Below are positions 1-64,000 of a stretch of DNA of 64,000 bases, in pieces. Position numbers and translations under genes: made by a program. The notes beneath the pieces were generated by a model. The model did not search any database and was not told the DNA's origin. It saw only the letters and a program-made list of their open reading frames with translations. The stretch comes from a virus. Lineage: Duplodnaviria; Heunggongvirae; Uroviricota; Caudoviricetes. Location of the stretch: IMG/VR virus record IMGVR_UViG_3300050581_000228, one strand, 5' to 3'. Within the stretch, counting starts at the first letter, position 1. The number at the start of each line of letters is the position of its first letter.

Positions 1-1666
1 GATTGGTCAGAGAACACACGTCATGCGTCTCAATGGCCTCCTCGAACTCCTTCCCAAGGTTCTCCACGGCCTCTTGATAGCTCACCGTAGAGAGCGGCTG
101 GCCGCCGCGCGCCCCATCGGGGTAGCAGGTGAAGCCGCGAAGACGCGGGGCATACTTCGCCAGCGTCAAGGCAAAATCGTTCACCGTGTCGGGATTGTTC
201 CGCTTGCTTCCCCACTTGGGCAGATTGATCGTGCTGCTGATGGCCTGATCCACGTAGTCCTGGATGTCGGCCTGCACCCTCATCCGCCGCTCATAGTCCT
301 CTGCAAGGTCGAGGGCGCTTTCCACTTGGTCAGGATCAAGGCCGTAGAGCTTGATTAGCTCTTGGGCGGCCGAATCCACGACGTACTGGTAATGCCACTT
401 GGTCCCCTCCCGCAGATACCGGCGCTTGTAGGCGACGGCGAAGATCGGCTCGATGCCGGTGCTGGTGCCGGCGAGAATGCCGATCGTTCCTGTCGGCGCG
501 ATGGCGCGTCGGGCGATCGGACGCGAGACGCCCAGCTTATCGGCGAACTCGTTCGAGACCTTATTCGTGACGCCCCGGTAGAACCTCAGCCAGTTGTGAA
601 GCTCGGGTGTTACCTCGTAACGATAGCCGTGTTTGAGCAGCCATTCGTGAATGCCCATCAAGCCGACGCCCAGCCGGCGGTTTTTCTCTCGGACCTTCTG
701 AATCTTCTCGTAGGGCAGGTCCGCCCGGAGCGTTCCGCAGAGCAGGAACTTGGTGGCCAGTTCGAGGACTGTCTTGTACTCCTCGATGTTCTCGATGCGT
801 CCCAGGTTCACGCTGCCAAGGTTGCACACGTCGGAGTCGTCTCCACTGACGACCTCCGTGCAGGCGTTTCTCAGCGTGTCTCGCTCTTGCTCGAACAGGT
901 TGAACGAGAACCCAGGCTCGGCCGTCGAGACAGCCTGCAAGACATTCCGCTTGAACAACTCGCCAGGATCGCCAGTTTGACACAACGGGAGGAACCACGA
1001 TGTATCGTAGTTCACCGAGATGTTCGTCATGTCCAGCGGCGCGGGCCAGTTCTGGTCGTGTTGCTTGACCTCGGCCAGCGTCAGCCGCGTGCCGGGGACG
1101 AGCAGGTCGTGCCAGTTCTTCACGGTCAGGAACTTTTCGATGTCGCCGTGTCGCCAGTTCAGCGAGGCATAGATAGCGGATCGCCGGCTGCCGCCCTGCA
1201 TGACGTTGCGGCCAATCTCGTTTATCATCAGCATCTTGGGGATCGGCCCACTGGCGTATCCTCCCGTGCCGGAGAGGATCGAATTGCTCTTGCGATAGAT
1301 CGAGTAGTCGATGCCGATCCCGCCGCCGGTCATCAGGCAGCTTTCCGCCTTCCAGCTAAGATTGGCCCAATCCTCGCGCGAGTCCTCTTCTGCGCACAGA
1401 AGGTAACAGTTGTTGTAGAATTTGCGCGTGCGACCGGCATAGTAGAGATAACGACCGCCGGGGATGAACTTGAGATCGCGGATGAAGCCTCTGAGTAACT
1501 GCATCTCGTCATCGGAGAGCAGTTGCTTATGGTGCGGATTCTTGGTCTCGGGCAGCTTTCCGCACACGTCCTCCACCAATACGTCGGCCAGCTTCGCCCA
1601 TGTCTCGCATCCGGTATGTTGATATTTGGCAATGAAGATGTCCTCGCTGAACTTCGAGCGGAACAT
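1..1666 (-). CDS. ribonucleotide reductase catalytic (large) subunit, partial (C-terminus beyond window start)
   Basis: Hand translation of the minus strand from about 1666 gives MFRSKFSEDIF...KFIPGGRYLYYAGR...NCYLLCAEEDS...GGGIGIDYSIYR...DVCNLGSVNL...LPKWGS. This is the RNR barrel with the CNLGS motif typical of class II/NrdJ-like enzymes. The ORF is absent from the track because it has no stop in the window. Confidence 0.85.
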   Translation of the reverse strand, partial: MFRSKFSEDIFIAKYQHTGCETWAKLADVLVEDVCGKLPETKNPHHKQLLSDDEMQLLRGFIRDLKFIPGGRYLYYAGRTRKFYNNCYLLCAEEDSREDWANLSWKAESCLMTGGGIGIDYSIYRKSNSILSGTGGYASGPIPKMLMINEIGRNVMQGGSRRSAIYASLNWRHGDIEKFLTVKNWHDLLVPGTRLTLAEVKQHDQNWPAPLDMTNISVNYDTSWFLPLCQTGDPGELFKRNVLQAVSTAEPGFSFNLFEQERDTLRNACTEVVSGDDSDVCNLGSVNLGRIENIEEYKTVLELATKFLLCGTLRADLPYEKIQKVREKNRRLGVGLMGIHEWLLKHGYRYEVTPELHNWLRFYRGVTNKVSNEFADKLGVSRPIARRAIAPTGTIGILAGTSTGIEPIFAVAYKRRYLREGTKWHYQYVVDSAAQELIKLYGLDPDQVESALDLAEDYERRMRVQADIQDYVDQAISSTINLPKWGSKRNNPDTVNDFALTLAKYAPRLRGFTCYPDGARGGQPLSTVSYQEAVENLGKEFEEAIETHDVCSLTN

Positions 1667-1888
1667 CGGATTGACTTCGGAATGAAACGTCAAGGTTGCT
1701 TGCTCCCAGGGGACATAGTTGCGGGCCGTAATGAAAGAGTGATGACGGGAATTAGCGCACTCTCTTCCAGCGTGTCATCGGGATGCTGGAAATCGAGCGA
1801 GAAATGAGAGGTGGGGCAATTGAGTTGTTCCATGCCGATCGCCATGCCCTCAAAGATCGTGGCGACGGCTTCGCCGCGCATGAGCGAG

Positions 1889-2231
1889 TCACGCAAACGG
1901 GTTAGAGCCTTTGGGGCAATCGGCATCGGGGTCAACCTTTATGAGTGTGGCGTGGGTGGGTAAACGGTCTTTCTTCCGAAGGCCGAGCTTCTCCTTGACG
2001 AGTCCGCGCGCCTCGCTACGGGTGTTCGCGCGAACCATGCCGTTCCGGCCGTTGCATTCCCAATGCCACTCGAACCGTGGCGGATTGAGGCGCGGGTCCA
2101 GGATCATTCCACCGGCAATCGCCTTGCGTTTGATCTCACGCTTGACCTTTGCCAGGGCTTCCTGGTAGCCGATCCTGCGCGGGCGTCGGGGGAGGGAGTC
2201 GAAGTATTCAATCCGTGTGCGTCTCATCGTC
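1889..2231 (-). CDS. small basic hypothetical protein
   Basis: The 1889..2344 ORF probably starts at MTMRRTRIEYFD; the upstream part overlaps the GNAT gene. Lysine/arginine rich. Confidence 0.3.
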
Positions 2232-2700
2232 ATGCCAGGGGAATAGGGTGCGAGAACAGAACTCCGTCCTCCGGCTGCCCATAGAACGTGAAGTAATCTC
2301 TGAGCAGCGGGACTTCGGCGCGGAAGCCGAGCTTGGTCAGCCAACCGCTGATGTCATCCGGCTCGCCCGGCCGCAGCCGACCCTCCGGCACGAGCATCAG
2401 CAGTTCGATCGCGCCGATTTCACGGGCAAACATGGCGCAGTTGTGGATCAGCCGGCGACCAATGCCCTGGTGCCGGAAAGGAGCCTTCACGGCGACCTTC
2501 TCGATCTCAACATCGCCTTGACGGTTGTTGCGGAACACCACCATGCCGATCGGCGTGCCTCGCCATGTCGCAACGCACGCCATGCAGTCCTGGGCGATTC
2601 GCCGCCAGTCTTTCGGCAGCCAGGCGTAATCGAAGCACTTGATGTCGATGTCCAGCAGATAGTGGGCATCTTGTTCATTGCTAGCACGAATCTGAATCAT
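2230..2700 (-). CDS. GNAT family N-acetyltransferase
   Basis: Acetyl-CoA binding motif VAVKAPFRHQGIGRRL (Q/RxxGxG); size of 156 aa fits. Confidence 0.8.
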   Translation of the reverse strand: MIQIRASNEQDAHYLLDIDIKCFDYAWLPKDWRRIAQDCMACVATWRGTPIGMVVFRNNRQGDVEIEKVAVKAPFRHQGIGRRLIHNCAMFAREIGAIELLMLVPEGRLRPGEPDDISGWLTKLGFRAEVPLLRDYFTFYGQPEDGVLFSHPIPLA

Positions 2701-2702
2701 CT

Positions 2703-3698
2703 CTACTTCCTGAACTGGGGCCTCGCTATCTGGGCGAACAGGTTCTCCTGGACCGACCCATCTGATTGCAGAGCAATCACCTTCTGCTCAAGGTGCTGAC
2801 ACTTGGCGTCGTTTTCCTCGCGGCTCAGGTCGCGGAATATCCAGCCGGTCGTGATTGCATCCCAGCACTCGACCATCCTGCTGAGCACCTTCATCTGATG
2901 AGCGTTGCTCACGCGGGCGCGTTGCTGGGCGATTCGCAACAGCGGTCGGCCTTCCGGCATGTACTTGCTGACGATTTCGTCGATGCAGCACACTACCTCT
3001 TCGTCGCCTATCCGTTCGCCAAGGAGCCAACCGTACATGCAGAGTTGGTCGGCGTACTCCTCGTTGCCGCTTTCCATGTACAACTGATTGATCTCGAATC
3101 CGTGGTGGTCATACGGCACGTAGTCCTTGTGTGCCGTGTTGTGACTCTTGCTCGCCTTGAACGGCGGGCCATAGCCGTCACGGCAAAGGCGGTAGTTCTT
3201 GCTCGGAGAGGCTCCATACTTCGAGCAGAAACCCTTGACCTTCCAATCGAGGATTACGTGGACGCCGCATTCGTGAATGAAGCGACAGTCCGGCTTGCCG
3301 ACGATCGGCACGCCTTTGATCTCGCTACGGACCTCGAACTCAAACCGAGGCGGCTCCTTCGACTTCTGGAGCATGGCCAACAATTCGGCGAACGCGCCGG
3401 TCAGCACGTAGCAGTCGAAGATGTATTTGCCCGCGTCCAGCGCGAAGTCGCGGTTGTGCGGCTCGACTTGGTTCTCGAAAATCGCGGTAAAGTCAAACTG
3501 TGGATCGGCCCCTTTGCCGAACAGCCGCTCATGCAAAGCCGACTTCGCGTAGGCGTCGAAGCCCGCACCGACGCTCATGTAGACCTCTTGGGCGATGCGT
3601 GGGGCGCGCGTCTCGGCCAGATGCTTGATGTAGAACTCTTCTGTGTCTTTTCCCCACAAGGTCAGCGAGGAATGGCTGAGGTAGGTTGGTTTACGCAT
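2703..3698 (-). CDS. PD-(D/E)XK nuclease superfamily protein
   Basis: Likely start MRKPTYLSHSSL. PD...D.K core GKPDCRFIHECGVHVILDWKV. The start overlaps the upstream HAD gene by 8 nt. Confidence 0.5.
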   Translation of the reverse strand: MRKPTYLSHSSLTLWGKDTEEFYIKHLAETRAPRIAQEVYMSVGAGFDAYAKSALHERLFGKGADPQFDFTAIFENQVEPHNRDFALDAGKYIFDCYVLTGAFAELLAMLQKSKEPPRFEFEVRSEIKGVPIVGKPDCRFIHECGVHVILDWKVKGFCSKYGASPSKNYRLCRDGYGPPFKASKSHNTAHKDYVPYDHHGFEINQLYMESGNEEYADQLCMYGWLLGERIGDEEVVCCIDEIVSKYMPEGRPLLRIAQQRARVSNAHQMKVLSRMVECWDAITTGWIFRDLSREENDAKCQHLEQKVIALQSDGSVQENLFAQIARPQFRK

Positions 3699-4209
3699 CG
3701 AGCATCTCCTGAATCGCGCGCCGTAGGTAATCCACGGCTGTGTGGTCTTTGAGCGAATTCCACGGTCGCGGGCATAACAAGGTGGCTCCACCGGCCTGAC
3801 GGAAGGCCAGAATGTTGCTTTCGCGGTCGTCGATCAGCAACGTGCGCCCGTTGGCACACCACGCCTTGTTGGGCGTCAGGACGAATCGCCGCGTGTAGTT
3901 CGGCATTTGCTGTTCGATCCATCGCAGTTTGCCCTCGGCTGAACCGGGCCAAGAGGCAGGCGTGGAACAGATCACCACGTTCTCCGGCCCCACGGCATCT
4001 TCACAGAGGGCCACTATCCCGCGACCGTCCTCCATCCACGGAAGAGTTGCCCACCAGATCGCATCCGTCTTGCCCCAGAGTTCCGCATCGGTAATCTGGA
4101 GTTCGCCGCGATGAAACGCCGTGTTCACATCCATGCCATGTAGGTCATGGACGGGAGATTGGAGATCGACGATCACGCCGTCCATGTCCAGGAAGATGAG
4201 CTTGTTCAT
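3691..4209 (-). CDS. HAD superfamily 5'(3')-deoxyribonucleotidase-like phosphatase
   Basis: MNKLIFLDMDGVIVD (DxDxV) and LLIDD motifs. NT5C-like enzymes are common in phages. Paralog of the 10511..11080 gene. Confidence 0.65.
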   Translation of the reverse strand: MNKLIFLDMDGVIVDLQSPVHDLHGMDVNTAFHRGELQITDAELWGKTDAIWWATLPWMEDGRGIVALCEDAVGPENVVICSTPASWPGSAEGKLRWIEQQMPNYTRRFVLTPNKAWCANGRTLLIDDRESNILAFRQAGGATLLCPRPWNSLKDHTAVDYLRRAIQEMLDA

Positions 4210-4514
4210 GCTGGCTGTCCGTCCCTCCCGTTGACGCAAGGCGTATTGGCATTGCGCAGCGGCACCCCATGCTGCTCGAAACAGGCGACTCCGAGCGTCA
4301 CGACTTTTCGCAGACTCTCCAAGGTCTTCTCGTCGCCGTCCTCGCAGGTTGCCATGCGGAACGCCTGGTCAAGGTAGTGCCCCATGTAGACCAGGAATTC
4401 GCCGACAGTGCGCTTGTGCTCCTGGAAAGTGCCGTTCCATTGGCGTTGCCCCCAGCGGCGGGCTTGGTAGGCACGCTCGCTGGCAATCGCGTCGAAAATC
4501 ATGTCGATGGTCAT
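4206..4514 (-). CDS. hypothetical protein, possibly an all-alpha MazG-like NTP pyrophosphohydrolase
   Basis: 102 aa. ERAYQARRW...VGEFLVYMGHYL...EDGDEKTLESL loosely resembles the MazG EExxE/D pattern. ATGA coupling to the ligase gene stop. Confidence 0.35.
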   Translation of the reverse strand: MTIDMIFDAIASERAYQARRWGQRQWNGTFQEHKRTVGEFLVYMGHYLDQAFRMATCEDGDEKTLESLRKVVTLGVACFEQHGVPLRNANTPCVNGRDGQPA

Positions 4515-5584
4515 TCGTTGTCCTGTGCGCCTTTCCGATCGAGATAGTCCGCGCTCACGCTTTTCAAGATCAGCCGACCGCCGGTAGGAGCGTAGAATTG
4601 CTCAACCTGCGGGGTGATGACGCAGCCTTCTCGATCCTTAAAGCTGCTCTTGATCTTGTCTGAAGTAGCCAGCGTCGTGGGACCGTAGGTGAACTGCCTC
4701 ACGAGGTCTTTGCTGAACGGTCCCTCGTAGAGCACGGGGACCAGTTCGACGCCGAACTGGGCGCAGGCGGCTTTCAACGCCTCCCAGTCGAGATACCTGC
4801 CGTTGACGCTGATGTCGAAAACCCGGTAGCCGTCCTTGTCCTTGACTCCATAGTCGAGGTCTTGAACACACGCCCCGAAGATTTCCCCGAAAACGATCAC
4901 CGAGTTCTTCTCATCGCAGAGATGCGTGAGGAGATTCAAGACGCATTCGTCTTCGAGCGGCTTCCAGTAGATGCACGCCTTGCCTTCTTCCGGTTTCTTC
5001 CGCCTGGTCCGATGGCTCCCGGCCATGAACTCGAATTCGCCGTTCTTGAGGATCAGACCAACCCGGCTGTTCGTGCCGTGAATCTTCTCCGTGATCCGAA
5101 CGATTGTTCCTTCCGCGAAGGCATCGGGATAGCGCCAGATGTTCTCGATTTCTGTGTACTTGTGGAACTGGCTGTCCTCTGGCGCGAGATCGCCGGCAAA
5201 ATACTTGGCCGGCGGCTCGTACTTCTTGGCGGCCCACATCACCGACACGTCGCTCCCCAGGGGATGGGCGCGCAAGAGGTCGGGGGCAGGGATGATGAAA
5301 CCGAAGCTCGGTTCGCCTCGCAGCCGGCAGGCTGCCACCCGACACTGGCACTTGATGCCGTCGAGTTCGGCGTGTTTGAGATACTTCTGGATGCCGAGCG
5401 TTTGGCTGACATCCTGTGGGATCAGAATTCCGGGATGGAAAAAGACAACCCGCTGACCGTGTTGGAACTCGCCCTTGCCGACGATCGTTGTAAGACCCTT
5501 GATGACCGCGATTTCCAGTTTGCTCGCGTTCGGATGGGGCCTGATCTCGTCAATGGCGGTGAGTTCAACGAAAATGTTGGACAT
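4511..5584 (-). CDS. RNA ligase (Rnl2-like nucleotidyltransferase, KIHGTN motif I) with N-terminal tRNA-binding-like OB domain (DraRnl/NgrRnl Rnl5-like architecture)
   Basis: Motif I TEKIHGTN sits at about aa 168. The N-terminal 130 aa (HPNASKLEIAVIKG...GQRVVFF...ACRLRGEPSFGFI) matches the Myf/EMAPII-type tRNA-binding domain pattern. Confidence 0.7.
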   Translation of the reverse strand: MSNIFVELTAIDEIRPHPNASKLEIAVIKGLTTIVGKGEFQHGQRVVFFHPGILIPQDVSQTLGIQKYLKHAELDGIKCQCRVAACRLRGEPSFGFIIPAPDLLRAHPLGSDVSVMWAAKKYEPPAKYFAGDLAPEDSQFHKYTEIENIWRYPDAFAEGTIVRITEKIHGTNSRVGLILKNGEFEFMAGSHRTRRKKPEEGKACIYWKPLEDECVLNLLTHLCDEKNSVIVFGEIFGACVQDLDYGVKDKDGYRVFDISVNGRYLDWEALKAACAQFGVELVPVLYEGPFSKDLVRQFTYGPTTLATSDKIKSSFKDREGCVITPQVEQFYAPTGGRLILKSVSADYLDRKGAQDNE

Positions 5585-5828
5585 AGGCGCGCACCTTGAG
5601 CGCTGGAGGATGGTTGGAGGAAAAGCTAGAGCAACGCCAGACGCGGTTGGCGAGTCCTCTTCAACAGAGACCGCTTGCGCTAGTCGAGTGGTTTAAGTCA
5701 ACCTGGGAGTCTCCCAAGTATCAGGGCGCACGCTGCCTTTTCGAGCAACGTCTTTTCCGGCAGCTAGGGACTGCTCTCCAGCGTTGTCGCTGGCATATTG
5801 CTCAGCCCATCAACTCCCAGGTTGAAGG

Positions 5829-6248
5829 TTATTGAAGGTCTTTGAGGATCGACCGGAGGTACTTGCGGGCAGCCTTGAATCGCAGAATCAGGGCACTGCC
5901 GAGGCAGCCGCCGATCGCCATGCCGACGCCAGAAAGCGTCGATGACGCCAGGTTGGTCAACGTCTCGGTGCCGTGAGTGGCTGCGTAGACCAGGGCAGCA
6001 ACGCCTGACACGGCGACCAGAACCAGGGCAAAGGCCCCGGTGGCGTAGGCAGCCGTGCGCCGCGACCAATGGCCGAGCTTCCTGCCGGCAGGCTTTTCCA
6101 GGACGTTCCGGCGGAAGAAGTCGTGGATGTTCTGGCCCGGCGAGCGATCCAGAGAGATCGTTTGCCTGCCTTCTCCGTTGTCCACGTTCAGCCAGGTGCC
6201 TTCATCGTCCCGGTTGATTTCCACGGTTGTTTCGATAGTTCTGTTCAT
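5829..6248 (-). CDS. hypothetical membrane protein
   Basis: Start MNRTIETTVEIN. C-terminal hydrophobic helices (AFALVLVAVSGVAALVYA, GVGMAIGGCLGSALIL). Confidence 0.4.
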   Translation of the reverse strand: MNRTIETTVEINRDDEGTWLNVDNGEGRQTISLDRSPGQNIHDFFRRNVLEKPAGRKLGHWSRRTAAYATGAFALVLVAVSGVAALVYAATHGTETLTNLASSTLSGVGMAIGGCLGSALILRFKAARKYLRSILKDLQ

Positions 6249-6472
6249 GGATACCTTTTCTCCCGGACCTTGGGCAGTTCGCGCGGGAACTGGCCCACGT
6301 CGTTCAGCACGTTCTCCTCGGCGTACCGCTTGCCGCCCTCGATGATGCCTGCGGCAACGAGCTTCTCCAGGAGCCTGGTCGCCGAGACCCACTGGGACTC
6401 AATCACCAGTCGGCCGTCGATATAGAGGGCTTCCTTCTGGTCTGGAATAGCCACGAGCAATACTTGACTCAT
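6245..6472 (-). CDS. small hypothetical protein
   Basis: MSQVLLVAIPDQKEALYIDG..., 75 aa. ATGA overlap with the stop of the upstream methyltransferase gene. Confidence 0.4.
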   Translation of the reverse strand: MSQVLLVAIPDQKEALYIDGRLVIESQWVSATRLLEKLVAAGIIEGGKRYAEENVLNDVGQFPRELPKVREKRYP

Positions 6473-7107
6473 CGCAATGCCTCCTCTGGCAGGAAATAGT
6501 GTGGTTGGACGCCGTGAACGTTGAAGATCACGACTTCGCAGTGGAACTCGACGCCTGGAAACACATCCAGGGGAAGGCTGACGACCGATGTGATCCTGGC
6601 ACCGCAGTCTCGTAGCCACCGCCAACGTGTGCTTCGTATCCGCTGATTCAGACGAAAGCCCATCGGCGTGAACATGGCGACGGGCATGGTCGGGCGGAAC
6701 AACGTGAACACATGCGACAGGAAGACCTCTGGATAGAGTCGCTTCCCCGCAGCGCCATTGAAGGGTGGGTTGCAAACCACCACATCTGCCTCGGCGAGCA
6801 TCGTTTTGTCGGTGATGTCCTCGAACCGTCCCGTGTGGCAGAAATCACACTGCGATTCGTCCACGTGCGGGTCAATATCGCAACCGAGCACGCGACATCC
6901 AGCCTTCTTCCAAGGGTCGGTCAATCGGCCGGTGCCGATCGCCGGGTCGAGCACCGTCTTGAACTGCGGATGCCGCAGGACGTTGTAGGACATCGAGTTG
7001 TAAAGGATGTCGAACAGGAAGCTCGCAACGCCAGGCGGCGTGTAGATCGTGCTAGGCTTCGGGTTCCTCCGGTAATCGTTTCGTGAAACTGTCAAAGGAC
7101 TCGGCAT
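6469..7107 (-). CDS. N6-adenine DNA methyltransferase
   Basis: Motif I DPAIGTG followed by motif IV NPPF. Confidence 0.8.
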   Translation of the reverse strand: MPSPLTVSRNDYRRNPKPSTIYTPPGVASFLFDILYNSMSYNVLRHPQFKTVLDPAIGTGRLTDPWKKAGCRVLGCDIDPHVDESQCDFCHTGRFEDITDKTMLAEADVVVCNPPFNGAAGKRLYPEVFLSHVFTLFRPTMPVAMFTPMGFRLNQRIRSTRWRWLRDCGARITSVVSLPLDVFPGVEFHCEVVIFNVHGVQPHYFLPEEALR

Positions 7108-7820
7108 CGGTCTTCCATTGGTCGCTCGTGGTCAATCGTCTCCGCAAGCACTTGCTCGACTCGTTGGACGGCCTCAGCAAAATACTTGGCGTCCTTCTCG
7201 ATTCCCACGAAGCGCTTGCCGCTTCGGATCGCGGCTTCGGCCGTGGCACCCGATCCCATGAACCAGTCGCCGATCGTCTCGCCCGGCATCAAAGTCACCA
7301 GTCGTTGCAGGAGTTCGATCGGCTTCTCGGCCGGATGGATGCGATTGCTCGTCGGAACAACCTTGCACGATAGAACAGTCCCTTGGGTGTCCGTGAGCGT
7401 CGCGCCGGTGCCGGAGCACGCCAGGATCAATTCGTGCTGATGCCGCCACGGCCGCCCCATTCCGATCCGCTCCTTGTTCCAGACCAGGCAGACGGATCGC
7501 GGGAACAGGCTGTAGGTAGCTTCGTAGAACACCGGGTAGCTCTGGGCATCACAGAAGAACAGATGGTGTGAGTCCTTGCCGGCAACTTTCTGTGACAGGC
7601 CCACAATCTGCTCAAACCAGCCCCGCAGAATGCTCAGGTCCGCGTAGCAACGGGTCCAGCAATCCTCAGCCCGGCTGGCGTAATGCTGGGCCGGCAGGAA
7701 GAACGGCGGGTCGGTAATGACCGCATCGACCATGCCGGCTGGCAGCCGTCTCAAGACGTGCTCGGCATCACCGCAGAACAGCGAAATGTCGTTCTGCTGC
7801 CAATCAGGCTTCAGGGTCAT
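7092..7820 (-). CDS. DNA methyltransferase (beta-class N4-C/N6-A, ParB-associated type)
   Basis: DPPF near the N-terminus, then HPAEKP and GSGATAEAA (FxGxG-like), the order seen in DNA_methylase N-4/N-6 family. Probable start MTLKPDWQQ. Confidence 0.8.
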   Translation of the reverse strand: MTLKPDWQQNDISLFCGDAEHVLRRLPAGMVDAVITDPPFFLPAQHYASRAEDCWTRCYADLSILRGWFEQIVGLSQKVAGKDSHHLFFCDAQSYPVFYEATYSLFPRSVCLVWNKERIGMGRPWRHQHELILACSGTGATLTDTQGTVLSCKVVPTSNRIHPAEKPIELLQRLVTLMPGETIGDWFMGSGATAEAAIRSGKRFVGIEKDAKYFAEAVQRVEQVLAETIDHERPMEDRCRVL

Positions 7821-8908
7821 TCCACGTCCCTCCGTCGCCAATAGCGGGCTTCCTTCGGGATTCCGTCATCGGTGAGTTCCCGGTACTTGAACGTGACCGT
7901 CTGGCCTGTCTTGAAGCACTTCCCCTGGAAGAATGCTGGCATATCCTCGCCCGGATGCTCGGCCGCCGTGCGGCTCATGTCGGGATTGAGAAACTCGCGC
8001 TCGGCGTCCGTCAGGCCGGCAAGCTCCAGTCGCTTGCCCCTGTAGTCCACGATCAGTGCGCCAATCTTGCCCAGAAGTCGGCTGCCCTTGTTCGTCTCAC
8101 GACCAGACGTGAAACCAACGACCGTAGCCTCAGCGTCCTCGTAGGGTTTGAATTTGAGTAAGCCCTTGTGCCGTTTCGGCGTCCAGGGGGCCATCGGATC
8201 GCGGATCACACAGCCCTCCCCGCCTTGGTCGAGAACCTTTTGGAGGAAATCATTGACATTCGCTTGTGCCTCATCCTCACCCTCCGGCAACCGAAGCTGC
8301 TGATGAATGAAGACCCGATCATTCTGGGTCTCCAAGAACTCGCGCAGGAACATCAACTCATCGTTGAAGGTCGCCGGTGTGTTGACCCAGCCATAACCCG
8401 GCATCCTGTCGATCCGGGGCTTGAACCATTGTTCGATCTGCTCGAAGGCCAGGCTGCGGACCATGTTGGCGTTCTTGATCTCCCCCGACATGAACACGTA
8501 GGGAAGCGCAGGAGCGCTGTAGACCGCATAGCTGATGCGATGGAATCGCGGGTCCGGCTCATCGCCGCCGCAGATCGAGCGGCAAAGCTGGAAATTGCCA
8601 CGACCGGCCCACAATTCCCCATCGAGCGGACACGCCGGAAGGGCATTCAGAAAATCATCCGGGGCCATGATCGGATTACCATACCGGGACCACAGACCCG
8701 TGGCTTTCGGCTTGAGTTTCAACTTTCTCTTGCCGGTTTTCGGGTCTGTCACGCTGGCCCACGGTACTTGTTCGGTAGGGACGCCACGACTCGCGCCGCC
8801 GTCCCAGAAGCAGCGCGTTCCGTCGAGCTTCTCGCTGACCAAGTAGCCGGCGATCTTGTGCTTGTCCGGGTTGTAGGTATCGGCCAGTTGGAGAAACTCA
8901 CGACGCAT
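7817..8908 (-). CDS. ATP-dependent DNA ligase
   Basis: Probable start MRREFLQ. Motif I SEKLDGTR, motif III LDGELW, motif IV EGCVIRD, motif V LLKFK. Confidence 0.85.
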   Translation of the reverse strand: MRREFLQLADTYNPDKHKIAGYLVSEKLDGTRCFWDGGASRGVPTEQVPWASVTDPKTGKRKLKLKPKATGLWSRYGNPIMAPDDFLNALPACPLDGELWAGRGNFQLCRSICGGDEPDPRFHRISYAVYSAPALPYVFMSGEIKNANMVRSLAFEQIEQWFKPRIDRMPGYGWVNTPATFNDELMFLREFLETQNDRVFIHQQLRLPEGEDEAQANVNDFLQKVLDQGGEGCVIRDPMAPWTPKRHKGLLKFKPYEDAEATVVGFTSGRETNKGSRLLGKIGALIVDYRGKRLELAGLTDAEREFLNPDMSRTAAEHPGEDMPAFFQGKCFKTGQTVTFKYRELTDDGIPKEARYWRRRDVE

Positions 8909-9182
8909 TATGTCGCTCCAGGTGCTTGAATGCGGACTCGCTGTAATCGGCAAGGAAACTGCCGGCGCACCCGCAGGCAAACATGACGAACGGATTGAGG
9001 CTGACCAACGGACTGAGCAGGACGCCGCACCAGAAGCCCGCGCACTGGTAGCACTCAAACAAGCCGTGGTAGAGCTTCGGCGGCAGGTGTTGGCGCGCCC
9101 ATGTATCCACCGGCTCCATGATCTCGCTGTCGATCAGGATGTGAGTCATGCCGATGACGGCCAGAAAGAACAGCCAGATCAT
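8898..9182 (-). CDS. small cysteine-rich membrane protein, hypothetical
   Basis: 94 aa. Hydrophobic N-terminus MIWLFFLAVIG, then CYQCAGFWCGVLLSPLV. Confidence 0.4.
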   Translation of the reverse strand: MIWLFFLAVIGMTHILIDSEIMEPVDTWARQHLPPKLYHGLFECYQCAGFWCGVLLSPLVSLNPFVMFACGCAGSFLADYSESAFKHLERHNAS

Positions 9183-9964
9183 ATTGGCAACTCCGTTGGA
9201 TTGTGGACCGCCGTGCCGTTCACCCAGTCGAACACGCGGAACTGCCCACCTTCCGTGATTCGCACGAAGCTATTGACCCGCTCGGCCCAGGTGCCACAGT
9301 TGTAGTGCCACTCGCCGATCCGACCTGGCTTGTGGGTATGTCCGCAGACCGTCACGTCGGCGATCGGCGGCATCTCTCGCAGGTTGCGGTTGATGGCCGT
9401 GAACCGATCGGGCTTGCCGCGCAGGCGGTTCCAGAAGCTCACGAGCTTCTCAAGACGCCCGACCGTCCGGTCTTCGACCGTGCGGTACTTGTCGAGCATC
9501 GGCCCATCGTTGCGATCCTCGGCAAGCCCTGAGTAGATCGCCGTGATCCGTCCGAGTCCGGGCGTATCGCTGGAGCAGAACGGATCGGCTTGGTGACCGT
9601 GGATGAATCGCACTGACTTGCCAGCGATCCTCTCCTCGTGTTCAGCGCACATCGTCGAGAAGAACGGATATTCCAGCCAACCTTCCTTGTGCATGAAGTA
9701 ATAAAGGTCGGCATCGTGATTCCCAAGGACGTAGATTGCCTCCATGTCCGCTAGGCGGTCCAGCAGCCGTTCACGATTCGTCAGAACCTTGCTGATGTTG
9801 CTCTGCCACAACTCGAACAGATCGCCGCAGATAATCAACCGGCCGTTGTTACCGTCAACCATTTTGAGGAAGCGCTTGAACTGCTTCTCGCGGTCGCCAT
9901 GCGCGAAGTTATCGCGCGGCCCGCCATCTCCCATGTGCAAATCGCTTATGCAGTAGGTTTGCAT
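9179..9964 (-). CDS. calcineurin-like metallophosphoesterase
   Basis: DLHMGDG, GDLFE, GNHD, GHTH motifs. Confidence 0.8.
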   Translation of the reverse strand: MQTYCISDLHMGDGGPRDNFAHGDREKQFKRFLKMVDGNNGRLIICGDLFELWQSNISKVLTNRERLLDRLADMEAIYVLGNHDADLYYFMHKEGWLEYPFFSTMCAEHEERIAGKSVRFIHGHQADPFCSSDTPGLGRITAIYSGLAEDRNDGPMLDKYRTVEDRTVGRLEKLVSFWNRLRGKPDRFTAINRNLREMPPIADVTVCGHTHKPGRIGEWHYNCGTWAERVNSFVRITEGGQFRVFDWVNGTAVHNPTELPI

Positions 9965-10100
9965 GTTGGCTCCAAGTCATCCGGGTGCCGGTCGAATTCG
10001 AGCCACTCGTTGAGTTGGCGTCGAATGACCGATTCGACGACCTCCAGATCGGCGTCGTCGGGCATGTTGTCAAGTTGCAGATGTACGGTGATGTTCATAA

Positions 10101-10172
10101 AAGCCAGCGGCAGGAATCGAACCTGCGCCCCGCTGATTACAAGTCAGCGGCTCTACCATTGAGCTACACTGG
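10101..10172 (-). tRNA. tRNA-Thr (anticodon TGT)
   Basis: Reverse complement folds as GCCAGTG-TA-GCTC/AATGGTA/GAGC-C-GCTGA/CTTGTAA/TCAGC-GGGGC-GCAGG/TTCGATT/CCTGC-CGCTGGC-T, a canonical cloverleaf of 72 nt. Confidence 0.8.
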
Positions 10173-10337
10173 CTCCAGCCCGATCAGACCTGCGCGTCGG
10201 CGCTGGTCGTCTCGGCCTGGTCGCACGTGGCCGCCTCGGCGGCTTCGGTGCTCTGCTGGGCCTCGGGAAGAGCCTGCTCTTCCGGCTGCGGGCCACTCTG
10301 GGTTTCGTCGTGCGTCATTGCGAGCACTCCTGTGGGG

Positions 10338-10511
10338 TTAGAAATGGGCAGGGCGTCCAGTGCGATTCGCAATCGCAAGTCCCTGCTTGATCGCCTTTTT
10401 CTTCGCCGCCTTGCGGCTGGCTGCATTGCCTGGCGAATAGGTGTAGACCTTGCCAGCTTCGCCATAGCGATAGCCGGGCTTTCCGTTTTGCGTCGTTCGT
10501 TGGATGGGCAT
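10338..10511 (-). CDS. small hypothetical protein (57 aa, below the ORF-track cutoff)
   Basis: MPIQRTTQNGKPGYRYGEAGKVYTYSPGNAASRKAAKKKAIKQGLAIANRTGRPAHF. Its ATG overlaps the TGA of the upstream HAD gene (ATGA coupling). Confidence 0.35.
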   Translation of the reverse strand: MPIQRTTQNGKPGYRYGEAGKVYTYSPGNAASRKAAKKKAIKQGLAIANRTGRPAHF

Positions 10512-11080
10512 CACAATCTCCCAAATTGCTCGCCGAGATAACTCATCGGGTCACGGCCGTGCAGCGAGTTCCACGGGCGCGGCACAAGAAGCGACGTGCC
10601 TCCCTGTTCTTGGAAAGCAGCGACGTTCTTATCGCTGTCGTCGATGAGCAGAGCGCCGGGCTTTGCGCAGAGATGCTTAGAAGGTCCGATGAGGAACTGC
10701 CTCTGCATCCATTTCGGAGCACACCGCTGAATCCACTCCAGCTTGCCGGCTAGGCAATCGGGGCTAAGCGTCGGACTGGTCAGGAAGTGGACGTTCTGCT
10801 TCCCGACCCTGGCCTCGGCCCAACCGACAATGAAGCCGAACTCCGGCGAGGGTGGCGTGCTAGCCCACAATTCGCGCGTAATCGAGTTCCAGAAGCCGGC
10901 CGGCGTGAAACGGTCATAACCCGCCAAGCGATTCGCGGCACTTACAATGTCCCAGCCGCACTCGACCGGATAGGCGGAATCATCCGGGTAGTGCAGGCCG
11001 AGATGGTCAAATACGTGTTTGTGGAAGACGTTGGAGACGCCATCAATGTCGAGCAAGATAGCTGTGATCTTTTGGCTCAT
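10511..11080 (-). CDS. HAD superfamily 5'-nucleotidase-like phosphatase (paralog of 3691..4209)
   Basis: Start MSQKITAILLDIDGV. LLIDDSDKNV and LLVPRPWNSL match LLIDD and LCPRPWNSL of the first copy. Confidence 0.6.
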   Translation of the reverse strand: MSQKITAILLDIDGVSNVFHKHVFDHLGLHYPDDSAYPVECGWDIVSAANRLAGYDRFTPAGFWNSITRELWASTPPSPEFGFIVGWAEARVGKQNVHFLTSPTLSPDCLAGKLEWIQRCAPKWMQRQFLIGPSKHLCAKPGALLIDDSDKNVAAFQEQGGTSLLVPRPWNSLHGRDPMSYLGEQFGRL

Positions 11081-11750
11081 TTCTGTACTCCGGGCGTCGA
11101 TCCTTGAGACGCTCGAATAGCTTCTTTCGCCGTTTTGTGATGGTCGAATGACTGGACATGCCGACCGCCTTTGCGATCTCGCTATCCGTGTGCTCAGCAC
11201 TCTTCATCTCGACGATCTTCACGTCGATCTCATCGCGGCAAGATGCCCTGATCTCATCCTCAAGCTCGTGGCCGGCGGCAATGTCAACCGTGGATAGCCG
11301 TGAGAAGCAGGATTCCGTAGCCTTTAGCCCAACTGCTCGTGGAGGCGTAATCGGTTTTCCCTGCTGACGTGCCAGCTTTTGGGTTTCGTGCGGCACAACG
11401 ATTGTTGACTCCTCGTCCGCGACCTTTGCCAAATGATTGTCGATGGCGGTGTAGATGTACCCCGTGGGATTGGGTTTCTTCACGCGGCCCTTCTTTTGCA
11501 TCATGTCAACCGCCTCACACAACCCGACCAGACCTGCTGACACGAGGTCGTCACGGAAGAATGTGAAGTGGGGACACTCGCGCAAAAAGGCTTCCACTCG
11601 CACGATGACGAGCGCCATGTTGCCTTGAATCATCTCGTCGCGCGCGGCTTGGTCGCCTTGAACAAGACGCTCGTAGAGTGCGTTGTTCTTTTCACGCGAC
11701 AATGGCTCGCTGTAGCCCGCAGCCCGACTCTGTTCCAGTAAACTCTTCAT
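11043..11750 (-). CDS. sigma-70 family RNA polymerase sigma factor
   Basis: Region 2-like ALYERLVQGDQAARDEMIQGNMALV. Region 4 HTH SEIAKAVGMSSHSTITKRRKKLFERL. Confidence 0.7.
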   Translation of the reverse strand: MKSLLEQSRAAGYSEPLSREKNNALYERLVQGDQAARDEMIQGNMALVIVRVEAFLRECPHFTFFRDDLVSAGLVGLCEAVDMMQKKGRVKKPNPTGYIYTAIDNHLAKVADEESTIVVPHETQKLARQQGKPITPPRAVGLKATESCFSRLSTVDIAAGHELEDEIRASCRDEIDVKIVEMKSAEHTDSEIAKAVGMSSHSTITKRRKKLFERLKDRRPEYRNEPKDHSYLARH

Positions 11751-12262
11751 GGTGTGATGCGATCCACTCGCCAAATGCAGCTTGTGTAGTAGCCACGCTC
11801 CTCACAGGCTTCACGCGAGTAGGGAAACGCACTTCCTTCGGGATCAAAGATGACTCCGGTGTCGTAGGCAATTACATGGGTGCCCCGAGGGCCGTAGCAC
11901 TCAATAACGCCACGGGAAATCAGCAAGTGACGAGTGAATCTGCTCCAATTGTCTTTCTCGATGCCGATAACAACCTGCCGTGTGCGGTCGCAGGCTGGTA
12001 TGATTGCCGGCCGCAACGGAACCGGCGTAACGGCGCATCCCATGTCCAGTGCGGCCTCGGCCAACTCGTAGATGTTATGGCCGCGACGGCAGGCTGGCTC
12101 TGGAAGATCGGGGAAGATGATTTCGCTGCCGTCGTGGCCGACGCGCCGCATCAGGTCCATGACCGAGATGTCCAGCGCCATTGCAAACGCCGTCACGGCG
12201 CACTGCCATCGCTCAGGTTTCTTCTGCAACTTCACGTTCCGCCTCCAAGCGATCGAGTTCAT
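11747..12262 (-). CDS. hypothetical protein (Cys/His pattern suggests a possible papain-like peptidase fold)
   Basis: ERWQCAVTAFAMAL ... GTHVIAYDTGVIFDP; weak. Confidence 0.35.
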   Translation of the reverse strand: MNSIAWRRNVKLQKKPERWQCAVTAFAMALDISVMDLMRRVGHDGSEIIFPDLPEPACRRGHNIYELAEAALDMGCAVTPVPLRPAIIPACDRTRQVVIGIEKDNWSRFTRHLLISRGVIECYGPRGTHVIAYDTGVIFDPEGSAFPYSREACEERGYYTSCIWRVDRITP

Positions 12263-12629
12263 CGAGCAGTTCGTCGATGTCTGGAGGCTGCCAGGACGGC
12301 TTCCAGAACTGACGCCAGTTCGGCGGCGCGAACAGCTTGTCGTATTCCTCTTGGGTCGCGGCCGTTAGAATCCAGATGCCGCAACCGAACCGCTCCCACA
12401 CGGGCCACTTGATCTTCTGCTCGCGTGTGAAGCTGTATTTGCCGGGGTTCTTTACGTCGATCCACCGGCCGCCCCATTTGGGATGGTGGCAATAGAGATC
12501 GGGGATGCCATACTGGTAGGCGTTCCCGACCATGCGTTCGACAAGCCAACCGCGCGTTCTGAGGAACGTGATGAGGTCGCGCTGGATGTACCATTCCGGC
12601 CCGTGCTTGGGCCGTCCCAGCCGCTTCAT
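12213..12629 (-). CDS. VRR-NUC domain nuclease
   Basis: QRDLITFLRTRGWLVERM...YGIPDLYCHH...RWIDVKNPG, i.e. PD...(D/E)xK in a VRR-NUC arrangement. Confidence 0.7.
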   Translation of the reverse strand: MKRLGRPKHGPEWYIQRDLITFLRTRGWLVERMVGNAYQYGIPDLYCHHPKWGGRWIDVKNPGKYSFTREQKIKWPVWERFGCGIWILTAATQEEYDKLFAPPNWRQFWKPSWQPPDIDELLDELDRLEAEREVAEET

Positions 12630-12925
12630 TCCTCAAGAACAGTGAACTGCTTTGGATGGGCCTTCACGGCGTCCAGGTCGATCGTGAATCTGGCGGTATG
12701 GTCCTTCCCGAAGCCGATCAGGGCCTCGCAGAATGGACCGTAGCGCCTCGTCACGCGAGGCGCGTCGTCCAGGACCATGCCCGCTGGGATCACGATGTCT
12801 TCTTCGACTCGGATTTTCATTTCCTCTCCGATTTCTTCTCCGGTCCTTTGTTTTGCGTCTTTGCGATCGGCTTCTTCCTGCCGAACAGTCTCCCGAATAG
12901 CCAGCGGATAAGCCGCCAGTACCAC
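12626..12925 (-). CDS. hypothetical protein
   Basis: Open frame in the operon; no motif recognised. The true start may be the internal MKIRVEED. Confidence 0.3.
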   Translation of the reverse strand: MVLAAYPLAIRETVRQEEADRKDAKQRTGEEIGEEMKIRVEEDIVIPAGMVLDDAPRVTRRYGPFCEALIGFGKDHTARFTIDLDAVKAHPKQFTVLEE

Positions 12926-13242
12926 GGCCAGATCATGGGGTCCAGCACCGTGCCGTTGTCCCAGATCACCGTCTTCGTTTCCTTGCCGTCCAGTTGCGTG
13001 ACCCGCAGGATTCGGGTCTTATCTTTCTTACGGCGAATTCGAGCCTGATGAAGCGCCATCTTGAGGGCCTTCATCTCAGCCGGCCGAAGGTTCTTGACCA
13101 CACCAACCTCGATGCGAGGCCAAGGGAACCACCACCGCCGCCAGACCTTCGCCACGGACCACACGTAGTCCGGGCTGAACGTCAGAACGTTGTCGTAGTC
13201 GGAAACAGCGGCAAGGTAGGCTTGAATCTTGAAGACGGTCAC
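12817..13242 (-). CDS. hypothetical protein
   Basis: 141 aa, Trp-rich (WRRWWFPWPRIEV); no motif recognised. Confidence 0.3.
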   Translation of the reverse strand: MTVFKIQAYLAAVSDYDNVLTFSPDYVWSVAKVWRRWWFPWPRIEVGVVKNLRPAEMKALKMALHQARIRRKKDKTRILRVTQLDGKETKTVIWDNGTVLDPMIWPWYWRLIRWLFGRLFGRKKPIAKTQNKGPEKKSERK

Positions 13243-13243
13243 G

Positions 13244-15820
13244 CTACATCATCTCCGGCGCGCGAATCTTGACCTTCTCCGCTCCGTCCTTCTTCTCCGC
13301 CCAATTGGCCATCTCCTCGAACCAGGACATGCCGATTAGCGGCACCTTGTCGCGGTAGGACTCCACGACTCTACGAACCGTTGCCGTCACCTGCTTCACG
13401 ACGCTTGGGTGCGTGCTGCACATGAGTTCGTCATGGACGTTCATCGGGCCGACGAGAAGCTCATGGATTCCCGCTGGCTGGATGTCCCAGATCGCCCGCT
13501 GCACGGCCTTCGTGATCTGGCCGCCGGGCGACTGAATCTCATGGTTGGCCGCCGCTCGCATGTTGGCGGCTTGAATCTGGAAGGCGGCTCCGTACAAGGC
13601 GCTGGCAACGGCACCGCCGGCGGTCTGAATCCTGTCATTGCGATGGACCTTGACTGGGTGGTTCCGCCAGCCTTTCGGCGGTTTCCGAGCAAGCTCAAAC
13701 AGCGCCCGGCAAATCTTGTTCTCCAGGGTGAAGTAGCGGCGGAAGCCCAGGAAGCTCTCGACGTACTCGGCCGGCTCGTCCCACACGACCTGCGAGCCGA
13801 TGCCGCCGGGTTGCTTCATCGAGCAGAACTTCCTTATGGTTCGCTCGCGGGCCTTGCCGATGCCCTTATACCGATTGGCCCATTCCTCGTGAGCTTTCTT
13901 CGCCTGCGCCTCGTTGATGCTCAGATTGCGTTGCAGCGTCTTTTCGTTGCCGCCGTAAATCTCGGCGAAGACGCCGCTCTTGCCCTTCTTGTACTTCTCC
14001 TTGTCCGCGACCACTTCCTCGTAGCTGCAATCGAAGAGAACCATGCCGAAGAGGGCGTGAATCTTCTTGGTTCCAATGCCGGTCCCATCGCACTCCTCGC
14101 ATTCATGTGTGCCAGCGCCGTGGCACTTCCTGCACTTCTTCGATGAGCACTTGCCAGTACCGTTGCAGTCGATGCAAGGTGCCTTGGTAACAAGGGTCTT
14201 GCGAATCTCAGGATCGTTGTAAACCGCATCGGCGATCGTGACCTCGAAGCTGTCGAAGTCGCCTCCGCAGAGGTTGTAGCCCGGCCAAGCCAGTGGGAAC
14301 ATGCAGCGGACTTCATCCGATCCCTTGATCCCTTGGGCGTTCAGGCCATCGCCGCCGCTCATGCGGTTGCTGAGCGTGCCCACGATGTTGAAGCTCGCGT
14401 GGAACTTGCCAGCGAAGATCAACTTGGTGAAAAGCTCGACCTCCTTGATCGCGTGCTTGACATTCAGCAAGTCTTTAGCTCGCACAGCGGCGGGGTGAGG
14501 CTCACCGGCCTTGAGATGGCCGCGCCCGCGACACCGCTGGCAGACGCCACCCTCATACCTTCCGGTTCTATCGCACTTCATGCAGAACTCGTGGACGTGG
14601 ATGCCGTCCCATCCTTCAACGCCATCGGTGCCGATGTCATCTTCCTCGTCGTCTTCGATGACCTGGTACTTCTCGACCTTTTCGAGGTTCTGCTTCTTGG
14701 TAGACTCTTGAATCTTGAGGCTTTCGGTGTCGTCCATGACTTCCATCAGGTAGGCACGGACGGCGGCCGGCTTATTGATGTTGACGGGAGAGGCCGCAAC
14801 CACGGCCTGGGCCTTGGCCAACAACTCCGTCATCCCTTCGACGTTGATGGTGAAACCGCGCCAACGAATAACGGGCACCATGCACGCCAAGATCGAATCG
14901 TCATCGCCCGGCGTCGGAAAGCCGAAATGTTCATCGAGCGCTCGCGTGTAAACGATGTCGTCGGTTGCGTAGTCGCGGGCATCTGTCCGCGCTGCCCAGT
15001 GCTCGATGAAGTGATGGATGACAGCCGGCCACGCTCGGCCCGCGAGCTTCTGCTTGCCATCTTTTTCAATCCACACTTCCCAGTTCTTCTCCGGGCTGCT
15101 CACGGCCAGGGCAGTCGGGGCGTAGCCGAGTTCGTAAGGTCGCCACGCGGGGTCCGGTTCAACGTCCTTGTAGTGATACTTGGGCGTCAAGCCCATCGCA
15201 TGTTCCGCAAGGAACTTCAGTCCGCCGGCCGGATTGAATCGCAGCACGACATCCTTGAAGTCGGGGTCCACCAAGCCCGTTTTCGTATCGCGGCGATCAA
15301 ACGCCTGCCACTTGGGCGCGTCCTTGTCGGCGCTCTTGGCGAAGTAGATGTCGTCAAGCTCGATCCGCTGCTCCAACTCCTGCGCCAGGGCATAGGCCAG
15401 TGCGGTGGGCACTTTCCGAATCCTGATGTCCTCGCGGGCCATCAGGCTTTGATACGGTCCCTTGCGGGAGTGTAACAGGAGATCGAGGGCGCTAGCCGGC
15501 TTCACGCACGGGCCATCCTTACCCTTCGGTTCCAGCAGCGCGATCTCCTCGATATGCTCGCAAGGAATCCAATCGGGTTTCGCCAAGCGGAATGTCGTGT
15601 AGCACTTGACGATGTGAAACCAGTCGAACGCCAGGTTGAACCCGACAACGGTATGCTGGCAAATCCATTCGATCAAGGAAAGAGTCTCGGAGATTGGCCG
15701 CCGCCAAACCTCGTGGAGGACAATGGGACCATCTTCCTCAGCGTACTGGAGGAGCACCATTTGGGAATGCAGCCCGCACGTCTCCGTATCGAGGTAGACT
15801 TTCGATGGAAAGTCACTCAT
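13244..15820 (-). CDS. family A DNA polymerase with 3'-5' exonuclease domain and DnaJ-type CxxCxGxG zinc-finger insertions
   Basis: Exo I VYLDTETCGL. Motif A GGDFDSFEVTIADAV. Motif B KEKYKKGKSGVFAEIYGG. Motif C VHDELM. Inserts CMKCDRTGRYEGGVCQRCRGRGH and CIDCNGTGKCSSKKCRKCHGAGTHECEECDGTG. Confidence 0.9.
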   Translation of the reverse strand: MSDFPSKVYLDTETCGLHSQMVLLQYAEEDGPIVLHEVWRRPISETLSLIEWICQHTVVGFNLAFDWFHIVKCYTTFRLAKPDWIPCEHIEEIALLEPKGKDGPCVKPASALDLLLHSRKGPYQSLMAREDIRIRKVPTALAYALAQELEQRIELDDIYFAKSADKDAPKWQAFDRRDTKTGLVDPDFKDVVLRFNPAGGLKFLAEHAMGLTPKYHYKDVEPDPAWRPYELGYAPTALAVSSPEKNWEVWIEKDGKQKLAGRAWPAVIHHFIEHWAARTDARDYATDDIVYTRALDEHFGFPTPGDDDSILACMVPVIRWRGFTINVEGMTELLAKAQAVVAASPVNINKPAAVRAYLMEVMDDTESLKIQESTKKQNLEKVEKYQVIEDDEEDDIGTDGVEGWDGIHVHEFCMKCDRTGRYEGGVCQRCRGRGHLKAGEPHPAAVRAKDLLNVKHAIKEVELFTKLIFAGKFHASFNIVGTLSNRMSGGDGLNAQGIKGSDEVRCMFPLAWPGYNLCGGDFDSFEVTIADAVYNDPEIRKTLVTKAPCIDCNGTGKCSSKKCRKCHGAGTHECEECDGTGIGTKKIHALFGMVLFDCSYEEVVADKEKYKKGKSGVFAEIYGGNEKTLQRNLSINEAQAKKAHEEWANRYKGIGKARERTIRKFCSMKQPGGIGSQVVWDEPAEYVESFLGFRRYFTLENKICRALFELARKPPKGWRNHPVKVHRNDRIQTAGGAVASALYGAAFQIQAANMRAAANHEIQSPGGQITKAVQRAIWDIQPAGIHELLVGPMNVHDELMCSTHPSVVKQVTATVRRVVESYRDKVPLIGMSWFEEMANWAEKKDGAEKVKIRAPEMM

Positions 15821-16139
15821 CGTCATCCTCATCGTGCGGTAGGAATGGACAGCACTCCCAGGCATCTGGATATTCACCTAGTTCCTGGAGCTTTGCCAAA
15901 GCACTCCGAACAGCGAATACGGCGTTGTCGCACTGCTCTTGTGCAACGTGCCATCCTTTACAACGACACACGTCCTCGAAGTCATCTTCACACTCGTAGG
16001 CCACCTCGATAGCGCAGGCATAATCCTGCCAGGCTTGAGCAATGTGACGAAAGCGGCCACATTCACAAGTGAGTCGCCTCACGCGAATCAGGAGACAAGT
16101 GGTGATAGCCAGGAATAGAACACTTATCAGTAGGATCAT
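15813..16139 (-). CDS. hypothetical membrane-anchored Cys-rich protein
   Basis: N-terminal TM segment MILLISVLFLAITTCLLI; acidic C-terminus; several Cys pairs. Confidence 0.35.
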   Translation of the reverse strand: MILLISVLFLAITTCLLIRVRRLTCECGRFRHIAQAWQDYACAIEVAYECEDDFEDVCRCKGWHVAQEQCDNAVFAVRSALAKLQELGEYPDAWECCPFLPHDEDDDE

Positions 16140-16141
16140 GG

Positions 16142-16537
16142 TTATGGCACTTTCGGCCGAGGCGTGAACACCTTGTAGCCGTCCTCGTCGTAGGTCAAAT
16201 CAGAGTAGTAGCGTTTGTCGATGGATCGTTGTTCGGCCTCTTGCTCAAGCATGAACCGCTCGTAACGTTCCTCAGCATCCCACGCCTTCAGTGCTTGCTT
16301 GAGTGTTGGAAAGATGCCCAAGAGCGCGCCCCGGTAGGTGGCCCTAGCGCGATCGCCAACGACCTCAACGCCCTCGCCGAATGGCAGGAGTCGTCGGGCC
16401 TTGGGCGGCGGAATAGGCCGTTTCTGGGCAATCGCTTCCTTGACGGTTTCTGCTTCGTCCTCTTCAAGGCGATAGATCACCTTGCCGTTCGGCAGCTTGA
16501 CAGCGAATTGGAAGTCGTTCTCGTATTGCTCGTACAT
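16142..16537 (-). CDS. hypothetical protein
   Basis: 131 aa ORF with an ATG start; no motif recognised. Confidence 0.4.
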   Translation of the reverse strand: MYEQYENDFQFAVKLPNGKVIYRLEEDEAETVKEAIAQKRPIPPPKARRLLPFGEGVEVVGDRARATYRGALLGIFPTLKQALKAWDAEERYERFMLEQEAEQRSIDKRYYSDLTYDEDGYKVFTPRPKVP

Positions 16538-16547
16538 GGTGTAAGCT

Positions 16548-16670
16548 CAGAGGGCCTCGGCATTCCACACGGCTTCCGCGTGCCACGCGGGTGTCACCGT
16601 TACAGCCTGGCTAAGGCAGTCCTAGTCATTGGCCGTGCGGTCTATAGGTTCAGCGCAGTTGCGCGCCGAG
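16548..16670 (-). ncRNA. candidate structured RNA in the rsr 3' intergenic region (14 bp perfect inverted repeat closing a roughly 95 nt domain; contains UGACUAG)
   Basis: CAGAGGGCCTCGGC at about 16548-16561 pairs with GCCGAGGCCCTCTG at about 16657-16670. The minus-strand RNA contains CAAUGACUAGGAC. Strand is assigned by context. Coordinates carry about 8 nt uncertainty because of the display/ORF-track discrepancy here. Confidence 0.3.
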
Positions 16671-16690
16671 GCCCTCTGATGATTCAGGGC

Positions 16691-18352
16691 CTAGTTGCGA
16701 ATGAAGTCCGCCATGAGGGCGGGACAGGAGGCGTCGAAGCCTACCAGGTCAAGCATCCCAGCGTCGTTCGGATCAGCGATCGTAAACCCGGTGGCCGTCA
16801 TGCCGACAACGATCAGCTTGGCGTTGATGCCCGTGGCCTGACGGTACTGCATGAGGGCCTGACTGGGATGAATCTGCCCGGCCCAGGTCTCGTTGTCCGT
16901 GTAGACCACGAAGGCGTCCACTTCGAGCCGGTGTTCGAGGGCATAGATCATTGGCAGGGCACAGTCGGTCCCGCCCATCGGAATCTGCTCGATTGCCTGG
17001 ATCACGCCGTTGAGGCCCTGCCTCTTGGAGATGTCCACGGGCACCAGTTCGTGTGAGAAGCCGACCACATGCGTCTGCGGCTCGATCTTGTGAGTCACCA
17101 TCGACATGCAGGCGACGGCCTTGCGGCAGTCCAGATGCGTATTGGCCAGGTACTCCCAGCCCATCGACCCTGACACGTCCAGGGCCAACAGATGCCGCTT
17201 GCCGGTCGGCTCGACGGCATCGAAAGCCGAGTAGAAGGCATCCTCCAATGCAGCCGTGACTTGCTGTACCGGCTGCCATGTGAGGCTGCCTTTGATCCCG
17301 TGCCCTTGCCCGTAAGTGTCGGCTGCAATCAGAACGGACAATGGATGCACACGAGCACCTTTGAGCCGTTCGGTGTTGGTGAGCGTGTCGCACACCAGCT
17401 TCGTCGCTAGCGATAATGGCTTGAGCAGGCCCACGCTGGTCATCTTGCCGAGGTTGCGAATCATGGCCGTGGGCGGCAGATTCGGCAGCAAGGCGTCCCA
17501 GACCGCTGGGCTGCCAAGCAGCGTATTCGGCACGTGTTCCAAGGTCAGGCCGAAGGCTTGGATCAGCCGGACGGCCTCCTTCTCGTCACTGGGACCGAGC
17601 TTGTTGATCTCATTGAAGCCGGTGACGATCCGCAGATCACATGAACACGGCGGAAGCTCGCCCTTGGTAATCCAGTGATACAGGGCGTTGTGGTCGGAAT
17701 CAGTCGCCACCGGATGGCTCAGTCGCAGCACGTCGCGGTGCGTATAGCCAGCCCGGTTGCGGTACTTCGTGACTTGATAGGCCAGCTTGTCAGCAGGTTT
17801 CGTGTTGTACCAGACCGCAACCGCTTCACGTAGACCACGGCCCCAGCCGCGCAGTTCTTTGCAGTTGGCGACGAATTGGAACAAGTGCGTTGAAGTTCGG
17901 CACACGTGCGGGACAAAGCCAAGAGCCATGCGCCGAGCCGAATCGTTGTCCATCTGACTGGCCAAGAGTGCCAAAGCGAAGATCGCGGCGTCATTCTTGG
18001 GAGCACGTCCCGACTCGCTGATGGAAACAATCGTATCGACGGTCTGCGTTGGGTTGGCAGCCGCACACTCGATCACCACGGCGGCATTGTCAGCCGTCAA
18101 CTGGCGCTCGCCCACGTAGTAGGTGCCGCCCTCGCTGCCCAAGATCAAGAACCGCTCTAGTCTGCTCCAGCAATCCAGCGTATGGTTGTAGCCACCAGCA
18201 TTGTTCTGCGCCTGGCGTTTGCCAGGGATCGGCAGGCTCTGCGGGGTGACTCGGGACGACACGTGCTTGGCTAGGGTCTTCATCCAACGATCTCCAAGTG
18301 AAAGAATTGGGCGAGGAACTGCCGTGGGTGTCATCATTGCCAGATAACCCAC
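16691..18352 (-). CDS. rsr: Ro60/Rsr-like protein (TROVE-like helical N-terminal region plus C-terminal vWA domain with MIDAS)
   Basis: 553 aa, GTG start. C-terminal vWA HLLALDVSGSMG...GGTDCALPM (DxSxS...T MIDAS) preceded by about 350 aa of helical repeats. Size and architecture match Ro60 orthologs. Y-RNA-like motifs lie on both sides. Confidence 0.7.
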   Translation of the reverse strand: MGYLAMMTPTAVPRPILSLGDRWMKTLAKHVSSRVTPQSLPIPGKRQAQNNAGGYNHTLDCWSRLERFLILGSEGGTYYVGERQLTADNAAVVIECAAANPTQTVDTIVSISESGRAPKNDAAIFALALLASQMDNDSARRMALGFVPHVCRTSTHLFQFVANCKELRGWGRGLREAVAVWYNTKPADKLAYQVTKYRNRAGYTHRDVLRLSHPVATDSDHNALYHWITKGELPPCSCDLRIVTGFNEINKLGPSDEKEAVRLIQAFGLTLEHVPNTLLGSPAVWDALLPNLPPTAMIRNLGKMTSVGLLKPLSLATKLVCDTLTNTERLKGARVHPLSVLIAADTYGQGHGIKGSLTWQPVQQVTAALEDAFYSAFDAVEPTGKRHLLALDVSGSMGWEYLANTHLDCRKAVACMSMVTHKIEPQTHVVGFSHELVPVDISKRQGLNGVIQAIEQIPMGGTDCALPMIYALEHRLEVDAFVVYTDNETWAGQIHPSQALMQYRQATGINAKLIVVGMTATGFTIADPNDAGMLDLVGFDASCPALMADFIRN

Positions 18353-18442
18353 GCGCTTCGGCCCAATGTTTTGCCGGGCAAGGAATGCCGATCGGTGTTT
18401 GTCAACTGAAGGTGAGATAACCGATGCAGCTTCGGCCCGGAG

Positions 18443-18572
18443 GCACGCCGGTAGGACTCGAACCTACGACCACAGGTTCCCTTTGTGATAACGCTCCCGA
18501 TTCGGCCCATCAGGCAAGAGACTCGAAAGCGATTTCTGATACCTGCGCTCTGACCAACTGAGCTACGGCGTA
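18443..18572 (-). ncRNA. tRNA-like gene 1 with about 56-63 nt intervening module inside the anticodon stem-loop (Y-RNA-like/intron-like)
   Basis: Acceptor TACGCCG/CGGCGTG. D-arm GCTC-AGTTGGTCA-GAGC. Anticodon stem CAGGT...ACCTG enclosing 63 nt. Variable loop TGGTC. T-arm GTAGG-TTCGAGT-CCTAC. The insert contains CGCUUUC...UCUCUUGCC...UGGGCCGAAUCGGGAGCGUUAUC. Confidence 0.5.
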
Positions 18573-18581
18573 CACGAGAGC

Positions 18582-18701
18582 GGACACCGGCGGGGATCGA
18601 ACCCGCAACACCCCGTTATCAGCGGATAACGCTTTGCCTTCGGCCCAGAGGGCAAGAGATGGAAAGCGCGTTAGGTGCTTTGCCGATTAAGCTACGGCGT
18701 C
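18582..18701 (-). ncRNA. tRNA-like gene 2 with 49 nt homologous module between the D-arm and an anticodon-arm-like hairpin (loop CUGAUAA, would read GAU)
   Basis: Acceptor GACGCCG/CGGTGTC (one G-U pair). D-arm GCTT-AATCGGCA-AAGC. T-arm GCGGG-TTCGATC-CCCGC. Insert CGCUUUCC AUCUCUUGCC CUC UGGGCCGAAGG CAAAGCGUUAUC, with outer stem CGCUUU/AAAGCG covarying against CGCUUUC/GGGAGCG in gene 1. Confidence 0.5.
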
Positions 18702-18709
18702 CAAATCGT

Positions 18710-18743
18710 TCTCTATTTAAGACGACAGGCGGGGAGGGGTTTT
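18710..18743 (-). promoter_or_regulatory. conserved 34 bp promoter-like motif immediately upstream of tRNA-like gene 2 (identical copy upstream of the 61667 ORF)
   Basis: TCTCTATTTAAGACGACAGGCGGGGAGGGGTTTT here equals the reverse complement of 61609-61643, which lies 24 nt upstream of a plus-strand start codon. Confidence 0.4.
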
Positions 18744-19549
18744 GCCGTCAGATTTTGTCCCGTTTTTGCCAATTCAATGTCCTGATCGAACTCGTCATCG
18801 CTGATATAACCCGCACACCATGCGCCCATCCGCGTAGCGAGACCTTCAAGGCCGGCTTCCAGCAATTGCCCGATGCGGGCATTGATCTCCTCCTTGCCTC
18901 GCCGATACCGGAACTTCCTGCGATACCGAGGGTTGACGATGAGCTTCCGCTTGTGCTTGCCCCGAGCCGCAATGATTTCATCGGCCGCCTGAATTTGCTC
19001 ATCGGCGGGGAGCTTCACGAGGGCATCCACGTCGAGCAAAGTCAGCATCCGGGCGGCGACCTTCTCACGGAGTTCCTCGGGAAGCTCCATGATCCGTAGC
19101 CGCTGATGCACCCACCGCGTATCGCGGTTCATTTCCTGGGCGATCGTCCGCAACGATGTGCCGGCGGGAAAACGACGAGCAATCGCTTGTGCCTGTTCGA
19201 GCGGATTGAGGTCTTCGCGCTCCAAGTTCTCGGTCAGGTTTAGAATCTCTGCCGCACGGTCAGTAAGACCTTGCCGGATGTTCGCCGGGATATTGGTCCA
19301 TCTCAGAAACGTCTTGACCGCCGCCAGACGGCGGAAACCGGCGACCAGGCGGTATGGCTCAATGAAGCCGACCTGACTGTCCTCGCGCCGCTGGAGGATC
19401 ACCGGGATTTCAAGCCCGGCTTGCGCGATGTTGTCGGCCAGCCCCTTCACGGACTGAAACGTGAACACATTGCGGCAATTGAAATCAGGATCGACCCAGA
19501 TGTCGGCCAGCGGAACGTCGTATGCGTCGTAACGACTAAGGCGTTCCAT
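18713..19549 (-). CDS. ParB-like nuclease domain protein
   Basis: Start MERLSRYDAYD. ParB box PYRLVAGFRRLAA (GxRRxxA). Confidence 0.65.
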   Translation of the reverse strand: MERLSRYDAYDVPLADIWVDPDFNCRNVFTFQSVKGLADNIAQAGLEIPVILQRREDSQVGFIEPYRLVAGFRRLAAVKTFLRWTNIPANIRQGLTDRAAEILNLTENLEREDLNPLEQAQAIARRFPAGTSLRTIAQEMNRDTRWVHQRLRIMELPEELREKVAARMLTLLDVDALVKLPADEQIQAADEIIAARGKHKRKLIVNPRYRRKFRYRRGKEEINARIGQLLEAGLEGLATRMGAWCAGYISDDEFDQDIELAKTGQNLTAKPLPACRLK

Positions 19550-19565
19550 AGATACCTCGGTAGAC

Positions 19566-19592
19566 GAAAAACGGCCCGGCCGAAGCCGGGCC
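19566..19592 (-). terminator. rho-independent terminator downstream of tRNA-Asn
   Basis: Minus-strand GCCCGGCTTCGGCCGGGCC followed by GTTTTTCG. Confidence 0.55.
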
Positions 19593-19595
19593 AAA

Positions 19596-19670
19596 GGCTG
19601 CATCGCCTGGGGTCGAACCAGGAACCACAGCATTAACAGTGCCGCGCTCTACCATTTGAGCTACGATGCA
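19596..19670 (-). tRNA. tRNA-Asn (anticodon GTT)
   Basis: TGCATCG-TA-GCTC/AAATGGTA/GAGC-G-CGGCA/CTGTTAA/TGCTG-TGGTT-CCTGG/TTCGACC/CCAGG-CGATGCA-G-CC. Confidence 0.8.
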
Positions 19671-19676
19671 GTGAGA

Positions 19677-20015
19677 CTAGCTCAGGGTATCGGTCACGAG
19701 CGAGTCAAGCGGTACGCTGGCCGAAACGGCGCACTCCCTGCGAGGAAATGGGATGATGTACTCTCGGTCCTCCGGTTTATCTGGGCCGTGAGCGGTCAGG
19801 GCATTGACACCCTCTTTGCCAACCGGCTCATAGGTCTCGCGGAAGATGTCGTCCTTGCAGGGATAAAGTTCGCCCTTAACGCCCTGGACGATCCAATCGC
19901 CAGGCTCGACGATCAAGTCCTGACCGTGAAGTGTCTGGTTTCCGGGGATCACAACCCGCTGCATGACGCGCTCGGCATTGACAACTACGGGCTTCTTACG
20001 AAAGGCAGCAGGCAT
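19677..20015 (-). CDS. hypothetical protein
   Basis: Probable start MPAAFRKKPVVVNAERV; no motif recognised. Confidence 0.4.
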   Translation of the reverse strand: MPAAFRKKPVVVNAERVMQRVVIPGNQTLHGQDLIVEPGDWIVQGVKGELYPCKDDIFRETYEPVGKEGVNALTAHGPDKPEDREYIIPFPRRECAVSASVPLDSLVTDTLS

Positions 20016-20156
20016 TACGAATCTCCAAAGAACCCGGCCGGGGCCAGACGATCCGGCGAGTCCGGCCGGGAGCAAATGGCGGCGGGTCCGGGCGAAATCT
20101 GAGGCCAATCAACCTCTAGCTCTCTGGCTACGTTCGCCGCTTTGCCGCCACCTCGA

Positions 20157-21470
20157 TCATTTGAGTGGGCCGATGTCCCGGCCGCCGTCGATGATGTAGC
20201 GCTGCGGCCCATTCTTTTCATTCTCGTGCCGCAGCTTCACGTTCAGACGCCACGTCAATCCATGCTTTGGATTGACTCCGTGAAACCACTGGGCCGGCTC
20301 CCGGTAGCCCGACAGGCTGTTGTACGCAAAGGCGTCGGTTCCGAGCCAACTGCCGTTGACCAGGAGTTCGCCATCCACGTCAGACAGAGTGCTTGCCGCA
20401 TGGTGGTGGCCACAGCAGAAGTAGCGGCATCGCTTGGCACCGGCCGCCGCACCCAGGGCGATCAAGCCCTTCTGACGCCGGACCATGCCGTACCACGGGA
20501 TTCCAAGGCTGCTGCGGCAATCGTCGCCATGCGAAACGTTGAAGCCGACACCGTTGATGTTGACGTTCGCCGACCAGGCGTCCGGGATCGTGAAGTAGAC
20601 GTTCTCCAAGCCACGGCAATGCAGCCGGGCGATCTCCCCGACCAGGTAGTCCCAGTTATCATGGGCACCGAGGTAGTCTTTCTTTGGTGTCCGCCGGCCG
20701 TGGTTGCCCGCAAGATACAGGACGTTGACCTGCTCGAAGTGGGCCGCTAGGTCGCGGTACATCAGCGCGTGAAGCTGGCCGATCGCCAGGCAGTTCTTGA
20801 ACTGGTTGCGGTAGTAGCTTCGCTCGCAGGCCCGGTGGATTTCACCGCTCGTGAAGTCCCCGTAAGCCAGCACCCAGAGCACCGGGAAGTGGAACTTGGG
20901 ACTCAGGGTGTTCTGCGTCCATTCCACGACGGTATTGACGTAGCGCTCAGCGCGGGCGCACGAGATCGGAAAGTTGTATTCTTCCAATCCACCGACCTCT
21001 TCTGGCCGCACAACGGCGTCGTGATGACCGTCGCTCATGTGCATCACGCAATGCTCGACGATCTGTGCCTTTGGCCGCAAGACGATCTGTGACGGCAACG
21101 CCCTGAAAGGCTTGATCCGCTGCTCCATCTCGGCGGTGATCGCCCGGAACAGTCCTTGCGTCTTGGCGCTGGCCTTGCTCTTGGCCCGCTCTCGATTTCG
21201 CTCCTCGGTCAGATGGATGACCTCGGCCTCAAGCTCCAAGATGCGCTTGTTCGTCGGATCATGGTCCTCCAACTTCTTTCGCTGTCCGCCGGCTTTCTTC
21301 GGTGCGGGTTCGCCATTCGGCCACGGAACTTCCTTGTAGGCACGCCCTGTGGCAATATCGCTGACCAGGGATCGGCTTACCCTGTGCTTCTTGGCGATCG
21401 CCGCTTGAGTCATCCCATTACTGACGAGATCGGCCTTGATGCGCGCGGCCTTGTCCAGGTTCATCGTCAC
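20157..21470 (-). CDS. metallophosphoesterase with N-terminal HTH domain and coiled-coil linker
   Basis: HTH MTQAAIAKKHRVSRSLVSDIATGR. Metallophosphatase motifs VMHMSDGHHD, GNHG, GHHH. Confidence 0.7.
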   Translation of the reverse strand: MTMNLDKAARIKADLVSNGMTQAAIAKKHRVSRSLVSDIATGRAYKEVPWPNGEPAPKKAGGQRKKLEDHDPTNKRILELEAEVIHLTEERNRERAKSKASAKTQGLFRAITAEMEQRIKPFRALPSQIVLRPKAQIVEHCVMHMSDGHHDAVVRPEEVGGLEEYNFPISCARAERYVNTVVEWTQNTLSPKFHFPVLWVLAYGDFTSGEIHRACERSYYRNQFKNCLAIGQLHALMYRDLAAHFEQVNVLYLAGNHGRRTPKKDYLGAHDNWDYLVGEIARLHCRGLENVYFTIPDAWSANVNINGVGFNVSHGDDCRSSLGIPWYGMVRRQKGLIALGAAAGAKRCRYFCCGHHHAASTLSDVDGELLVNGSWLGTDAFAYNSLSGYREPAQWFHGVNPKHGLTWRLNVKLRHENEKNGPQRYIIDGGRDIGPLK

Positions 21471-21480
21471 TTGTCCTCCG

Positions 21481-23487
21481 CTAGGCCACGAGTTCTTCGA
21501 TCATTACTTCATCGTCGCTGCCCTCAACGTCGAGAGCATCGCTGAACTCACCCAAGGTCATCAGTTCCAGACGACGATTGGCCTGGATGACTTCAAGCAC
21601 TCGTTCATCGGTCGGCAGGTGAATCAGGTCCACGATTTCGCAGCCAAGGTTCTCGTCCATGCCTTTGCGGTGAATTCGGTCTTCACTCTGAGCACGATAC
21701 TCCGGCTTGAAGCTGTTGCTCCAATACACGGCCATCCTCGCCTCGACCAGCGTAAGGCTCATGCCGCCGGATTCCGGGTGCGAAACGAAAGCCACGCGCT
21801 CGTTCGCGCGATCGGCCCAGAAGTCCAAGGCGTCTTCACCCTTCCGAGTGACAACGTTGCCTTGATGGTCAGTGACCTCAAACCCACGGCCGTCGCATCG
21901 CAGCACCGACCAAGCCTCCTTGCGGCAAATGCCGGTGACCCGATCGACGCTGCCGGTAAACCCGGCGAACACGACGATCCGGCCATTCTCCTCACATTCT
22001 TCGAGGAGCTTCCTGAGAGCCTTCTCCTTCGGGCACGCAACCTCGCGGGCGATCCGCACCATCTTGGGCACGGTCTTCGAGCCGCCGCAGCGCGGGCATG
22101 GAACCCGCCTCTTTTGGAGCTTGGCGGCGAACTCTTCGCTCAGCATGTCGATCGTGCTGTAGGTGGCCTCCTCATCCTCGGGGTCAAACCACTCCTCAAC
22201 CTCGCCACAAGACTCTGGACAATGCGGACAGCGAACCTCGCCGTCCTGTACCTCCCGATACTGGAAGCCGTCGCTCAACTCGCGGAGCAGCGTCAGGCCC
22301 GTAATCGTATTTGGGGCACCGTCCATGATCGCCTGGGCCACCCTCAGCGCGCTGGGATGCGGCTTGCAGATGATCTTGCGGTATCGCTTCTCGGGCAGAG
22401 TCAAGCAATCCTTCTTGTGCTTGATGACCACGAGGCCCTTGAGCCGCTCGTACATATAGGCGACTTCATTGAAGCTCGGCTCGAACGGATGAAACTCATC
22501 GTGGTCAATGAACCCATCAAGCTGATGCGGCCCGTCGTTCTCGAAAAGACCGCAATGCTTGCACTTGTGTTCGTCGTCCTTCCAACCGATCCGCTTGGGG
22601 TACATTCCGGCGTCGAACTGCTTTATCACGACGAAAGCACAGCGGTGCTCAAGCGCCTTGCGACTGCCTTCCCGCAGGAAACCGGGCCATGCGATCTCGC
22701 ATTGGCTCCACCAGTCGAGAGGCGACTTCGGCGACGGCGTACCGCTCATCTCGATCACATAGCCGTCGAGACCATACTTCTCACGGATGAGGTCCGCCAA
22801 CTGCTGCGCGGCTTCGGTGCGCTGGCTGGTATCGCCTTTGAGCCGGCTCGATTCGTCGAAGATCACTCCTTGCGGAAGCTCGTTTTCGGGCCTCCAGTCC
22901 GTCATCCGGCGTTTGAGTTCCTCGTAGGTGATGAACTCGATGCGGATGGAGCCTGAAAAATCGAAGCCCCACTTGGCAAACTCGCGCTTGATGTTGGGGA
23001 TCGAACTCTTGGGACCGACCCACCACCAATGGAGAACGCCGCTCTTCTCAATCACCTTCTGCGCCGAGAGGGTCTTTCCCGTGCCCATTTCCGCCGCCCA
23101 GAGTTGATAGTGGTAAGTCAAGCCACTATCAGACAGATCGCACTGATGGGCCATCAGCGGCGTAGACTCCCCATTGAGCCGCGCATCGGAGTAGTCGTGC
23201 CGGACGAGATCGCGGTCAAACCAGGCATACACGTCCTCGCCCATCAAGAAGCCAAGCTGAAAGCGGTTGCGAGGGCAATCCTCGACCGACCAGATTTTTC
23301 GGCCGTCCTCATCGTCATCGCGGCCATGCCAGCGCGATCCGCGCATGGCCTTGATCTCTTCCTTTAGGCTGAACGGCGACTTGAGGAACCAGATTCGACC
23401 ATCTCTATACTCCAAGGTGGCCGCCGAACGGATAAGCCTGCCGCTTGAGGTCCGGGTCGTGAGTTTGCAGTTGATGGTTTCAGGCAT
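21481..23487 (-). CDS. SNF2/DEAD-like superfamily 2 helicase with zinc-ribbon insertions
   Basis: Walker A AAEMGTGKT. DExx box VIFDESSRLK. C-terminal helicase domain VVFAGFTGSVDR ... SGGMSLTL. Cys clusters CKHCG, CPHCPESCG, CPRCGG. Confidence 0.7.
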   Translation of the reverse strand: MPETINCKLTTRTSSGRLIRSAATLEYRDGRIWFLKSPFSLKEEIKAMRGSRWHGRDDDEDGRKIWSVEDCPRNRFQLGFLMGEDVYAWFDRDLVRHDYSDARLNGESTPLMAHQCDLSDSGLTYHYQLWAAEMGTGKTLSAQKVIEKSGVLHWWWVGPKSSIPNIKREFAKWGFDFSGSIRIEFITYEELKRRMTDWRPENELPQGVIFDESSRLKGDTSQRTEAAQQLADLIREKYGLDGYVIEMSGTPSPKSPLDWWSQCEIAWPGFLREGSRKALEHRCAFVVIKQFDAGMYPKRIGWKDDEHKCKHCGLFENDGPHQLDGFIDHDEFHPFEPSFNEVAYMYERLKGLVVIKHKKDCLTLPEKRYRKIICKPHPSALRVAQAIMDGAPNTITGLTLLRELSDGFQYREVQDGEVRCPHCPESCGEVEEWFDPEDEEATYSTIDMLSEEFAAKLQKRRVPCPRCGGSKTVPKMVRIAREVACPKEKALRKLLEECEENGRIVVFAGFTGSVDRVTGICRKEAWSVLRCDGRGFEVTDHQGNVVTRKGEDALDFWADRANERVAFVSHPESGGMSLTLVEARMAVYWSNSFKPEYRAQSEDRIHRKGMDENLGCEIVDLIHLPTDERVLEVIQANRRLELMTLGEFSDALDVEGSDDEVMIEELVA

Positions 23488-24010
23488 GGTATTCCAGCAG
23501 AAAGCCGCTGCGATCAGGAGCCGTCGTGCGCTCGAAGTTGCTCCAGACGGAAGTCAACCCCGCCCGATCAAACAGCAGAAGGATTTTCGAGTAACAGGTT
23601 CGTACAGTTGGCGGGCTGGCATCGTTCGTTCCGGCGGCCACGGCGTCTCGCCACTGCGCGAGAGTCCCGGTGAGGACGGCCAGGTTGACGCCTGGCGCGG
23701 TCGTTTCGCCCCGGACGAAGGACATGCCGGAAGTGCGTTCAAGGATGTCCAGCAGATCACGCTCATCGGCGATCACAAGCACGCTGAACGAAACGTGCGA
23801 AAGAAGGCTTGGGGTGATCTCCGCGTCCTGTTCCTTCAAGGACGCCAGACAGGACAGAAACTTCTCTGCGTCGGCCAACTTGCGGTGGCTGGCGTCGGCA
23901 GCGCCGGCGATGTTGTAGCCTAGAGCGTGGTGCGACAGACTCAGGAGCGTCGTAAAGTCGATCGCCGGTGTCGTAATGAGTACGGTTTCAACGGGCATTC
24001 CTATCCTCAC
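23480..24010 (-). CDS. hypothetical protein
   Basis: ORF in the operon; start MRIGMPVETV or MPVETV. Confidence 0.4.
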   Translation of the reverse strand: MRIGMPVETVLITTPAIDFTTLLSLSHHALGYNIAGAADASHRKLADAEKFLSCLASLKEQDAEITPSLLSHVSFSVLVIADERDLLDILERTSGMSFVRGETTAPGVNLAVLTGTLAQWRDAVAAGTNDASPPTVRTCYSKILLLFDRAGLTSVWSNFERTTAPDRSGFLLEYHA

Positions 24011-24285
24011 GTCATCGTCTCGACTTCAATCATGCTCTCGAACTCAGGCTCAAAACTCGCCAGAAACTCCTCGATGATCCCATCCCGGACATGCTCCGCG
24101 TCACACGATTGCGAGACCGCCGAAAGCTCGACGGCAAAGGCAACGTCCTCCTCCGGTGCCACAAAGGCGTAGTCAACCACGGCCCACCAGCCACCTGACG
24201 ATAGACCATCAAGCACCGCTCGAATGGCCCGACGTGATGGCCGTGGCTTCCACTTGCCTTCATAGAGCAGCAGTCTGTACTCCAT
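24007..24285 (-). CDS. hypothetical protein
   Basis: Probable start MEYRLLLYEG; acidic C-terminus. Confidence 0.3.
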   Translation of the reverse strand: MEYRLLLYEGKWKPRPSRRAIRAVLDGLSSGGWWAVVDYAFVAPEEDVAFAVELSAVSQSCDAEHVRDGIIEEFLASFEPEFESMIEVETMT

Positions 24286-24660
24286 AACGCACCACAAGAG
24301 ATGGCCGGTTACTGCGTGTTTCGCTGGCGTCGGTATAATCTCCGCTACTCCACACGCCCTTGTTGAACTGTCCCACCCTCGGCTGCCCACCACCGAAACA
24401 TGCGGCAGCCGCCCTCACCGGCCTTGCAAACCCGTCCATGATGCGCGTCCAACAGGAGAGGCGCGACGGGTGTGATCTGCAATCGCCGCCAGAAAGACGG
24501 CGAAAGATTCCGATCCACACATGGCGGATGGATCAAGAGAATCGCTGATTCGCCAGGCTGGCTCAGCGGTAAGCCTTTGCAGGTTCGCCTGCCGCCGGCA
24601 GGGAACGTCCGACGCCGTAGAGCACGGCGTCTAATGCTCCTTCCGCACGTGGCGGATGAG

Positions 24661-25404
24661 CTACCGAGCGCGGGCCTTCTTGCCCGGCTCCTCCTTCACT
24701 GCCTCGACATCGCCGCTCTTGGCGGTGACGAACTTCTGAATCTCCGCAACGATGGTCTCCTGCGGCGGAAGATTCGTGAACGGCACCGAGCACGGCTGAA
24801 CATCGGGCACGTGCCAGGAATAGCCCTTCTTGCTCTTCGCCAGCCGCGCCTTGAGGGTGCAGGGCTTCGGCCCGTGCGGCTCCATCTTGCTCACGTCCGC
24901 GCCGCCGGCCTTCTTGCGGTCGATGTCGGCCTGAGTGAGCGGACAGAACACGGCGATGTCGCTGGCGATCGGGCGGGTGCTCTTGCCGCCGCAGAAGAAC
25001 TCCAGCAGGCGGCCAGTGCTGCGCTCGACTACCAGAAAGCTGATGCCGTACTGGCAGCGCGATTCCGGCTCCTCGCTACGGGCCGCGATGTCCTTGAACG
25101 TGTCGGAAGTCGGGTCATAGTTGACGATCACCGCATCCGAGTCGCTCATGTCGAGCGCCTTGGTGCGCCATCCCAGGGGCAGAATGTCGATCTGCGGGCC
25201 GAGTTTGATGATACGGTCCTTGGATTCCTCGATCCCGTAGGTGCCGGGGGCGACCAGACCGAGATTGATGGCATCGCCCTTGGTGAACAGTCGCAAGCGG
25301 CCAAGGAAGCCGGACCTGCGGGAAAGTTCCGCAAACTGTTCGTCGGTGCCAAGCTGGGTGGAGGGGAGTTGGTTGAGGTCAACGGGGGTTAAAGCGGTAC
25401 TCAT
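24661..25404 (-). CDS. hypothetical protein
   Basis: 247 aa ORF with ATG start; no motif recognised. Confidence 0.4.
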   Translation of the reverse strand: MSTALTPVDLNQLPSTQLGTDEQFAELSRRSGFLGRLRLFTKGDAINLGLVAPGTYGIEESKDRIIKLGPQIDILPLGWRTKALDMSDSDAVIVNYDPTSDTFKDIAARSEEPESRCQYGISFLVVERSTGRLLEFFCGGKSTRPIASDIAVFCPLTQADIDRKKAGGADVSKMEPHGPKPCTLKARLAKSKKGYSWHVPDVQPCSVPFTNLPPQETIVAEIQKFVTAKSGDVEAVKEEPGKKARAR

Positions 25405-25444
25405 GGAAAACTCTAGGGGTTGGTTTGTTGAAAGTCGGGATCAG

Positions 25445-26326
25445 TCAGCTTGAATTCACGGGCGCATCCAACACCTGCCTTTCTCTACATTGGCGAACTT
25501 TCGCCTCTAGCTCTCGCACGCTGTCTCGATCGAGATGGCAGGCCCAACGCAAGCCCGCATAGAAGCCGTCGAGCGGATTCTGGCACCCCTCGGTTGCGCA
25601 GATCAACGCTCCGACTTGTCTCTTCGCTAGCTCGATCTCGATGTCCTTCATGTGACGAAGATGGCCCTGCGCCCGGAACGGGTCCGAGTAGAAGGCGTCC
25701 ATCTTGCCCTGCTTGACCGCCTCTCTGAATTGCTTGACGCACGCTGCCGCAATGGGCCTGAACTCCCTGGGCGGCGTGATCTTGGCCCGATCCACGTAGT
25801 CCCGTTGCATGGACCGTGGAATCTTGGCCAGCATGTAGGCGTTCTCGATGGGAATCTCGCCCCGATCGACCATCACCTGAATCTCTCTCAGGAGATTGGC
25901 CAGTTCGAGGCACTTCCCGACCCATTTCGGTGACTTGCGGATGAGACAAGCCAACTCGCCTTGGGTCATGCCAGGGTTGCGTAGCAGCAACCTTTTAAGC
26001 TGCTGGGCATATTCGGCCTGCTTCGTCTCCGGCGAGATCGCGTTCGCCTGGAGCATCAGGACCAGAGCCTCGTCATCGCTACACTCCCTGATGATGCAGG
26101 GCAGCGTATCCCGCCCTGCTTCCTTGGCGGCGGCGTAGCGCTGGAGGCCATTGATGATCTCGTAAAGCCCGTCGCCGAAAGGGCGAACAAGGATTGATTG
26201 CAGGACGCCTTTCTCCCGGACGCTCTCGCGCAATTCCAGGTATTCAACGCTGTCCCGATTCACGCCCCGTAGCTTGACCTTCGGCTCCCGCAGGACGTGG
26301 ACCGGCAAGGTCTCCAATCGGTCCAT
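25445..26326 (-). CDS. ParB/Spo0J-like N-terminal domain protein
   Basis: ILVRPFGDGLYEIINGLQRYAAAKEAG matches the ParB N-terminal box. Confidence 0.7.
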   Translation of the reverse strand: MDRLETLPVHVLREPKVKLRGVNRDSVEYLELRESVREKGVLQSILVRPFGDGLYEIINGLQRYAAAKEAGRDTLPCIIRECSDDEALVLMLQANAISPETKQAEYAQQLKRLLLRNPGMTQGELACLIRKSPKWVGKCLELANLLREIQVMVDRGEIPIENAYMLAKIPRSMQRDYVDRAKITPPREFRPIAAACVKQFREAVKQGKMDAFYSDPFRAQGHLRHMKDIEIELAKRQVGALICATEGCQNPLDGFYAGLRWACHLDRDSVRELEAKVRQCRERQVLDAPVNSS

Positions 26327-26356
26327 GCGGGCCTCCGTTGCTTTACTGTCATACCG

Positions 26357-26508
26357 ATACAGTAGGGTAAAAAGACGAAAAATGTGACTGCGACATCGCC
26401 AGCCTCGAAAAAACGTGGAACGAAGGCCGGTTGTAACGCCGCGTCAATTACTGGCCTCTATTGCCATCTGCTTTCGCGGTCACATTTTTCAGGCATTTAC
26501 CCTACTGT
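26357..26508. promoter_or_regulatory. large palindromic element upstream of the primase gene (candidate operator or origin)
   Basis: Arm ATACAGTAGGGTAAAAAGACGAAAAATGTGAC at 26357-26388 faces the inverted arm GTCACATTTTTCAGGCATTTACCCTACTGTA at 26478-26508, with GCCGCGTCAAT between. These are A/T-rich patches in GC-rich DNA. A homologous single-arm module sits at 61486-61561. Confidence 0.4.
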
Positions 26509-26587
26509 AATAGCAGAACAGTTAATTCTCGCCGCTCTGGCAATCCGCGCCCCACTCTGGGGCGTCCTCTATCTAATAGGAGCCACG

Positions 26588-29296
26588 ATGCCCAAGCTCT
26601 CGGAAGCCATCTTCAACTTCATCAACGCTCGCAAGACGACCAACGCCGATCTGGTCGAGCGTTGGCACATTGGCATGGAGACGCAAGTCAACGTCGCAGC
26701 CGATAAGGGCGAACCAGTGGACGGGAAGCGTTCCACTTACACGGATAGTGAATACGAATGGTTTAACGTCAGGGTGCCCAAGAACGCCGCCAGCGAGCCG
26801 GAGTTCCGTGATTACGAACTCAGGTGGCCCCTGGACCTTCACGTCGAAGGCATCGGCATGACCGGCTGGGACTGGCAAGCCCGACAGTCCCGCTGGGTGG
26901 CGTTTGACTTCGACTCATTGACGGCCCATGCCAAGGGCATCGGGGTCAGTAACGAGGAACTCGAACGCATTAAGCGCGCTGCAATGGCTTGGCCTGGTGC
27001 CGAGATTCGCAAGAGCACCGGCGGGGCCGGCATCCATATTTATGTCTTCCTGGATGGCATCCCGACCGAGAACCACACGGTCCACGCCGCGCTGGCCCGC
27101 TGCATCCTTGGCATGATGTCCTCGGAGACCGGCTTCGACTTTGCCAGCCAGATCGACTGCTGCGGCGGCAATATGTGGTTCTGGCATCGAAAGATGACGG
27201 CCGCAAACGAGGGCCTCACGCTCCTCAAGAAGTCAGAGAAAATGCTGACTGAGGCTGACCTGCCGCCCAACTGGCGGGACCACATCGAGGTCATCACCCG
27301 GCGACGGTCCAAGATTCGCGTGCAAATGAATGATGAGTACCTTGATCCCTTCGAGGCCCTCACGTCTGCCCGCCGAATTGTGCCGCTGGACGAAACCCAC
27401 AAGCAGATCATGGACGAACTTGCCCATTCCGGGTTCACCACGATCTGGGTGCCTGACCACCACTTGTGCCAGACACACACTTGTGCTTTGGCAAAGCTGA
27501 TGGAGACGGGCAAGTACCAGGGCATCTACAAGACCAACTCCCAGGGTAAGAACCCCGGTAGCCCGAACTGCTTCATGTTCCCCTTGGATCATGGCGGCTG
27601 GCGGGTTTACCGCTTTTCGCCCGGCGTCAACGAGGCGGAGACCTGGAGCCAGGACCGGGAGGGGTGGACCAACTGCTACTTCAACTGCCGCCCTAACTTG
27701 GCCACCGCCGCCAAGGCGGTAGGTGGCCAAGAAGACCCGGATCATGGCGGGTTCGTGTTCAAGAACTCGGCCGAAGCGAAGAAGGCAGTCGAGGCGATCG
27801 GACAGAAGATCGACTTGCCCGAGAAGTATCTGAATCCGAAATCGAGTCGCCGGGTCAGGCTGAAAGCCCACAAGGACGGCCGGCTGGTAATGCAAATCAG
27901 CAAGAAAGCAGGCGAGAAGGATAAGGGGCTGGAAGGCTGGGTGAGCAAGAACGACAAATGGGTCAAGGTCTTCGACGTGATGGCGGACACGAAACGCGAT
28001 GACCTATCGCACGCCGAGTACGACAACGTAGTTCGCCAATTGGTTACGCCAACGGGTGAAGATGCCGGTTGGCACCTTTTTGCCGAGGACAAGACATGGC
28101 AACGCTTCGGAACGGAGAAAATCAAGTTGCATTTGCACTCGACGGGCCATCCGAAACCCGAAGTCGAATTGATCCTGGGAAGCATGATCGGCAGAGCCTG
28201 GAAGCTGGTCAACGTCCCCTTCCAGCCCGAATATCCAGGCAACCGTCAATGGAATCTCCGCGCGGCACAGTACGCCTACCAGCCTGTAAGCCTTGAGAAC
28301 GACCAGGTGCCACAGCACCTCCATTGGGATCGCGTGCTCAAACACTGTGGTCAGGACTTGGATGCAGCGGTGCGGGAAAGCGAGTGGTGTGGACTTCACA
28401 ACATCAAGTCGGGAGCCGACTACCTGCTGTACTGGATCGCCTTCGTGCTGCGTGATCCGTTCCAAGCTCTGCCCTACCTGTTCCTGTATGGAAACCAGAA
28501 CAGCGGCAAGTCGATCTTGCACCAAGCGTTCGGGTTGCTGATGACCTCGGGAGTGGCCTCGGCCGACCGCGCGCTCAACACCAGTACGGACTTCAACGGC
28601 GAGCTTGCCAATTGCGTGCTCGCGTACATCGAAGAAACCGACCTCTCGGCGCATGGGGGCAGGGCTTACAACCGCATCAAGGATTGGACCACGAATGACG
28701 ACTTCTGGGTGCGGCGGATGCACACCGACGCCTATAAGCAGCGCAATACCCTGCACTTCATCCAGACGGGCAACCGCCTCACCAACGTCTATTTGGAGTC
28801 AGGCGATACGCGGATCGTCGTGATCTATGTGCCGGACTTGCTGCCGGGCGAAGAGGTTGCAAAGAACACGCTGGTTGCCAAGCTGAAGGAAGAGGCTCCG
28901 CATTTCATGCGGACGGTCATGGACCTCACTCTTCCGTCGCCCTTCGGCCGTCTGGGGTTGCCGCCGCTACGGACCAACAACAAGGAGCGGGCAGAAGAAA
29001 TGAACAGCACCGCGATTGAGACTTTCATCAACGAGCAGTGCTTTCAGGTGCCGGGCGAGATGGTCGAGTTCAGCGTCTTTTACAAGCGGTTCCTCGACTG
29101 GTTGCCGGAAGGAACTCGCTACATCTGGAAGAAAGGGGTCGTCGTCGATGAGGTCAAACGGCATTTCCCATTCGGGGGCTACACCGGCAACAAACGAATG
29201 ATCGGCAACTTGTCCTTTGAGGAAAAGACGCCAGCACCGGACGCGAAGCCCTGGATCAGCGTGGACAACAAACTGGTACGGAAGGAAGACGCATGA
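26588..29296 (+). CDS. primase-polymerase / SF3 (D5/P4-alpha-like) helicase fusion
   Basis: Start at MPKLSE preceded by AGGAG. Prim-pol-like GGAGIHIYVFLDG region. C-terminal P-loop GNQNSGKS and downstream helicase motifs. Confidence 0.75.
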   Translation: MPKLSEAIFNFINARKTTNADLVERWHIGMETQVNVAADKGEPVDGKRSTYTDSEYEWFNVRVPKNAASEPEFRDYELRWPLDLHVEGIGMTGWDWQARQSRWVAFDFDSLTAHAKGIGVSNEELERIKRAAMAWPGAEIRKSTGGAGIHIYVFLDGIPTENHTVHAALARCILGMMSSETGFDFASQIDCCGGNMWFWHRKMTAANEGLTLLKKSEKMLTEADLPPNWRDHIEVITRRRSKIRVQMNDEYLDPFEALTSARRIVPLDETHKQIMDELAHSGFTTIWVPDHHLCQTHTCALAKLMETGKYQGIYKTNSQGKNPGSPNCFMFPLDHGGWRVYRFSPGVNEAETWSQDREGWTNCYFNCRPNLATAAKAVGGQEDPDHGGFVFKNSAEAKKAVEAIGQKIDLPEKYLNPKSSRRVRLKAHKDGRLVMQISKKAGEKDKGLEGWVSKNDKWVKVFDVMADTKRDDLSHAEYDNVVRQLVTPTGEDAGWHLFAEDKTWQRFGTEKIKLHLHSTGHPKPEVELILGSMIGRAWKLVNVPFQPEYPGNRQWNLRAAQYAYQPVSLENDQVPQHLHWDRVLKHCGQDLDAAVRESEWCGLHNIKSGADYLLYWIAFVLRDPFQALPYLFLYGNQNSGKSILHQAFGLLMTSGVASADRALNTSTDFNGELANCVLAYIEETDLSAHGGRAYNRIKDWTTNDDFWVRRMHTDAYKQRNTLHFIQTGNRLTNVYLESGDTRIVVIYVPDLLPGEEVAKNTLVAKLKEEAPHFMRTVMDLTLPSPFGRLGLPPLRTNNKERAEEMNSTAIETFINEQCFQVPGEMVEFSVFYKRFLDWLPEGTRYIWKKGVVVDEVKRHFPFGGYTGNKRMIGNLSFEEKTPAPDAKPWISVDNKLVRKEDA

Positions 29297-30069
29297 AGAT
29301 CATCGCCATCGGCCATTATCGACGTGTCGGCAAGGACACATTCGCCAACTACCTGATCGAGAAGGTCCGGCACCTGAACCCGCGCCTGCGGGTTGGCAAG
29401 CGGTCCTGGGCCTGGAAGCTCAAGCAAGTCTGCCACGAGCTTTACGGCTGGGCCGGATTGCGCGAGCCGGAATACTACGAGACGGAGCCGGGGGCCAGTG
29501 AGCGGGAGATTGTCTTGCCAGCGCTTGGCAAGAGTCCCCGCCAAGTCTGGATCGACTTCGGCACTCCGGCCGTCCGTGAGCAGGTCTACGATCGCACTTG
29601 GCTCGATTACCTGCTCAAGGGCGAGCATGATCTGGATGTCATGCTCATTCCCGACACGCGATTCCTCAACGAAGCAAACGCCGTTCTGGAGCTTGGCGGC
29701 GAACTCATCAAGGTCGTTCGGCCCGGCTTCGGGCCGGGGCCGAACAAGCCCGACCGGGAGCTTTTGGGCTTCAAGCGGTGGAGCAACGTGATCGGCGAGA
29801 CGGGCGAGCTTCGCCACCTGGAGCTTTGGGCAGCCCGCTACGCGGCCTGGCTTTGCGGCGCGGAGAAGCCGGAACGGACGCCAGAGGAGATGCAGGAGGC
29901 GCTCAAGAGTGTCGAGCCGTGGGAGGCTGCGAAGAACGAAAAACCGAGGACAAGGACAACGAGAAAGTGCTGGTATGACCAAGACCTACTCCGGCCTCGT
30001 CCATTTGAACGGCAATCTCCTGGCCTCGATCGACCTGGAGACTACTGGTCTTCAGGCCGGCTACCATGA
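29293..30069 (+). CDS. deoxynucleoside monophosphate kinase-like P-loop kinase
   Basis: MKIIAIGHYRRVGKDT resembles the T4 dNMP kinase GxxRSGKDT P-loop. ATGA overlap with the primase stop. The 3' end overlaps the next gene, so the true end may be earlier. Confidence 0.5.
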   Translation: MKIIAIGHYRRVGKDTFANYLIEKVRHLNPRLRVGKRSWAWKLKQVCHELYGWAGLREPEYYETEPGASEREIVLPALGKSPRQVWIDFGTPAVREQVYDRTWLDYLLKGEHDLDVMLIPDTRFLNEANAVLELGGELIKVVRPGFGPGPNKPDRELLGFKRWSNVIGETGELRHLELWAARYAAWLCGAEKPERTPEEMQEALKSVEPWEAAKNEKPRTRTTRKCWYDQDLLRPRPFERQSPGLDRPGDYWSSGRLP

Positions 30070-30595
30070 GCCGATCCAGATCGCCGTGGTGCCGCTGAAC
30101 AGCGACATCCGGCCCTTGGAGGGCGTGCGCCCGTTCTATACGACGATCAGGCCCGAGCACCCGGAGCGACAACAGAAGCGGGTTGGCTACGTCCACGGCC
30201 TCAAGATGGAGGATTTGGTACTCCATGCTCCAGAAGCCGGGAAAGTGGCCGATCTCCTCGTCGAATGGTGGGAAAAGCTCGATCTTCCGGTTGGTAAGCA
30301 GCTTGTGCCGTTGGCTCACAACTGGGCCTTCGAGTCGAAGTTTTTGCAAGCCTGGCTGGGCATCGGCTTGGCAGATACGCTATTCTCCGGCCACGCGCGG
30401 GACGCCATGCTCTTTGCCCTGGCCCTGAACGACAAGGCGGCCTTCATGGGCCTGCCGGCCCCATTCGCTCGGGTCGGGCTGGGTTCGATCTGCAAGCGGT
30501 TTGGCATTGTGAATGACAATCCGCATGATGCCCTGTGTGACGCGATTGCTGAGGCAGAATGCTACCGAGCGATGCTGACGATGGACCTGCTATGA
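29975..30595 (+). CDS. DnaQ-like (DEDDh) 3'-5' exonuclease
   Basis: Start MTKTYSGL. Exo I IDLETTGL, Exo II HNWAFE, Exo III HDALCDA. Confidence 0.8.
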   Translation: MTKTYSGLVHLNGNLLASIDLETTGLQAGYHEPIQIAVVPLNSDIRPLEGVRPFYTTIRPEHPERQQKRVGYVHGLKMEDLVLHAPEAGKVADLLVEWWEKLDLPVGKQLVPLAHNWAFESKFLQAWLGIGLADTLFSGHARDAMLFALALNDKAAFMGLPAPFARVGLGSICKRFGIVNDNPHDALCDAIAEAECYRAMLTMDLL

Positions 30596-30606
30596 CACGA
30601 AGAAGG

Positions 30607-30643
30607 GCGCTCAGGCGTTGACCCGAGCGCCCTTTTTGTTTGC
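30607..30643 (+). terminator. rho-independent terminator
   Basis: GGGCGCTC-aggcgttgaccc-GAGCGCCC followed by TTTTTGTTT. Confidence 0.6.
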
Positions 30644-30646
30644 GCT

Positions 30647-30829
30647 TCACTTGCCCTTGCGGTGAAATCCTCTCAAGGTCTTCGCCAGTGCGATTTGTCG
30701 CTTCGTTGTTCCCGAGATGTTCCTCGGCGGATGGGCCATGAACTCGGCCAGGCTCATGTGAGCAGACTTGGCCTTTCTTGTCAACGCGCCAGGATGTTCG
30801 ATGGCACCCTGAATCCACTTCTTTGCCAT
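30647..30829 (-). CDS. small conserved hypothetical protein
   Basis: 60 aa, MAKKWIQGAIEHPGALTRKAKSAHMSLAEFMAHPP; basic. Confidence 0.35.
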   Translation of the reverse strand: MAKKWIQGAIEHPGALTRKAKSAHMSLAEFMAHPPRNISGTTKRQIALAKTLRGFHRKGK

Positions 30830-30840
30830 TATTGATGCCC

Positions 30841-31758
30841 TTATGTGTAGTACGACCCATCAGGCCAGGTGATGATGCGCAACTGAAAGTACGTGCGAGG
30901 TTCAGAGGCCATAGGCGGCAACACATATTGTCCACCAGTGGTTGGTGAAACAAACCTACGAGTGCCATCCTCGGCGGTAGCGATCGTAGGGATGCGACCG
31001 TCTACGTAGTAAGTATCTTCGTATTCTTCGCCTTCCTGACCAGGCCCAGGCGGATAGAAAGAGCGCCCGTAGTATGAATAATTTCGCATCCCCTCCCACA
31101 ATCCTGGGATGCCGAAGTCTAGTGACGCCGCGTCACCAAGAAACCACACGTCCATAGGTTCCCAATGATACATCATTGTGAACGTATTCACCGCAAACAC
31201 AGAAATCCACCACTCGGGAGCGTTCGGCGCGGGCACAGCACGTCCCGCTGCAATCATGTTGAAATGATCGAATGTCCCCAACGGGGCCTCTCGCCATTTT
31301 TTCGAGTACACGATGTACTCCGTGCCGGTTTCGGCTGGGCCACCAAACGGCGACGGTCTGTACGGCAGATTGTACAGGACGTTTGCCTCCCCTGCGTCAT
31401 ACAGATCGTTGAAAGCCGTCATTCTCCCTATGGGATTGACCGTATGGCGGAAGTAATGCTGTGGCCACACCGAGGCAATATGGTTTCGCATAGTGGTTAT
31501 GTCCGCCTGTCGCAACCACGTTTGGTTGGGAGGCAGCAATGGCAGGCCGGCCCCCAGGACCGTATAGGCGTTGTAGAGATTGATGCGGCCGTTCCAGAGG
31601 TCTCGGGTGAGAACAAGTCCTGGTGGTCCGGGATAATCCATCATTGACATTGGCTTGCATCCTACTGATACGACTGATGAGTTGCCAAACCCTGGCGATC
31701 GGCCTGGGAAGTCAGTAGCTTGAAAACCCTGCAATCGGCGAAATCCACCAACTTGCAC
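30841..31758 (-). CDS. hypothetical (virion-associated?) protein
   Basis: 305 aa, Trp/Tyr/Pro rich; last gene of the minus-strand structural block. Confidence 0.4.
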   Translation of the reverse strand: MQVGGFRRLQGFQATDFPGRSPGFGNSSVVSVGCKPMSMMDYPGPPGLVLTRDLWNGRINLYNAYTVLGAGLPLLPPNQTWLRQADITTMRNHIASVWPQHYFRHTVNPIGRMTAFNDLYDAGEANVLYNLPYRPSPFGGPAETGTEYIVYSKKWREAPLGTFDHFNMIAAGRAVPAPNAPEWWISVFAVNTFTMMYHWEPMDVWFLGDAASLDFGIPGLWEGMRNYSYYGRSFYPPGPGQEGEEYEDTYYVDGRIPTIATAEDGTRRFVSPTTGGQYVLPPMASEPRTYFQLRIITWPDGSYYT

Positions 31759-32237
31759 CGGCTGATATGTACGCCGAACTGTCGGAGTTCCTTGCGAACC
31801 TCGTGCGTCAGCGTCTTGGTTAGACTCTCGCCTGCGATTCCCTGCATTATCTCGTCGTAAGTGTGCGTGGCGATCACGCGAATGACGGCCGATTGCGTCA
31901 GATCGTTAATCGTCGTGTCCACGTCCCAGTTGACCCTGCCGATCGCCCGCACCACGTCGGGAATCCTGTAGACCACAAGGGTCTTGACGACGACCTTCTT
32001 CCCGTCCTTGGTCATCATCACCTGGTCGGGGATGGCAAGGGTCTGGCGGGCCGTCACGATAACTTCCACGTCCGTCGTTAGCGGCCAGTAGATATGCAGA
32101 CCGGGCGCGAGGGCCACAATCCTCCTCCCGTACACCCACTTCACTGCCCCATGTGTGGCACGAATGATGAGGATGCGCGGAAAGAACTGAAAGACGGCTT
32201 GAAACAACTCGTTCAGCCAGGCGAACGCGCTTTCCAT
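31662..32237 (-). CDS. SPFH/band-7-like domain protein (tentative)
   Basis: Start MESAFAWLNELFQ. VVKTLVVYRIPDVVRAIGRVNWDVDTTINDLTQSAVIRVIATHTYDEIMQ resembles the SPFH core. Confidence 0.4.
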   Translation of the reverse strand: MESAFAWLNELFQAVFQFFPRILIIRATHGAVKWVYGRRIVALAPGLHIYWPLTTDVEVIVTARQTLAIPDQVMMTKDGKKVVVKTLVVYRIPDVVRAIGRVNWDVDTTINDLTQSAVIRVIATHTYDEIMQGIAGESLTKTLTHEVRKELRQFGVHISRCKLVDFADCRVFKLLTSQADRQGLATHQSYQ

Positions 32238-32241
32238 CGGA

Positions 32242-34821
32242 TTACTCCAGGAGGTAGGCCCTGCCGGCGGCAAACTTGTTGGGCGAGTTGACCCCATCCC
32301 AGTGGAAATCAAAGCTGCCTCGATTCGTGCCGTCGTTCAGAACCGCATTGGTGTCCATCTCCAACTTCTCGTCCTTAACCTGCTTGAAGAAGCTGTCGAG
32401 CTTCGTCGATTCCTTCGTCGTCGAGTCCGTAATGATCGTGTTGTGAATGTCGATCACGGAGATGCCCCCTGAACTGCCGCCTGGGGCATAAGGATTTTTC
32501 TGGTAGTCAGGAGTGGTGTGGCTCGGCCTTGTGGGGTCCACCTGCGCCCGGTCTGCCAATGGCGGCGGATTCAACGGCTTCTGATCGCCCTGGTCCGAAG
32601 GCTTCTTGTCGCCGTAATCCTGGTGTGTTCGGTAGCCGCTGATAGTGACAATGGTGCCTCCGCTCAGGTCGCCGTCTGCGCTCTTGCCGATGCCGTTGCC
32701 ACCCGCGTTTCCCGCATACTCCTCCTCCACGGTCGGAAAGATCAAGTTCTGATCCACATCCGCCGGCCAGGCGAAATCGTAGGCGGTCATGGAGCCGGCC
32801 TTCACTGGCGTCCAGACCTCAAAGGCGATCTCATTGCCGGCCGAATCGAAGTTGGCCTGCTCGACGATGCCCGTCACCTGCCCTGTCGAGACGTAGTTCT
32901 GCGAGAAGTTGAGAGTGACCGGATCGAGCGTTTCAAGCTGGAGCTTGTTGATGAACGTGCGGAACCGAATCTTCTTCCATGTGTTGGCCATGCGGATCAG
33001 CCAGAACGTGGCGCTCTTGATGACCAACTCCTGGATGTTGTAGATGTAGAATTCCTTGACCTCTTCGTGCGTGCCATACTTCTTGACGTTGTGTTTGAGG
33101 ATCACCTTGTTGGGTTCGTCGGCGGCGTAACTTTGCCGCCATTCGGCTGTGAGCTTTGTCACCAGGTCTTCGGTATCGGTGTGGAAGACCTCCAGCGACT
33201 TGGGAACGATGTCGCTCTGCGAGATCGAGATGGAAGCCGTAGGGGCCTCCGGCAGGTATCGCAAATAGAACTTGTCGCCGCTGAGCCAGATGGCGCAGCG
33301 TGCCTGCCAGGCGATCTCCTCCAGGACTTGAACGATGTTCTTGCGTTCCAGCAGGGCGAAATTGGAGGGGTAGTTCTCCAGCCTGCTCCGAACATGGTTG
33401 AAACTCGCCGTGTCAATCGACAATTCGGGCGTGTAGAGACCGATCAGATAGGATAGGATGTCCACCGTGTTTGGGCCGACATTCGATTGGAAGGTGACGT
33501 ACAGGTCATCCTCCCAGCCTTCGTCCGTATAACTCGAAAGCGGCTTTGGAAGCCGGATGATTGTGGCCGAGATACTGCCAAAGGACTCTGTACGAATGCT
33601 GTAGTAGGAGAGCGGCACAGCAATGAGTCGCTTTACGCCCTCGAAGGCACGTTTTGCGGCGACATTCACCACGGTTCCCGGCACGATAGACACGATGTAG
33701 TCGAGTGGCTCGCTCTCGGCAAGTTTCACCCGGCTGCCCCCTTCGGCCGTGAAGAAGTTGGCGCTGGAGCCGGTGACTTCCTCGCTGTACCAGACTAACT
33801 CGCGCGGGCCGTTATCCGGGTAACGCACGTGAATGTTGATGTTGACGTGAGGCGTGTCCTTCTTCGTAGCGAACTCGGGATGTTCCCTGGCCGTGATATG
33901 AAACACCTGGCCCTCGAAGTAGCCGGTGAAAATGCCGCCATTGATGTCCAGTTTCAATGAGACGTTTTGCGGGAACTTCTCACCGCCCAGAATCGTAACG
34001 GCTGGCTTCTCCTCGGCGCGATGTTCGGCCAACTCGGCGCTGAGTTCAGCGGCTTGCGCGGCTAGTTCCGAGAACCGCTGCCAGGCTTCGGATTCGCGTT
34101 GCGCGTACTCGGCTTCCCCAGCGGCGTCATTGTGGTCATGCGCCCATTGCTTCTGATAGAAGAAGATGAGGGCAATGCTGTTGGTATAAGCCCGCTGCGT
34201 GGCCAGCACGCTAAGCTGCATGGGAATCGTGTAGTCGGCGATTGACACCGCGCTCGTCGTGGTGCCGATGAGCGGCTCCGTGATCTGCAAGGCAGGTACG
34301 TCGAGGGGAGTGCCGAAGATCATGGGCCAAGGCGAGCCGACCAGCTTCTCGGGAATCTGTGCAAAAGCTCCCTCCTCGGCCGAGAAGCCGATCTCGCGGT
34401 CCTCCAGCTTGGAGATGATCGTGAAGGAAACCGTGCGGTCACCTTCATTCCAGGTGATCGGACTGGACACCTGGCCTTGGAAGACGAGGAACTTCTCGCT
34501 CACGGCCAGCCCGTCGAACCACTGGTAGAGCTTGCAGGGCCGCTTGTGGATGTCGTGGGAGTCTAGGATCGCCTTGATCGAGCCGTCCGTGTCATCCAAG
34601 GTGACTTCGATGGATTGGCTCTGCCCGCCGCCGGAAACATTGACCACGGCGTCCAGTTCGCCGATCGAGAGAATCTTGCCCTTGATACCGCCGGCAATGT
34701 CCCGGTCGGCATACTGGACGAAATTGCCCCCATCCACCCATTTGACTTCCAAGATGTTGATCGGTTCGGTTCCGAAGCGGGTGGCGAGCTTCGTCAGCGA
34801 TGCGGCAGAAATGTTTCTCAC
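32242..34821 (-). CDS. large tail/baseplate protein
   Basis: 859 aa, Gly/Ser/Thr rich, in the tail gene block. Confidence 0.5.
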   Translation of the reverse strand: MRNISAASLTKLATRFGTEPINILEVKWVDGGNFVQYADRDIAGGIKGKILSIGELDAVVNVSGGGQSQSIEVTLDDTDGSIKAILDSHDIHKRPCKLYQWFDGLAVSEKFLVFQGQVSSPITWNEGDRTVSFTIISKLEDREIGFSAEEGAFAQIPEKLVGSPWPMIFGTPLDVPALQITEPLIGTTTSAVSIADYTIPMQLSVLATQRAYTNSIALIFFYQKQWAHDHNDAAGEAEYAQRESEAWQRFSELAAQAAELSAELAEHRAEEKPAVTILGGEKFPQNVSLKLDINGGIFTGYFEGQVFHITAREHPEFATKKDTPHVNINIHVRYPDNGPRELVWYSEEVTGSSANFFTAEGGSRVKLAESEPLDYIVSIVPGTVVNVAAKRAFEGVKRLIAVPLSYYSIRTESFGSISATIIRLPKPLSSYTDEGWEDDLYVTFQSNVGPNTVDILSYLIGLYTPELSIDTASFNHVRSRLENYPSNFALLERKNIVQVLEEIAWQARCAIWLSGDKFYLRYLPEAPTASISISQSDIVPKSLEVFHTDTEDLVTKLTAEWRQSYAADEPNKVILKHNVKKYGTHEEVKEFYIYNIQELVIKSATFWLIRMANTWKKIRFRTFINKLQLETLDPVTLNFSQNYVSTGQVTGIVEQANFDSAGNEIAFEVWTPVKAGSMTAYDFAWPADVDQNLIFPTVEEEYAGNAGGNGIGKSADGDLSGGTIVTISGYRTHQDYGDKKPSDQGDQKPLNPPPLADRAQVDPTRPSHTTPDYQKNPYAPGGSSGGISVIDIHNTIITDSTTKESTKLDSFFKQVKDEKLEMDTNAVLNDGTNRGSFDFHWDGVNSPNKFAAGRAYLLE

Positions 34822-35216
34822 TGCTCGACCCCCTCAAACTCAATCGTGATCTCCACGAACTCCCCGCGAGGCATCGGCGCAAGGGCCGGTGCAGCCCGGT
34901 CGCTCGTGTCAAACTCAAACGGGTTGTTGGTGAACCAGCCCACCCAGACCCGCTCGTTGTGGTCCGTCACGCGAATCTTGGCGGCATAGTAGGCTTGGAT
35001 GAAGGCCCTGAGTTCCAGGGCCTTGTTCCTGGTCAGCCGGAAGTTCCATTGCAGATGCCGCCGGCCGTTCTTCGTCTTGACGTAGGTGTAGAGCGTGCCA
35101 TCCATTGCACGCTTCACCATGACCTCATCCGTGAGATTCTCGCCGTCGCCCCATTGCGGGTTGGGCAGCAGAGTCGTGGCCACCGGCGCTGAATGGGGTG
35201 CCTGCATGATGAACAT
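34818..35216 (-). CDS. tail-associated hypothetical protein (domain shared with the C-terminus of the 35227..37557 product)
   Basis: ELRAFIQAYYAAKIRVTDHNERVWVGWFT...EFVEITIEFEGVE parallels ELIRFIREHLGLEIKLSDWEQRVWKGVIT...FSAGFEFEGEL. Confidence 0.45.
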   Translation of the reverse strand: MFIMQAPHSAPVATTLLPNPQWGDGENLTDEVMVKRAMDGTLYTYVKTKNGRRHLQWNFRLTRNKALELRAFIQAYYAAKIRVTDHNERVWVGWFTNNPFEFDTSDRAAPALAPMPRGEFVEITIEFEGVEQ

Positions 35217-35226
35217 GGAAACCTCT

Positions 35227-37557
35227 CTACGCTGACAGCAATTCGCCCTCGAACTCGAAGCCGGCCGAGAACTGATCCTTTCCGTCCTGGATCACTGGCT
35301 CATCGGGCGTCGTGATGACGCCTTTCCAGACCCGTTGTTCCCAGTCGCTCAGCTTGATTTCCAGGCCAAGATGCTCCCGAATGAAGCGGATCAACTCGTA
35401 GGTTTCAGTCCGGCGTAGGCCGGAGAACGTCAGAGCGAGGGTCTGAACCTTGGGCCAGTTGGGATCGGCGAAGATGGTGAGCGTCCCGCCGCGCGACTCC
35501 CGGTTGATGCGGTCAAAGCTCAGCCGGTCCTTGTTGCCGAAATCGGGTGGCCGAAGTTCGATGATGTCAGTTGGCGAGCCTTCTGCCGGATAGATCAGCG
35601 AAAAAGGCGACGTAACGCCGGGGAATGGGCCTTGCAGCGGAGGCAAGCCGGCCGGAGCATAGTCGAACAACTCGACTGCCCCATGCTTGACCAGGATATA
35701 GGTAGCGGCCTGTTCAAGCCCCAATTCCGAGTCAACGGCCCGGTTGCGGACGACCGTGACGCCTGCGGCCTGCCCGAGATCGAGTTGACTGCCAAGCTGC
35801 GGCCCCTTCTGAACGGCCGCCGATTGCGTCAACGAAAGTGCGCTCGCTGCCTGGCCGAGTTGTGTGATCCAGGCATTCTGGTCCAGGTCCAACGTATTGA
35901 CAGCCGAGACAAAGATGCCGCCCGGTTCCTCAAACGAGAATCCGGCCTGCTGGCCGACAGCCAGGGTCGAACTCGCGGCCCGATTCAAGACGGTATTGAC
36001 CGAGGCCGAGCTATCCAGGCCGGTCGTGACCTCAATAATCTCGATCGTGCCAGGGATGAACTCCTGGTGAGTCTCCTGCAAGACGTTCGTCGCCGAGAGA
36101 TACCACGGTCGGGCGACAACATGACTCTGGCTCAATTCGATCGTGTTGGTGGCCGTGCGATTGAATACGTTGACCGTAGTTGCACTTTGATCGAGGTCTT
36201 CGAGCCAGCTTTCAGCGTCAAGTTCATACTCATGGGTAATGAACCCGGCAGCTTCCTGACTGAACGTCAATGTACTGCCGGCCGTTAGGGTCCGAATGAA
36301 CCCGGCAGTCGCCTCCTGGTCGAGAGTCAGTTGGCTCTCCGCAGATGCGTCTATGATAAACGCGCCAAGAGCTTCCTGACTCAGGGCAAGGACATTTTCG
36401 GCACTGAGTTCGTGAATCCACTGGTCCGTTGTGACAGCCGCCTCTTGAGTCAAGGCAAGCGTGCTGTCGGCACTGAGATCAAGAATCCACTGGTCCTCGC
36501 TGACCGTTGACTCTTGGCTCAAACTGAGCGTGCTCGCGGCACAGAGGTCGTAAACCGTGCCAAGTGCCCCGTTCGCTTCCTGGGTCAACGCCAGAGCGCT
36601 CGTGGCGGACACTTCATGGAGCCAGACGCCCGTGGTTACGGTGGCCTCGCTCGCAAGTGACAGCGAGCTTTCGGCGGACACATCATGGCCCCATGCCGCT
36701 GTCGTCACAGCGGCTTCGGTGGTCATACTGAGCGGACTATCCGCACTAACATTGACCACCTTGGTCAATGATGCCAAGTGGTCGAGCGTCAGTTCACTGG
36801 ACGCACTGCGGTCGAAAACCGCCTGAAGACCCGCCGACTGGCTGAGTTCCAGGGCGCTTCCAGCGGAGACATTGATGATCCCGCCGGTGCCTTCGCCCTC
36901 CTCCTCGCCGAGGGCAGGTCGCATATTGCCCAGCAAGGATGCAAAAGTTCCCAGCTTGCCGGTCATCTCACCCGTAACCGGAGATGGCTCAACTTCCACG
37001 TAAGCCAACTGCGCGGTGCCGATCAGATAGTCGATGCCGCCAAGCGCCCATCGCGGTGAAGGATGACCGACGATCTCCGCATCGCAACTCGCGGAACTGA
37101 CAAGCTCCAGCGTGCTCGCGGCGCTCAGATTGATGACCTGGCCGCCGACTGCTCCTCCCAGGGCCAAAGCTAGGCTTCCCAGCCCGACGCCTAGCCGACC
37201 GCTCCGCGCGCCAATCGCCGGCAACGGTGCGTCCGGCCCGGTGAATCCAAGCTGGGAATCTCCCAATTGCCAGTCGGGGCTGCCCATCGCCCAAGCGGGC
37301 GGGGCGTGACCGATGATCTCGGCCCCATCATCCGTGGACTGCGTGACAACCAGCGTACTCGCGGCCGAAAGATTGAAGACCTTCGGGCCATCCGGTCCAC
37401 TCAGGGCGATAAGGAGGTTTCCCAGCATCGCGGCGGGCACGCCGAGCTTGCCGCTCATCGTGCCTGTCGAGGGCAACGTGGCCTCAGCACCGGCATAAGC
37501 CAGTAGCATGTTCCCCAGTTGGGAGTCAACAGTGCCTAGCTTCCCGGTGTATGCCAT
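35227..37557 (-). CDS. tail fibre-like protein with internal about 22 aa tandem repeats
   Basis: Repeats such as LSADSTLALTQEAAVTTDQWIHELSAENVLALSQEA. Gly/Ala rich N-terminus. Confidence 0.5.
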   Translation of the reverse strand: MAYTGKLGTVDSQLGNMLLAYAGAEATLPSTGTMSGKLGVPAAMLGNLLIALSGPDGPKVFNLSAASTLVVTQSTDDGAEIIGHAPPAWAMGSPDWQLGDSQLGFTGPDAPLPAIGARSGRLGVGLGSLALALGGAVGGQVINLSAASTLELVSSASCDAEIVGHPSPRWALGGIDYLIGTAQLAYVEVEPSPVTGEMTGKLGTFASLLGNMRPALGEEEGEGTGGIINVSAGSALELSQSAGLQAVFDRSASSELTLDHLASLTKVVNVSADSPLSMTTEAAVTTAAWGHDVSAESSLSLASEATVTTGVWLHEVSATSALALTQEANGALGTVYDLCAASTLSLSQESTVSEDQWILDLSADSTLALTQEAAVTTDQWIHELSAENVLALSQEALGAFIIDASAESQLTLDQEATAGFIRTLTAGSTLTFSQEAAGFITHEYELDAESWLEDLDQSATTVNVFNRTATNTIELSQSHVVARPWYLSATNVLQETHQEFIPGTIEIIEVTTGLDSSASVNTVLNRAASSTLAVGQQAGFSFEEPGGIFVSAVNTLDLDQNAWITQLGQAASALSLTQSAAVQKGPQLGSQLDLGQAAGVTVVRNRAVDSELGLEQAATYILVKHGAVELFDYAPAGLPPLQGPFPGVTSPFSLIYPAEGSPTDIIELRPPDFGNKDRLSFDRINRESRGGTLTIFADPNWPKVQTLALTFSGLRRTETYELIRFIREHLGLEIKLSDWEQRVWKGVITTPDEPVIQDGKDQFSAGFEFEGELLSA

Positions 37558-37560
37558 TGC

Positions 37561-38559
37561 CTAACTCTCTTCCCAGTGGACCAATGCCAGCGATACGGCC
37601 GTTGAGTTGTTGTACCGATCCAGTGCGATTCCGTACTGCATCGGATAATGGTCCGTATACGTCGATACGGAGTACCACTGAATCCAGTGCAGACCGTCAA
37701 GCGAGTAGTAGTATCGTTTGTAGTCGCCGTCCAGCGCGAAGCGAAACCAGAAGAACCGTTGAGGCCAGATGTTGCGACCGCTAAATGATGGGGCCGATCC
37801 GGCTGACGTAGGAGAGTTGTACGGCACAAAATGGAGTGCGGGATACGCGGTGCCGGCGGTCATTCTCAGGCCCCATAGCGTGAACTCATTTGCCTCGCCA
37901 CCACCGCCGTGGATGCAGATTCCACCGAAGAAATCAGCAGACGAAATGCCACTCATCACGAATGCCGTGGTGAGCGTCGTCTTGCCTTCACTCAACGGGC
38001 GCATGATGCCGCGTACCTGGGGACTGTTCGTATCTTGATCCGGGTCCGAAAGAATCAAGACGCCCCCGTCGTAAGTCACAGTCGCGTTTCCTTGATTGAA
38101 CCATGTCCAGCCGGTCTGTGGCGGAGCCTTGAGCCGCTGGCATGGTCCGTACTTGTGCCAGGCCGCTCCGTCGTCGTATTCCAGGTAGATGCCGTCCGTT
38201 GGGATGAAAAGCCGCCCCTTGACTCCGGCCGCCGGCCTATTCGCGTAGAGGTCTGAGATAAAGCGATTGGCCACTCTGGCTTCCAGGCTTCCTTTGGTGA
38301 GGAGGTGGATCACGCTTGCGCCGCTGGCGTGTGTAGCCGCCGCCGTCCCTTCGATTCCGCGAGTAACGGTGAACGTCGTTCCTGCCACGCCGGTCACAAG
38401 CAGCAATTCCCCGTCGATCTTGATTCGGAAGTTGCCGCTTGTCGGAAACGCCGTTGCATCAGTCACCGTGCAACTCGTAGCGGTAGGCGTAGTGATCGCC
38501 GCCGACAACGTAGTGACAGCTTGATTGGAAAATCTCTCGGTCATTATGATTGGCTCCAA
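37561..38559 (-). CDS. tail fibre / receptor-binding protein paralog 1
   Basis: Shared N-terminal module FRIKIDGELLLVTGVAGTTFTVTRGIEGTAAATH...LTKGSL and C-terminal HWEES with the next two genes. Confidence 0.55.
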   Translation of the reverse strand: MEPIIMTERFSNQAVTTLSAAITTPTATSCTVTDATAFPTSGNFRIKIDGELLLVTGVAGTTFTVTRGIEGTAAATHASGASVIHLLTKGSLEARVANRFISDLYANRPAAGVKGRLFIPTDGIYLEYDDGAAWHKYGPCQRLKAPPQTGWTWFNQGNATVTYDGGVLILSDPDQDTNSPQVRGIMRPLSEGKTTLTTAFVMSGISSADFFGGICIHGGGGEANEFTLWGLRMTAGTAYPALHFVPYNSPTSAGSAPSFSGRNIWPQRFFWFRFALDGDYKRYYYSLDGLHWIQWYSVSTYTDHYPMQYGIALDRYNNSTAVSLALVHWEES

Positions 38560-39611
38560 TGCAGGACTGAGATACCGCTGTCAATGGAGAAATAGGGGGC
38601 CGATGAGGTGTAGCCGCCCATCGCCTGAACAGCGATCCCAATTTGATCCGGGGTGAGATTGCTGGACCTCGAATTGCTGGCTAGCTGGGTCCACGTAACG
38701 CCGTTGACCGACATCGAGATGACTCGGTTTGTGGAATCATCCACGTACTTGATCCACACCAACGGCGACTCGGAGAAGTGTTGACCGCTCGGCCAACCCG
38801 TAACGCTTGTTCCCGATGTCGCCGTTGCACTGGCGAAGTAGTAGCCGCGAATGTTCATGTCGTTGCCACTTCCGCCAAGCCCGTACACCTCCATCTTGCC
38901 GGACGTGGAATCACGGATGCAGAGGCCCAATTCCACATAGGAGCTAAAGTTGTAGGGAATGATGATCGGCAAGAACGCCATCACCACGGTAAAAGGCGGG
39001 GTCGGGTAGGTCTTCAACACGGCTCGCCACAGGGCGCTGGTGCTGACGGCCGCGCAGAAATACATCGGCCCAAAGGTGTTCACGCAGGTGGACGTTCCCT
39101 GATTGAGCCAGGTTGGAAAATCGGCGGGCGCTGGGGGCGTCATGGGCCAGATCGGGCCAAACTTCGTCCACGATGAACCGTCGTCGCGTTCGATGAACGC
39201 GCCGTCAGTCGGCAGAAAGATGCGGCCCGGCGTACCGGCGGCAGGACGATTGGCGTAAGTGTCATAGGCCGCCAGGTCATTCTGGTCATGGGCGTCAAGT
39301 GCTCCGGCCGTAAGAATATGGTACACGGCCGTGCTGCTTGTGTGGGAAGCCGCTGCCGTACCCTCTTGACCGCGCACCACGGTAAGGGTGGTGCCGCTGA
39401 CGCCGGTGACCTTCATAATCTCGCTGTCGATCAGGATACGGAAGTCACCGCCCGTGAAGCCCATGACGCTGGCCACGTCAACTTCCGTCTCCGTGTCATC
39501 GAGGTCTTCGGCAAGCGTCGTGCTGACGAGATTCTTGAATTGTTCAGCCATTACGATTCCTCCCAATGCAAGAAGGAGATGATTCGCGGGATTCCGTTCG
39601 AGGTTTTCCAA
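38544..39611 (-). CDS. tail fibre / receptor-binding protein paralog 2
   Basis: FRILIDSEIMKVTGVSGTTLTVVRGQEGTAAASH...LTAGAL; C-terminal HWSQS. Confidence 0.55.
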   Translation of the reverse strand: MENLERNPANHLLLALGGIVMAEQFKNLVSTTLAEDLDDTETEVDVASVMGFTGGDFRILIDSEIMKVTGVSGTTLTVVRGQEGTAAASHTSSTAVYHILTAGALDAHDQNDLAAYDTYANRPAAGTPGRIFLPTDGAFIERDDGSSWTKFGPIWPMTPPAPADFPTWLNQGTSTCVNTFGPMYFCAAVSTSALWRAVLKTYPTPPFTVVMAFLPIIIPYNFSSYVELGLCIRDSTSGKMEVYGLGGSGNDMNIRGYYFASATATSGTSVTGWPSGQHFSESPLVWIKYVDDSTNRVISMSVNGVTWTQLASNSRSSNLTPDQIGIAVQAMGGYTSSAPYFSIDSGISVLHWSQS

Positions 39612-40549
39612 CTATTGGCAAACACGCCAACCTGATCGGCCGTAAGAAAAGTTGTTCGATCCTGGGGGGCATGGACCGGTGTGAAGGCAATGCCATCGGA
39701 GCCTGCGATTTCCACCAGACGGGTCGTTCCGTTGTCCGTCATGCGAATCCACAACGGCACGAACATCGGGCAAGGATACTGAAACTGGTTCCCGGAGATC
39801 GTCGTGTAGTTCGTCCACTGATCGTAGCTGAAATAGCTGGGATAGTTCTGCATCCCCCAGCCATAGGTGATGATCTTGCCGGATGAACTATCCCGCCAAC
39901 ACACACCGAATTGGGCGTAATAGCCGCTGGATGTGTAGATTGGCGATTGAGGAAGGATGCAGGCGGTAATCGTGTAGGGAGCGGAAGGGGCGGATTTGAC
40001 CAACAACCGCAGGTTTTCGCCTGACGATACGCTGGGCGTCGTCAGGACCATCATGCCACAGGTGTCCGCGACCGTCGCGGTGCCCTGGTTGACCCAGGTG
40101 AAATTGCCGCTGGACGGCGGCTTCATCCGATTGAAGGGCAGCATGTTCCACGCCGAGCCGTCATCCTGACTTGCCATCCCGCCTGTCGGCAAATAGAGCC
40201 GTCCTGCCTGTCCGGCCGCATCGCGGTTGGCGATCGCGCCGACAGCGAATTGCTGGATGTCCCGCTGAGCCAGAGAGCCGGCCGTCAACACATGAAAGAC
40301 GGCTACGTCCGCATCGTGGCTGGCCGCCGACGTGCCCTCCTGCGCCCGCGTGACCGTGAAGGTCTTGCCCTGCACGTCCGTGACCAGCATGATCTCGTTC
40401 TCGACGATGATGCGGAAATTGCCGATGGCGGGAAACCCAACGGCCGACTTCACAGTCAAGCTGGTATCATCGTTGTCGATGGCGGACTCCAGCGAGGAGA
40501 GGCCGCCATTGGCGAATTGTTCATAGGCCATTGTGTTTCCTTCTAGCAA
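39551..40549 (-). CDS. tail fibre / receptor-binding protein paralog 3
   Basis: FRIIVENEIMLVTDVQGKTFTVTRAQEGTSAASH...LTAGSL; C-terminal HWEES. Confidence 0.55.
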   Translation of the reverse strand: MLEGNTMAYEQFANGGLSSLESAIDNDDTSLTVKSAVGFPAIGNFRIIVENEIMLVTDVQGKTFTVTRAQEGTSAASHDADVAVFHVLTAGSLAQRDIQQFAVGAIANRDAAGQAGRLYLPTGGMASQDDGSAWNMLPFNRMKPPSSGNFTWVNQGTATVADTCGMMVLTTPSVSSGENLRLLVKSAPSAPYTITACILPQSPIYTSSGYYAQFGVCWRDSSSGKIITYGWGMQNYPSYFSYDQWTNYTTISGNQFQYPCPMFVPLWIRMTDNGTTRLVEIAGSDGIAFTPVHAPQDRTTFLTADQVGVFANSWKTSNGIPRIISFLHWEES

Positions 40550-40586
40550 AAGAAAAGGCCGAGCGAAGCCGAAACCCCGCCCGGCC
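40548..40586 (-). terminator. rho-independent terminator between tail genes
   Basis: Minus-strand GGCCGGGCGGGGTTTCGGCTTCGCTCGGCC followed by TTTTCTTTT. Confidence 0.5.
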
Positions 40587-40603
40587 TATGGCGAGGGAGT
40601 AGG

Positions 40604-41227
40604 TTACGCACTCACCGAGTAGGTCACTTTGAGTTGGTCGCCGTTGTTCACGGGCACGTCGCCGGAATTGAACAGAGCGGTCGCCCAGAGGTAGTTTCCA
40701 CTGGCCGTATGGTCGCTCTTGGTCTGGGCGTTGGTCCCGCCGCAAGCGAAAACGCCCTTCACGGTCCCGCTGGCCGTGATATTGAAGATCGAGACCGTGG
40801 TGTTGGTGATCGACTGGCTAGAGGCGGCATTCTCCTGCCATTCCGGTCGAGTCGAGGCACTGTTGCCGTTGTTGGCGTCAGTGTAATCCGCGAACTCGTC
40901 CCAGCCGTTGCCCGCCTGGTTGATGTTGTCGTAGGTGTCACCCGCAGCTAGCGCGGAATAGCCGGCGTTGTCGATCAAGCCCAAATACCAGGTGCCGATC
41001 GCCGAGACGCCGTGGAACATCACGTCCAGGAGCTTGTTCTTGCCCTCGTTCGTAATGCCGTTGTTGAAGTCGTAGACAGCCAAGAGCTTCCCATCGCGCC
41101 AATGCTCGACGGTTAGATGGCCACGCAGAGAAAGATCACTCTTCGCAATCCCGCCTCGGGCGACTTCGGCTCCGGCAGCGTGCTTGAGCGAGAGTTTGGA
41201 ACCACAAGTGTTCATAGGTTCTCCCAC
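40604..41227 (-). CDS. hypothetical tail protein
   Basis: 207 aa, Asn/Gly/Thr rich; lies between the tape measure and fibre genes. Confidence 0.4.
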   Translation of the reverse strand: MGEPMNTCGSKLSLKHAAGAEVARGGIAKSDLSLRGHLTVEHWRDGKLLAVYDFNNGITNEGKNKLLDVMFHGVSAIGTWYLGLIDNAGYSALAAGDTYDNINQAGNGWDEFADYTDANNGNSASTRPEWQENAASSQSITNTTVSIFNITASGTVKGVFACGGTNAQTKSDHTASGNYLWATALFNSGDVPVNNGDQLKVTYSVSA

Positions 41228-41302
41228 AGGGTTAGAGGATTCGCACGACCGCCCGATGGCGGTTACGACTGGAGGAATTGCCGCTCACCGTGAGCAGCGG
41301 TA

Positions 41303-44300
41303 TTAGAGACGGCTCGATCCGCGACGGGTTTCGCGCCTAATCAGACGCATGACTTCGCGGCCTGTCTGCCTCGGCCCCTTCGATTCCTGGATGATGATGT
41401 CGCCCACAGTCGTGTTGTAGGTCGTGCCACCAGTTGTCTCGAAGCTGGGTTCAACCCCAGCATTGATCGCCTGGAGTTGGGGCAGGAACTTGCGAGTATT
41501 CTTCGCACTGGTGATGAATTCGCCTGGGCTGAGCATCGCGGGTATGGTGTCTGTACCTCGGGCTACCCCGCCACTCTCAAAGAACTTCATCCTGCTGACC
41601 AGGCCACCCAGGGCCTTGCCGCCGATCGCGCCGCCCGTAAGTGATGCCGCGCTGGCCCTTACGGCGTTTGTACTTGACAGTGGATTGATCTTGTCCAGCC
41701 ACCATGCCACGCCACTGAGTTCCTTCTCAGTTTCCTTGGCAGCTTCCGTGAGGGCCTTGATATGCTGCACGGCTGGCGGGATGCTGGTAGCCGCAGCTTG
41801 GGGCAACTCCTTGGTCCTCTGGACGAGAATCCTTTGACCTTCGGCTGCTTCGCGTTGTTGGGCCTGAAACTCGACGAACAATTGAGAGTTGGCCGCCATG
41901 TCCCCGGCCGAGACGTTCTGCTGAATGGCAGCTTGGACCTTCGGGGCCGCCTCCGTGAGCGCGGCAATCTTCGCCTGCCGTTCCAAGAGTTCACTGATGA
42001 CCTTCGACAACTCGGCAAATTGCCGGGTTGTTTCGGCAAGCGACTTCCTCCGCTCGGCATCCGTAGCCGCAAGTGCTTGGGCGTTGGCCTCGTCGGCAGC
42101 AGCAAGGAAACGCTGCTGGAGCCTCATCAACTCCTCGCCCTGGCCCGCTGCGGCTTGACCAAGGGCTACGGGCGTCTGCTCCAGAAGCACCGCCTTCATT
42201 TCCTTGGTCACATTCGGCAAGTTGGCCAATTCCACGGCCAACCGGCTGATGTTCGCCATGTCGATCCGCAGGTTGGCTTGCTCCTGCGGGAGGCCGGCTT
42301 GCTTGTTCAGCGCCTCGATGAGTTCCGCCTGCTTCTGCGTCAGCTTGATGGCGATGTCCTTGAAACCCTCGATCAGGTCGAACTTAGCGCCGCTGGCCGC
42401 TTCAACATCCGTGATGATGGCCTTGAGCTTGACTTCACGGTCCTTGAGCGGTGCCAGGATGGCTTCAATGCCTTCCTCGAACGCGAACCGCAGGCTGACC
42501 GGCTGATCCGTAATGGCACTCTCGAACTTGCCGCGAATCTGGTTCGTCAACTCCTGGATACCCAGGAATTGCTCCAGATTCACGTCGCCCCGGCTCAGAA
42601 CCTCTTCCAATTGATCGGTAAGAGACAGGGCCGTCTTTTGGGCGGCTTCCCGCTCCTCGGGGGCGCGCTTCTTCTCATCCTTTGCGATGACCTCGTACTT
42701 GCTGATCTGCTCGACCAGGGCCTTGGCATCTTTAAGCTGAGCGCGGCGTAGCTCGATCTCCCGCTGAGCAGCCTCGGCTTGGGCCTGAGCAGTCTTATTC
42801 TCCTGCTCGCGCAGGGCGAGCCGTTGCTGGAGAATACTGTTGACCTCGGCTTCGGCCTGGCTGATCGCTGTGAGAGCATCCTGCTGTTCGCCAACAGTCT
42901 TGGCTTCCTTGAGCCGGGCTTCGCCCGACTCCAAGGCAGCATTGGCACGCTGGTCAGCCGTTTTCAGAAGCTCCTCGGCACCCTCGAAATCGAGCGATTG
43001 AGTGAGCTTCGCGGCCCGGCCTTCCAACTCGCGGGCACGTTGCAGTTGCTTGACCGCCTTCGCCTGATCGTCGAGCCGGCCAAGCTGGCGATCGAGATAC
43101 CGTTCCTCGTCCTTGAGCCTGAGATCGGAAGTCTCCTTGCGGTTCTTTTCGATGACCCGCGCGGACTCCTCCTGCCTTCGCTCCAACTGATTGATGACTT
43201 TTTCAATCAGCTTGAGCCGTTCTTTTAGTTGGTCCCTGAGCCGGTCCAGGATGTTCTCCTGGGCCTGGACGGCGTTTTCAACATCCTTGTCGTAGAGCTT
43301 CTGCATGTCAGCAACAAGCCGCTGTTGCTGTCTATAAGCATTGTTGACCGTTTCGGTTTGGGCCGCTTGAATCTTCTTCGCAGCGATCGTGGCCTCGGCC
43401 GCCCGTTCGTTCTCTCGGTCCCGGATCAGGTTGAAGTGCTCATCCAGGTAACGGGCGGCATTGGCAGTGCTTTCCTTGCCCTTGTCCATCGCCCGCCAAA
43501 GAGCGACCACTGCCGCCGTGATAGCGGTAATGGCGATAACCCCAGGAATCGACATCAGAGCGGCGACCAACCCCTTGGCTGCAACCCCTGCGGCTGTCAG
43601 CACGCCGGGCATCGTCCATACGACAGCACGCAACGCCGTCGTGATGGCGAGAACTCCCTTAAGAGTAAGCAGCGCACCGCTGATCCAAAGCATCGAGTCC
43701 TTGAGGCTTCGGACGATGTTGACCAGCCCGCCGAAGTAATCAAGCATCTGCTTGATGACCTTGAGCGCCTCCAGAGCGAAATCGTTGATGAAGAAGTTGC
43801 GAAGCTGGGTGATCTCCCTCTGCACCTGCTGTGCATTGGTCTGGATGATGATCTCCGCGCCTCTGCCGGCGATTTCCGCCCCAGCAGCACGGATCGCTTC
43901 CAGGTTCTTCGTGTACTGTTCTGCTGCCGCTCCGGTCAGGCCAAACACGCCGCGACCGACGCGGATGTTCTCGGTCAATTGCGCAATCTCGGATGCCGTG
44001 CCGTTCGTGGTCTCGCGGAGCTTTTCGAGGAACCCCTGGAACCCATAGGCGGCTACGCCAACCTCGGCGTTAGCGACACCCAATTCCTGGAACGCCTCCT
44101 TCATCGCCTTGGTGGGTTTGATGAGGCCGCGCATCGCGTTCGACAACAGCGTCATCGCCTCGTCAGGTTTCACGCCGCTGATCGTCAGGGTGGCCAGCGA
44201 AGCAAGAACCTCGTCGAAGCTGACGCCCATCTGATGGGCCAGCGTCGTCACGCGGCCGATCGTGTCGGCGATGTCGCTCAACATGAACCGGCCTTTGTCC

Positions 44301-45184
44301 ACGGCCGCGAACAGCTTGCCGCTGATGTCGGCGGCATCAGCAGCATTCAGGTGGTAGCTGTTGATGACGCTTGACAGTGCATTCGCGGCATCGGCAAAGC
44401 TGGAAACGGCGACCGTCGAGAGCCGAGCCGATTCCCGAGCCACCAGGAATGCCTCGGCAGCGCTACCGACCTGGTTCGACAAGATGTCGTAGTAGCCCTG
44501 AGCAACGTCCTCGATCGGCTTGGCGAACTCCTCGCTCAGGCCCCGAACCTGGATGGCCAGCATTTGCAGACTGCCGGCGGAAGGGCCGCCGATTGTCTGG
44601 ATTTGCGCCAGCTTGGTCTCGAAATTGGTGGCCGCCGTAAGCGATTCTTCCATCGCGTTACGGAGCATGGACATGGTGCGGACGATCAATTGCGTCGTGA
44701 CGACGCGAACCATCGTCTGCCAGCTAACGGCCAAACCGTTGACCCGATTTCCAGCCGAAGTGAGATGCTGCTTGGACGCCCGGTCGATTTGGGCCAGTCT
44801 GTCAGCCATCGTATTGGCCGTGCCGGTATAGTTCGCGCCCAGATTCCTGGACTGCTGAACTACCTGGTCAATCGAAATCTTGTGTTTCGACGCGAACTCG
44901 GCGGCAGACGTGATCGCACTTTGGAAGGCTCGCTGCTGCTGGACGGTTGTCACGCCGGAGACCTGGTACAGCTTCTGCAATTCGGTGACGTAGGCAGCTA
45001 CGTTGGCGGCTGCCCCCTTGGCTCCTGCCCCAGCGCCGGCCTGGTTGAACCGCTCCACGGCGGTAGCGGCCGATTGCAGGCGCTTCTCGAAGTCTGCCAG
45101 TTTCTTGTCGAACTGGCTGAGCGCCGTAAGCGCTTCGCTGACATCGAATCCGAGGGTTTGTGTGATTTCAGCCATGTACGTCAC
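41303..45184 (-). CDS. tail tape measure protein
   Basis: 1293 aa. Extensive coiled-coil (Q/E/A/K/L rich) with a central hydrophobic segment AITTALRAVVWTMPGVLTAAGVAAKGLVAALMSIPGVIAITAITAAVVALW. Follows the chaperone genes. Confidence 0.8.
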   Translation of the reverse strand: MTYMAEITQTLGFDVSEALTALSQFDKKLADFEKRLQSAATAVERFNQAGAGAGAKGAAANVAAYVTELQKLYQVSGVTTVQQQRAFQSAITSAAEFASKHKISIDQVVQQSRNLGANYTGTANTMADRLAQIDRASKQHLTSAGNRVNGLAVSWQTMVRVVTTQLIVRTMSMLRNAMEESLTAATNFETKLAQIQTIGGPSAGSLQMLAIQVRGLSEEFAKPIEDVAQGYYDILSNQVGSAAEAFLVARESARLSTVAVSSFADAANALSSVINSYHLNAADAADISGKLFAAVDKGRFMLSDIADTIGRVTTLAHQMGVSFDEVLASLATLTISGVKPDEAMTLLSNAMRGLIKPTKAMKEAFQELGVANAEVGVAAYGFQGFLEKLRETTNGTASEIAQLTENIRVGRGVFGLTGAAAEQYTKNLEAIRAAGAEIAGRGAEIIIQTNAQQVQREITQLRNFFINDFALEALKVIKQMLDYFGGLVNIVRSLKDSMLWISGALLTLKGVLAITTALRAVVWTMPGVLTAAGVAAKGLVAALMSIPGVIAITAITAAVVALWRAMDKGKESTANAARYLDEHFNLIRDRENERAAEATIAAKKIQAAQTETVNNAYRQQQRLVADMQKLYDKDVENAVQAQENILDRLRDQLKERLKLIEKVINQLERRQEESARVIEKNRKETSDLRLKDEERYLDRQLGRLDDQAKAVKQLQRARELEGRAAKLTQSLDFEGAEELLKTADQRANAALESGEARLKEAKTVGEQQDALTAISQAEAEVNSILQQRLALREQENKTAQAQAEAAQREIELRRAQLKDAKALVEQISKYEVIAKDEKKRAPEEREAAQKTALSLTDQLEEVLSRGDVNLEQFLGIQELTNQIRGKFESAITDQPVSLRFAFEEGIEAILAPLKDREVKLKAIITDVEAASGAKFDLIEGFKDIAIKLTQKQAELIEALNKQAGLPQEQANLRIDMANISRLAVELANLPNVTKEMKAVLLEQTPVALGQAAAGQGEELMRLQQRFLAAADEANAQALAATDAERRKSLAETTRQFAELSKVISELLERQAKIAALTEAAPKVQAAIQQNVSAGDMAANSQLFVEFQAQQREAAEGQRILVQRTKELPQAAATSIPPAVQHIKALTEAAKETEKELSGVAWWLDKINPLSSTNAVRASAASLTGGAIGGKALGGLVSRMKFFESGGVARGTDTIPAMLSPGEFITSAKNTRKFLPQLQAINAGVEPSFETTGGTTYNTTVGDIIIQESKGPRQTGREVMRLIRRETRRGSSRL

Positions 45185-45702
45185 CCGGATCGGATGGTGT
45201 TGACGCGAAGGGCCAGAAACGGATCGGGCAACGTGACGCCGGCCGCATACCGCTCGAAGGCTTCTTGCCCGAGCCTCTGAAACTCGTAGGGGCCAGGCTC
45301 AATGAGTTCCGCCGGAGGCGGCCATTTGGTTGGATCAGGGTCGATGTTTGCGTTGTGAAACTCGTTCCAGATCAGATGTGCTAGGGTCGTCGAATAGGTG
45401 AAGGTGTATCTGCCCTTGCCGTCGTCCACGTCAAAGGTGCCTTCGGCGTTGTCCAGGCCGAATTGGACTCGACTGCCGCGAGCATAAAGAAGGGGCTGGA
45501 TGATGAGTGGATAGCTTACGGCCCTGGCCAACGGCAGAAAGGTCGCGGCCGACGCCCCGCTCCACACCGGCACCTTCGCCGTGACTGCACCCAACCAAGC
45601 AACAGCCGCCTCCGTCAGGTGATCCGTCAATTGCTCCCGCAGCATCCTGGCGTACTTCAGACTGTCCAACCGGGGAGCGCGAAAGGTCGCAGTGAACTTC
45701 AT
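45181..45702 (-). CDS. hypothetical tail assembly protein
   Basis: ATG at 45702 (MKFTATFR) within the 45181..45717 ORF. Confidence 0.4.
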   Translation of the reverse strand: MKFTATFRAPRLDSLKYARMLREQLTDHLTEAAVAWLGAVTAKVPVWSGASAATFLPLARAVSYPLIIQPLLYARGSRVQFGLDNAEGTFDVDDGKGRYTFTYSTTLAHLIWNEFHNANIDPDPTKWPPPAELIEPGPYEFQRLGQEAFERYAAGVTLPDPFLALRVNTIRSG

Positions 45703-45874
45703 GGTCCGCAGCCTCACCTACGTCGTTTCAGGCCCAAGGGCATCCCTGCCCCCAACAATTGAGCCTCCCGCTCGCTCTCGTCGTGACTCGAAAGCTGGTC
45801 GAAGGCGATGATGAGGGCCTGTGTGTAGGGGCCGTTGTCCTCCCAACGCGGCTTCACGCCGGGCGGCAGAACGC

Positions 45875-46402
45875 CTAACCGTTGACAGGCGCGCCAGACG
45901 GCGTGTTCGCCGGTACGATGGTCGGGCCACTTGTGCCTTCCGACTCCGACAGCGGACCACGTAGAAAAACCTCGCGGGCCTGCTTGAGCTTTGCTTCATC
46001 CAGGCAGTTCGCTTCAAGGACCAAGCCGGTGATCCGGCCGATCTCGATCAGCGTGAAGCCGGCATTCTTGAAGTCCTGCTCCCAGTTGGTCCAAGAACCG
46101 GGATCATCCGGGTTGACCGTCTCCCATTCGATGCCGGACGGCTCCAGGGACTTGACGATCATGTACGCCAGCCGGCGCTTGGCGTAGATTTCCATGTCAT
46201 TCCTGTAGTTCGGATTGTTCGTGTCCGCGATCAATCCATCGCGGGTCATCTTCTTGGGCGGGATCGGCTCGGGCACGAACTTGTGGAACTCCTCAAAGTC
46301 CGGCAAGCCACAAGCCTTGAACACGATCGCCTCTTCGCCGCGAGGCAGGACCAGCGTGTATTCAGGGGACAGGGTTTTGGGATCGACTCCAGCGATTTTC
46401 AT
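45875..46402 (-). CDS. tail assembly chaperone (gpG-like)
   Basis: Sits upstream of the tape measure. An overlapping -1 frame stays open to 45714 (GT-like extension). Confidence 0.5.
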   Translation of the reverse strand: MKIAGVDPKTLSPEYTLVLPRGEEAIVFKACGLPDFEEFHKFVPEPIPPKKMTRDGLIADTNNPNYRNDMEIYAKRRLAYMIVKSLEPSGIEWETVNPDDPGSWTNWEQDFKNAGFTLIEIGRITGLVLEANCLDEAKLKQAREVFLRGPLSESEGTSGPTIVPANTPSGAPVNG

Positions 46403-46488
46403 GTGCGATTACTCCCTCGCAAAGGAAAGGGGCCGGACTGACACTCGCCGTGCCAACCTGGCGTTAAGGACTTGGAAAGAAGGAACGG

Positions 46489-47232
46489 TTAGGACCGCGA
46501 CACGATCGGCTCCACGGCGTTACACTTGCCGGAAACCGAGATTGCGGAATCCTTGAAGCTGACTTCGCGGCTTTCACTTCGGAAGTCGGGGAAGACGGTC
46601 GTCTCTTTCTGTGCCGTGCCACAAGGCGGCGTGTGGACGACTTCGATGTCCACCGCATACGGCTCGCACAGATCGGTTGCGGACGAGACCCATTCAGCAG
46701 CCCCGCCCGTCCGTTTCAGTGCATCCATTGGCGAAATGGTTTCGTTCGTGCCGGTCGTGATGTGTTCGTAGATGATGTCGAATTTGACATCCATCGGAAC
46801 CTGATCGCCTTCCCGCACGGTATCGAGATCGCCACGATCCAGGTCGTAGTTGTACTCGTTGTTCTCCGTGTAGGTCACGTCGCCGTCGCCCACCTTGATC
46901 TCCACTTCCTGGGACTGGAAGGTGACGGTGCCGCCGTCCACGTAAGTTCCCGCGCCGAGGGCGGGCGTGAAGACGATATTGGTGGTTGGACCACTATCGG
47001 TCGGCGTGCGGCCCGTCACCGTATGCACGGTCGTGCCAGCCGTCTCGCCGGCCACCGTGAAGCGGGCACCAACCGGCACCAACGTGGTCACGGTCGTATT
47101 GAGCGACACCGTGTCGATGTCGAAGGTGGTGTCGTCTTCGGCCGGAGGCGTGACCGGCTCGTTGATGAGCGCCGTCCCCGCAAGACCGTCTCTGATCTTG
47201 ATAACGGCGTCTCGAAGTTCAATTCTGGCCAT
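46489..47232 (-). CDS. major tail (tube) protein candidate
   Basis: 247 aa, Thr/Val/Gly rich, immediately upstream of the chaperones. Confidence 0.45.
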   Translation of the reverse strand: MARIELRDAVIKIRDGLAGTALINEPVTPPAEDDTTFDIDTVSLNTTVTTLVPVGARFTVAGETAGTTVHTVTGRTPTDSGPTTNIVFTPALGAGTYVDGGTVTFQSQEVEIKVGDGDVTYTENNEYNYDLDRGDLDTVREGDQVPMDVKFDIIYEHITTGTNETISPMDALKRTGGAAEWVSSATDLCEPYAVDIEVVHTPPCGTAQKETTVFPDFRSESREVSFKDSAISVSGKCNAVEPIVSRS

Positions 47233-47244
47233 CGAAAGCTCCTG

Positions 47245-47757
47245 TTATTCGTTGAGGTAAAGGACGTACCGTGCATCCACGGCGGTCTGTTTGATCTTGT
47301 CCACCTTGTCCAACTGGCCAAAGTGCAACACCCGGATGCTGTTGTTGTTCCCCGGTCGCGGCACCAGACATCCAAGATGTACCTGAGTGTCAGGGTCGCT
47401 GGCGACGTAATCGCCGGGTTCGCCGCCGAAGTTCCAGACTGGAATCGGCAAGGACATCGCCTCGTGAAACAGACCCGCATACTTGAGGATGGTCGCGGCG
47501 TTCTTCTTTGCCCCGTCGTAGCGACTGGTCAGAAGCACGTTGACATCGACGTAAATGCGGTGGTAGCCCTTCGAGAGTTCCTGATCGAAAGGGCCGGTGA
47601 TGCGGATTTCCGCACGGTCGCTGGCGTGCTCGAACTGTGCGGTGCGCTCGTCGAAGTGTTCGATAAGCACGGGCAGCGAAGCCTCGGTGGCGACCTGTTT
47701 CAGATAGTCGGCCACCGAATGAAATATCCAGCGCGACCAATTGGGGTTTGCGGCCAT
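47245..47757 (-). CDS. tail completion/terminator-like hypothetical protein
   Basis: 170 aa; assigned by position only. Confidence 0.35.
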   Translation of the reverse strand: MAANPNWSRWIFHSVADYLKQVATEASLPVLIEHFDERTAQFEHASDRAEIRITGPFDQELSKGYHRIYVDVNVLLTSRYDGAKKNAATILKYAGLFHEAMSLPIPVWNFGGEPGDYVASDPDTQVHLGCLVPRPGNNNSIRVLHFGQLDKVDKIKQTAVDARYVLYLNE

Positions 47758-47765
47758 AGTCGCTC

Positions 47766-48269
47766 CTATGCCCGAAGGGCGCTGGACTGGAGTTCCAAGA
47801 AGGACTCCGCCCTCAGATCGAAGACTTGCTCGGGCGTCTCGCCTACAAGCTCGCGGGCCGCAATGACCCAGCCGGCGTCAACCTCGAAGGATTCGATATT
47901 CTTGATCTGGTATTTGCGACGGTTGTAGACAATCCAATCGTCGGCAGTGAGTTCCGGCAGCGCAGGGACATCGCGGCGGTCGATGATGAACTCCCGCTGG
48001 CTGGCGTCGTAGTGGCCGCCCGTGACGAACTGCTTGTTCGCCGAGATGACGGAGATCGTTTGCTGAGCAACCCGATCAGTCCGCGAGGGCACCACGATCG
48101 CTCGTCGCACGTGCGTGACGCTTTTGGTCACGACTTTTTCGCCCGTCCTTGCGTCCGTCTCGCTGGAGACCAGCCTGTAGATGTCGATCGGCGCGCCGTA
48201 ATCCTTCTTCATCTGGTAAAGGGCTTGCCGAATCCGCTGGTTCAGATTGCGATTGATGGGCGGTCGCAT
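47766..48269 (-). CDS. head-tail joining hypothetical protein
   Basis: 167 aa; assigned by position only. Confidence 0.35.
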   Translation of the reverse strand: MRPPINRNLNQRIRQALYQMKKDYGAPIDIYRLVSSETDARTGEKVVTKSVTHVRRAIVVPSRTDRVAQQTISVISANKQFVTGGHYDASQREFIIDRRDVPALPELTADDWIVYNRRKYQIKNIESFEVDAGWVIAARELVGETPEQVFDLRAESFLELQSSALRA

Positions 48270-48278
48270 GGCGGGTTC

Positions 48279-48530
48279 CTAGCGGTCGAGAGTCCTTTCG
48301 ATTCGTTCCATCACCGCCGTGTTCCTGGCGATGACGGCGGAGCAGTCTGTGACCAACGGTAAGAGCACTTCCCGCTGTTCGTTCTCCAATTCGTCCAGCC
48401 GGTTGGAGAGCCGGTCTTCGCGCTTCCAGTCGCGCCACAGGAAGAACACGACGGCGAGAAAGAAGGGGCCGAACTGTTTGATGAGGTCCAGCGCGTCCGC
48501 AAACTCGCCCGAGGCAAAAAGGATGGGCAT
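48279..48530 (-). CDS. small membrane protein
   Basis: Start MPILFASGEF; TM segment FGPFFLAVVFFLW. Confidence 0.3.
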   Translation of the reverse strand: MPILFASGEFADALDLIKQFGPFFLAVVFFLWRDWKREDRLSNRLDELENEQREVLLPLVTDCSAVIARNTAVMERIERTLDR

Positions 48531-48572
48531 CAGAGAAGCCTTTCGCTGTCGGCGCGGGGTGGAAGAAGGGCC

Positions 48573-48600
48573 GCTCGCCCCGGACGTTTCCGGGGCGAGC
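48573..48600 (-). terminator. stable hairpin downstream of the capsid gene (terminator-like, no clear U-tract)
   Basis: GCTCGCCCCGG-acgttt-CCGGGGCGAGC, a perfect 11 bp stem. Confidence 0.35.
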
Positions 48601-48631
48601 GACCGGGATTGACAGAAGCCGCCAGCAGGGC

Positions 48632-50047
48632 TTAGCCGAGCAGCGGCACGCACAGCCGGGTGTCAAGCACCGCGACACCGCAGAGGGTATCGAGGTTGAC
48701 CTTGGTGCCGCCGGCGTCGATGTCGTACTGCATCGCAACACGCATGGCGATGCCGTTTCGGTTGACCACCTTGGCCATCACGCCACCCGCCGGCAAAGCC
48801 AGAGGACGGCTCACCAGGGCGACAGCCTCGCGGTGGAACGCCCAGTTCAGCGACCCACACGGGCCGGGGAAAGCGTCATCACCGCTACCCACCGCGACTT
48901 CCAGCGGCCGATCCAGCACAACCTTCGTGGAGGTCGAACTGACCGGAACGGTCTGGATCACGGTGTAAACCCGACGATTCGCACCAGGCGCGCCGAAGGC
49001 GAGCAACTGACCGATCTGCGGACCCTTGTTGGCCGTGTGGTTGTCAAGCTGAATGAGCTTGCTGTAACCAACGGCGTAAGCCTCGTGGGCATCGCACTTC
49101 TTGTAGTGCGTAGCCACGCAGTCATCCAGCACCGGGTACTTGAGGCCCTCGCTGAGGACCACGGCACCCGTGGTGGCATCGGTCATATATGTGGGCTGAT
49201 CGTTCCCGGCCAGCACCAGGTACTCACCGGCAACGCCCGTGATCGTGACGTTCAGAGCGCCCTCGTAGCCAGCCGGGTGCGGACCACTGGTACAGGTCAG
49301 GTCTTCTGAGTCAGCGCCGATCGAAACCGAGTTGACATTCTGATCGAGGTAGGTGTTGAAGCCCAGGATGCGGCCGAGGGTCGCGTTCTCCAGGGCCGAC
49401 CCGCCGTCGCCGCGCTCGTTGGCCTTGATAAACATCGTGTTCTTCAGGAGGGCCGTTTCGCTCGCGGGCGAGAGCACAAGGTTCCGACCTTGCATCGGGG
49501 CCAGGTTCTCGTTGAGCCGCTGACGGGCTTCCAGCACGTAGTCGTGGCTGTTCTCGGCGCTCAGGCCGCCGAGCTTGCCTGCGCGGTTGTTCACGCCGGT
49601 GAGGAACTCGTGAATGCGGCCCATGATGGCGCGGTCAACCGAACGACCGATCGTCTGCATCGCGGGCAGCAAGTAGACCTCCACCAAGTCCTGGAAGGAC
49701 AGGCTGGCTTCGCCGTCCTTGATGACGAAGGACTTGTAGAACCACTGATCCAACGGCACGCGCACGTTAGTGGCGGCAGCCGTCTCATGGACCAGCGTAT
49801 CACCGTCCGCCTTGCGGCTGATGGTGAAGGTTCCGGGCCGGCGAGTGTTCACCACGTCGCCGTAGCTCTTGACCTCATCCTCGAAATCGCGGTAGACGAG
49901 ATTGGCCATGACCATGTTTTCTTCGAGGATGGCCAGGCCCTCGTTGGCCCACATCTCGGGGATGAAGGCGTCGTTGTTTGCATCGGTCACGCCGTAGCAG
50001 GCGACGGCCGACACAGAGAGATACCAAAGATTCATTGTTGTCTCCAA
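48632..50047 (-). CDS. major capsid protein candidate
   Basis: 471 aa, immediately downstream of the scaffold-like gene and followed by a strong hairpin. Assigned by gene order only. Confidence 0.55.
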   Translation of the reverse strand: METTMNLWYLSVSAVACYGVTDANNDAFIPEMWANEGLAILEENMVMANLVYRDFEDEVKSYGDVVNTRRPGTFTISRKADGDTLVHETAAATNVRVPLDQWFYKSFVIKDGEASLSFQDLVEVYLLPAMQTIGRSVDRAIMGRIHEFLTGVNNRAGKLGGLSAENSHDYVLEARQRLNENLAPMQGRNLVLSPASETALLKNTMFIKANERGDGGSALENATLGRILGFNTYLDQNVNSVSIGADSEDLTCTSGPHPAGYEGALNVTITGVAGEYLVLAGNDQPTYMTDATTGAVVLSEGLKYPVLDDCVATHYKKCDAHEAYAVGYSKLIQLDNHTANKGPQIGQLLAFGAPGANRRVYTVIQTVPVSSTSTKVVLDRPLEVAVGSGDDAFPGPCGSLNWAFHREAVALVSRPLALPAGGVMAKVVNRNGIAMRVAMQYDIDAGGTKVNLDTLCGVAVLDTRLCVPLLG

Positions 50048-50092
50048 TCGGGACAGATCGTTGTTGTAAGAAGCAGGTCCGACCCCTGAGTC

Positions 50093-50977
50093 TTAACGGC
50101 GGCGTGTTCGCCGGAGGCCGAGCAGTTCAGGGTTCTCTGCTCGAATCTTCTGGTACTGATCGGGCGTGAGATTACGCACGTCAATCTTCCCGTTAGAACC
50201 CGGTGTGAGGCCACCGATAGCCGAATTGCCGCCAACGCCCGAAACGACATTGCGCTTGAAGAGATTCTGGAACTCGGGAAGCTCCGTCATGCGCTTGACT
50301 GCCTCGCTGGGCGTCCGAGCGGTCTTGATCTCCTGGCCAGTAGTGGCGTCCTTGTCCGGGAAGTCCACCATGACATCGAACTGGCTGGTGCCCTTGCCGC
50401 TGCCATCCACCTTCTCGACCAGCTTGGTCCAGTCTTTCAACAGCGTCACAACTTGGCGGGTGTTGTAAGACTCGTGTTCGACTGCGGCGTCTTGAAGTGC
50501 CCGCATGATCGTCGAATCGCGCCACCGCGATTCGGCGATCTCTGCGCGTCGCATGGTTGCCGCGAGTTTGCCTTGATAGGCCGCCTCCAATTCCTTCTTT
50601 TCCTGGGCGGCCTGCTGTTCCTTGCTGCGAAGCTGCCCCTGGATCGTCTCCAAGTTCTCTTGCAGCGTTTGGCGCTCCTTTTCCGTCAGGCTCTTGTTGT
50701 TGGCCAGAAGCTCCTTGTAGGTCGCTTCGGTCTTCTCAAGCTCCTTGCGGTACTTTGTCTCCTGCTTTCGCCGTTCTGTGGCGATCGCGTCGTTGAACTT
50801 TTTCTGTTGCTCAGGGGTGAATCCCTCGGGCGGCTTCACGTCATCGAGCTTGTCGTCCGACTTCTTGTCCTTGTTGAGGTCGTCTCTGTTGAGGTCGTCC
50901 TTGTTCGGATCGTCTTCGCCTTCGTAGCAAGCAACAAGCGCGCAGGGTTTGTACCAGTCATTCAAACACATGACCAT
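50093..50977 (-). CDS. scaffolding protein candidate
   Basis: Acidic N-terminus (DDPNKDDLNRDDLNKDKKSDDKLDD), long coiled-coil, basic tail. Confidence 0.5.
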   Translation of the reverse strand: MVMCLNDWYKPCALVACYEGEDDPNKDDLNRDDLNKDKKSDDKLDDVKPPEGFTPEQQKKFNDAIATERRKQETKYRKELEKTEATYKELLANNKSLTEKERQTLQENLETIQGQLRSKEQQAAQEKKELEAAYQGKLAATMRRAEIAESRWRDSTIMRALQDAAVEHESYNTRQVVTLLKDWTKLVEKVDGSGKGTSQFDVMVDFPDKDATTGQEIKTARTPSEAVKRMTELPEFQNLFKRNVVSGVGGNSAIGGLTPGSNGKIDVRNLTPDQYQKIRAENPELLGLRRTRRR

Positions 50978-51078
50978 TGTTTCCTTTGTTCCCCGAATTT
51001 GTCCCCGGTGGCTCTGGCACGGGTAGTTGCCAGCCGGTAATGGATGCCGCTCTCGCGGCTGCTAAGAGATGCCGGGAA

Positions 51079-52338
51079 TTACGACACCCGGCTTACACGG
51101 ATCGCGTCATCGTCGCGCAAGAATGGCACGAGAAGCCGCCAGGCGAGCGCGGAAGGCACGCCGTTGACGATGTGCTCAACCGGCACATGATTGCGGCTGA
51201 ACGTGGTGCGGACGGACGCATAACCCTGGCTTTCGATGCCAAGGTTTTCAAGCTCCAACTCCGGGTCTTTGCCGTCCAGGAGCGAATGGGCGATCTCGTA
51301 ACATGCGCGACGGATCGCCAAAGGAACCTCGGTGTCTCCCCCTCGCGGAAACTCCAGAGCCTGCGAGGCTTCGGCGGTCATCACTTCCTCCGTCGTGGGA
51401 GAACTGCAACTGCCGACAGCCGATGGAATGTCTTGCAGTCCATATTGCTGCAACAACACGTACACCGGACGCTTGTATCCCTTGTAGTTCAACGTGTCGA
51501 TGATCTGCGTGGCCGCCCAGAGGGCCTTCGGCCGATCGGCTGGATCGGCGTCGGACCACGCGCTCTCGTGGAGGCGCGAGGCGAAATAGGAGTCAGCTTC
51601 GACAAGCGTGCCGTAGTAGATCATGTCCAGCCCGTGGTATGGTGAATCCGCCAGGAGTTCAAGTATGAGCCTCGTAACCCGGAGTTCCGGGGAACCGAAC
51701 TCTCCGAGCACCTCGCACTGAATCTGGGTTGCCTGGAGGCGATCGGTGTCGCCCCGGCCCACGACCTCCGATCCAAGGGCCGTGACATGGAGCGTAGGAA
51801 CGAACCACTCGCCCAGAATCTCGCACTGGACTTGAGTCGCTCGAACGGCGGCAGCCTCAACGGAACCCAATATCTCCGCAGCAGCCGCAGTAACCCGAAG
51901 TCCTGGAACAGTTGGCTCGCCGAGAACTTCGCATTGAAATTGGCTTACTCGAAGTCCCGGAACAGTCGGTTCCCCAAGGACTTCACATTGGATTTGAGTT
52001 GCTCGAAGACCATCAAGGTCGCCTCGCCCCAGTATCTCCGAACCGAGCGCAGTGACCCGAATCGTCGGAACAGTTACCTCACCGAGGACTTCGCACTGAA
52101 CTTGAGTGGCTAAAAGTCCGTCGAGATCACCGTTGCCCAAGATTTCCGCGCGAACCGCCGTAACCAGATTTGCCGGAAGGGCATAGGTGCCAAGTATCTC
52201 GCATACAACGCGAGTTGCCTGAACGCGGTCGGTTGCCCCACGTCCCAGCACTTCAACGACTGCACGAGTCGTGTGCAGTCGTTGCGTGTCACCACGCCCA
52301 AGAACCTCCTGTACGATACGAGTTGTGCGAAGGCTCAT
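51079..52338 (-). CDS. repeat protein (about 13 copies of an 18-19 aa unit with RGD tripeptides) with globular C-terminal domain
   Basis: Alternating units ATQIQCEVLGEPTVPGLR and VTALGSEILGRGDLDGLR. Confidence 0.5.
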   Translation of the reverse strand: MSLRTTRIVQEVLGRGDTQRLHTTRAVVEVLGRGATDRVQATRVVCEILGTYALPANLVTAVRAEILGNGDLDGLLATQVQCEVLGEVTVPTIRVTALGSEILGRGDLDGLRATQIQCEVLGEPTVPGLRVSQFQCEVLGEPTVPGLRVTAAAAEILGSVEAAAVRATQVQCEILGEWFVPTLHVTALGSEVVGRGDTDRLQATQIQCEVLGEFGSPELRVTRLILELLADSPYHGLDMIYYGTLVEADSYFASRLHESAWSDADPADRPKALWAATQIIDTLNYKGYKRPVYVLLQQYGLQDIPSAVGSCSSPTTEEVMTAEASQALEFPRGGDTEVPLAIRRACYEIAHSLLDGKDPELELENLGIESQGYASVRTTFSRNHVPVEHIVNGVPSALAWRLLVPFLRDDDAIRVSRVS

Positions 52339-53387
52339 ACATGCTCAATGCCGATCTGCATGGCGGCAACCTCTTCCGGCGTCCACAAAGCGCCAGTAGC
52401 CGGATTACGCTCTGCCAAGACTGAGAACACGTCGTACCCTGTGCTCGTCACCGTCTGATTGCCACCGGGGGTTTCCGTAGCGCCTGACTTGGCGAATGGC
52501 CGCAAACCTTGCGACGTGGTATCAGTCACTCGTGCATCGGCATTCAGTTGTATGCCCTTGATGTTGGCATTGATCCGCGTGCAATTGGTGACGCCGTAGA
52601 TGTCCTTGTGGCCAACGCTCGTCGAATACACGTAGTCCACGTCGTCATTCGACGGAACCTCGTCCACGCACGCGGCATTGCTCGTTCCCGTATTCCGCGT
52701 CCAGTCATTCTGAACATTGGAATTCGGAAACACGGCTTCGACGATCTGGCTGCCGAGAAAGTCGTTGTTCTCCGACCCCGAAGTATCCAGAATATACATA
52801 TCATCGAAGTAGACGAAGATTGAAGCCGAGCCTCCTTGCCCACCACGGAACTGTATCCGATCAATCAGGCCGGTTCCGCTGTTTCGAGTGTCGATACCCG
52901 ACGCGGAGGCAACCGTCGTCCCGTTGATGCGAACCTCGTAGGCACCATCCGTATCGCCGATGGTCAGCTTGACTTCCATGTAGTACCATTGACCGGCGGC
53001 GAGAGTGTATGGTTCGCTTTCACCGGGCATTACCGTGCCGGCACGGTTCAATTGGATGATCCCAGGATTGAGAATCTTGAGTCCAACATGATAATTCTCT
53101 TCGCCATCGTAAAACCGCAAGATGTCATAGTTGACAGCTATGGTGTCGAGCTTGATGGCAGCGCCGAAAACGATTGTTGCGGCTGGGGTGAACGGCGGAG
53201 TTGAGAATTGCACAGGAGGATTGGTTTGACGCAGACCAATCGAATAGCCAAAGAAACGCCCGCCGCCCGTGTAGACCACGCCAGTGACATCCAAGGGAGG
53301 GCCGTACTTCCGCACTATGAGCGCAGACACATTCTGACTGACGGCAGTAGCAAACGTCTCAAAACCTTCAATCCAACGCAGAGCCAT
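52335..53387 (-). CDS. hypothetical virion protein
   Basis: 350 aa, Gly/Thr/Asn rich; no motif recognised. Confidence 0.4.
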   Translation of the reverse strand: MALRWIEGFETFATAVSQNVSALIVRKYGPPLDVTGVVYTGGGRFFGYSIGLRQTNPPVQFSTPPFTPAATIVFGAAIKLDTIAVNYDILRFYDGEENYHVGLKILNPGIIQLNRAGTVMPGESEPYTLAAGQWYYMEVKLTIGDTDGAYEVRINGTTVASASGIDTRNSGTGLIDRIQFRGGQGGSASIFVYFDDMYILDTSGSENNDFLGSQIVEAVFPNSNVQNDWTRNTGTSNAACVDEVPSNDDVDYVYSTSVGHKDIYGVTNCTRINANIKGIQLNADARVTDTTSQGLRPFAKSGATETPGGNQTVTSTGYDVFSVLAERNPATGALWTPEEVAAMQIGIEHV

Positions 53388-53389
53388 GA

Positions 53390-53977
53390 TTACCTCGAAA
53401 TCCAGCTATATTGGCTACCGGCGCTGGCGTCCGTCTTGGTGATCGCAACCGTGCCGTTTGTCGCCGCGCCGGTCATGGGCGGAACATCTTGCTTGGCAAA
53501 GGTGCCTTGGAATTCGACCGTATAAGGCCCGCCGGCGGCACCGGACACATCGACATTGCCCGCCCCGATGCTTGCCAAGCCTTCCAGTTCAGCCTTTACC
53601 GTTGCCGCCGTGGCGTCACTGGCAATGGCGTTTGTAGTCTCACCCTCGAATGTCAAGGTAAAGGTGTCACCGGCTCCCAGGCCGTCAAGCGTGACGACCT
53701 GTTGTGAATTGCCGGCGGGAGTTGCGACCACGTAGACCTTGCAGGGATTGTCAACCGAGATGTTGATCTCTTCGCCGGCAGGGAGGCAGAAACCCGTTTC
53801 CTCGCTGACGCCTTGCGGGCCGACGTAGATGTCGATCGTATTGGCCGTGGCTGCCCGGACGTTGACGCCCTTGTATGCCTTGCGGGAGTATGGTGCTGTG
53901 ACGATTGGCTTGCTCACCGCATCGGCACCGCCGTGTCCCACGATGAATTCGCTTACTGATTCTTGAAACACGTCCAT
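53390..53977 (-). CDS. hypothetical virion protein
   Basis: 195 aa, Gly/Ala/Thr rich. Confidence 0.4.
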   Translation of the reverse strand: MDVFQESVSEFIVGHGGADAVSKPIVTAPYSRKAYKGVNVRAATANTIDIYVGPQGVSEETGFCLPAGEEINISVDNPCKVYVVATPAGNSQQVVTLDGLGAGDTFTLTFEGETTNAIASDATAATVKAELEGLASIGAGNVDVSGAAGGPYTVEFQGTFAKQDVPPMTGAATNGTVAITKTDASAGSQYSWISR

Positions 53978-55788
53978 TAGGTCTGTTTCCCTTGAGTGTT
54001 AGCGCCTCGGCCTCGCACACGCCGGTGCTTGCTGTCGTGCAAGGTACGATCCTGCCCCTGTTTCTTTTCCTGCCGCGAGGCTTGGAGGTTCGCCGATAGG
54101 TCCGGCACGCCGCGAGCGGCCGGATCGCCGCCCATTGAACTGTTCGACCCCTTGACGCTTGCTTGGGCCTGGGCGACACGAGCCGCACGCTCCGCATGGT
54201 CCTTCTTGGCCTGGATATGCTCCGTCTCGCTGAACCCGAGAGCCATCGAGCCGGTCTTCTCGCCGCAAAGGCCCGCTTCCACCGCCTGGAGGATCGTTTG
54301 CGGATCGCTCGTCGTATAGGCCGACTCGTCGATCTCACTGTTGATCTTGGAGATCGTCTCCACGCCGACCTTGCCGCCAAGCAGGGCTTGCGTGATCGAC
54401 TTGCTGATCTCGCGCTTGACCGTCTGACCGGGCACGCTGCTCATCAGCTTCGAGAGCGACGTGGCCTCGTCGATACGATCTTTGTCCGTCTTGAGCGAGT
54501 AGCGGTCGGGGTATTTGATCGTGGCGATCCTGCGTCGAGCGACGATGCGCTCCTCGTAGGTCGCCCAGAACTCCGCGATCTTCCGCTCCGCGCTTTCCAG
54601 CACGAGGCCGATGTAGCTCAGCCCGGCCTCCAGGCCGCCGCTGTCAAGCGCCTGCACCCCGGCAGGCATCTTGGAGCCGAGCGCTTCGACGCCCAGATTC
54701 ACCAGTCGGGTGATCTCCTGAGCAATCTCTTCTCGCAGGTCCATCGACGCCTTGAGCGGGTCGGGTGACGGATTGATGAACGCCGGGGCCTGGGCCTTGA
54801 TGTCGTAGGCGCGGCCGCGTGTCGCCCCGATCGTGATCTCGTTGTCGTGCGAGGTCTGGCCGCCGGCCGTGGCAGTCCCGTCCGGGTTGGCCGCTTGTTT
54901 CAAGTGGCTTCCCACGGCCCGGAGATCGCGTTGCTCGATGTAGAATGGGAAGTTCGCCTTCAAGGCGAAGTTCACGTCGCTCGACACCAGATTGAGCAAG
55001 GCGATCTGGTGATTGCAGATGTCCTTGATGAGCGAGTCACCCAAATCAAGCAGCACAAATGGAATGCGAGTCAACTCAAGCTCGATCGGGCCACCGGAGT
55101 TCCCATCGCGGTCGATCGGATCACCTTCGGCCGAGTAGAATTGCAGGTTCACCAGTCCGGTCTCCGGGCTGATCCAGAGCAACCGGAAGCGCTGAGCCTG
55201 CTGGAGCGGCAACATCGTCGCCGGATCGCAGTTCAAGCATGTGTCTCGCAGGAGCAACGATTGAAACTCGCTCGGCTCGTCAGGTTTGGTGCAGGCCCAA
55301 CTCAAGATGTCCTCGATCTGGTAAGGATAGAGGTACGGACGAGCGCTGCCGACATCGGCCAGCGTTTCGCCGGGAATCACTGAGTTGTCCACGAACACGC
55401 CCACGCGGCCCATCACGAGCAGTTCCGTCAGGCACTTGATGCCGAGGAATGCGTTCATCGTGCTGCCACGCCGATCGACGCCCTGATCGAGTCCGGCAAT
55501 CGCCCCCTGATAGCTCGGGGTGCCGTCTCGCCTGGTGATGTCGTGCATCCGCTGGAAGATCGAGTTGCGGATGCGATTGATGGCAGCCTTGGCGAAACTG
55601 GGAATCGGCGTGAGTCGTCTGCGGGCCTCGAAGTCCTGCATGTCCTCACGGCTCGTGAATCGCTCAAGGTACTTCTGCCGAAACTCCTCTCCACCTTGGT
55701 ACGTCAGTCGCCATTTCTCCCAGTCGGTCCAATTGCTCAACCAGTTCGGATGGCGTGAATCTATGATCCTTGTCTGAGTAAGACTCAT
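53977..55788 (-). CDS. portal protein candidate
   Basis: 603 aa, immediately downstream of the large terminase; size and position are typical. Confidence 0.55.
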   Translation of the reverse strand: MSLTQTRIIDSRHPNWLSNWTDWEKWRLTYQGGEEFRQKYLERFTSREDMQDFEARRRLTPIPSFAKAAINRIRNSIFQRMHDITRRDGTPSYQGAIAGLDQGVDRRGSTMNAFLGIKCLTELLVMGRVGVFVDNSVIPGETLADVGSARPYLYPYQIEDILSWACTKPDEPSEFQSLLLRDTCLNCDPATMLPLQQAQRFRLLWISPETGLVNLQFYSAEGDPIDRDGNSGGPIELELTRIPFVLLDLGDSLIKDICNHQIALLNLVSSDVNFALKANFPFYIEQRDLRAVGSHLKQAANPDGTATAGGQTSHDNEITIGATRGRAYDIKAQAPAFINPSPDPLKASMDLREEIAQEITRLVNLGVEALGSKMPAGVQALDSGGLEAGLSYIGLVLESAERKIAEFWATYEERIVARRRIATIKYPDRYSLKTDKDRIDEATSLSKLMSSVPGQTVKREISKSITQALLGGKVGVETISKINSEIDESAYTTSDPQTILQAVEAGLCGEKTGSMALGFSETEHIQAKKDHAERAARVAQAQASVKGSNSSMGGDPAARGVPDLSANLQASRQEKKQGQDRTLHDSKHRRVRGRGANTQGKQT

Positions 55789-55800
55789 GCGACACCCTTA

Positions 55801-57495
55801 CTAGAGAAATGCCTTTACGTCCTTGTTCGTGACCCGCATCGCCACCAGCGGCAGGGCCATTTCCGCGTAGCACCTGGCGTGAGCGAAGTGATCCGGCCCG
55901 GTTTCCTTGTACACGTAAATGGGATTGCCGAACTCGTCGCGCTCATAGGTGCCCACCAGGCTCTTCATGTGCTCGCGGTATTCCAGCGACACATCGGCCG
56001 GCAAAAGAATGCGGGGCGGATCGGTCTTGAATCGTCCCAGCGCAGCGCTCAGCCAGTTCGAGCGATCGACCGTGATTACCGGGGCGTCATCGTCATCGTC
56101 TGAGATGGCGATCTCCTTAGCTGTGACGCCGCGACGGTAACGACACAAGTAGACGTGACCTGGAAAGCGACGGGCAAAGCGGCGGGCCTCCAGAATCCAA
56201 GGATCGGCGTCGATGACGCATGTGAGAACTTGCCACTCCCGCATCAGCCGGTTGAGTTCCGCATCAAACTGCTCTCGCCAGAACTTGCCTTCACAGAGGA
56301 CTTTCGCCTGGGCGCTTGCATTGAGATCGAGGCTGTATTCGTCGAAGAACCATTCGCAGACTTCATAGAAGCTCCAATCGCCCACGTCCACGCCCAGCGT
56401 GATGATTCTCTCGCCGCCCACGACGGGTCGTGTATCGTTCTTCGTGTGCGACCGAATGGAACGGTCGATCATGTCGTCGGTGACTTGCGCCCCGTCGCTG
56501 ACAAACGGCAGGCCAAGCTGAGAGTTGTGGAACTCCTTGCTGGCCAATTCGTCGCCGAAGCCACGGAAGTAACAGACGACCAACTCGCCCGGCGTTTTCG
56601 TGAACGAATAGAGTTGCGAGATGTGGAAGCCCCGGTGATCGGGGTTGCCATTGGGGTTCATCGAGACCCATTTGGCATTCCTGAGAAACTCAGGCTTTGC
56701 CTGGTGTTCAAGTCGCGCACCGCAAAGATGGCACTTGAGGAATGATTCTGCACAGCGAGAGTCAGTGACGCTCTCGCCGATGATCTCAATGTTGTCCGGC
56801 CACGATAAGAAGATATGCCGCGAGCAGCTTGGGCACGGGAACACGAAACGCTCCTGCGTGCTCGTCTTGTAGAGCTTGTGAATGCCGTGGTTGTGGACGG
56901 TCGGCGTGGAAATGCCCCAGACGTGCTTCTCGATGTGGCCGTCGAGACGGGTCAGGGCAAGCCAGATGGCTTTTTGGTCCATCTCATCTACTTCGTCGAG
57001 GATGAGTTCGGAGACGGGGACCGACTTGAGGTTGCTGTCGCCGCGCGATCCACTGATGTAGAGGCAGTTCGTTCCAGCCTGCTTGAGATCAACGGAATTG
57101 ATGTCCGTGAAGATCGACTTGAGATAAGGACTCAAGGCGAGCGCCGGCCCGAAGCGCCCCTTGCTGAACTTGCTGGCGTTCTTCGTTGTCGGCAGGACGT
57201 ACATTACGTCCCGCTTGAGTTTGTCGATCGTGTACAAAGCGCGGTTGATGGCAACTTCCGTCACGCCCAACTGTGCGCCTTTCATGGCCCAGTTGAACGG
57301 TGCCCATGAGTTGTGCATCTCCTTGACCCACGGGTGGTATACGTCCGAATAAGGTCCAGGGAAGTCACCGCCCATGATGCGACGATGGGCAGCCCATCTG
57401 TAGCACGTCGTCAGATTGCGGTCCTTGAGAAAGTCGTATACCCACGCCGGCAATTCATTCTGAAGCTCGCTCATCGGTGACCACGTACTCGGCAC
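55801..57495 (-). CDS. terminase large subunit
   Basis: 564 aa. ATPase Walker B-like SELILDEVDEM. C-terminal nuclease-like region with acidic residues (VIDADPW). Precedes the portal. Confidence 0.75.
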   Translation of the reverse strand: MPSTWSPMSELQNELPAWVYDFLKDRNLTTCYRWAAHRRIMGGDFPGPYSDVYHPWVKEMHNSWAPFNWAMKGAQLGVTEVAINRALYTIDKLKRDVMYVLPTTKNASKFSKGRFGPALALSPYLKSIFTDINSVDLKQAGTNCLYISGSRGDSNLKSVPVSELILDEVDEMDQKAIWLALTRLDGHIEKHVWGISTPTVHNHGIHKLYKTSTQERFVFPCPSCSRHIFLSWPDNIEIIGESVTDSRCAESFLKCHLCGARLEHQAKPEFLRNAKWVSMNPNGNPDHRGFHISQLYSFTKTPGELVVCYFRGFGDELASKEFHNSQLGLPFVSDGAQVTDDMIDRSIRSHTKNDTRPVVGGERIITLGVDVGDWSFYEVCEWFFDEYSLDLNASAQAKVLCEGKFWREQFDAELNRLMREWQVLTCVIDADPWILEARRFARRFPGHVYLCRYRRGVTAKEIAISDDDDDAPVITVDRSNWLSAALGRFKTDPPRILLPADVSLEYREHMKSLVGTYERDEFGNPIYVYKETGPDHFAHARCYAEMALPLVAMRVTNKDVKAFL

Positions 57496-57880
57496 TCAGC
57501 GGTAGATCGCCCGGCCGCTCCTCCTGTGCCGTCTCTTGCTCGACCACTCCACCGCTCGCAGGGTCACATTCATCAGGGGACAATCGCTGCGGGTCGGAGT
57601 GAACTTCATTCTTGGCCTCGATCTTCTTGAGAACTTCTTGAAGTCGCGCCACGAGACCATTGATGGACTCGATTGGCGCGCCAGGCATCCCGAAGTTGCA
57701 GTAGCCCTCGATCATGCCCACGAACGAGTGTGCGCCGATGAGCACTTGGCCCCAGAGGCGAGGCCCTTCAGTTTCCGACGAAAGCCGGAAGACTTTCTGC
57801 GGTGGCTGCGGAGCAACAGATGTCATGGGAGCAGCCTCCTCGGGGCAATTCCGGCACTTGCGCTTGTTGCGTACTGCCAT
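57455..57880 (-). CDS. terminase small subunit candidate
   Basis: 141 aa, directly upstream of and overlapping the large terminase gene. Confidence 0.35.
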   Translation of the reverse strand: MAVRNKRKCRNCPEEAAPMTSVAPQPPQKVFRLSSETEGPRLWGQVLIGAHSFVGMIEGYCNFGMPGAPIESINGLVARLQEVLKKIEAKNEVHSDPQRLSPDECDPASGGVVEQETAQEERPGDLPLSAEYVVTDERASE

Positions 57881-57960
57881 GTGGGTCTCCTTTCCGCTTC
57901 ATGGACCCACGGCATTATGCCGTGAGTCGGTGAAGCGGCCCTCGTGAGAGGGCCACTTGG

Positions 57961-58287
57961 TCATTGGCGTGTCTGATTGAGTGAGCGTAGCGTGCTGAGA
58001 GCGAAACTGAGATTACTCGTCCGCACCACCACGTTGCCGTCATCCATGACGATGTAAGTAGGCAAAACACTCATTCCGTACCAAGATGCGAGATCACGCT
58101 GCGTGTCCACGTCGATTTCCGTGACCGGGAACTCTCTGGCGACTTCGACCAGCAGCGGCTTATCGCGTTGACAGGGCTGGCACCAGGTCGCGTGAACAGC
58201 GACGAGAGAGGGGCCAGGCAGAGGCGATGCCTGATCGCTGCACCCTGTCAGTACGAGAAGAACAATCAGTGTGGCAACGTACTGCAT
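57961..58287 (-). CDS. thioredoxin-like lipoprotein
   Basis: MQYVATLIVLLVLTGC lipobox and WCQPCQ CxxC motif. The long Arg-rich N-terminal extension in the ORF track is rejected. Confidence 0.6.
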   Translation of the reverse strand: MQYVATLIVLLVLTGCSDQASPLPGPSLVAVHATWCQPCQRDKPLLVEVAREFPVTEIDVDTQRDLASWYGMSVLPTYIVMDDGNVVVRTSNLSFALSTLRSLNQTRQ

Positions 58288-58691
58288 CAGACGGCCTGGG
58301 CGAGCTTCGCGGCGTTCTCGACGGCCTTGGTCACTTCGGCCAACTTCGCGGCGATATAGGCGCGGCCTTCCTCGCTCTTGAGCTTTGCTTCGAGCACGTT
58401 GCGGAACACGGTCTCGACTTCGGCCAGCACGGGTTCCTCGCCCCCGAGGAACAGTTCCGCGAGGGTCTGAATCTTCCGCGCCATCCCGGAGTAGTCGCCG
58501 ACCGAGTAGTCGATCAGGAACTCGGGGGTCTTCCGCAGGCCGACCGCCTGGAGCTTCGCGGCCAGCTTGGCGGCCGCGCGCCGGCGGTTCTCGATCTCGG
58601 TGTCCTTGGTGAACAGCCACTTCCCGATGAAGTAGGCCAGCAAGGGCACGCACACACAAAGGGCAATGGTAGCAGGGGTCAAAACGAACAT
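58287..58691 (-). CDS. membrane-anchored hypothetical protein
   Basis: N-terminal TM segment IALCVCVPLLAYFIG; helical remainder. Confidence 0.4.
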   Translation of the reverse strand: MFVLTPATIALCVCVPLLAYFIGKWLFTKDTEIENRRRAAAKLAAKLQAVGLRKTPEFLIDYSVGDYSGMARKIQTLAELFLGGEEPVLAEVETVFRNVLEAKLKSEEGRAYIAAKLAEVTKAVENAAKLAQAV

Positions 58692-58730
58692 CTTTCTTTC
58701 CTTCTTTCGTGGTATGTGGTGAAACGGACT

Positions 58731-59381
58731 CTACACCTTGCGGCCGTGGTACACGTCCGAGAAGTGCTTGGCGGCACCGACGCCCAGACCGACAGCGGCC
58801 AGCACGCCCAGCAGAACCCACGTCACGTCGCGTTTCGGGACCGGCGGGGGCGTCACGGGCGGCAGGGGTTGCGGGGGCGGATCGACGTGAGGCGGCTGAG
58901 GCTGGGGTTGCGGGCAGCAATTCCGCCGCCTAAAGCATTCAGCAGCCGTCGCCTTGCTGTTCAATCCTCTCGCCAAAGCATCGGCGGTCATCGGTACGCC
59001 CGCGCCGGAGTATTCCGCAACAGGGTCGTTCTCGCCGACCGCCTGCAAACGAACGCACGGCAGCGCCGGCATCGTGCTCGCGTAGCGATCGCGGTACATC
59101 GCGGTATCAGTGTAGATCACATTGAAGTGAGTCTGATTCTTGATGCCGACGAGCGTTTCGTTGGTATCGAACCACTTCGCCATCGCGCGGAACTTCGGAT
59201 CGTTTCTCTCGCCGAACAACGTCAGGTATGGCGTCTCCTGATCCTGGGGCAGCGCCACGACCTTCTCTTCGGCGTAGCGCACGCCGTAGGCGGAATCGGC
59301 TTTCATCACAGGGTCGCCGGCCCATGCCGGCGCACAACACGCGGCCACCAGCAGGGCGACCGCCAACAGGTAGCGGATCAT
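58731..59381 (-). CDS. secreted/membrane hypothetical protein
   Basis: Signal peptide MIRYLLAVALLVAACCAPAWA. Pro-rich linker and C-terminal TM segment VTWVLLGVLAAVGLGVGAA. Confidence 0.4.
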   Translation of the reverse strand: MIRYLLAVALLVAACCAPAWAGDPVMKADSAYGVRYAEEKVVALPQDQETPYLTLFGERNDPKFRAMAKWFDTNETLVGIKNQTHFNVIYTDTAMYRDRYASTMPALPCVRLQAVGENDPVAEYSGAGVPMTADALARGLNSKATAAECFRRRNCCPQPQPQPPHVDPPPQPLPPVTPPPVPKRDVTWVLLGVLAAVGLGVGAAKHFSDVYHGRKV

Positions 59382-59393
59382 CTTTCTCTCCTT

Positions 59394-59978
59394 CTAGGGC
59401 AGGGGCGGGGCCGGGTTGTACACGGGCGTGACCGCCCAGCCGTTGGAGTTCTGCCATTCGCTCACGAAGGTGTCACGGGGAACCCACGTGATCGTGTCAG
59501 TGTCGTTGTTGTCCAGGATGCCCGCCCATTCGTTGTCGAAATGGATCAAGGCAACCATGTGCCTGCCGCCCATGACGGTCACGCCGCACCCGCGGCGCGT
59601 CGAGCAGGCCCAGTCCAGAAAACCGACATCACCGTTGGTGACGTAGGCATACCGCAGTCCCTCGCGGTTGAACTTCGCGGCAAGGTCTTCTGGCCATTCG
59701 CCATTGCCGTAGTTTCGCCGCCAGTAGTCCGCCGTGTTGTAGCGGCCCTGCCAGCGGAGGAGGCTAATCATGGTCGCGTGGACGCAAGAGCCTTCGTTCC
59801 GATTCCCAATCCAGTTCGGTTGTCGAAGCGAGACAGGCAGGTTGACGGTCGGATACTCAGTCTCGGCGGCCGGGGTTCTCCCCATATCTGGCCCGCTCAA
59901 GTCGATCACGACCTCGCAACCTGTCAGCACCAACGATAAGAAGGCAACTGCCAGGAGTCTTTTCATTTCATTCTCCAA
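59394..59978 (-). CDS. lipoprotein with putative Cys-His peptidase fold
   Basis: Lipobox LSLVLTGC. GSCVHATMISLLRW and later ...GGRHMVALIHFD suggest a papain-like catalytic Cys/His pair. Confidence 0.4.
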   Translation of the reverse strand: MENEMKRLLAVAFLSLVLTGCEVVIDLSGPDMGRTPAAETEYPTVNLPVSLRQPNWIGNRNEGSCVHATMISLLRWQGRYNTADYWRRNYGNGEWPEDLAAKFNREGLRYAYVTNGDVGFLDWACSTRRGCGVTVMGGRHMVALIHFDNEWAGILDNNDTDTITWVPRDTFVSEWQNSNGWAVTPVYNPAPPLP

Positions 59979-60559
59979 GGTTTGAGCAGAATGCCTCGCC
60001 TACGTTCCGTTCGCACGAAGCGATTGGGATTCCACCGACTCACGTTGTCCGTCCGAAAGATGCCGATGGCCGTGTGAGCCGCACAGCACCATTCCGAACA
60101 GAAGATTTTGGTCAAGTCCTGCTCTCGAAACAGCGACTCGATCCAGGAGAGGCCCACGCCGGCCGACCGGAATGCACCCATGTCGTCGTAAGGCGTATGG
60201 ATCGTCCCGGCCAGAAACTCGGTGAGGCGTTGCCGCTCACTGTCATAGAGCGACCGATACAAGGGGTAATGCCACACCTTGCCTCGATACACCTTGACAA
60301 CGGCATCGAGACTATGAGCCTGCGTCCCGAAGAATGGCTTGCCCGTGATCTCACAGGGAAGGCCGTCCAGGGTCGTAGACTCGAACAGAAGAAGTCGGCC
60401 GTCCGTGGCCTCGCCCATGATTCCCACGTGGCTGATGCCCCAACGCGGAATCCCATAGGTGGCGATGTTGATGAGGTCGCTGGTGAGGCAATCACCGCTG
60501 AATCCGATGATGTCGCCCGGCTGAATCTCACGCGCGTCCCTTGGTCGAAGTCTGGACAT
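59963..60559 (-). CDS. permuted papain-like amidase (YaeF/YiiX, C92-like)
   Basis: GISHVGIMGEA precedes FCSEWCCAAH, the His-before-Cys order seen in the YiiX family. Confidence 0.55.
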   Translation of the reverse strand: MSRLRPRDAREIQPGDIIGFSGDCLTSDLINIATYGIPRWGISHVGIMGEATDGRLLLFESTTLDGLPCEITGKPFFGTQAHSLDAVVKVYRGKVWHYPLYRSLYDSERQRLTEFLAGTIHTPYDDMGAFRSAGVGLSWIESLFREQDLTKIFCSEWCCAAHTAIGIFRTDNVSRWNPNRFVRTERRRGILLKPWRMK

Positions 60560-60917
60560 GGCTTTCGCTCCGAGTCAAGGGGCTGGGTTGGCGCTGCGGC
60601 CAACTTGTGGATTTTACGCGCCGAGACTTACCGTCGTAGCGCTGTTGATCCAACGAGAAGCAGACCTCGCAGCGGGTTTCGTCGAGCAACTCGATTCGAT
60701 TGCCGCAGGCGCACCATCGAGGCAGCAACACGGAACCTCATCGTTGTAAGAAGGCTGCCGCAGAGTGCGCCGGCGCTAGCACGCCTCGCGTGCGGCAGCA
60801 GTGAGACCCTGGCGGCGATCGTCCGGCCAGGGAACCGCACGGCGTTTGCAACCGAACGTGCGGGGAGGAAACGCTTCAAGAAGCGTCGGGCCGTGGATGC
60901 GATCCACGGCGGGGTGA

Positions 60918-61463
60918 TTACGAAGTGGGCAGTCTCAGAAGTTCGCTGCCCCGCGCGGCCTTGACCGTGGGAAACAGCCGATCTGCGATTCGGTCAATGA
61001 TCTCCTCGGAGCCTTCAATGCCTCGAAGCTCCTCGACCACGATCTCGCATATCGACTGCACGAGGCGATAGACGGCTTCCTTCGGAAGGAGTTCGCCCGT
61101 GTTCTGCTCCAAGGCAAGGCACTCTTTCGTGAGCTTGGCCAGCGTCATCAGCAGATTGTTGACGGACGCGCAGCAGCTAAGCAAGCTGGGATCGTTGTTG
61201 ATCTGCCTCTCGACCATCATGTAGGCCAAATCTCGCGCCTCGCGGAGCGACTTGACCCCATTGTGGCCCGAAAGTTCCGCCAGCCGACGCCGGTTGTTGA
61301 TGTCGGCCAACTGCATGAGCAGCCTGCTCTCAGCCTCTTCCGTACTCTTGCCGCCGTGGGCAAGGCAGAACTCGGAGCCGTACTCGGCTTCCCGCCAACA
61401 CTGTTCGTGGGGATAGCTGAACTTGCAGCGGCGGGGGTCGGCCGGGTCCGTCACGAGTTTCAT
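60918..61463 (-). CDS. hypothetical protein with N-terminal Cys/His cluster
   Basis: Start MKLVTDPADPRRCKFSYPHEQCW...FCLAHGG. Confidence 0.4.
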   Translation of the reverse strand: MKLVTDPADPRRCKFSYPHEQCWREAEYGSEFCLAHGGKSTEEAESRLLMQLADINNRRRLAELSGHNGVKSLREARDLAYMMVERQINNDPSLLSCCASVNNLLMTLAKLTKECLALEQNTGELLPKEAVYRLVQSICEIVVEELRGIEGSEEIIDRIADRLFPTVKAARGSELLRLPTS

Positions 61464-61485
61464 GGAACAATTCCTTTCCGTACCA

Positions 61486-61561
61486 ATACAGTAGGGTAAA
61501 ACCGCGAAAATTGTGACGACAGATTCCGAGAATTCCAAGATTTCTGGATTGCCGCGTCAAT
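61486..61561. promoter_or_regulatory. second copy of the ATACAGTAGGGTAAAA..CGAAAA.TGTGAC...GCCGCGTCAAT module
   Basis: ATACAGTAGGGTAAAACCGCGAAAATTGTGAC at 61486-61517 and GCCGCGTCAAT at 61551-61561, homologous to 26357-26448. Confidence 0.35.
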
Positions 61562-61608
61562 CTGCGCCAAAGACGCCAATCCTCCCGATTCGTCCACAAC
61601 GCGACAAT

Positions 61609-61643
61609 GAAAACCCCTCCCCGCCTGTCGTCTTAAATAGAGA
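61609..61643 (+). promoter_or_regulatory. second copy of the 34 bp promoter-like motif, upstream of the 61667 ORF
   Basis: AAAACCCCTCCCCGCCTGTCGTCTTAAATAGAGA, followed by AAGGAG then ATG at 61667. Confidence 0.4.
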
Positions 61644-61666
61644 CACCTGTTTCAAGGAGATCGTTA

Positions 61667-61906
61667 ATGCGACAGTATGTGATCCTCTACAAGAGGGGGC
61701 CTGGCAAAGACTTCACCCGGCTCAATCCCAAGGACCACGGCAACCTCATCGACCATGAAGAAGTCCGGGATGCCATTGAACTGATGCGTCAGCGGCCGTT
61801 TCTCGAAGGAACCTGCATTCGGCTCAACGACGAGTTGTTCAACATCATGTCGCTCAGCCAGAAAACAATGGACCCAAATGCTTTCCTGTTTACGGAGCCG
61901 GCATGA
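61667..61906 (+). CDS. hypothetical protein
   Basis: 79 aa with a strong RBS (AAGGAG). Confidence 0.45.
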   Translation: MRQYVILYKRGPGKDFTRLNPKDHGNLIDHEEVRDAIELMRQRPFLEGTCIRLNDELFNIMSLSQKTMDPNAFLFTEPA

Positions 61907-62121
61907 TCGTCCACATGCTCCGAGACAAGACGACCGGCCTTTACTACCGCCGAAGCAATGGTTGCGGGCCTGGCTGGGTCAAGCAGGAGCGCGGCTCGAT
62001 CTGGCCGACAAGAGGCGGGGCAGGCGCAGCGCTCGGGCACTGCCGAGAGTATGCCCGGCGAACCAAGAAACCGGACACGTTTGAGATCGTTGACTTCGCT
62101 CTGACAGAAAGGCAAGCATGA
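61903..62121 (+). CDS. hypothetical protein
   Basis: 72 aa, ATGA-coupled to the preceding ORF. Confidence 0.4.
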   Translation: MIVHMLRDKTTGLYYRRSNGCGPGWVKQERGSIWPTRGGAGAALGHCREYARRTKKPDTFEIVDFALTERQA

Positions 62122-62189
62122 CTATTGAAGAACTGATGAGCGCAATAAGATAGCCGCCGGTAGGGACGCCGACGGCTATCTCTGCGGAA

Positions 62190-62549
62190 CTACTTGCCCA
62201 CCAACTGGCGCTGCTTGAGATCGCTCCGCACCTGACGAACATCGGTGCGATGAAGTCTCTTGGCAATCTCTTTCGCAACATCCCATGTAATCCCACCTTC
62301 CACGTATGGCACTTCTTTACCCGCGTTCCGTCCCGTATCCGTATCCGTTTCCGAATCCGCCTCCGTGGCCACTGCCTTGGGACGGCGGGAGACCTTGGAG
62401 GCCCGGCCCTTTCTGGCCTTGGCCCTGGTGGTGGCCGTGGATTTGGTTGTGGCTGCTGGCTGCCCAGCAACGGCTCTGAGTTCCTCGACCGTTTCACAGC
62501 GGCATTCCATGCCTCCGATCGTGAAATAGTACAGGCGTCTTCCTTTCAA
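62190..62549 (-). CDS. hypothetical protein
   Basis: 119 aa. N-terminal CRC motif. Basic/Thr-rich linker encoded by a short ccgtatccg DNA repeat. Confidence 0.4.
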   Translation of the reverse strand: MKGRRLYYFTIGGMECRCETVEELRAVAGQPAATTKSTATTRAKARKGRASKVSRRPKAVATEADSETDTDTGRNAGKEVPYVEGGITWDVAKEIAKRLHRTDVRQVRSDLKQRQLVGK

Positions 62550-62554
62550 GAGGG

Positions 62555-63076
62555 TTGAATGGGGTGGAGGTCTTCACTCTATTGGCCCATCTGCGAAGCA
62601 TCAACATGATCGAGAAACCAAAACTCAAAGCACAGGTCATTCCGGTGTTCCGGGTCTACTACCGGGACTTGGAGCAATACATTCAACGGGTATTCGGCTT
62701 CGAGTTCGATTTCCTGTTTGCCACCGGGTTTGTCAACGGCATGTGCCCGGAATACCAGGTCACGGGAACCATCCCGTCAGCAATGGCTCAGCAAGCGAAA
62801 GACCTGCGGTCAGGCCGGCGGACCAGGAACCTATTGCTCATCATCAATGTACTCGCGGCGGACGGCTACATTCCGGCCGGAAAGTACATCATCGACACAC
62901 ATCGGCGACCGAATCCGACCGAAGCGTACCGCAGTCTCCTGCTGCGAACACGTGATCCGCTGGCACCGGAGTGCCTGCGATTAAAGGACGAGCACAAGGA
63001 TAATCTTCAACTGATGGACCGCGTGAAGGTGCTCGACCAGGCAGCCGCCGAACAACTCAAACGTGCGCGGCATTAA
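62555..63076 (+). CDS. hypothetical protein
   Basis: 173 aa ORF; no motif recognised. Confidence 0.4.
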   Translation: MNGVEVFTLLAHLRSINMIEKPKLKAQVIPVFRVYYRDLEQYIQRVFGFEFDFLFATGFVNGMCPEYQVTGTIPSAMAQQAKDLRSGRRTRNLLLIINVLAADGYIPAGKYIIDTHRRPNPTEAYRSLLLRTRDPLAPECLRLKDEHKDNLQLMDRVKVLDQAAAEQLKRARH

Positions 63077-63158
63077 CTCACGGGGCGGTAGTCCAACACC
63101 TGAGACGGCCCGACAAGGGATGCAATGTGCCGGTGGAAGCCCGGCCCGCCCCGCTTCT

Positions 63159-63935
63159 CTACTTCATTGCGGCTTCACCATGACATAGGTTTACGATCTT
63201 CCTGACAAGCTCCTTATGGCCGAAGTAGTGATCCAAGACCTTCCGTGGCTCAACAACCGAACGAACCATCGCGCGATGCTTGTGAGAAACGCATTTGGCG
63301 CAAAGGATGATCTTATCGGCGTTCCTTGGCACGTTCTCCGCTCGCAACTTGTCAACCTCAATGAACTCAAGATCGCAAAGGTGGCCAACCCTATCGCGGA
63401 TATGACGCCATTCGTCGCCCGTCCAACCTATCACCGCAATCCTCTTCCGCCTTCCATCCGGCGGGAGAGGCTTGGCGCGATGTGCGCTCGACATAGGTTT
63501 CGCGTCCGGCATCTGGACGGAAATGCAGGTCGGCTCTTCCATCTGCTCGACAACCCGCCTCGCAACCACGGCCGCGAGATCGCCGGTTGTCATCGCACAG
63601 AGGATTTGATCCGCAGAGAATACGTTGGTCACATCCTCGGGCGTCATCAATTGACAGAGACGGGGAAGAAAACGCTGGCGCAATTCCTCATCCGTGAGAT
63701 TCGTCAGCATTTCCTCCCTGGTTGCCGGCGCATTTTGGTAGCAGCTTAGTTTCTCGGCAAGCTCATCGCACTTCTCCGCCTTGGCCTGGCTGTCACGATC
63801 CATTCCCTGGATTCGCTCGACCAACGGCTGCAAAGCAGCCGTTGTCAATATGCCCGGCCGTTGCCTGTCCTTGGGGAATTGCTTCTGTGCTCGGTTTGCC
63901 AGCGTGGCGATCGAATCAGGCGAGTTCCGACGCAT
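63159..63935 (-). CDS. hypothetical protein
   Basis: 258 aa ORF with several Cys/His (CAKCVSHKH ... LCHGEA). Confidence 0.4.
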   Translation of the reverse strand: MRRNSPDSIATLANRAQKQFPKDRQRPGILTTAALQPLVERIQGMDRDSQAKAEKCDELAEKLSCYQNAPATREEMLTNLTDEELRQRFLPRLCQLMTPEDVTNVFSADQILCAMTTGDLAAVVARRVVEQMEEPTCISVQMPDAKPMSSAHRAKPLPPDGRRKRIAVIGWTGDEWRHIRDRVGHLCDLEFIEVDKLRAENVPRNADKIILCAKCVSHKHRAMVRSVVEPRKVLDHYFGHKELVRKIVNLCHGEAAMK

Positions 63936-64000
63936 TGAGTGGACAAGCCCCGCCAGCCAGTCCCATTCTTCCTCGGTCCATCGGATGACCGTCTTCCTTG

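Follow-up and report, generated by a model that had tools for sequence, protein, structure and literature searches.

A 64,000-nucleotide stretch of DNA from a large metagenomic phage (the window) carries, at 4511-5584, a gene whose product is a bona fide RNA ligase of the DraRnl/NgrRnl type (Rnl5), predicted from its motifs to be catalytically intact. The gene belongs to a translationally coupled block of six genes within a replication and nucleotide-metabolism region, and this block is an evolutionary mosaic, the members of which have been gained and lost independently. We infer both the substrates of the encoded proteins and the lack of a shared pathway: the genes probably act independently of one another, in replication, repair, and control of the nucleotide pool.

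Organization of the gene block

The initial annotation described a co-translated operon spanning 2703-5584. The four consecutive ORFs of this interval all lie on the minus strand and the proposed translational coupling is supported, but the block does not end at 2703 and instead runs through two further genes to 1889. Its components and borders are as follows:

5585..5828, minus strand: non-coding gap of 244 nt upstream of the ligase gene, the one sizeable gap on that side of the block
4511..5584, minus strand: Rnl5-family ATP-dependent RNA ligase, 357 aa (TIGR02306, PF09414, PF21189, phrog_968, NgrRnl 5cot)
4206..4514, minus strand: 102-aa helical protein from a large unannotated domain family
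3691..4209, minus strand: HAD-superfamily phosphatase of predicted NT5C type, 172 aa (PF06941, phrog_2643, mdN/cdN)
2703..3698, minus strand: RecB/Cas4/RecE-like PD-(D/E)XK nuclease, 331 aa, assigned from motifs, PF12705 in homologs, and Foldseek
2230..2700, minus strand: GNAT acetyltransferase, 156 aa (PF00583, 1.3e-12)
1889..2233, minus strand: basic protein, 114 aa, the last gene of the block, kept after GNAT in relatives
1667-1888: gap of 222 nt downstream of the block, followed by the ribonucleotide reductase (RNR) gene
1666 to the window start: class II-type RNR gene (PF02867 on the RNR homolog of relative L016)

The stop codon of the ligase gene overlaps the start of the gene for the 102-aa protein as ATGA, in agreement with the earlier reading of this junction, and the same arrangement joins the GNAT stop to the start of the gene for the 114-aa basic protein. 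For the HAD gene, ATG 4209, preceded by GGGAGG, is the most likely start. With this start, its junction with the gene for the 102-aa protein is a 4-nt ATGA overlap and not the 34 nt given previously, a figure that arose from taking an upstream TTG as the HAD start; the 8-nt overlap reported between the HAD and nuclease genes is correct. Only 2 nt separate the nuclease stop from the GNAT start. ATGA overlaps occur at seven of the 13 consecutive junctions from 9964 to 1666, indicating that coupling is generic along this array and not special to the block.

The 244-nt and 222-nt gaps delimit the block, which is plausibly a transcription unit. The two closest relatives preserve the last ~50 nt of the upstream gap, among them an AAGGTG located 8 nt ahead of the ATG, and the gap is a possible promoter or 5′ UTR; on the minus strand it contained no recognizable sigma-70-like site or terminator, and it had no Rfam match. 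The genes upstream encode a metallophosphoesterase, an ATP-dependent DNA ligase, two DNA methyltransferases, and PolA. Downstream lies the RNR gene, to which relative L016 adds a dCMP deaminase and a dUTPase. The GNAT gene comes after the nuclease gene in L001, L002, L004, L006, and L016, and the 114-aa basic protein had no match in Pfam.

An Rnl5-family RNA ligase

The ligase scores 160.3 bits against TIGR02306 (RNA_lig_DRB0094), for which the equivalog trusted cut-off is 151.15 bits, in an alignment spanning positions 8-341 of the 341 in the model; against TIGR02307, the Rnl2 model, it reaches only 36 bits (cut-off 197). In addition, the protein matches PF09414, the OB domain PF21189 (29.8 bits, cut-off 27), the RNA ligase family phrog_968 (3e-38), and NgrRnl (5cot; E 3e-10, NgrRnl residues 12-178 aligned). 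An N-terminal OB domain (approximately residues 1-130) precedes the nucleotidyltransferase domain, as in DraRnl and NgrRnl, and no C-terminal module follows: motif IV occupies residues 318-322 and the protein ends 35 aa later, at residue 357. Rnl5 enzymes are distinguished by this lack of a C-terminal domain, with an end ~30 aa past motif IV (PMC1807946). The OB-plus-KxHG-ligase architecture of DraRnl and NgrRnl, recognized in the initial annotation from the letters of the sequence, is thus borne out by TIGR02306, PF21189, PF09414, and NgrRnl 5cot. Its comparison of the N-terminal domain to the Myf/EMAPII tRNA-binding OB fold holds in part. A profile of this domain built from 18 sequences retrieved NgrRnl (2.5e-20), as the proposed DraRnl/NgrRnl relationship predicts, together with the tRNA-binding relatives MetRS-C (1.4e-5), PheRS-beta (2.4e-5), and YgjH (4e-3), but the match to EMAPII was non-significant (E about 1).

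Motif I reads ITEKIHGTN (T165-E-K167-I-H169-G170), with K167 as the lysine nucleophile, and is accompanied by FGE234 (III), YEGPF (IIIa), REGCV at 318-322 (IV), and LK341 (V). These motifs agree with those listed for DraRnl (PMC1807946); TEKxHG, FGE, YEGPF, REGxV, and the motif V lysine are common to the ligase, DraRnl, and NgrRnl, except that the motif I histidine found here, in DraRnl, and in Rnl2 (KIHG) is replaced in NgrRnl (KLDG). Residues T165, K167, G170, G233, E234, R318, E319, G320, V322, and K341 are invariant over 12 phage homologs, and H169 is nearly so. The motif Ia region (G-S190-H191-R192) reads S-H-K/R in the close clade and differs in distant phage homologs; DraRnl has S-K, and the register against DraRnl S185-K186 is uncertain. 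By homology to DraRnl and NgrRnl, K167 would be adenylylated, and the enzyme would then seal, in a Mn2+-dependent reaction, 3′-OH/5′-PO4 nicks in duplexes in which the 3′-OH strand ends in ribonucleotides.

DraRnl homologs in phages have been noted previously (PMC4408790). Full-length homologs of the ligase are the phage "RNA ligase" genes of the PHA02142/phrog_968 type, annotated as RNA ligase in 221 phage records; in cultured phages, tblastn identity is at most 33%. Their neighbors (helicase, DNA polymerase, hypothetical genes) are unrelated to those in the window, and none is accompanied by the RecB-like nuclease family of the block. Genes of this type are carried by Caulobacter and Brevundimonas Dolichocephalovirinae, Pakpunavirus, Aeromonas phages, and others.

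The proteins encoded beside the ligase

The HAD protein, correctly named a phosphatase at the outset, is predicted to be NT5C-like, of the 5′(3′)-deoxyribonucleotidase type. Its motifs I (FLDMDGV, with D8 and D10), II (ICSTP), III (the lysine in EGKLRW), and IV (LIDDRE) align to those of mdN and cdN, so that all four are common to the NT5C family and phrog_2643, which also provide its best Pfam, PHROG, and PDB matches: PF06941 (NT5C) at 24.0 bits, phrog_2643 (5′-3′ deoxyribonucleotidase) at 4e-15, and the mdN/cdN structures at E 1.5e-3 to 8e-3. In contrast to the NT5C family, the phage protein is short (172 aa) and its Pfam score is sub-threshold, by 0.8 bits against a gathering cut-off of 24.8. 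A second NT5C-like gene, at 10511-11200, encodes a paralog with 36% identity (E 2e-29). Assignment as a T4 Pnkp-type polynucleotide 3′-phosphatase was considered and rejected: phrog_415 matches motif I only (residues 8-37), with no stretch passing alone, and no PNKP-type structure appeared among the PDB matches. The annotation of phrog_415 is polynucleotide kinase. Strict dNMP nucleotidase activity had been named initially as an outcome contrary to a role in RNA repair, and the matches to PF06941, phrog_2643, and mdN/cdN lean that way. A nucleotidase of this type would dephosphorylate dNMPs and may contribute to nucleotide-pool control alongside the neighboring RNR.

The 331-aa protein belongs, by its sequence motifs, to the RecB/Cas4/RecE-like PD-(D/E)XK nucleases. 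It has 460 homologs. In an alignment of 32 sequences, G134, P136, D137, D151, W152, K153, Q218, and Y222 are invariant and fall in the motifs G134-K-P-D137, D151-W-K153, and Q218xxxY222, and eight of 32 homologs match PF12705 (PDDEXK_1; best 6.5e-7). The AlphaFold model (pLDDT 92.9) retrieved Cas4 SSO0001, ACE1, AdnAB, RecE, MGME1, and Exo5 in Foldseek (E 1e-4 to 1e-2, probability 0.94-1.0), with TM-scores of only 0.23-0.41. Motifs, PF12705 in homologs, and fold uphold the PD-(D/E)XK assignment made initially. The phage protein shares with these RecB-family proteins the core fold and the motifs GxxD, (D/E)xK, and QxxxY, but is set apart by ~100 aa of extra N-terminal helices, the low TM-scores, and the absence of a four-cysteine Fe-S site. 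The last feature excludes Cas4 proper, C158 and C172 being the only near-invariant cysteines. The modeled fold resembles those of the DNA-end exonucleases Cas4, AdnAB, RecE, MGME1, and Exo5, suggesting that the enzyme may process DNA ends. So far, only metagenomic phages and MAGs have yielded members of the family, with no tblastn match in cultured phages.

The 102-aa protein, comprising three helices and a hairpin, had been called MazG-like, a label that is not sustained. Identity as a MazG or other all-alpha NTP pyrophosphohydrolase is unsupported on two grounds, the lack of a family match and the absence of the acidic motifs. The protein, 19 close homologs, 65 distant homologs, and two profiles run against PDB gave no match to MazG-type sequences, and neither the protein nor its homologs or profiles matched anything in Pfam, PHROG, NCBIfam, or PDB sequences; fold matches were non-significant. 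MazG-type enzymes bind metal through acidic motifs, EExxE and ExxD. Neither is conserved in this family, the pattern of which is E13-R14-x-Y16-Q17...R69-K70...E80..G83, with E13 and E80 as the only (near-)invariant acidic residues.

Conservation of the gene set

The relatives examined are IMG/VR contigs of 80-150 kb, with homologs binned with Planctomycetota. Relative L016 (64-84% identity to the window over shared proteins; nuclease, 84%) retains the 102-aa protein, the nuclease, GNAT, and the 114-aa basic protein but has neither the ligase nor the HAD gene beside it. All five of the closest genomes, namely the window and L017-L020, carry these two genes, and L016 is missing both, which hints at a functional pair. 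The 102-aa protein is missing from L001 and L004, and between the ligase and nuclease genes of relatives various genes have been inserted, encoding Nudix, C5 methyltransferase, AAA_28, DeoC, and HNH or HExxH proteins.

Of the 80 viral Rnl5 loci compared, 19 have the nuclease, 18 an NT5C-like gene (directly beside the ligase in four, and beyond the nuclease in L027), and two the 102-aa protein. Approximately 55 of the 80, in which ligase identity is under 47%, have none of these three partners. Throughout one phage lineage (ligase identity at least 47%), the ligase and the nuclease family occur on the same strand, 0.9-7.4 kb apart. A survey of genomic context in related phages had been suggested along with the original operon proposal; its outcome is that the gene set is not conserved and that ligase-bearing genomes share no healing-and-sealing operon, given the absence of ligase and HAD from L016, the ~55 loci without partners, and the unrelated neighbors in cultured phages with Rnl5 homologs.

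Discussion

Set beside the observed family assignments, junctions, and mosaic phyletic pattern, the probable reading is that of independently acting genes, the co-expression of which would reflect the tight packing of phage genes and not membership in one pathway. The initial annotation had instead favored RNA or tRNA repair or processing. In such a dedicated module, breaks made by the nuclease or by a host anticodon nuclease would have their 3′ ends healed by the HAD protein, perhaps together with the metallophosphoesterase, and would be resealed by the OB-guided ligase, possibly in connection with the phage tRNAs and Rsr/Y-RNA. This is unlikely, a weak rival to the reading of independent genes. 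RNA-repair sets described from jumbo phages do join phage RNA ligases to TROVE proteins and to phosphatases, either calcineurin-like or standalone HAD enzymes (Iyer et al. 2021, PMC7824862), and here an ATP-dependent RNA ligase, a HAD protein, a calcineurin-like phosphoesterase, tRNA genes, and TROVE/Ro60 likewise share one phage region, which recalls those sets and the healing-and-sealing tRNA repair of T4 Pnkp/Rnl1; a 130-nt tRNA-like element adjoins the Rsr/Ro60 gene. Kinship of the ligase N-terminal domain to tRNA-binding OB folds and the joint presence or absence of ligase and adjacent HAD in the closest genomes point the same way. In another lineage, 11 of the 80 loci place the ligase gene upstream of one for a Thg1-like tRNA 5′-end repair enzyme; the two adjoin in L052, only 2 nt apart, and in L057 the ligase overlaps the longest Thg1 ORF. 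At one Rsr locus (L146), the ligase lies immediately downstream of Rsr. Nevertheless, in contrast to T4 and the jumbo-phage sets, no 5′ polynucleotide kinase was found: the 64-kb window holds no kinase-like P-loop ORF, its G-x4-GK[ST] motifs occurring only in two large ORFs (859 and 970 aa). The HAD protein is of NT5C (small-molecule) and not PNKP type, and the nuclease is similar to DNA exonucleases. Characterized Rnl5 enzymes require a nicked duplex and not an anticodon-loop break (PMC4408790, PMC5397189), so that, by family, the ligase would be nick-sealing and not, as in T4, loop-sealing. In L016, which is without the RNA ligase, the metallophosphoesterase and the DNA ligase are still found together, and the partners are missing at most Rnl5 loci. 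Nor is the block next to tRNA genes, as had been stated; the nearest (Thr, 10101-10174) lies seven genes off, at a distance of 4.5 kb, and 11 kb separate the block from rsr (16691-18352). Only three of 80 Rsr loci have an Rnl5 ligase within 10 kb.

A second alternative, that the ligase and the RecB/Cas4-like nuclease form a DNA repair or recombination pair acting on breaks or replication intermediates with ribonucleotide 3′ ends, the HAD, GNAT, and small proteins being passengers, is quite doubtful. It draws on Deinococcus, where the DraRnl gene shares an operon with that of a DEDDh-like exonuclease, loss of the ligase delays genome reassembly, and the rnl-DR_B0095 (exonuclease-like) operon speeds reassembly after irradiation (PMC5397189). 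Given this pairing of DraRnl with a putative exonuclease, cooperation between ligase and nuclease is not far-fetched. The two genes are collinear at 19 of the 80 loci, and in the window they lie beside those for the ATP-dependent DNA ligase and PolA. However, the gene neighborhood here is unlike the DraRnl-DR_B0095 pair, with unrelated genes intervening over a variable distance, and shared ancestry within one phage lineage can account for the collinearity. Moreover, the nuclease is kept in L016, L005, and L008 without an RNA ligase within 8-10 kb, and its family is missing from all cultured phages with Rnl5 homologs.

Because the neighbors vary between related phages, the reading of independent genes leaves the enzyme as one more representative of an established ligase family, and a dedicated tRNA-repair operon is poorly supported. 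A more speculative scenario, which we regard as very unlikely, is that in a planctomycete-type phage sub-lineage the duplicated NT5C-like HAD gene was recruited beside the ligase as an end-healing enzyme. Together with the RecB-like nuclease, these proteins would trim, dephosphorylate, and seal RNA-terminated breaks, whether DNA nicks that end in ribonucleotides or damage to tRNA and Y-RNA-like molecules handled with the phage Rsr. If true, a viral Rnl5 ligase would for the first time have been assigned a physiological role.

Gene organization of the ligase block

A reading of the sequence, combined with a scripted check of every junction, delineated a block of six genes:

4511-5584, minus strand, RNA ligase (357 aa)
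4206-4514, minus strand, small protein (102 aa)
3691-4209, minus strand, HAD protein (172 aa)
2703-3698, minus strand, nuclease (331 aa)
2230-2700, minus strand, GNAT acetyltransferase (156 aa)
1889-2233, minus strand, small basic protein (114 aa)

As proposed in the initial annotation, the ligase stop overlaps the next start (ATGA), and the HAD and nuclease genes overlap by 8 nt. The 34-nt overlap placed before the HAD gene, however, stems from the TTG start of the longest ORF; the more likely start ATG 4209, preceded by GGGAGG, gives another ATGA overlap. Nor does the block end at the nuclease, as had been claimed: the GNAT start lies 2 nt from the nuclease stop, and the GNAT stop overlaps the start of the 114-aa ORF (ATGA). 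Since ATGA overlaps account for 7 of the 13 consecutive junctions between 9964 and 1666, coupling is general along the gene array and not peculiar to this block.

The block is bounded by gaps of 244 nt upstream (5585-5828) and 222 nt downstream (1667-1888). A scan of positions 1-10500 revealed no minus-strand sigma-70 promoter or intrinsic terminator inside or bounding the block, with site counts at or under shuffled expectation; thus, the block limits rest solely on the gaps. When the upstream gap was aligned to its counterparts in three relatives, conservation was limited to the final ~50 nt before the ATG. The minus strand of this gap also carries a near-palindrome, TGGGAG-A-CTCCCA, followed by TTGACT.

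Genes for replication and nucleotide metabolism surround the block. On the upstream side, the same strand carries two small ORFs, a pair of DNA methyltransferase genes, an ATP-dependent DNA ligase gene, a small ORF for a membrane protein, and a metallophosphoesterase gene; farther upstream are tRNA-Thr (10101-10174), a second gene resembling 5'(3')-deoxyribonucleotidases (NT5C), PolA, the Ro60/TROVE protein Rsr, ParB, and tRNA-Asn. Past the downstream gap, a ribonucleotide reductase (RNR) gene starts at 1666 and is truncated by the window boundary (1-1666, minus strand); its homolog in the close relative L016 matches PF02867, and in that genome dCMP deaminase and dUTPase genes come after it. 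The adjacency to tRNA genes suggested initially does not hold, the closest tRNA being 4.5 kb from the ligase. The 64-kb window yielded no small P-loop ORF fit for a polynucleotide kinase, and PADLOC defence models matched none of eight proteins. Two features mark the Rsr locus:

16691-18352, minus strand, Rsr/Ro60 (PF05731 and PF25045)
18443-18572, minus strand, tRNA-like element (130-nt Rfam tRNA match, 47.4 bits)

The latter, located directly upstream of Rsr, is ~57 nt longer than a tRNA, receives no ARAGORN call, and looks like a YrlA-type tRNA-like Y RNA.

A divergent phage ligase of the Rnl5 family

The ligase matches PF09414 (RNA_ligase, 2.7e-20), the PHA02142 OB-fold domain (PF21189), and phrog_968 "RNA ligase" (3e-38), and it passes the NCBIfam equivalog TIGR02306 RNA_lig_DRB0094 (160.3 bits; cut-off, 151.15), while the Rnl2 model scores far under its own threshold. 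Its top-scoring solved structure is NgrRnl (5cot; E 3e-10), with an alignment spanning the N-terminal domain through motif I. A profile of 18 N-terminal domains likewise retrieved NgrRnl (2.5e-20), followed by the tRNA-binding OB domains of MetRS (C-domain, 1.4e-5) and PheRS beta (2.4e-5), a putative tRNA-binding protein (1.3e-4), and YgjH and TyrRS-C (4e-3), whereas EMAPII was non-significant (E about 1). The proposed DraRnl/NgrRnl-type architecture is thereby upheld, and the remark that this domain resembles a Myf/EMAPII OB fold is valid at the superfamily level, through the tRNA-binding OB matches, but not for EMAPII itself. The profile also agrees with the likening of the DraRnl N-terminal domain to the PheRS OB fold (PMC1807946).

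Compared with the DraRnl motifs TEKLHG, SK, VQIFGEVV, YEGPFDEAT, EGVVV, and SVK (PMC1807946), the window ligase reads ITEKIHG (K167), VIVFGEIF, YEGPFSKDL, REGCVI, and LILKSVS, with a putative motif Ia, the possible SK counterpart, reading S-H-R/K. No variation was seen at the key positions of motifs I, III, IV, and V across 12 phage homologs, and almost none at H169. The protein ends 35 aa past motif IV, without any C-terminal domain. It is an Rnl5 ligase, predicted from these motifs to be catalytically competent, and by homology it should seal nicks bearing ribonucleotide 3'-OH ends (PMC4408790, PMC5397189).

Phage members of this family are already known from Aeromonas, Caulobacter, Mycobacterium, and Sinorhizobium phages (PMC4408790). 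Homologs were detected in 221 cultured-phage records at identities of ≤33% (tblastn), and megablast of 2000-9200 against cultured phages returned no match. The window ligase is a divergent, newly found member of a known family, in a new phage lineage.

Proteins encoded next to the ligase

The HAD protein scores slightly below the NT5C cut-off (PF06941; 24.0 versus 24.8 bits) and matches phrog_2643 "5'-3' deoxyribonucleotidase" (4e-15); its nearest solved structures are the mitochondrial and cytosolic 5'(3')-deoxyribonucleotidases, and its match to a "polynucleotide kinase" PHROG is restricted to motif I. The second NT5C-like gene (10511-11200, minus strand) encodes a protein 36% identical to it (E 2e-29). 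Most relatives keep this second copy ahead of the DNA ligase gene, while the ligase-adjacent copy (3691-4209) is confined to the closest ones.

MazG enzymes carry an EExxE/ExxD pattern. The 102-aa protein, described earlier as MazG-like, has no family match in any library searched, and its family conserves a different pattern, ERxYQ...RK...E..G (E13, R14, Q17, R69, K70, E80, G83), leaving that label unconfirmed. Its confident structural model (pLDDT 92.5) comprises three helices and a hairpin. The family is large, with 2303 representative clusters at E≤1e-3 in a full HMMER search, and tandem double copies occur in 47 of 165 retrieved homologs with a domain match; its members contain no meaningful Pfam domain, and a 48-sequence profile found no PDB relative. 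In Brevundimonas, Caulobacter, and Pakpunavirus phages, a protein encoded after the ligase shows EExxE-like helical motifs by eye (LEEAVELA, EIAEAAE):

L012 5219-5563, post-ligase EExxE-like protein
L013 5222-5590, post-ligase EExxE-like protein
L014 5288-6097, post-ligase EExxE-like protein

Pfam gave no match for these three proteins, none showed detectable homology to the 102-aa protein, and the ~115-aa Brevundimonas and Caulobacter versions (LEEAxELA by eye) were rejected as homologs of the 102-aa protein (hhalign probability 1-2%).

The assignment of the fourth gene as a PD-(D/E)XK nuclease is well founded. The protein itself has no Pfam match, and 8 of 32 tested members of its 460 homologs match PF12705; the invariant G134xPD137, D151-W-K153, and Q218xxxY222 are RecB-family motifs, and the model (pLDDT 92.9) matches Cas4, ACE1, AdnAB, RecE, MGME1, and Exo5. 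An Fe-S Cas4 was ruled out because only two cysteines are conserved. The family gave no tblastn match in cultured phages.

Conservation of the gene set across viral loci

In close and moderate relatives, the DNA ligase and RNA ligase genes are generally followed by a variable stretch and then by nuclease, optional methylase, GNAT, and basic protein. The 102-aa protein occupies this stretch in one other genome only; the stretch is empty in the viral locus L004, and in the locus L001 a 58-aa acidic Cys-rich protein with two CxxC motifs replaces the 102-aa protein. In four relatives, a Nudix hydrolase (PF00293) follows the HAD gene, and elsewhere the stretch contains a C5 methylase, an AAA_28 ATPase, a DeoC aldolase, a deoxyribosyltransferase-like protein, an HExxH protein, or an HNH endonuclease. 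The most informative case is L016, whose common proteins are 64-84% identical to those of the window: here the upstream ORF and the 102-aa protein are succeeded by nuclease, GNAT, small protein, and RNR, without the RNA ligase and the adjacent HAD gene. In this relative, Rsr is likewise missing from between ParB and PolA (L016 1-3581 against window 13244-19633).

A broader survey covered 80 viral loci with ligase homologs (33-75% identical).

Gene families in the 80 ligase loci
ATP-dependent DNA ligase: 25 loci
Nuclease family: 19 loci
NT5C-like gene: 18 loci; adjoining the ligase in 4, past the nuclease in L027
102-aa family: 2 loci

The nuclease, the NT5C-like gene, and the 102-aa family were all absent from the ~55 loci with ligase identity below 47%. 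No partner family recurred in more than 15 of the 80 loci when every ORF lying up to 4 kb from the ligase was clustered, and in cultured phages the ligase neighbours are unrelated. As a set, the ligase, HAD, and nuclease genes do not form a conserved module. In ten loci (L022, L023, L028-L031, L033, L035, L037, L082), the gene immediately after the ligase encodes a ~130-200-aa protein with a conserved HEAMHD motif and no Pfam match; in 10 others, this position is taken by an HNH homing endonuclease.

A general association between Rsr and Rnl5 was rejected, since an Rnl5 ligase lies within 10 kb in just 3 of 80 Rsr-encoding viral loci, among them L146 (10001-12701), where the ligase begins 14 nt past the Rsr gene. 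The joint lack of ligase, adjacent HAD gene, and Rsr in L016 does not amount to a strict correlation, as contig 3300037067_002413 has the ligase and is absent from the Rsr matches.

In another phage lineage, a Thg1-like tRNA 5'-end repair gene (PF04446, 97.7 bits) lies downstream of an Rnl5-type ligase on the same strand in 11 of 80 loci:

L052 4509-6468, ligase directly adjoining the Thg1-like gene (2-nt gap)
L057 9986-11978, longest Thg1 ORF overlapping the ligase end
L045-L047, L056, L066, L070, L079, L086, L095, ligase and Thg1-like gene

This pairing is a better RNA-repair candidate than that in the window.

Discussion

The family assignments are solid. The genes, ligase architecture, and coupling described initially stand, apart from one overlap, the MazG label, and the end of the block, which is longer. 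The accompanying interpretation, a coupled RNA- or tRNA-repair operon, is partly supported, and the idea of one RNA-repair pathway is not solid. The evidence favours a mosaic of accessory genes that would act independently and may be co-expressed as part of a dense array of replication and nucleotide-metabolism genes.

The joint presence of the ligase and adjacent HAD gene in the five closest genomes, and their joint absence from L016, lends some weight to the readings that compete with a mosaic. In jumbo phages, RNA ligases have been described as forming RNA-repair sets together with Thg1, TROVE proteins, and HAD or calcineurin-like phosphatases that stand alone (PMC7824862). These sets and the Rnl5-Thg1 adjacency in a different lineage make a general RNA-repair role of phage Rnl5 enzymes plausible; the ligase neighbours in the window, however, do not demonstrate it. 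It is also conceivable, by analogy, that the ligase and nuclease form a pair in DNA repair, since DraRnl shares an operon with an exonuclease-like gene and has a part in reassembling the genome (PMC5397189). Against these readings, an assembly of independent accessory genes remains the favoured account of the block.

The comparison serves mainly as a caution that close ATGA coupling is not, on its own, enough to define a pathway in a phage. For follow-up, the recurrent Rnl5-Thg1 pairing and the unannotated "ERxYQ" helical-domain family are more useful than the operon. What Rnl5 enzymes do physiologically is still regarded as uncharted (PMC5397189). Their phage copies have so far been listed rather than studied; to these, the present locus adds a divergent, motif-intact phage Rnl5 from an environmental lineage that also carries Ro60.

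Follow-up and report, generated by a model that had tools for sequence, protein, structure and literature searches.

A phage family A DNA polymerase with DnaJ-class zinc modules predicted in its thumb and fingers

The window, that is, the whole 64,000-nucleotide stretch of viral DNA analysed here (IMG/VR record IMGVR_UViG_3300050581_000228), contains genes for a terminase, a portal protein, a major capsid protein, a tape measure protein of 1293 amino acids, and tail fibres, together with replication genes for a helicase (21481-23487), a primase-helicase (26384-29296), a ligase, and an exonuclease (20157-21470). ParB-like proteins are also encoded. It is colinear with a prophage-like segment of a Thermoguttaceae chromosome and is related to 80 IMG/VR loci. 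The phage or prophage that the window represents is siphovirus-like and belongs to Thermoguttaceae-type Planctomycetota; its replication module contains the DNA polymerase gene studied here. Relatives of the polymerase were found on Thermoguttaceae/Pirellulales chromosomes and on IMG/VR viral contigs, and a tblastn search with the polymerase as a query gave no match in 50,697 GenBank phage records, indicating that it has no cultured relative among them. The gene occupies positions 13244-15820 of the minus strand, on which all parts of the polymerase described below also lie. The program-made list of open reading frames gives a single minus-strand ORF at 13244-15877 (877 amino acids) that opens at an upstream GTG (15877), but the homologues begin at the ATG at 15820. 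We therefore describe the product as a protein of 858 amino acids with its stop codon at 13244-13246; one homologue, P0001, has the same length and 100% identity.

The gene apparently encodes a replicative-type family A polymerase with a proofreading exonuclease, an activity predicted from database matches, a structural model, and conserved motifs. The product matched Pfam PF00476 (DNA_pol_A) with 64.5 bits (gathering cut-off, 34.3; E = 1.1e-17) and PHROG 17, DNA polymerase (E = 5.6e-32). A Foldseek search with the AF2 model (pLDDT 86, pTM 0.85) returned Klenow as the best match (1kfs; E = 4.4e-13, target-normalised TM 0.62), with 7r0k and Bst next. An earlier note on this DNA, made from the letters alone, had named a family A polymerase and proposed a structure prediction, and the Pfam match and the Klenow-like fold of the model bear it out on this point. 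The 3'-5' exonuclease domain (residues 1-300; 14921-15820) was delimited by its motifs and by superposition on Klenow, including the Klenow exonuclease domain. Exo I (YLDTETC; 15776-15796), Exo II (GFNLAFDWF; 15617-15643), and Exo III (YATDD; within 14945-14977) are all present, although a Pfam search gave no match to the exonuclease family PF01612. N62, D66, and D288 do not vary among 85 aligned homologues, and D11, E13, and T14 are retained by at least 90% of these.

The thumb subdomain (residues 305-470; 14411-14908) was assigned from the secondary structure of the model, in which helices at 307-342 are followed by a PVNINKP motif, short tip helices, and a long helix at 443-470; the flanking motifs PVNINKP and GKFHASF..GT.S.RMS align with Pol I-type polymerases. 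Motif A, NLCGGDFDSFEV (14240-14275), contains the catalytic Asp D521, and its residues G519, G520, D521, F522, F525, and E526 are invariant among the 85 homologues. The start of fingers helix N, KIHALFGMVLF (14033-14065), contains the likewise invariant H588, which we take to be the counterpart of Klenow H734, a dNTP phosphate contact; the profile alignment sets "KDIH" of the query against "KKIH" of Klenow. Motif B, the O helix, is KEKYKKGKSGVFAEIYGGN (13946-14002), with Y610, K614, F618, and Y622 all invariant, and the position of the O-helix Arg (Klenow R754) is taken by the invariant Y610 in this family. Motif C, PMNVHDEL (13424-13447), carries the catalytic residues D797 and E798, which are invariant together with H796.

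Two self-contained Cys-rich modules are set in surface loops of this otherwise Klenow-like fold. The polymerase has five CxxC pairs in two clusters, and four of the five are strict CxxCxGxG units; the first unit reads CxxCxRxG, where close homologues have CxxCxGxG. When the protein was shuffled 20,000 times, at least five CxxC pairs occurred in one shuffled sequence and at least one CxxCxGxG in 66, so the CxxC content is far above chance. The peptides CMKCDRTGRYEGGVCQRCRGRGH (encoded at 14513-14590) and CIDCNGTGKCSSKKCRKCHGAGTHECEECDGTG (encoded inside 14066-14188) are in the same frame as the rest of the polymerase, and the two-cluster architecture was found again at 84-90% identity in independent assemblies, one of them a closed 4.2 Mb chromosome, which excludes a frameshift or assembly artefact. 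The repeated CxxCxGxG units to which the earlier note had drawn attention thus lie in a single uninterrupted gene, rather than in a separate ORF or behind a frameshift. As that note had stated, they are foreign to canonical Pol I; they are also missing from many members of the polymerase's own family. It had further put both clusters between the exonuclease and polymerase motifs and had suggested alignment with Pol I. This alignment placed cluster 1 in the thumb, in agreement with that position, but cluster 2 in the fingers, between motifs A and B.

In the model, insert 1 (residues 385-441; 14498-14668) follows the short tip helices and precedes the long thumb helix 443-470; it consists of an acidic loop followed by a zinc ribbon. 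The loop, IEDDEEDDIG (14630-14659), was modeled with low confidence, with pLDDT below 50 for residues 393-403. The thumb-tip ribbon, EFCMKCDRTGRYEGGVCQRCRGRGHL (cluster 1; residues 411-436; 14513-14590), has C413, C416, C427, and C430 as predicted ligands of one zinc ion. These four Cys residues are invariant in 85 homologues down to approximately 63% identity, as are the preceding Glu and the GxG, and the second knuckle has a nearly invariant Arg (CxRC). Two CxxC pairs occur at the thumb site in 120 of 121 homologues, and insert 1 is missing from the distant homologues L017, L019, L020, L100, and L108. The ribbon of the query has a net charge of +5, and insert 1 ranges from -2 to +5 in the family. 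A profile search with insert 1 matched anti-TRAP (3lcz, E = 8.8e-5; 2bx9, E = 2.2e-4) and DnaJ (1exk, E = 4e-3). Cluster 1 is an anti-TRAP-like ribbon at the thumb tip, with one zinc predicted from its Cys residues.

Insert 2 (residues 545-585; 14066-14188), TKAPCIDCNGTGKCSSKKCRKCHGAGTHECEECDGTGIGTK, comprises three CxxCxGxG units plus C558 and H572, the latter two residues being conserved throughout the clade of the query. It is probably a two-zinc module, with seven Cys and one conserved His as predicted ligands; the candidate sites are C549/C552/C574/C577 and C558/C563/C566/H572. In the model, it forms a two-stranded stalk (strands 546-548 and 582-584) that projects from the M-N loop of the fingers helices, directly ahead of the dNTP-contacting H588. 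The block was predicted with pLDDT 81-89 in the full model and 85 when modeled alone. Profile matches to EMB2737, BSD2, DnaJ, and anti-TRAP had E values from 5e-4 to 0.02, and 18 of the 23 Foldseek matches of the isolated insert 2 model were DnaJ Cys-rich-class proteins, although the similarity of insert 2 to this class is weak. Some homologues have four CxxC pairs in insert 2. The net charge of the insert is 0 in the query and ranges from -4 to +4 in the family, and inserts of at least 46 residues are Lys-rich, with a mean charge of +2.6. No paper describing a zinc module in the fingers of a DNA polymerase turned up in a literature search of incomplete coverage; this module is apparently new to the literature, whereas the thumb element has already been described for HMO-2011-type polymerases.

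By sequence, both modules fall in the DnaJ cysteine-rich (CR)/anti-TRAP zinc-finger class, and zinc binding is predicted from the invariant Cys and His residues. The nearest relatives of the modules with solved structures, anti-TRAP, BSD2, and the DnaJ CR domain, are generally known to bind proteins rather than nucleic acids. The likeness to the DnaJ CR domain proposed by the earlier note, which had suggested a profile comparison, stands in so far as both insert profiles match members of this class and most Foldseek matches of the isolated insert 2 model belong to it. It does not extend to the DnaJ CR family proper: PF00684 scored 21.4 bits against the query, below the gathering cut-off of 32.7, and neither insert reaches the four-repeat, two-zinc CR layout, insert 1 having two repeats and insert 2 having three in addition to C558 and H572. 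When insert segments from the family were searched in isolation, PF00684 gave E values below 0.01 for 16 of 32 insert 2 segments and 17 of 37 insert 1 segments, all under the gathering cut-off, and the best E value for an isolated segment was 5.6e-6. The highest score, 30.4 bits for full-length P0077 (E = 4.8e-7), was also below the cut-off, and these subthreshold scores are partly due to Cys/Gly composition. Unlike type I DnaJ/Hsp40 proteins, which have an N-terminal J domain with an HPD motif, the query polymerase gave no match to the J domain family PF00226 in a Pfam search.

The polymerase belongs to a large, uncultivated family of 463 clusters at 50% identity (E of 1e-30 or better). Among 138 full-length representatives with at most 50% identity, 62 have neither module; the thumb module is found in 47 and the fingers module in 34, with 16 carrying both. 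The number of thumb ribbons varies from zero to three (0, 1, 2, or 3), and the fingers have 0, 1, or 2 zinc sites. On a 104-taxon tree, Fitch parsimony required at least 11 gains or losses of the fingers module, and the sequences at the fingers site are heterogeneous; some are classical CxxC-x(n)-CxxC ribbons without the CxxCxGxG pattern. Insertion hot spots, at which modules have been gained, lost, and multiplied many times, lie at the thumb tip and in the fingers M-N loop. The frequent losses indicate that the modules are dispensable for polymerization, and the conservation of the Cys, Glu, and GxG of the thumb ribbon and of C558 and H572 of the fingers module suggests purifying selection once a module is present. 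In four relatives (P0100, L032, L033, and L099), which represent two different polymerase backbones, the segment separating the two CxxC pairs of the thumb ribbon houses a J domain with the HPD motif (32.6-44.9 bits; Pfam cut-off, 27.8). A literature search of incomplete coverage found no paper on a J domain within a DNA polymerase. The mean net charges of the two inserts in the family, +0.85 and +1.1, are weakly and inconsistently positive, which is a mild argument against a primarily electrostatic DNA clamp.

The gene neighborhoods were screened by all-against-all BLASTP of 12,597 ORFs from 104 loci, and each cluster was compared with the presence of the fingers module using the Fisher test. 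Within 10 kb on either side, no partner gene showed convincing covariation with the module over approximately 950 clusters; the best p value was 5e-4, and the associations were clade-confounded or involved shadow ORFs.

Accessory insertions are a route to processivity and replisome coupling in phage family A polymerases, and the classic case is the thioredoxin-binding domain (TBD) of the T7 gene 5 DNA polymerase, a lineage-specific thumb-tip insertion that docks a host protein and replisome partners. Insert 1 shares with the TBD its thumb-tip placement in a phage family A polymerase, although the exact loop may differ; by contrast, the TBD is a zinc-free loop of 70-odd residues that has no sequence or fold kinship to insert 1. 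The sole thioredoxin-fold gene in the window (ORF 57961-58920) was considered as a candidate for a T7-style factor and was rejected; its product is likely a short lipoprotein with a WCQPC site and is predicted to be exported because of its signal peptide. Accessory thumb and fingers/palm inserts are also known from Pol theta, Pol nu, and the plant organellar POPs, in which they tune processivity, strand displacement, or lesion bypass and leave the catalytic core unchanged; those inserts are not known to bind zinc and are unrelated in sequence to the modules described here. CxxCxGxG zinc knuckles are common to the query inserts, the DnaJ CR domain, anti-TRAP, BSD2, and EMB2737-type fingers. Insert 1 resembles the one-zinc unit of anti-TRAP (E of about 1e-4), and insert 2 resembles the two-zinc layout of the DnaJ CR domain and BSD2. 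However, this class sits in DnaJ or in small free proteins, whereas the modules of the query are embedded in a polymerase.

The closest precedent is provided by the HMO-2011-type family A polymerases. Published accounts place two CXXCXGXG motifs between their exonuclease and polymerase domains and call them a "partial DnaJ central domain" (PMC6918029, PMC9038755); the GenBank record of HMO-2011 lists PF01612, PF00684, and PF00476. We compared the query with the enzymes of the marine podophages HMO-2011, CRP-1/2/3, and HTVC033P. An hhalign comparison set their two CxxC pairs in register with the query's thumb ribbon (probability 97.8%, E = 1e-12), although BLASTP identity is approximately 19% over a partial alignment, and the query lies outside the HMO-2011-type DNAP group as defined by at least 25% identity over at least 80% of the length (PMC9038755). 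The HMO-2011-type enzymes have approximately 60 extra residues past the ribbon and lack the fingers module that the query possesses. HMO-2011-type genomes are those of podoviruses with a shared capsid and TerL, and they encode a helicase of the DnaB type; the window falls outside this type, as it is Planctomycetota-associated and has a siphovirus-like module that includes a tape measure gene. Whereas the HMO-2011-type element was placed between domains in the literature, its counterpart in the query lies inside the thumb. The motif of these abundant marine phages can thus be reinterpreted as the same kind of thumb insertion rather than an interdomain linker.

For the function of the inserts, we tentatively favor, as a reading that is quite possible if still short of probable, that both stand outside catalysis and serve as accessory modules on which replisome or host partners dock. 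Protein contacts, for example with helicase or primase, and nucleic acid binding had both been suggested as possible functions by the earlier note. The modules would be zinc-stapled protrusions that offer docking or adaptor surfaces to such proteins. The thumb ribbon may take the role of the T7 TBD and hold an accessory factor above the duplex as it exits, and this factor could tune processivity and couple the polymerase to the helicase. In the relatives with a J domain, the partner recruited at the thumb ribbon would be the host Hsp70, DnaK, and the fingers module may form a second, lineage-specific contact beside the mobile fingers and the nucleotide entry side. The docking reading is favored by the nearest solved relatives of the modules, which are protein binders, and by the J domain nested at the thumb site of four relatives, which points to the recruitment of host proteins. 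Against it, the thumb ribbon of the query is basic, and direct DNA contact would be equally natural for this ribbon because the thumb tip of Pol I touches the duplex. The absence of a J domain from the query, the neighborhood screen from which no candidate partner gene emerged, and the subthreshold, partly composition-driven similarity to DnaJ CR proteins also weigh against docking. We consider it somewhat unlikely that the inserts are instead direct DNA clamps, in which ribbons lengthening the thumb tip, and perhaps the fingers as well, would let the enzyme wrap the primer-template duplex or grip the template and would raise its intrinsic processivity without an accessory protein. Such an arrangement has parallels in the HhH or Sso7d fusions of engineered polymerases and in the T7 TBD closing over DNA. 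It would agree with the location at the thumb tip, where Pol I-type enzymes are generally known to touch the minor groove, with the +5 charge and the near-invariant CxRC Arg of the query ribbon, with the Lys-rich longer fingers modules, and with the nucleic-acid binding that is common among zinc ribbons; the two or three ribbons of some lineages could extend a clamp. On the other hand, the charge of both inserts varies from negative to positive and is neutral in insert 2 of the query, an acidic disordered loop lies just ahead of the ribbon in the query clade, and neither the protein-binding relatives nor the J domain at the thumb site, which plays no DNA-binding part, fits this explanation.

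Modules that are lost this often also fit a neutral decoration. According to this explanation, which we regard as unlikely, zinc hairpins are tolerated in two exposed loops, where at most they add stability to the fold, for example in hosts that are thermophilic or anaerobic, and come and go through drift or recombination without a specific binding function. The very high turnover, the many family members without either module, the heterogeneous sequences at the fingers site with their non-CxxCxGxG ribbons, and the neighborhood screen without a covarying partner gene are all consistent with it, but the invariant Cys, Glu, and GxG of the thumb ribbon and the clade-wide conservation of C558 and H572 are not readily expected of a decoration. 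Nor are the recruitment of a J domain to the thumb site and the presence of a module at the same site in the very distant HMO-2011-type lineage. A decidedly unlikely, more specific proposal is that the modules represent the substrate-handling half of a DnaJ-like co-chaperone within a replicative polymerase, with the host Hsp70 (DnaK) as a thumb-tip accessory comparable to thioredoxin in T7. The relatives with a J domain would be linked to DnaK explicitly, and members without a J domain, the query among them, might be linked through their CR-like fingers, either directly or through the host DnaJ. DnaJ-class CxxC zinc centers are redox-active in other proteins, and relatives of the polymerase come, going by database titles, from anaerobic digesters, sediments, and sulfidic caves. 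Both observations would suit a switch that works by redox change or zinc release, like those of Hsp33, RsrA, and the DnaJ CR domain, in which the CxxC zinc sites would sense oxidants and the loss of zinc would remodel the thumb and fingers and switch the polymerase in an anaerobic or microaerophilic host. We consider this highly improbable, since module-free family members come from similar sources and the window genes show no tie of the polymerase to redox control, the product of the lone thioredoxin-fold gene being a predicted exported lipoprotein. DnaJ oxidoreductase activity is mentioned in one paper (PMC8262869).

In this polymerase family, DnaJ-class zinc modules have been acquired again and again at two defined positions, one at the thumb tip and one in the fingers M-N loop. 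The fingers module and the nested J domains lead to concrete hypotheses, according to which Hsp70 or other partners might be recruited by the polymerase. Should the modules prove to increase processivity or strand displacement, they would be compact, portable parts of 26-41 residues for polymerase engineering, and if the co-chaperone proposal is true, a previously unrecognized physical coupling would connect a chaperone to a DNA polymerase. Even as neutral decorations, they would mark two loops of a well-studied fold as unusually plastic.

We also searched the other ORFs of the window for the CxxCxGxG unit and found none. The helicase of the window carries an ordinary cluster of three CxxC pairs.

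The polymerase gene lies on the minus strand in a single unbroken ORF, which spans 13244..15877 in the ORF list and encodes 877 amino acids from an upstream GTG. Because homologs start at the ATG at 15820, and P0001, the closest database protein, is 100% identical with a length of 858 amino acids, we assigned the gene to 13244–15820, exactly the interval that an earlier note on this DNA had given. Residue numbers count from this ATG (ORF numbering minus 19). That note had also described repeated CxxCxGxG units within the polymerase; indeed, both peptides that it quoted, CMKCDRTGRYEGGVCQRCRGRGH (cluster 1; 14513–14590, minus strand) and CIDCNGTGKCSSKKCRKCHGAGTHECEECDGTG (cluster 2; within 14066–14188, minus strand), are encoded in the polymerase frame. 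The protein contains five CxxC pairs, four of them strict CxxCxGxG units; the first is CxxCxRxG, and close relatives have CxxCxGxG there. Shuffling of the protein sequence gave five CxxC pairs in 1 of 20,000 cases and at least one CxxCxGxG in 66 of 20,000. The clusters share one frame and the same architecture recurs at 84 to 90% identity in independent assemblies, one of which is a closed 4.2 Mb chromosome, so a separate ORF, a frameshift, or a chimera is excluded. The CxxCxGxG unit occurs in no other ORF of the window. A phage helicase ORF (PHROG 62; 21484–23553, minus strand) has its own cluster of three CxxC pairs, not of the CxxCxGxG type.

The query scored 64.5 bits against Pfam DNA_pol_A (threshold, 34.3) and was assigned as DNA polymerase in PHROGs, and PDB sequence and profile searches returned Thermus phage G20c Pol I, Klenow, Bst, and Taq. 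An AlphaFold2 model built with 85 homologs (mean pLDDT, 86; pTM, 0.85) had Klenow (1kfs, E = 4e-13) and G20c Pol I as its top structural matches, confirming the previously proposed membership in family A. The exonuclease motifs DTET, NLAFD, and YATDD are conserved; N62, D66, and D288 are invariant among the 85 homologs, and D11/E13 are kept in at least 90% of them. Polymerase motifs A (D521), B (K614, F618, and Y622), and C (H796-D797-E798) are invariant. Judged by these residues, the enzyme looks catalytically complete, proofreading included. At the position of Klenow R754, the O-helix Arg that contacts the γ-phosphate and is near-universal in family A polymerases, the family of the query has an invariant Tyr, Y610 (motif B; 13946–14002, minus strand), flanked by Lys residues (YKKGK). 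The i, i+4, i+8, i+12 register Y610-K614-F618-Y622 matches R754-K758-F762-Y766.

Cluster 1 (residues 411–436) follows three short helices and a PVNINKP motif, the counterpart of the Pol I thumb motif NLNSPKQL. Directly after it come a conserved G-x-HPAA-x-RA motif and a 28-residue helix (443–470), and next downstream GKFHASF..GT.S.RMS, the counterpart of Klenow TGRVHTSY..TATGRLSS. The order of these motifs and helices places cluster 1, in the model, at the tip of the thumb within the polymerase domain, a region also occupied by the thioredoxin-binding domain of T7 DNA polymerase. Among the 85 homologs, C413, C416, C427, and C430, the preceding Glu, and the GxG of this thumb ribbon are invariant, and the Arg of CxRC is nearly so; the ribbon suggests one predicted zinc. 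An acidic loop, IEDDEEDDIG (residues 388–397; 14630–14659, minus strand), lies just before the basic ribbon in the clade of the query only and was modeled at low confidence (pLDDT <50 for residues 393–403).

Cluster 2 (residues 545–585) follows motif A and two helices (525–534 and 537–543) and precedes motif B. The location between exonuclease and polymerase motifs given in the earlier note thus holds loosely for cluster 1 but not for cluster 2. KIH588 directly follows cluster 2, and its invariant His aligns with Klenow H734, which binds the dNTP phosphates. The alignment check proposed in that note, carried out with Klenow-type alignments and the model, put the inserts in the thumb tip and in the loop between fingers helices M and N, the latter at E729-G730-K731 (Klenow numbering). 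In the model, the fingers module stands on a two-stranded stalk (strands 546–548 and 582–584), with pLDDT blocks of 81 to 89 in the full protein and 85 when modeled alone. C549, C552, C558, C563, C566, H572, C574, and C577 are conserved in the clade of the query, and these eight candidate ligands would suffice for two zincs. The most plausible layout predicted is an outer site formed by the first and last CxxC and an inner Cys3His site; homologs with four full CxxC at this position exist. Zinc binding by both modules is predicted from sequence. A description of a fingers zinc module was not found in the literature searched.

The thumb-ribbon profile matched anti-TRAP (3lcz, 8.8e-5; 2bx9, 2.2e-4), the CR domain of E. 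coli DnaJ (1exk, 4e-3), and DNAJA3, and PF00684 was matched at E <0.01 in 17 of 37 thumb-ribbon sequences. The fingers-module profile matched EMB2737 (5e-4) and BSD2, DnaJ 1exk, and anti-TRAP (7e-3 to 0.02); PF00684 matched 16 of 32 fingers-module segments, and the BSD2 CR domain matched 8 of them. Our reading is that both inserts are probably zinc knuckles of the DnaJ-CR/anti-TRAP class, insert 1 in a one-zinc anti-TRAP-like form and insert 2 in a compact two-zinc form. In the query, neither insert passed the curated Pfam threshold (DnaJ_CXXCXGXG on cluster 2, 21.4 versus 32.7 bits) or has the canonical four-repeat layout. The DnaJ-like character proposed in the earlier note is therefore borne out at the level of profile matches, 1exk being reached by both modules, but not by Pfam or by repeat layout, and with one module misplaced its interpretation is partly supported overall.

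Marine podophages of the HMO-2011 type (hosts SAR116, Roseobacter RCA, and Pelagibacter) have polymerases that have been called atypical, and the thumb element of these enzymes was reported as a "partial DnaJ central domain" located between exonuclease and polymerase domains (PMC6918029, PMC9038755). The HMO-2011 GenBank record carries PF01612, PF00684, and PF00476. When six such polymerases were compared with the query family using hhalign (probability 97.8%, E = 1e-12, 393 columns), the two CxxC pairs aligned pair for pair, right after a shared "ST..N.E" helix. The two groups are otherwise very distant (about 19% identity). The thumb ribbon of the query is therefore the feature known from HMO-2011-type phages, found in the corresponding position of another lineage through common descent or convergence. 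By contrast, these polymerases lack the fingers module, showing a gap opposite residues 545–585, and represent a different polymerase lineage from a different kind of phage. The new findings are a thumb ribbon in a distant family of siphophage polymerases associated with Planctomycetota, the correct assignment of that ribbon to the thumb, a second, predicted two-zinc module in the fingers, the hot-spot behavior of both sites, and J domains nested in relatives of the query.

Among 121 close homologs, the thumb ribbon is essentially universal, whereas the fingers site is empty in 44 and carries two, three, or four CxxC in 29, 22, and 24, respectively. In 104 polymerases from the fetched loci, the thumb carries 0, 1, 2, or 3 ribbons, and the fingers site none, one, or two zinc sites as predicted from sequence. 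One polymerase (L094:9923–12673) has six CxxC at the thumb, that is, three ribbons in tandem, and in a large clade (L006, L015, and about 18 related loci) the conserved ribbon is preceded by another, CPKCKGKG...CPECNG.C. Scored as present or absent on a neighbor-joining tree with masked insert columns, the fingers module needed at least 11 changes by Fitch parsimony, compared with 3 for the thumb module. In a wider sample of 138 full-length representatives (≤50% identity), the thumb module occurs in 47, the fingers module in 34, both in 16, and neither in 62; several of these fingers inserts take the plain CxxC-x(n)-CxxC ribbon form instead of CxxCxGxG. Both sites are insertion hot spots, and the variable presence, counts, and repeated changes indicate that the modules are accessory and repeatedly gained or lost; where present, they are under purifying selection.

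In four homologs, the thumb ribbon has a J domain nested between its two CxxC pairs. One of these, the database protein P0100, has a doubled thumb ribbon and no fingers module; the other three (L032:10001–12751, L033:10001–12760, and L099:10001–12133) combine a single thumb ribbon with a one-zinc fingers module, so that two different polymerase backbones are represented. The nested domains contain the HPD motif and scored 32.6 to 44.9 bits against PF00226 (cut-off, 27.8). To our knowledge, the J domain has one job, engaging Hsp70/DnaK, so the thumb tip of these variants is almost certainly, as we predict, a site of host chaperone recruitment. A paper on a J domain inside a DNA polymerase was not found in the literature searched.

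The modules lie outside the catalytic core, in one thumb loop and one fingers loop, are dispensable for the fold, and belong to a zinc-finger class whose characterized members bind proteins. The best explanation, which we hold tentatively, is that they serve as docking surfaces stapled by zinc. In this view, the thumb ribbon would work like the T7 thioredoxin-binding domain, contacting an accessory factor (DnaK in the variants with a J domain) or the replisome and tuning processivity, and the fingers module would provide a second, lineage-specific contact beside the mobile fingers and the nucleotide entry side. That the modules instead clamp DNA directly seems rather unlikely: contact of the thumb tip with the duplex and a charge of +5 on the ribbon of the query speak for it, but charges are inconsistent across the family and insert 2 of the query is neutral. 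Near-neutral structural staples would fit the high turnover but are less likely still, as the ligands are invariant and the site recurs in lineages that are far apart. A redox switch is very improbable.

As for the partner of the proposed docking surfaces, it is doubtful, more so than the staples, that a DnaJ-like module embedded in the polymerase couples host Hsp70 to the phage replisome in the query protein itself. A screen of neighborhoods at 104 loci yielded no convincing genes co-varying with the fingers module. A thioredoxin-fold ORF next to the terminase (57961–58920, minus strand) was considered as a T7-style factor and rejected as an exported lipoprotein: the likely gene covers about 57961–58290, and its probable protein begins with the lipoprotein signal MQYVATLIVLLVLTGC and contains a WCQPC active site. 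The protein thus resembles an exported thiol-disulfide oxidoreductase rather than a polymerase cofactor acting in the cytoplasm.

The window represents the genome or prophage of a tailed phage, with genes for a large terminase, portal, major head protein, 1293-residue tape measure, and tail fibers. The replication module around the polymerase encodes a helicase, a DUF5906-type primase-helicase, an exonuclease, two ParB-like proteins, an ATP-dependent ligase, a methyltransferase, a sigma-like factor, and a deoxyribonucleotidase; a Ro60/TROVE-vWA gene and two tRNAs are also present. No homolog of the polymerase was detectable in cultured GenBank phages; relatives occur in chromosomes and bins of Thermoguttaceae, Pirellulales, and other Planctomycetota. 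The closed 4.2 Mb Thermoguttaceae chromosome OY762224.2 has three copies (L001, L014, and L022; 87%, 55%, and 55% identity to the query), indicating several related prophages, and 22.5 kb of it is colinear with 317–28255 of the window at 72 to 79% nucleotide identity. The distant copies, L014 and L022, have a degenerate thumb ribbon (C-x4-C ... CPRC). A polymerase relative is encoded by 194 IMG/VR stretches, the best 80 of which were used as loci (viral contigs up to about 178 kb), and HMMER, run over all 1.84 billion cluster representatives, gave 463 clusters at E ≤1e-30. The family is thus a large one of polymerases from uncultivated phages.

The Ro60 ortholog (16691–18352, minus strand; TROVE and Ro60 vWA domains, E = 2e-67) lies inside the replication module. 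It is present in loci L029 and L030 and absent from L031 and from the otherwise colinear Thermoguttaceae segment L001, behaving as a variable accessory gene. Immediately upstream, a 130-nt segment (18443–18572, minus strand) matches an Rfam tRNA model with 47.4 bits and gave no ARAGORN tRNA call. Y RNAs of the bacterial YrlA type include a tRNA-like domain, and their genes lie beside those for Ro60, which makes this segment a candidate phage Y RNA. The window also encodes an RNA ligase (4511–5584, minus strand; PF09414, PHA02142 OB fold) and, as a gene of its own, an ATP-dependent DNA ligase (7817–9058, minus strand), which, together with Ro60 and the tRNA genes, suggest an RNA repair or quality-control set.

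What the first reader, a model, noticed from the sequence alone, without database searches (positions are those of the whole stretch)
16540..18745. Ro60/Rsr-like gene flanked by Y-RNA-like elements
A 553 aa TROVE-like plus vWA (MIDAS DVSGSM...GGTD) protein at 16691..18352 is a good Ro60/Rsr candidate. In bacteria Rsr is encoded next to Y RNAs (YrlA/YrlB) that carry a tRNA-like module and an Rsr-binding helix. Immediately upstream on the same strand are two tandem tRNA-like genes (18443..18701) that each carry a homologous inserted module. Downstream of rsr is a 14 bp inverted-repeat structured element. A conserved promoter-like 34-mer precedes the array. Together this looks like a phage-borne Rsr ribonucleoprotein module whose RNA partners are unusual tRNA-embedded elements.
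Basis: partly seen in the sequence, partly recalled or inferred. Interest (0 to 1): 0.9.

Follow-up and report, generated by a model that had tools for sequence, protein, structure and literature searches.

The report
Phage Ro60 gene with tRNA-shaped Y RNAs
An uncultured tailed phage carries a Ro60/Rsr RNA-binding protein gene preceded by four partner "Y RNAs"; two of them are built like ordinary tRNAs with the Ro60-binding helix in place of the anticodon loop, an arrangement I found in no paper or Rfam family but which is common next to rsr genes in phages and bacteria.

Summary
16691..18283(-) encodes a full-length Rsr/Ro60 (TROVE plus Ro60-type vWA). The likely start is ATG 18283, not GTG 18352.

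Four Y-RNA elements lie upstream on the same strand:
- Two tRNA-like units, E1 (18582..18702) and E2 (18443..18573).

E1 and E2 are not canonical YrlA. YrlA has a closed acceptor stem-loop and its termini in the Ro-binding stem. E1 and E2 keep native tRNA order, have an open 7-8 bp acceptor, and carry the Ro-binding helix as a capped hairpin at the anticodon position. The Rfam YrlA hit (37.9 bits, below the cut-off of 69) spans the E1/E2 junction, the known tandem-tRNA artefact.

A covariance model finds 95 such elements in 65 rsr loci (15 phage, 50 bacterial). The cis acceptor is 99.7% paired with covariation at all seven pairs. CCA is encoded at the expected position in 17.

The downstream inverted-repeat element and the 34-mer are real but unexplained.

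Verdict: a known system (phage Rsr-Y RNA) containing an apparently undescribed, widespread topological variant of tRNA-like Y RNA. RNA expression, processing and Rsr binding are untested.

The parts
18710..18743 (-). Exact 34-nt repeat AAAACCCCTCCCCGCCTGTCGTCTTAAATAGAGA. It ends 8 nt before E1 and overlaps the last codons and stop of the ParB-like ORF. The second copy is at 61610..61643(+). Candidate promoter, operator or processing signal for the array; function not shown.
   Evidence: Two exact matches of the core GTCGTCTTAAATAGAG in 64 kb. The alignment shows 34 identical bases, and 16 of them (CGTCGTCTTAgTAGAG) abut the first Y element in related phage L001. No sigma-70 consensus promoter in 16000-20200.
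18582..18702 (-). E1, a type-A tRNA-order Y RNA. Order of parts: G-1; acceptor GACGCCG; U8 A9; D arm; CUAA linker; Ro-binding helix as a capped hairpin (CGCUUUCC..UUGCCC-UCU-GGGCCGAAGGCAAAGCG); GUUAUC; 3-bp variable-arm hairpin with 7-nt loop CUGAUAA; T arm GCGGG-UUCGAUC-CCCGC; acceptor CGGUGUC; C73.
   Evidence: R2 scores 107.8 bits, though E1 is one of the 12 seed sequences. The MFE fold closes the acceptor in cis and caps the Y helix. Orthologue L001 2375-2497 has compensatory changes in the cis Y helix, GG.AAAGCG/CGCUUUCC versus GGGUCAGCG/CGCUUACCC. The Levitt pair is A15:U48.
18443..18573 (-). E2, a type-B tRNA-order Y RNA. It has a full tRNA body (acceptor UACGCCG/CGGCGUG with G-1:C73, D arm, 5-bp anticodon stem CAGGU/ACCUG, 5-nt variable loop, T arm). 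A 60-nt insert replaces the anticodon loop and contains the capped Ro-binding helix (CGCUUUC..UUGCCU-GAU-GGGCCGAAUCGGGAGCG-UUAUC) and the motif AAGGGA.
   Evidence: Rfam tRNA 47.4 bits against a cut-off of 29, with a 60-nt insert. R2 60.6 bits. The acceptor covaries in cis: window UACGCCG/CGGCGUG, L001 CACGUUG/CAACGUG, L004 CACGUCG/CGACGUG. The anticodon stem covaries: CAGGU/ACCUG, CAAGU/ACUUG in L002, CGAGU/ACUCG in L010. The Levitt pair is G15:C48.
18374..18440 (-). Y3, a stand-alone Y-RNA hairpin: CCGGGC-C-GAAG..AUCGGU-UAUC...ACCGAU..CUUGCCCGG. It starts 2 nt after E2's C73.
   Evidence: R1 61.4 bits, E 4e-11. Fold -27.2 kcal/mol, z -3.9. Orthologue at L001 2639-2703.
18307..18366 (-). Y4, a stand-alone Y-RNA hairpin (UUGGGC-C-GAAGCGCGUGGGUUAUC...ACCCACGGCAGUUCCUCGCCCAA). 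Its 5' half resembles vertebrate Y4 by my recollection of that sequence. It ends 11 nt before the rsr ribosome-binding site and lies inside the over-long GTG-started ORF.
   Evidence: R1 61.8 bits. Rfam Y_RNA RF00019 gives only 20.6 bits, E 0.87. Fold z -3.45.
16691..18283 (-). rsr, a Ro60/Rsr RNA-binding ring protein of 530 aa: TROVE/HEAT-repeat ring plus vWA domain with MIDAS motif. GGAGA ribosome-binding site at 18291-18295.
   Evidence: Pfam. PDB matches to human Ro60, Xenopus Ro60 and D. radiodurans Rsr over the full length. NCBIfam Rsr 527.9 bits. N-terminus conserved across 12 homologues.
16545..16682 (-). Conserved multi-branch structured RNA element between the rsr stop and the next ORF (16142..16537). 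A 15-bp closing stem encloses three to four hairpins. No Ro-binding motif. Function unknown.
   Evidence: z -6.2. Conserved at the same position in L001 4604-4737 (nhmmer E 6e-17) and L082. Consensus fold has 42 pairs, 13 with compensatory changes among only 3 sequences. No Rfam match at E <= 10.

Best explanation
This is a phage Rsr/Ro60-Y RNA operon. The proposed transcript runs on the minus strand from about 18.71 kb through E1, E2, Y3, Y4, rsr and a structured 3' element.

Inferred processing. E1 and E2 fold as tRNAs with an open 7-8 bp acceptor, D and T arms with the conserved tertiary nucleotides, and a matching Levitt pair. Host tRNA-processing enzymes (RNase P at the 5' side, 3' trimming, possibly CCA addition) would therefore cut the precursor. 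That would release two ~120-130-nt tRNA-shaped Y RNAs and free the two ~60-65-nt hairpins, which begin 2-3 nt after the tRNA-like 3' ends.

Inferred binding. All four RNAs display the same bulged helix, GGGC-C-GAAG on one strand and CUUGCCC on the other, followed by GUUAUC. By homology this is the Rsr-binding site. In E1 and E2 the helix is a capped hairpin in the position of the anticodon stem. These units are therefore the native-order counterpart of YrlA, which is the circularly permuted form.

Inferred role, by analogy with D. radiodurans, Salmonella and Thermus phage phiLo. The RNAs gate the Rsr ring and tether it, through the tRNA-like elbow or the hairpin loops, to host partners such as PNPase. 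This would remodel or degrade structured RNA during infection.

Shown here: protein identity; RNA structures with covariation; strand and position linkage to rsr in 65 loci.

Not shown: transcription, processing, Rsr binding, partner identity.
For: Protein.

Hairpin family: the MAFFT-only alignment of 30 sequences is 79.9% paired against 66% in shuffles (0 of 500 reach it), and pair 2:73 shows CG14/AU7/UA6/GC3 with none unpaired. There are 100 hits in 50 of 81 phage sources, all on the rsr strand. 14 of 16 pairs show double changes.

Open-acceptor family:
- A descriptor scan finds 24 on the rsr strand and 0 on the opposite strand.
- Among T arms with a Y motif upstream, 25 are open, 24 closed and 0 both; the shuffle null gives a mean of 6.6 open, maximum 13.
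- R2 finds 95 elements at E <= 1e-11 in 65 loci, 92 of them on the rsr strand.
- The acceptor is 99.7% paired and all 7 pairs covary; D stem 100%, T stem 99.6%, outer Y helix 98.4%.
- 77 of 95 have no adjacent partner, so a junction reading is impossible for them.
- The -1:73 position is paired in 79%, against 32-40% further out.
- CCA is encoded right after N73 or N74 in 17 of 95, against 0-1 at other offsets.
- The cis Y helix forms: inner 5/5 pairs in 17 of 24, shuffle mean 5.1. UUCG and GUGA caps close it in L016 and L041.

Window versus L001: compensatory changes in cis in the E2 acceptor and the E1 Y helix.

Precedents: YrlA and RNase P/CCA processing of M. smegmatis YrlA; phage phiLo Ro60 with Yrl1/2 and host PNPase.
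Against: - There is no expression, end-mapping or binding data.
- Alignments A2 and A8 were fitted to the models, which inflates pairing percentages. E1 is in the R2 seed.
- The window's E1/E2 junction can also be drawn as a canonical YrlA. It gives a full-length Rfam match of 37.9 bits, about the same score as the accepted closed YrlA of mycobacteriophage Nidhogg (36.1 bits). That drawing has a 6/7-bp closed acceptor and a 7-nt GCUGAUA/UAUCAGA pairing.
- No CCA is encoded in the window's copies.
- No recognisable promoter was found.
- NCBIfam Rsr scores 527.9 bits, below the equivalog cut-off of 900.
- Library searches for prior descriptions were limited. The key reviews (Sim & Wolin 2018; Sim et al. 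2020) could not be read.
Confidence: 0.75

Rival explanations
1. The functional RNA is one canonical, closed-acceptor YrlA spanning the E1/E2 junction, about 18515..18650. Its parts would be the Y-stem 5' strand from E1's insert, E1's T arm, an acceptor stem closed by the 11-nt linker, E2's D arm, and the Y-stem 3' strand from E2's insert. The outer halves of E1 and E2 would be leftovers of a duplication.
For: Rfam YrlA matches 18523..18635 over the full model at 37.9 bits, E 5.8e-6. This is comparable to the scores for mycobacteriophage and Microbacterium phage YrlA (36-38 bits). The E1 3' strand and E2 5' strand pair at 6 of 7 positions. GCUGAUA in E1 is complementary to UAUCAGA in E2, and AAAGCG pairs with CGCUUU in either unit.
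Against: - Chen et al. 2014 state that tandem tRNAs give exactly this false positive.
- The score is below the gathering cut-off of 69.
- The fold of 18515-18650 has z = -0.2.
- In L001 the E2 acceptor changed CC to UU together with GG to AA on its own 3' strand, while the trans partner stayed the same.
- The 7-nt E1/E2 complementarity is not conserved in L001.
- The L001 E1 Y helix pairs 8 bp in cis but only 4 bp in trans.
- 77 of 95 family members are solitary.
- Under the 7/7 criterion both window units class as open and neither as closed.
Confidence: 0.12
2. The four elements are not released as stable trans-acting RNAs. They act in cis as a structured leader of the rsr mRNA, for example as Rsr-binding sites that autoregulate translation or stability. 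In this reading the tRNA-like folds serve only as nuclease punctuation or stabilisers.
For: All elements lie in one apparent transcription unit directly upstream of rsr. Y4 ends 11 nt before the ribosome-binding site. No separate promoters or terminators were found between them.
Against: - In other loci the same elements lie downstream of rsr (L016, L041, L012) or 2-4 kb away (L092, L095, L116), which does not fit a leader role.
- Encoded CCA ends in 17 of 95 argue for release as tRNA-like molecules.
- Experimentally studied Y RNAs processed from polycistronic precursors are stable Rsr-bound RNAs.
Confidence: 0.08
3. E1 and E2 are real decoding tRNA genes interrupted by an intron-like insert. 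The resemblance of the insert to Y RNA is incidental.
For: The Rfam tRNA model passes its cut-off for E2. The phage encodes two ordinary tRNAs nearby. The E1 variable-arm loop CUGAUAA looks like an anticodon loop.
Against: - ARAGORN calls neither unit.
- E2 has no anticodon loop, and E1 has no anticodon stem.
- From general knowledge, 60 nt is far too short for a bacterial group I tRNA intron.
- The insert carries the same motif and helix as the adjacent hairpins and as 100 hairpins next to rsr genes.
- The class occurs next to rsr in 65 loci.
Confidence: 0.03

Closest known systems
YrlA (Rfam RF02553; Chen et al. 2014, PMC4201824; Wang et al. 2018, bioRxiv 10.1101/312249)
   Same: Encoded next to rsr on the same strand. 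Has the Ro-binding GNCGAA-type motif, tRNA-like D arm, T arm, acceptor helix and variable-arm hairpin, and a Levitt 15:48 pair that covaries. The Y helix takes the place of the anticodon stem.
   Different: YrlA is described as a circularly permuted tRNA: its termini lie in the Ro-binding stem and its acceptor is closed by a loop. E1 and E2 have native tRNA order. Their termini are at an open 7-8 bp acceptor, and the Ro-binding helix is closed by a 3-nt loop. The Rfam model reaches only 37.9 bits (cut-off 69), and only across the junction of the two units.
M. smegmatis YrlA, which is cut by RNase P and receives CCA (Chen et al. 2014)
   Same: A Y RNA whose acceptor helix ends up open with a tRNA-like 3' end. 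It is processed from a precursor that also carries a hairpin Y RNA (YrlB) upstream of rsr.
   Different: In M. smegmatis the acceptor is transcribed closed, and cleavage yields two RNA pieces (82 and 65 nt). Here each unit would be a single continuous tRNA-shaped molecule.
Thermus phage phiLo Ro60 with Yrl1 and Yrl2 (NAR 2025, PMC12135203)
   Same: A phage-encoded Ro60 with two hairpin Y-like RNAs carrying a CGAA motif directly upstream. Binding to the phage Ro60 and to host PNPase has been shown. This is the best functional precedent for Y3 and Y4.
   Different: The text I read reports no tRNA-like Y RNA in phiLo. The phiLo protein is only distantly related to the window's Rsr (E 4e-6), whereas the window protein is close to cellular Ro60/Rsr.
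D. radiodurans Yrn1/Yrn2-tRNA precursor and the RYPER complex (Rsr-Y RNA-PNPase)
   Same: Several Y RNAs are co-transcribed with tRNA-type elements upstream of rsr. This supplies the proposed tether-and-gate mechanism.
   Different: In Yrn1 the tRNA-like features are partial and differently oriented. No PNPase gene or interaction was tested here.
Dimeric-tRNA origin model of YrlA (Sim & Wolin 2018, as cited by Wang et al. 2018)
   Same: The window holds exactly the predicted arrangement: two adjacent tRNA-type units next to rsr, whose T arm (unit 1) and D arm (unit 2) together match the YrlA model.
   Different: The model assumed ordinary tRNAs whose leftover arms later formed the Ro-binding stem. 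Here each unit already carries a complete Ro-binding helix. This suggests the order was helix insertion, then duplication, then permutation.

Membership tests
Ro60/Rsr (TROVE plus vWA ring protein) | TROVE/HEAT-repeat domain | tested here: met
   PF05731 E 6.6e-44. Full-length alignment to 9nen, 1yvp and 2nvo.
Ro60/Rsr (TROVE plus vWA ring protein) | C-terminal Ro60-type vWA domain with MIDAS motif | tested here: met
   PF25045 E 2.2e-67, residues 386-551 of the 553-aa ORF. DVSGSM and GGTD are present in the translation.
Ro60/Rsr (TROVE plus vWA ring protein) | NCBIfam Rsr equivalog cut-off | tested here: not met
   NF041674 scores 527.9 bits against a cut-off of 900. This makes it a divergent homologue, not a trusted equivalog.
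Ro60/Rsr (TROVE plus vWA ring protein) | Binds Y RNA or misfolded RNA | not testable with these tools
   Needs EMSA or co-immunoprecipitation.
Y RNA (hairpin type: Yrn2/YrlB/Yrl, metazoan Y) | Encoded near Ro60/Rsr on the same strand | tested here: met
   Y3 and Y4 lie 24-157 nt upstream of rsr. All 100 R1 hits are on the rsr strand.
Y RNA (hairpin type: Yrn2/YrlB/Yrl, metazoan Y) | Stem formed by the 5' and 3' ends, carrying a bulged helix with a GNCGAA-type motif | tested here: met
   GGGC-C-GAAG paired with CUUGCCC. Covariation shown.
Y RNA (hairpin type: Yrn2/YrlB/Yrl, metazoan Y) | Rfam Y_RNA RF00019 gathering score | tested here: not met
   20.6 bits against 38, E 0.87. That model is metazoan.
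YrlA (RF02553) | tRNA-like D and T arms with conserved tertiary nucleotides | tested here: met
   U8, A14, G18 G19, UUCGA T loop; Levitt pair A15:U48 in E1 and G15:C48 in E2. D stem 100% and T stem 99.6% paired in 95 members.
YrlA (RF02553) | Permuted order (T arm, closed acceptor stem-loop, D arm) with RNA termini in the Ro-binding stem | tested here: not met
   The units have D arm before T arm and an open acceptor pairing in cis. The Ro-binding helix is capped by UCU in E1 and GAU in E2.
YrlA (RF02553) | Rfam gathering score | tested here: not met
   37.9 bits against 69, and only across the E1/E2 junction.
tRNA | Cloverleaf with acceptor, D and T arms | tested here: met
   RF00005 scores 47.4 bits against 29 for E2. 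E1 is matched by R2 but not by RF00005.
tRNA | 5-bp anticodon stem with a 7-nt anticodon loop | tested here: not met
   E2 has a 60-nt insert in place of the loop. E1 has no anticodon stem. ARAGORN calls neither.

The most novel reading that the evidence does not exclude
Native-order, open-acceptor Y RNAs with tRNA-type 3' ends are a major class of Ro60 partner in phages and many bacterial phyla, and I found no description of them. They would be the form from which canonical, permuted YrlA arose by tandem duplication, with the window's E1-E2 pair as a living intermediate. Because they have a free tRNA-like acceptor end (8-bp stem, and encoded CCA in some), they may be substrates for CCA-adding enzyme, aminoacyl-tRNA synthetases or other enzymes that recognise the acceptor end. 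That would link Rsr directly to tRNA metabolism or repair.
Probability: 0.3. Interest if true: 0.8.

Novelty: new variant of a known kind. Interest (0 to 1): 0.6.

Why it matters
Ro60-Y RNA particles are conserved from bacteria to humans, where Ro60 is a lupus and Sjogren autoantigen. What the tRNA-like module of bacterial Y RNAs does, and how it arose, are still open questions.

This locus bears on both. It led to 95 related elements showing that many rsr genes are accompanied by Y RNAs that are tRNAs in native order, with an open and sometimes CCA-encoding acceptor, and with the Ro-binding helix in place of the anticodon loop.

- It gives a concrete test of the dimeric-tRNA origin model of YrlA.
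- It explains why YrlA searches find little in some phyla. Chen et al. found few in delta-proteobacteria, and 50 of the 80 bacterial rsr loci sampled here carry the open form.
- It raises the possibility of partners that recognise the acceptor end.

For phage biology, it adds a four-RNA Rsr operon in a phage that also carries an Rnl5-type RNA ligase and its own tRNAs. That combination is consistent with an RNA repair or RNA remodelling toolkit.

Tried and rejected
- Canonical YrlA across the junction. Considered first because of the Rfam hit. Demoted on cis covariation in L001, solitary family members, capped helices and the published tandem-tRNA caveat.
- Rfam gathering search of 19 related phage loci. 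It found no YrlA, so Rfam is insensitive here. Even the accepted mycobacteriophage YrlA reaches only 36 bits.
- INPHARED DNA search and TerL protein search. No close cultured relative (TerL <= 25% identity), so the host stays unknown.
- Sigma-70 promoter scan. Nothing was found, so the promoter reading of the 34-mer is unsupported.
- Motif search with fixed spacing. Too rigid; it found only one of the four copies.
- MAFFT alignment of all permuted elements. The Y-helix 3' strand aligned badly. I therefore modelled only the consistently aligned pairs and tested the inner helix with a separate script.
- Downstream element. An exact-pattern scan of IMG/VR gave only two true homologues. That is too few sequences for a function, and the element has no Ro-binding motif and no Rfam hit.
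- tRNA-with-intron reading. Rejected; see rivals.
- G-1:C73 as a tRNA-His-like identity. In the 95-member set U:A is as common as G:C, and where CCA is encoded after N74 there is an extra A before it. The feature is therefore an 8th acceptor base pair, not a histidine identity element.
- Reviews by Sim & Wolin 2018, Boccitto & Wolin 2019 and Sim et al. 2020 could not be opened, and no supplements of Chen 2014 are held. Prior description of the open form cannot be excluded.

Full report
**1. What is in the sequence**

The window is an uncultured tailed phage with 59% G+C. It encodes a large terminase, portal, major head protein and tape measure, plus a family A DNA polymerase, a helicase and a DNA ligase. 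It also carries two ordinary tRNAs (Thr 10101-10174, Asn 19596-19670). An RNA ligase of the DraRnl type sits at 4511-5584 (TIGR02306, 160 bits, above its cut-off). No cultured phage is close: TerL is at most 25% identical, and DNA similarity is limited to about 500 nt of Ro-like genes.

**2. The protein**

ORF 16691..18352(-) matches the Ro60-specific vWA domain (PF25045, E 2.2e-67) and TROVE (PF05731, E 6.6e-44). From ATG 18283 it aligns end to end with three solved structures:
- human Ro60, E 5e-125
- Xenopus Ro60, E 4e-120
- D. radiodurans Rsr, E 4e-117

Twelve phage homologues share the N-terminus M..AKHVS. A GGAGA sits 8 nt upstream of that ATG. The 23 extra codons of the GTG-started ORF overlap a conserved RNA hairpin. 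The gene is therefore most likely 16691..18283, 530 aa.

**3. The upstream RNAs**

Reading the minus strand, the motif GGGCCGAA-(8-10 nt)-GUUAUC occurs four times between 18646 and 18343 (family D1, plus direct reading).

The two proximal copies are self-contained hairpins, Y3 (18374..18440) and Y4 (18307..18366). Both have z-scores near -3.5 to -3.9.

I collected 80 rsr loci from IMG/VR and aligned 30 such hairpins with MAFFT alone. The proposed structure is a closing helix NNGGGC/GCCCNN with a bulged C, and an inner helix ending in GUUAUC.
- It is 79.9% paired against 66% in shuffles (0 of 500 reach it).
- Position 2:73 shows CG14/AU7/UA6/GC3 and no mispair.

A covariance model (R1) then found 100 hairpins in 50 of 81 sources, every one on the rsr strand. 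In the window it found exactly Y3 and Y4, at 61.4 and 61.8 bits. On that model-fitted alignment, 14 of 16 pairs show double changes.

These are hairpin Y RNAs of the kind shown experimentally to bind Ro60 in D. radiodurans, Salmonella and M. smegmatis and in Thermus phage phiLo.

**4. The tRNA-like units**

The two distal copies of the motif sit inside tRNA-like units.

*E2 (18443..18573).* It passes the Rfam tRNA model at 47.4 bits, with 60 nt in place of the anticodon loop.

*E1 (18582..18702).* It has acceptor, D and T arms but no anticodon stem. Its Y helix directly follows a CUAA linker after the D arm. A 3-bp hairpin with a 7-nt loop precedes the T arm.

In both units the Ro-binding helix is complete in cis and capped by a 3-nt loop: UUGCCC-UCU-GGGCC in E1 and UUGCCU-GAU-GGGCC in E2. 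Both keep U8, A14, G18 G19 and the UUCGA T loop. The Levitt pair is A15:U48 in E1 and G15:C48 in E2.

**5. Canonical YrlA or something else?**

Rfam's YrlA model does hit, at 18523..18635 with 37.9 bits and E 5.8e-6. However, the hit runs from E1's insert through E1's T arm, the 11-nt linker and E2's D arm into E2's insert.

YrlA is defined as a permuted tRNA with a closed acceptor loop and its termini in the Ro-binding stem. Chen et al. state explicitly that tandem tRNAs produce this kind of match, and they discarded such hits.

Several results favour the unit reading, meaning an open acceptor and native tRNA order:
- In the closest relative, L001 (Rsr 74% identical), the same two units occur in the same order. 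The E2 acceptor changed from UACGCCG/CGGCGUG to CACGUUG/CAACGUG. This is a double compensatory change within the unit, while the neighbour's strand is unchanged. L004 has CACGUCG/CGACGUG.
- The E1 Y helix changed from GG.AAAGCG/CGCUUUCC to GGGUCAGCG/CGCUUACCC in cis. The trans alternative keeps only 4 bp in L001.
- The window's 7-nt E1/E2 complementarity is absent in L001.
- L002, L004, L032, L058, L066 and L073 have such units with no adjacent partner unit.
- In L016 and L041 the Y helix is capped by UUCG or GUGA tetraloops.
- A descriptor requiring a T arm, a Y motif, a 7/7 cis acceptor and a D stem finds 24 elements on the rsr strand and none on the other.
- Among T arms with a Y motif upstream, 25 are open, 24 closed and none both. 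Shuffled acceptor strands give a mean of 6.6 open (maximum 13) and 2.2 closed.

Both topologies therefore exist in rsr phages. The cluster C mycobacteriophage Nidhogg has the closed form, at 36 bits with Rfam.

**6. How widespread is the open form?**

A scan of one genome per GTDB species with an Rsr profile returned 80 bacterial loci, mainly Myxococcota, Chloroflexota, Armatimonadota, Verrucomicrobiota, Gemmatimonadota and Planctomycetota. The descriptor found 71 open, 7 ambiguous and 28 closed elements there.

A second model (R2) was seeded with 12 type-A units. It modelled only the consistently aligned helices.
- In the phage set, real tRNAs score 45-50 bits, E2 scores 60.6 and E1 scores 107.8.
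- At E <= 1e-11 it finds 95 elements in 65 loci: 15 phage and 50 bacterial. 92 are on the rsr strand, and 77 have no adjacent partner.

On the resulting alignment:

| Helix | Cells paired |
|---|---|
| cis acceptor | 99.7%, all seven pairs covary |
| D stem | 100% |
| T stem | 99.6% |
| GCCC/GGGC closing helix | 98.4% |
| variable-arm hairpin | 81% |
| whole structure | 97.4% (76.3% in shuffles; at most 50.5% when partners are slid) |

This alignment is fitted to the model. However, the acceptor strands are pinned directly beside U8-A9 and the T stem, which leaves little freedom.

Outside the model, the flanks add three observations:
- Position -1 pairs with 73 in 79% of elements. Pairing falls to the 32-40% background from -2:74 onward.
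- CCA follows N73 in 10 elements and N74 in 7, against 0-1 at other offsets.
- The window's copies do not encode CCA. Y3 begins 2 nt after E2's C73, a spacing repeated in other loci.

These features point to tRNA-type end maturation. [quoted passage not shown]

**7. Mechanism proposed**

One transcript carries E1, E2, Y3, Y4 and rsr. Host tRNA-processing enzymes would release the RNAs. Rsr would bind the shared bulged helix. The tRNA-like elbow or the hairpin loops would tether Rsr to host factors such as PNPase, or gate its cavity. This follows the RYPER complex and phage phiLo.

Every step after the RNA structures is inference. A cis-regulatory role for Y4, which lies 11 nt from the ribosome-binding site, cannot be excluded.

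**8. The other two items in the finding**

*The 34-mer.* It is an exact repeat at 18710..18743(-) and 61610..61643(+). Each copy lies shortly upstream of a downstream feature. Its 3' 16 nt are conserved at the head of the array in L001. No sigma-70-type promoter is detectable, so "promoter-like" remains a guess.

*The downstream element (16545..16682).* It is strongly structured (z -6.2). It is conserved directly after rsr in two related phages (L001 and L082), with compensatory changes in its closing stem and two inner hairpins. It has no Ro-binding motif and no Rfam match, and it is missing in L002-L005. Its function is unknown. Candidate roles are a 3' stabiliser, a processing site, or a separate small RNA.

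**9. Comparison with what is known, and novelty**

Already known:
- phage Ro60 genes
- upstream hairpin Y RNAs
- tRNA-mimicking YrlA

What I could not find described is the native-order, open-acceptor form. It is absent from Rfam 15, from Chen 2014, from Wang 2018, from the phiLo paper and from five full-text searches.

Chen et al. report finding few YrlAs in delta-proteobacteria and cyanobacteria. In my sample, Myxococcota loci (the former delta-proteobacteria) are rich in the open form.

Wang et al. cite a model in which YrlA arose from a dimeric tRNA transcript. The window's E1-E2 pair is that configuration, except that each unit already holds a complete Ro-binding helix.

I therefore class the finding as a new variant of a known kind. 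I rate interest at 0.6, limited by the lack of any experimental evidence and by uncertainty about prior description.

Noticed in passing
window 18600-18625(-), and 37 of the 95 related elements (alignment A8): The variable-arm mini-hairpin of type-A units has a 3-bp stem and a 7-nt loop with consensus C-U-N-N-U-A-A (CUGAUAA in the window). This looks like an anticodon loop of ANN-decoding tRNAs (U33, U36, A37, A38). From memory, that is the pattern required for t6A37 modification.
   Followed up: partly
flanks of the 95 R2 hits (L084-L163 and phage loci); window 18702/18582 and 18573/18443: An extra -1:73 base pair is present in 79% of elements (U:A and G:C about equally). It does not extend further, giving an 8-bp acceptor. 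CCA is encoded after N73 or N74 in 17 elements. Both window units have G-1:C73 but no encoded CCA.
   Followed up: yes
window 26352-26388 and 61481-61517: A 37-nt repeat (86% identity), TACCGATACAGTAGGGTAAAAAGACGAAAAATGTGAC. The second copy lies about 90 nt upstream of the second copy of the 34-mer, so this may be a repeated regulatory region.
   Followed up: no
window 4511-5584(-): An RNA ligase of the D. radiodurans DraRnl (Rnl5) type, above the TIGR02306 cut-off, with an N-terminal OB fold. Together with Rsr and the phage tRNAs it suggests an RNA repair or remodelling toolkit.
   Followed up: partly
window 13244-15877(-): The family A DNA polymerase has a weak match to the cysteine-rich CXXCXGXG (DnaJ-type zinc finger) domain, below the Pfam cut-off, within the region matched by the polymerase domain model.
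   Followed up: no
window 18713-19633(-) and 19596-19670(-): The longest ParB-like ORF overlaps tRNA-Asn and a terminator-like hairpin (19593..19572 followed by UUUUU). Its true start must lie further downstream.
   Followed up: no
L032 2438-2665 and L004 2516-2598: A small ORF (~75 aa, MAEKLNQTEALRVILSRGKK...) sits between the tRNA-like Y RNA and the hairpin Y RNAs in two related phages. In L004 it is interrupted by a stop codon. It is absent from the window.
   Followed up: no
L165 4230-4362(-) (Microbacterium phage SM23, PQ655446.1): The Rfam YrlA hit (L165 4230-4295) overlaps the annotated tRNA-Asn (4265-4331) upstream of the gene annotated 'RNA-binding protein'. The GenBank record annotates no Y RNA there.
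   Followed up: partly
window 16142-16537(-): A 131-aa ORF (MYEQYENDF...) follows the structured 3' element. It has no Pfam, PHROG or NCBIfam match. L082 has an ORF with a similar N-terminus (MFQQYENDF) at the same position.
   Followed up: partly
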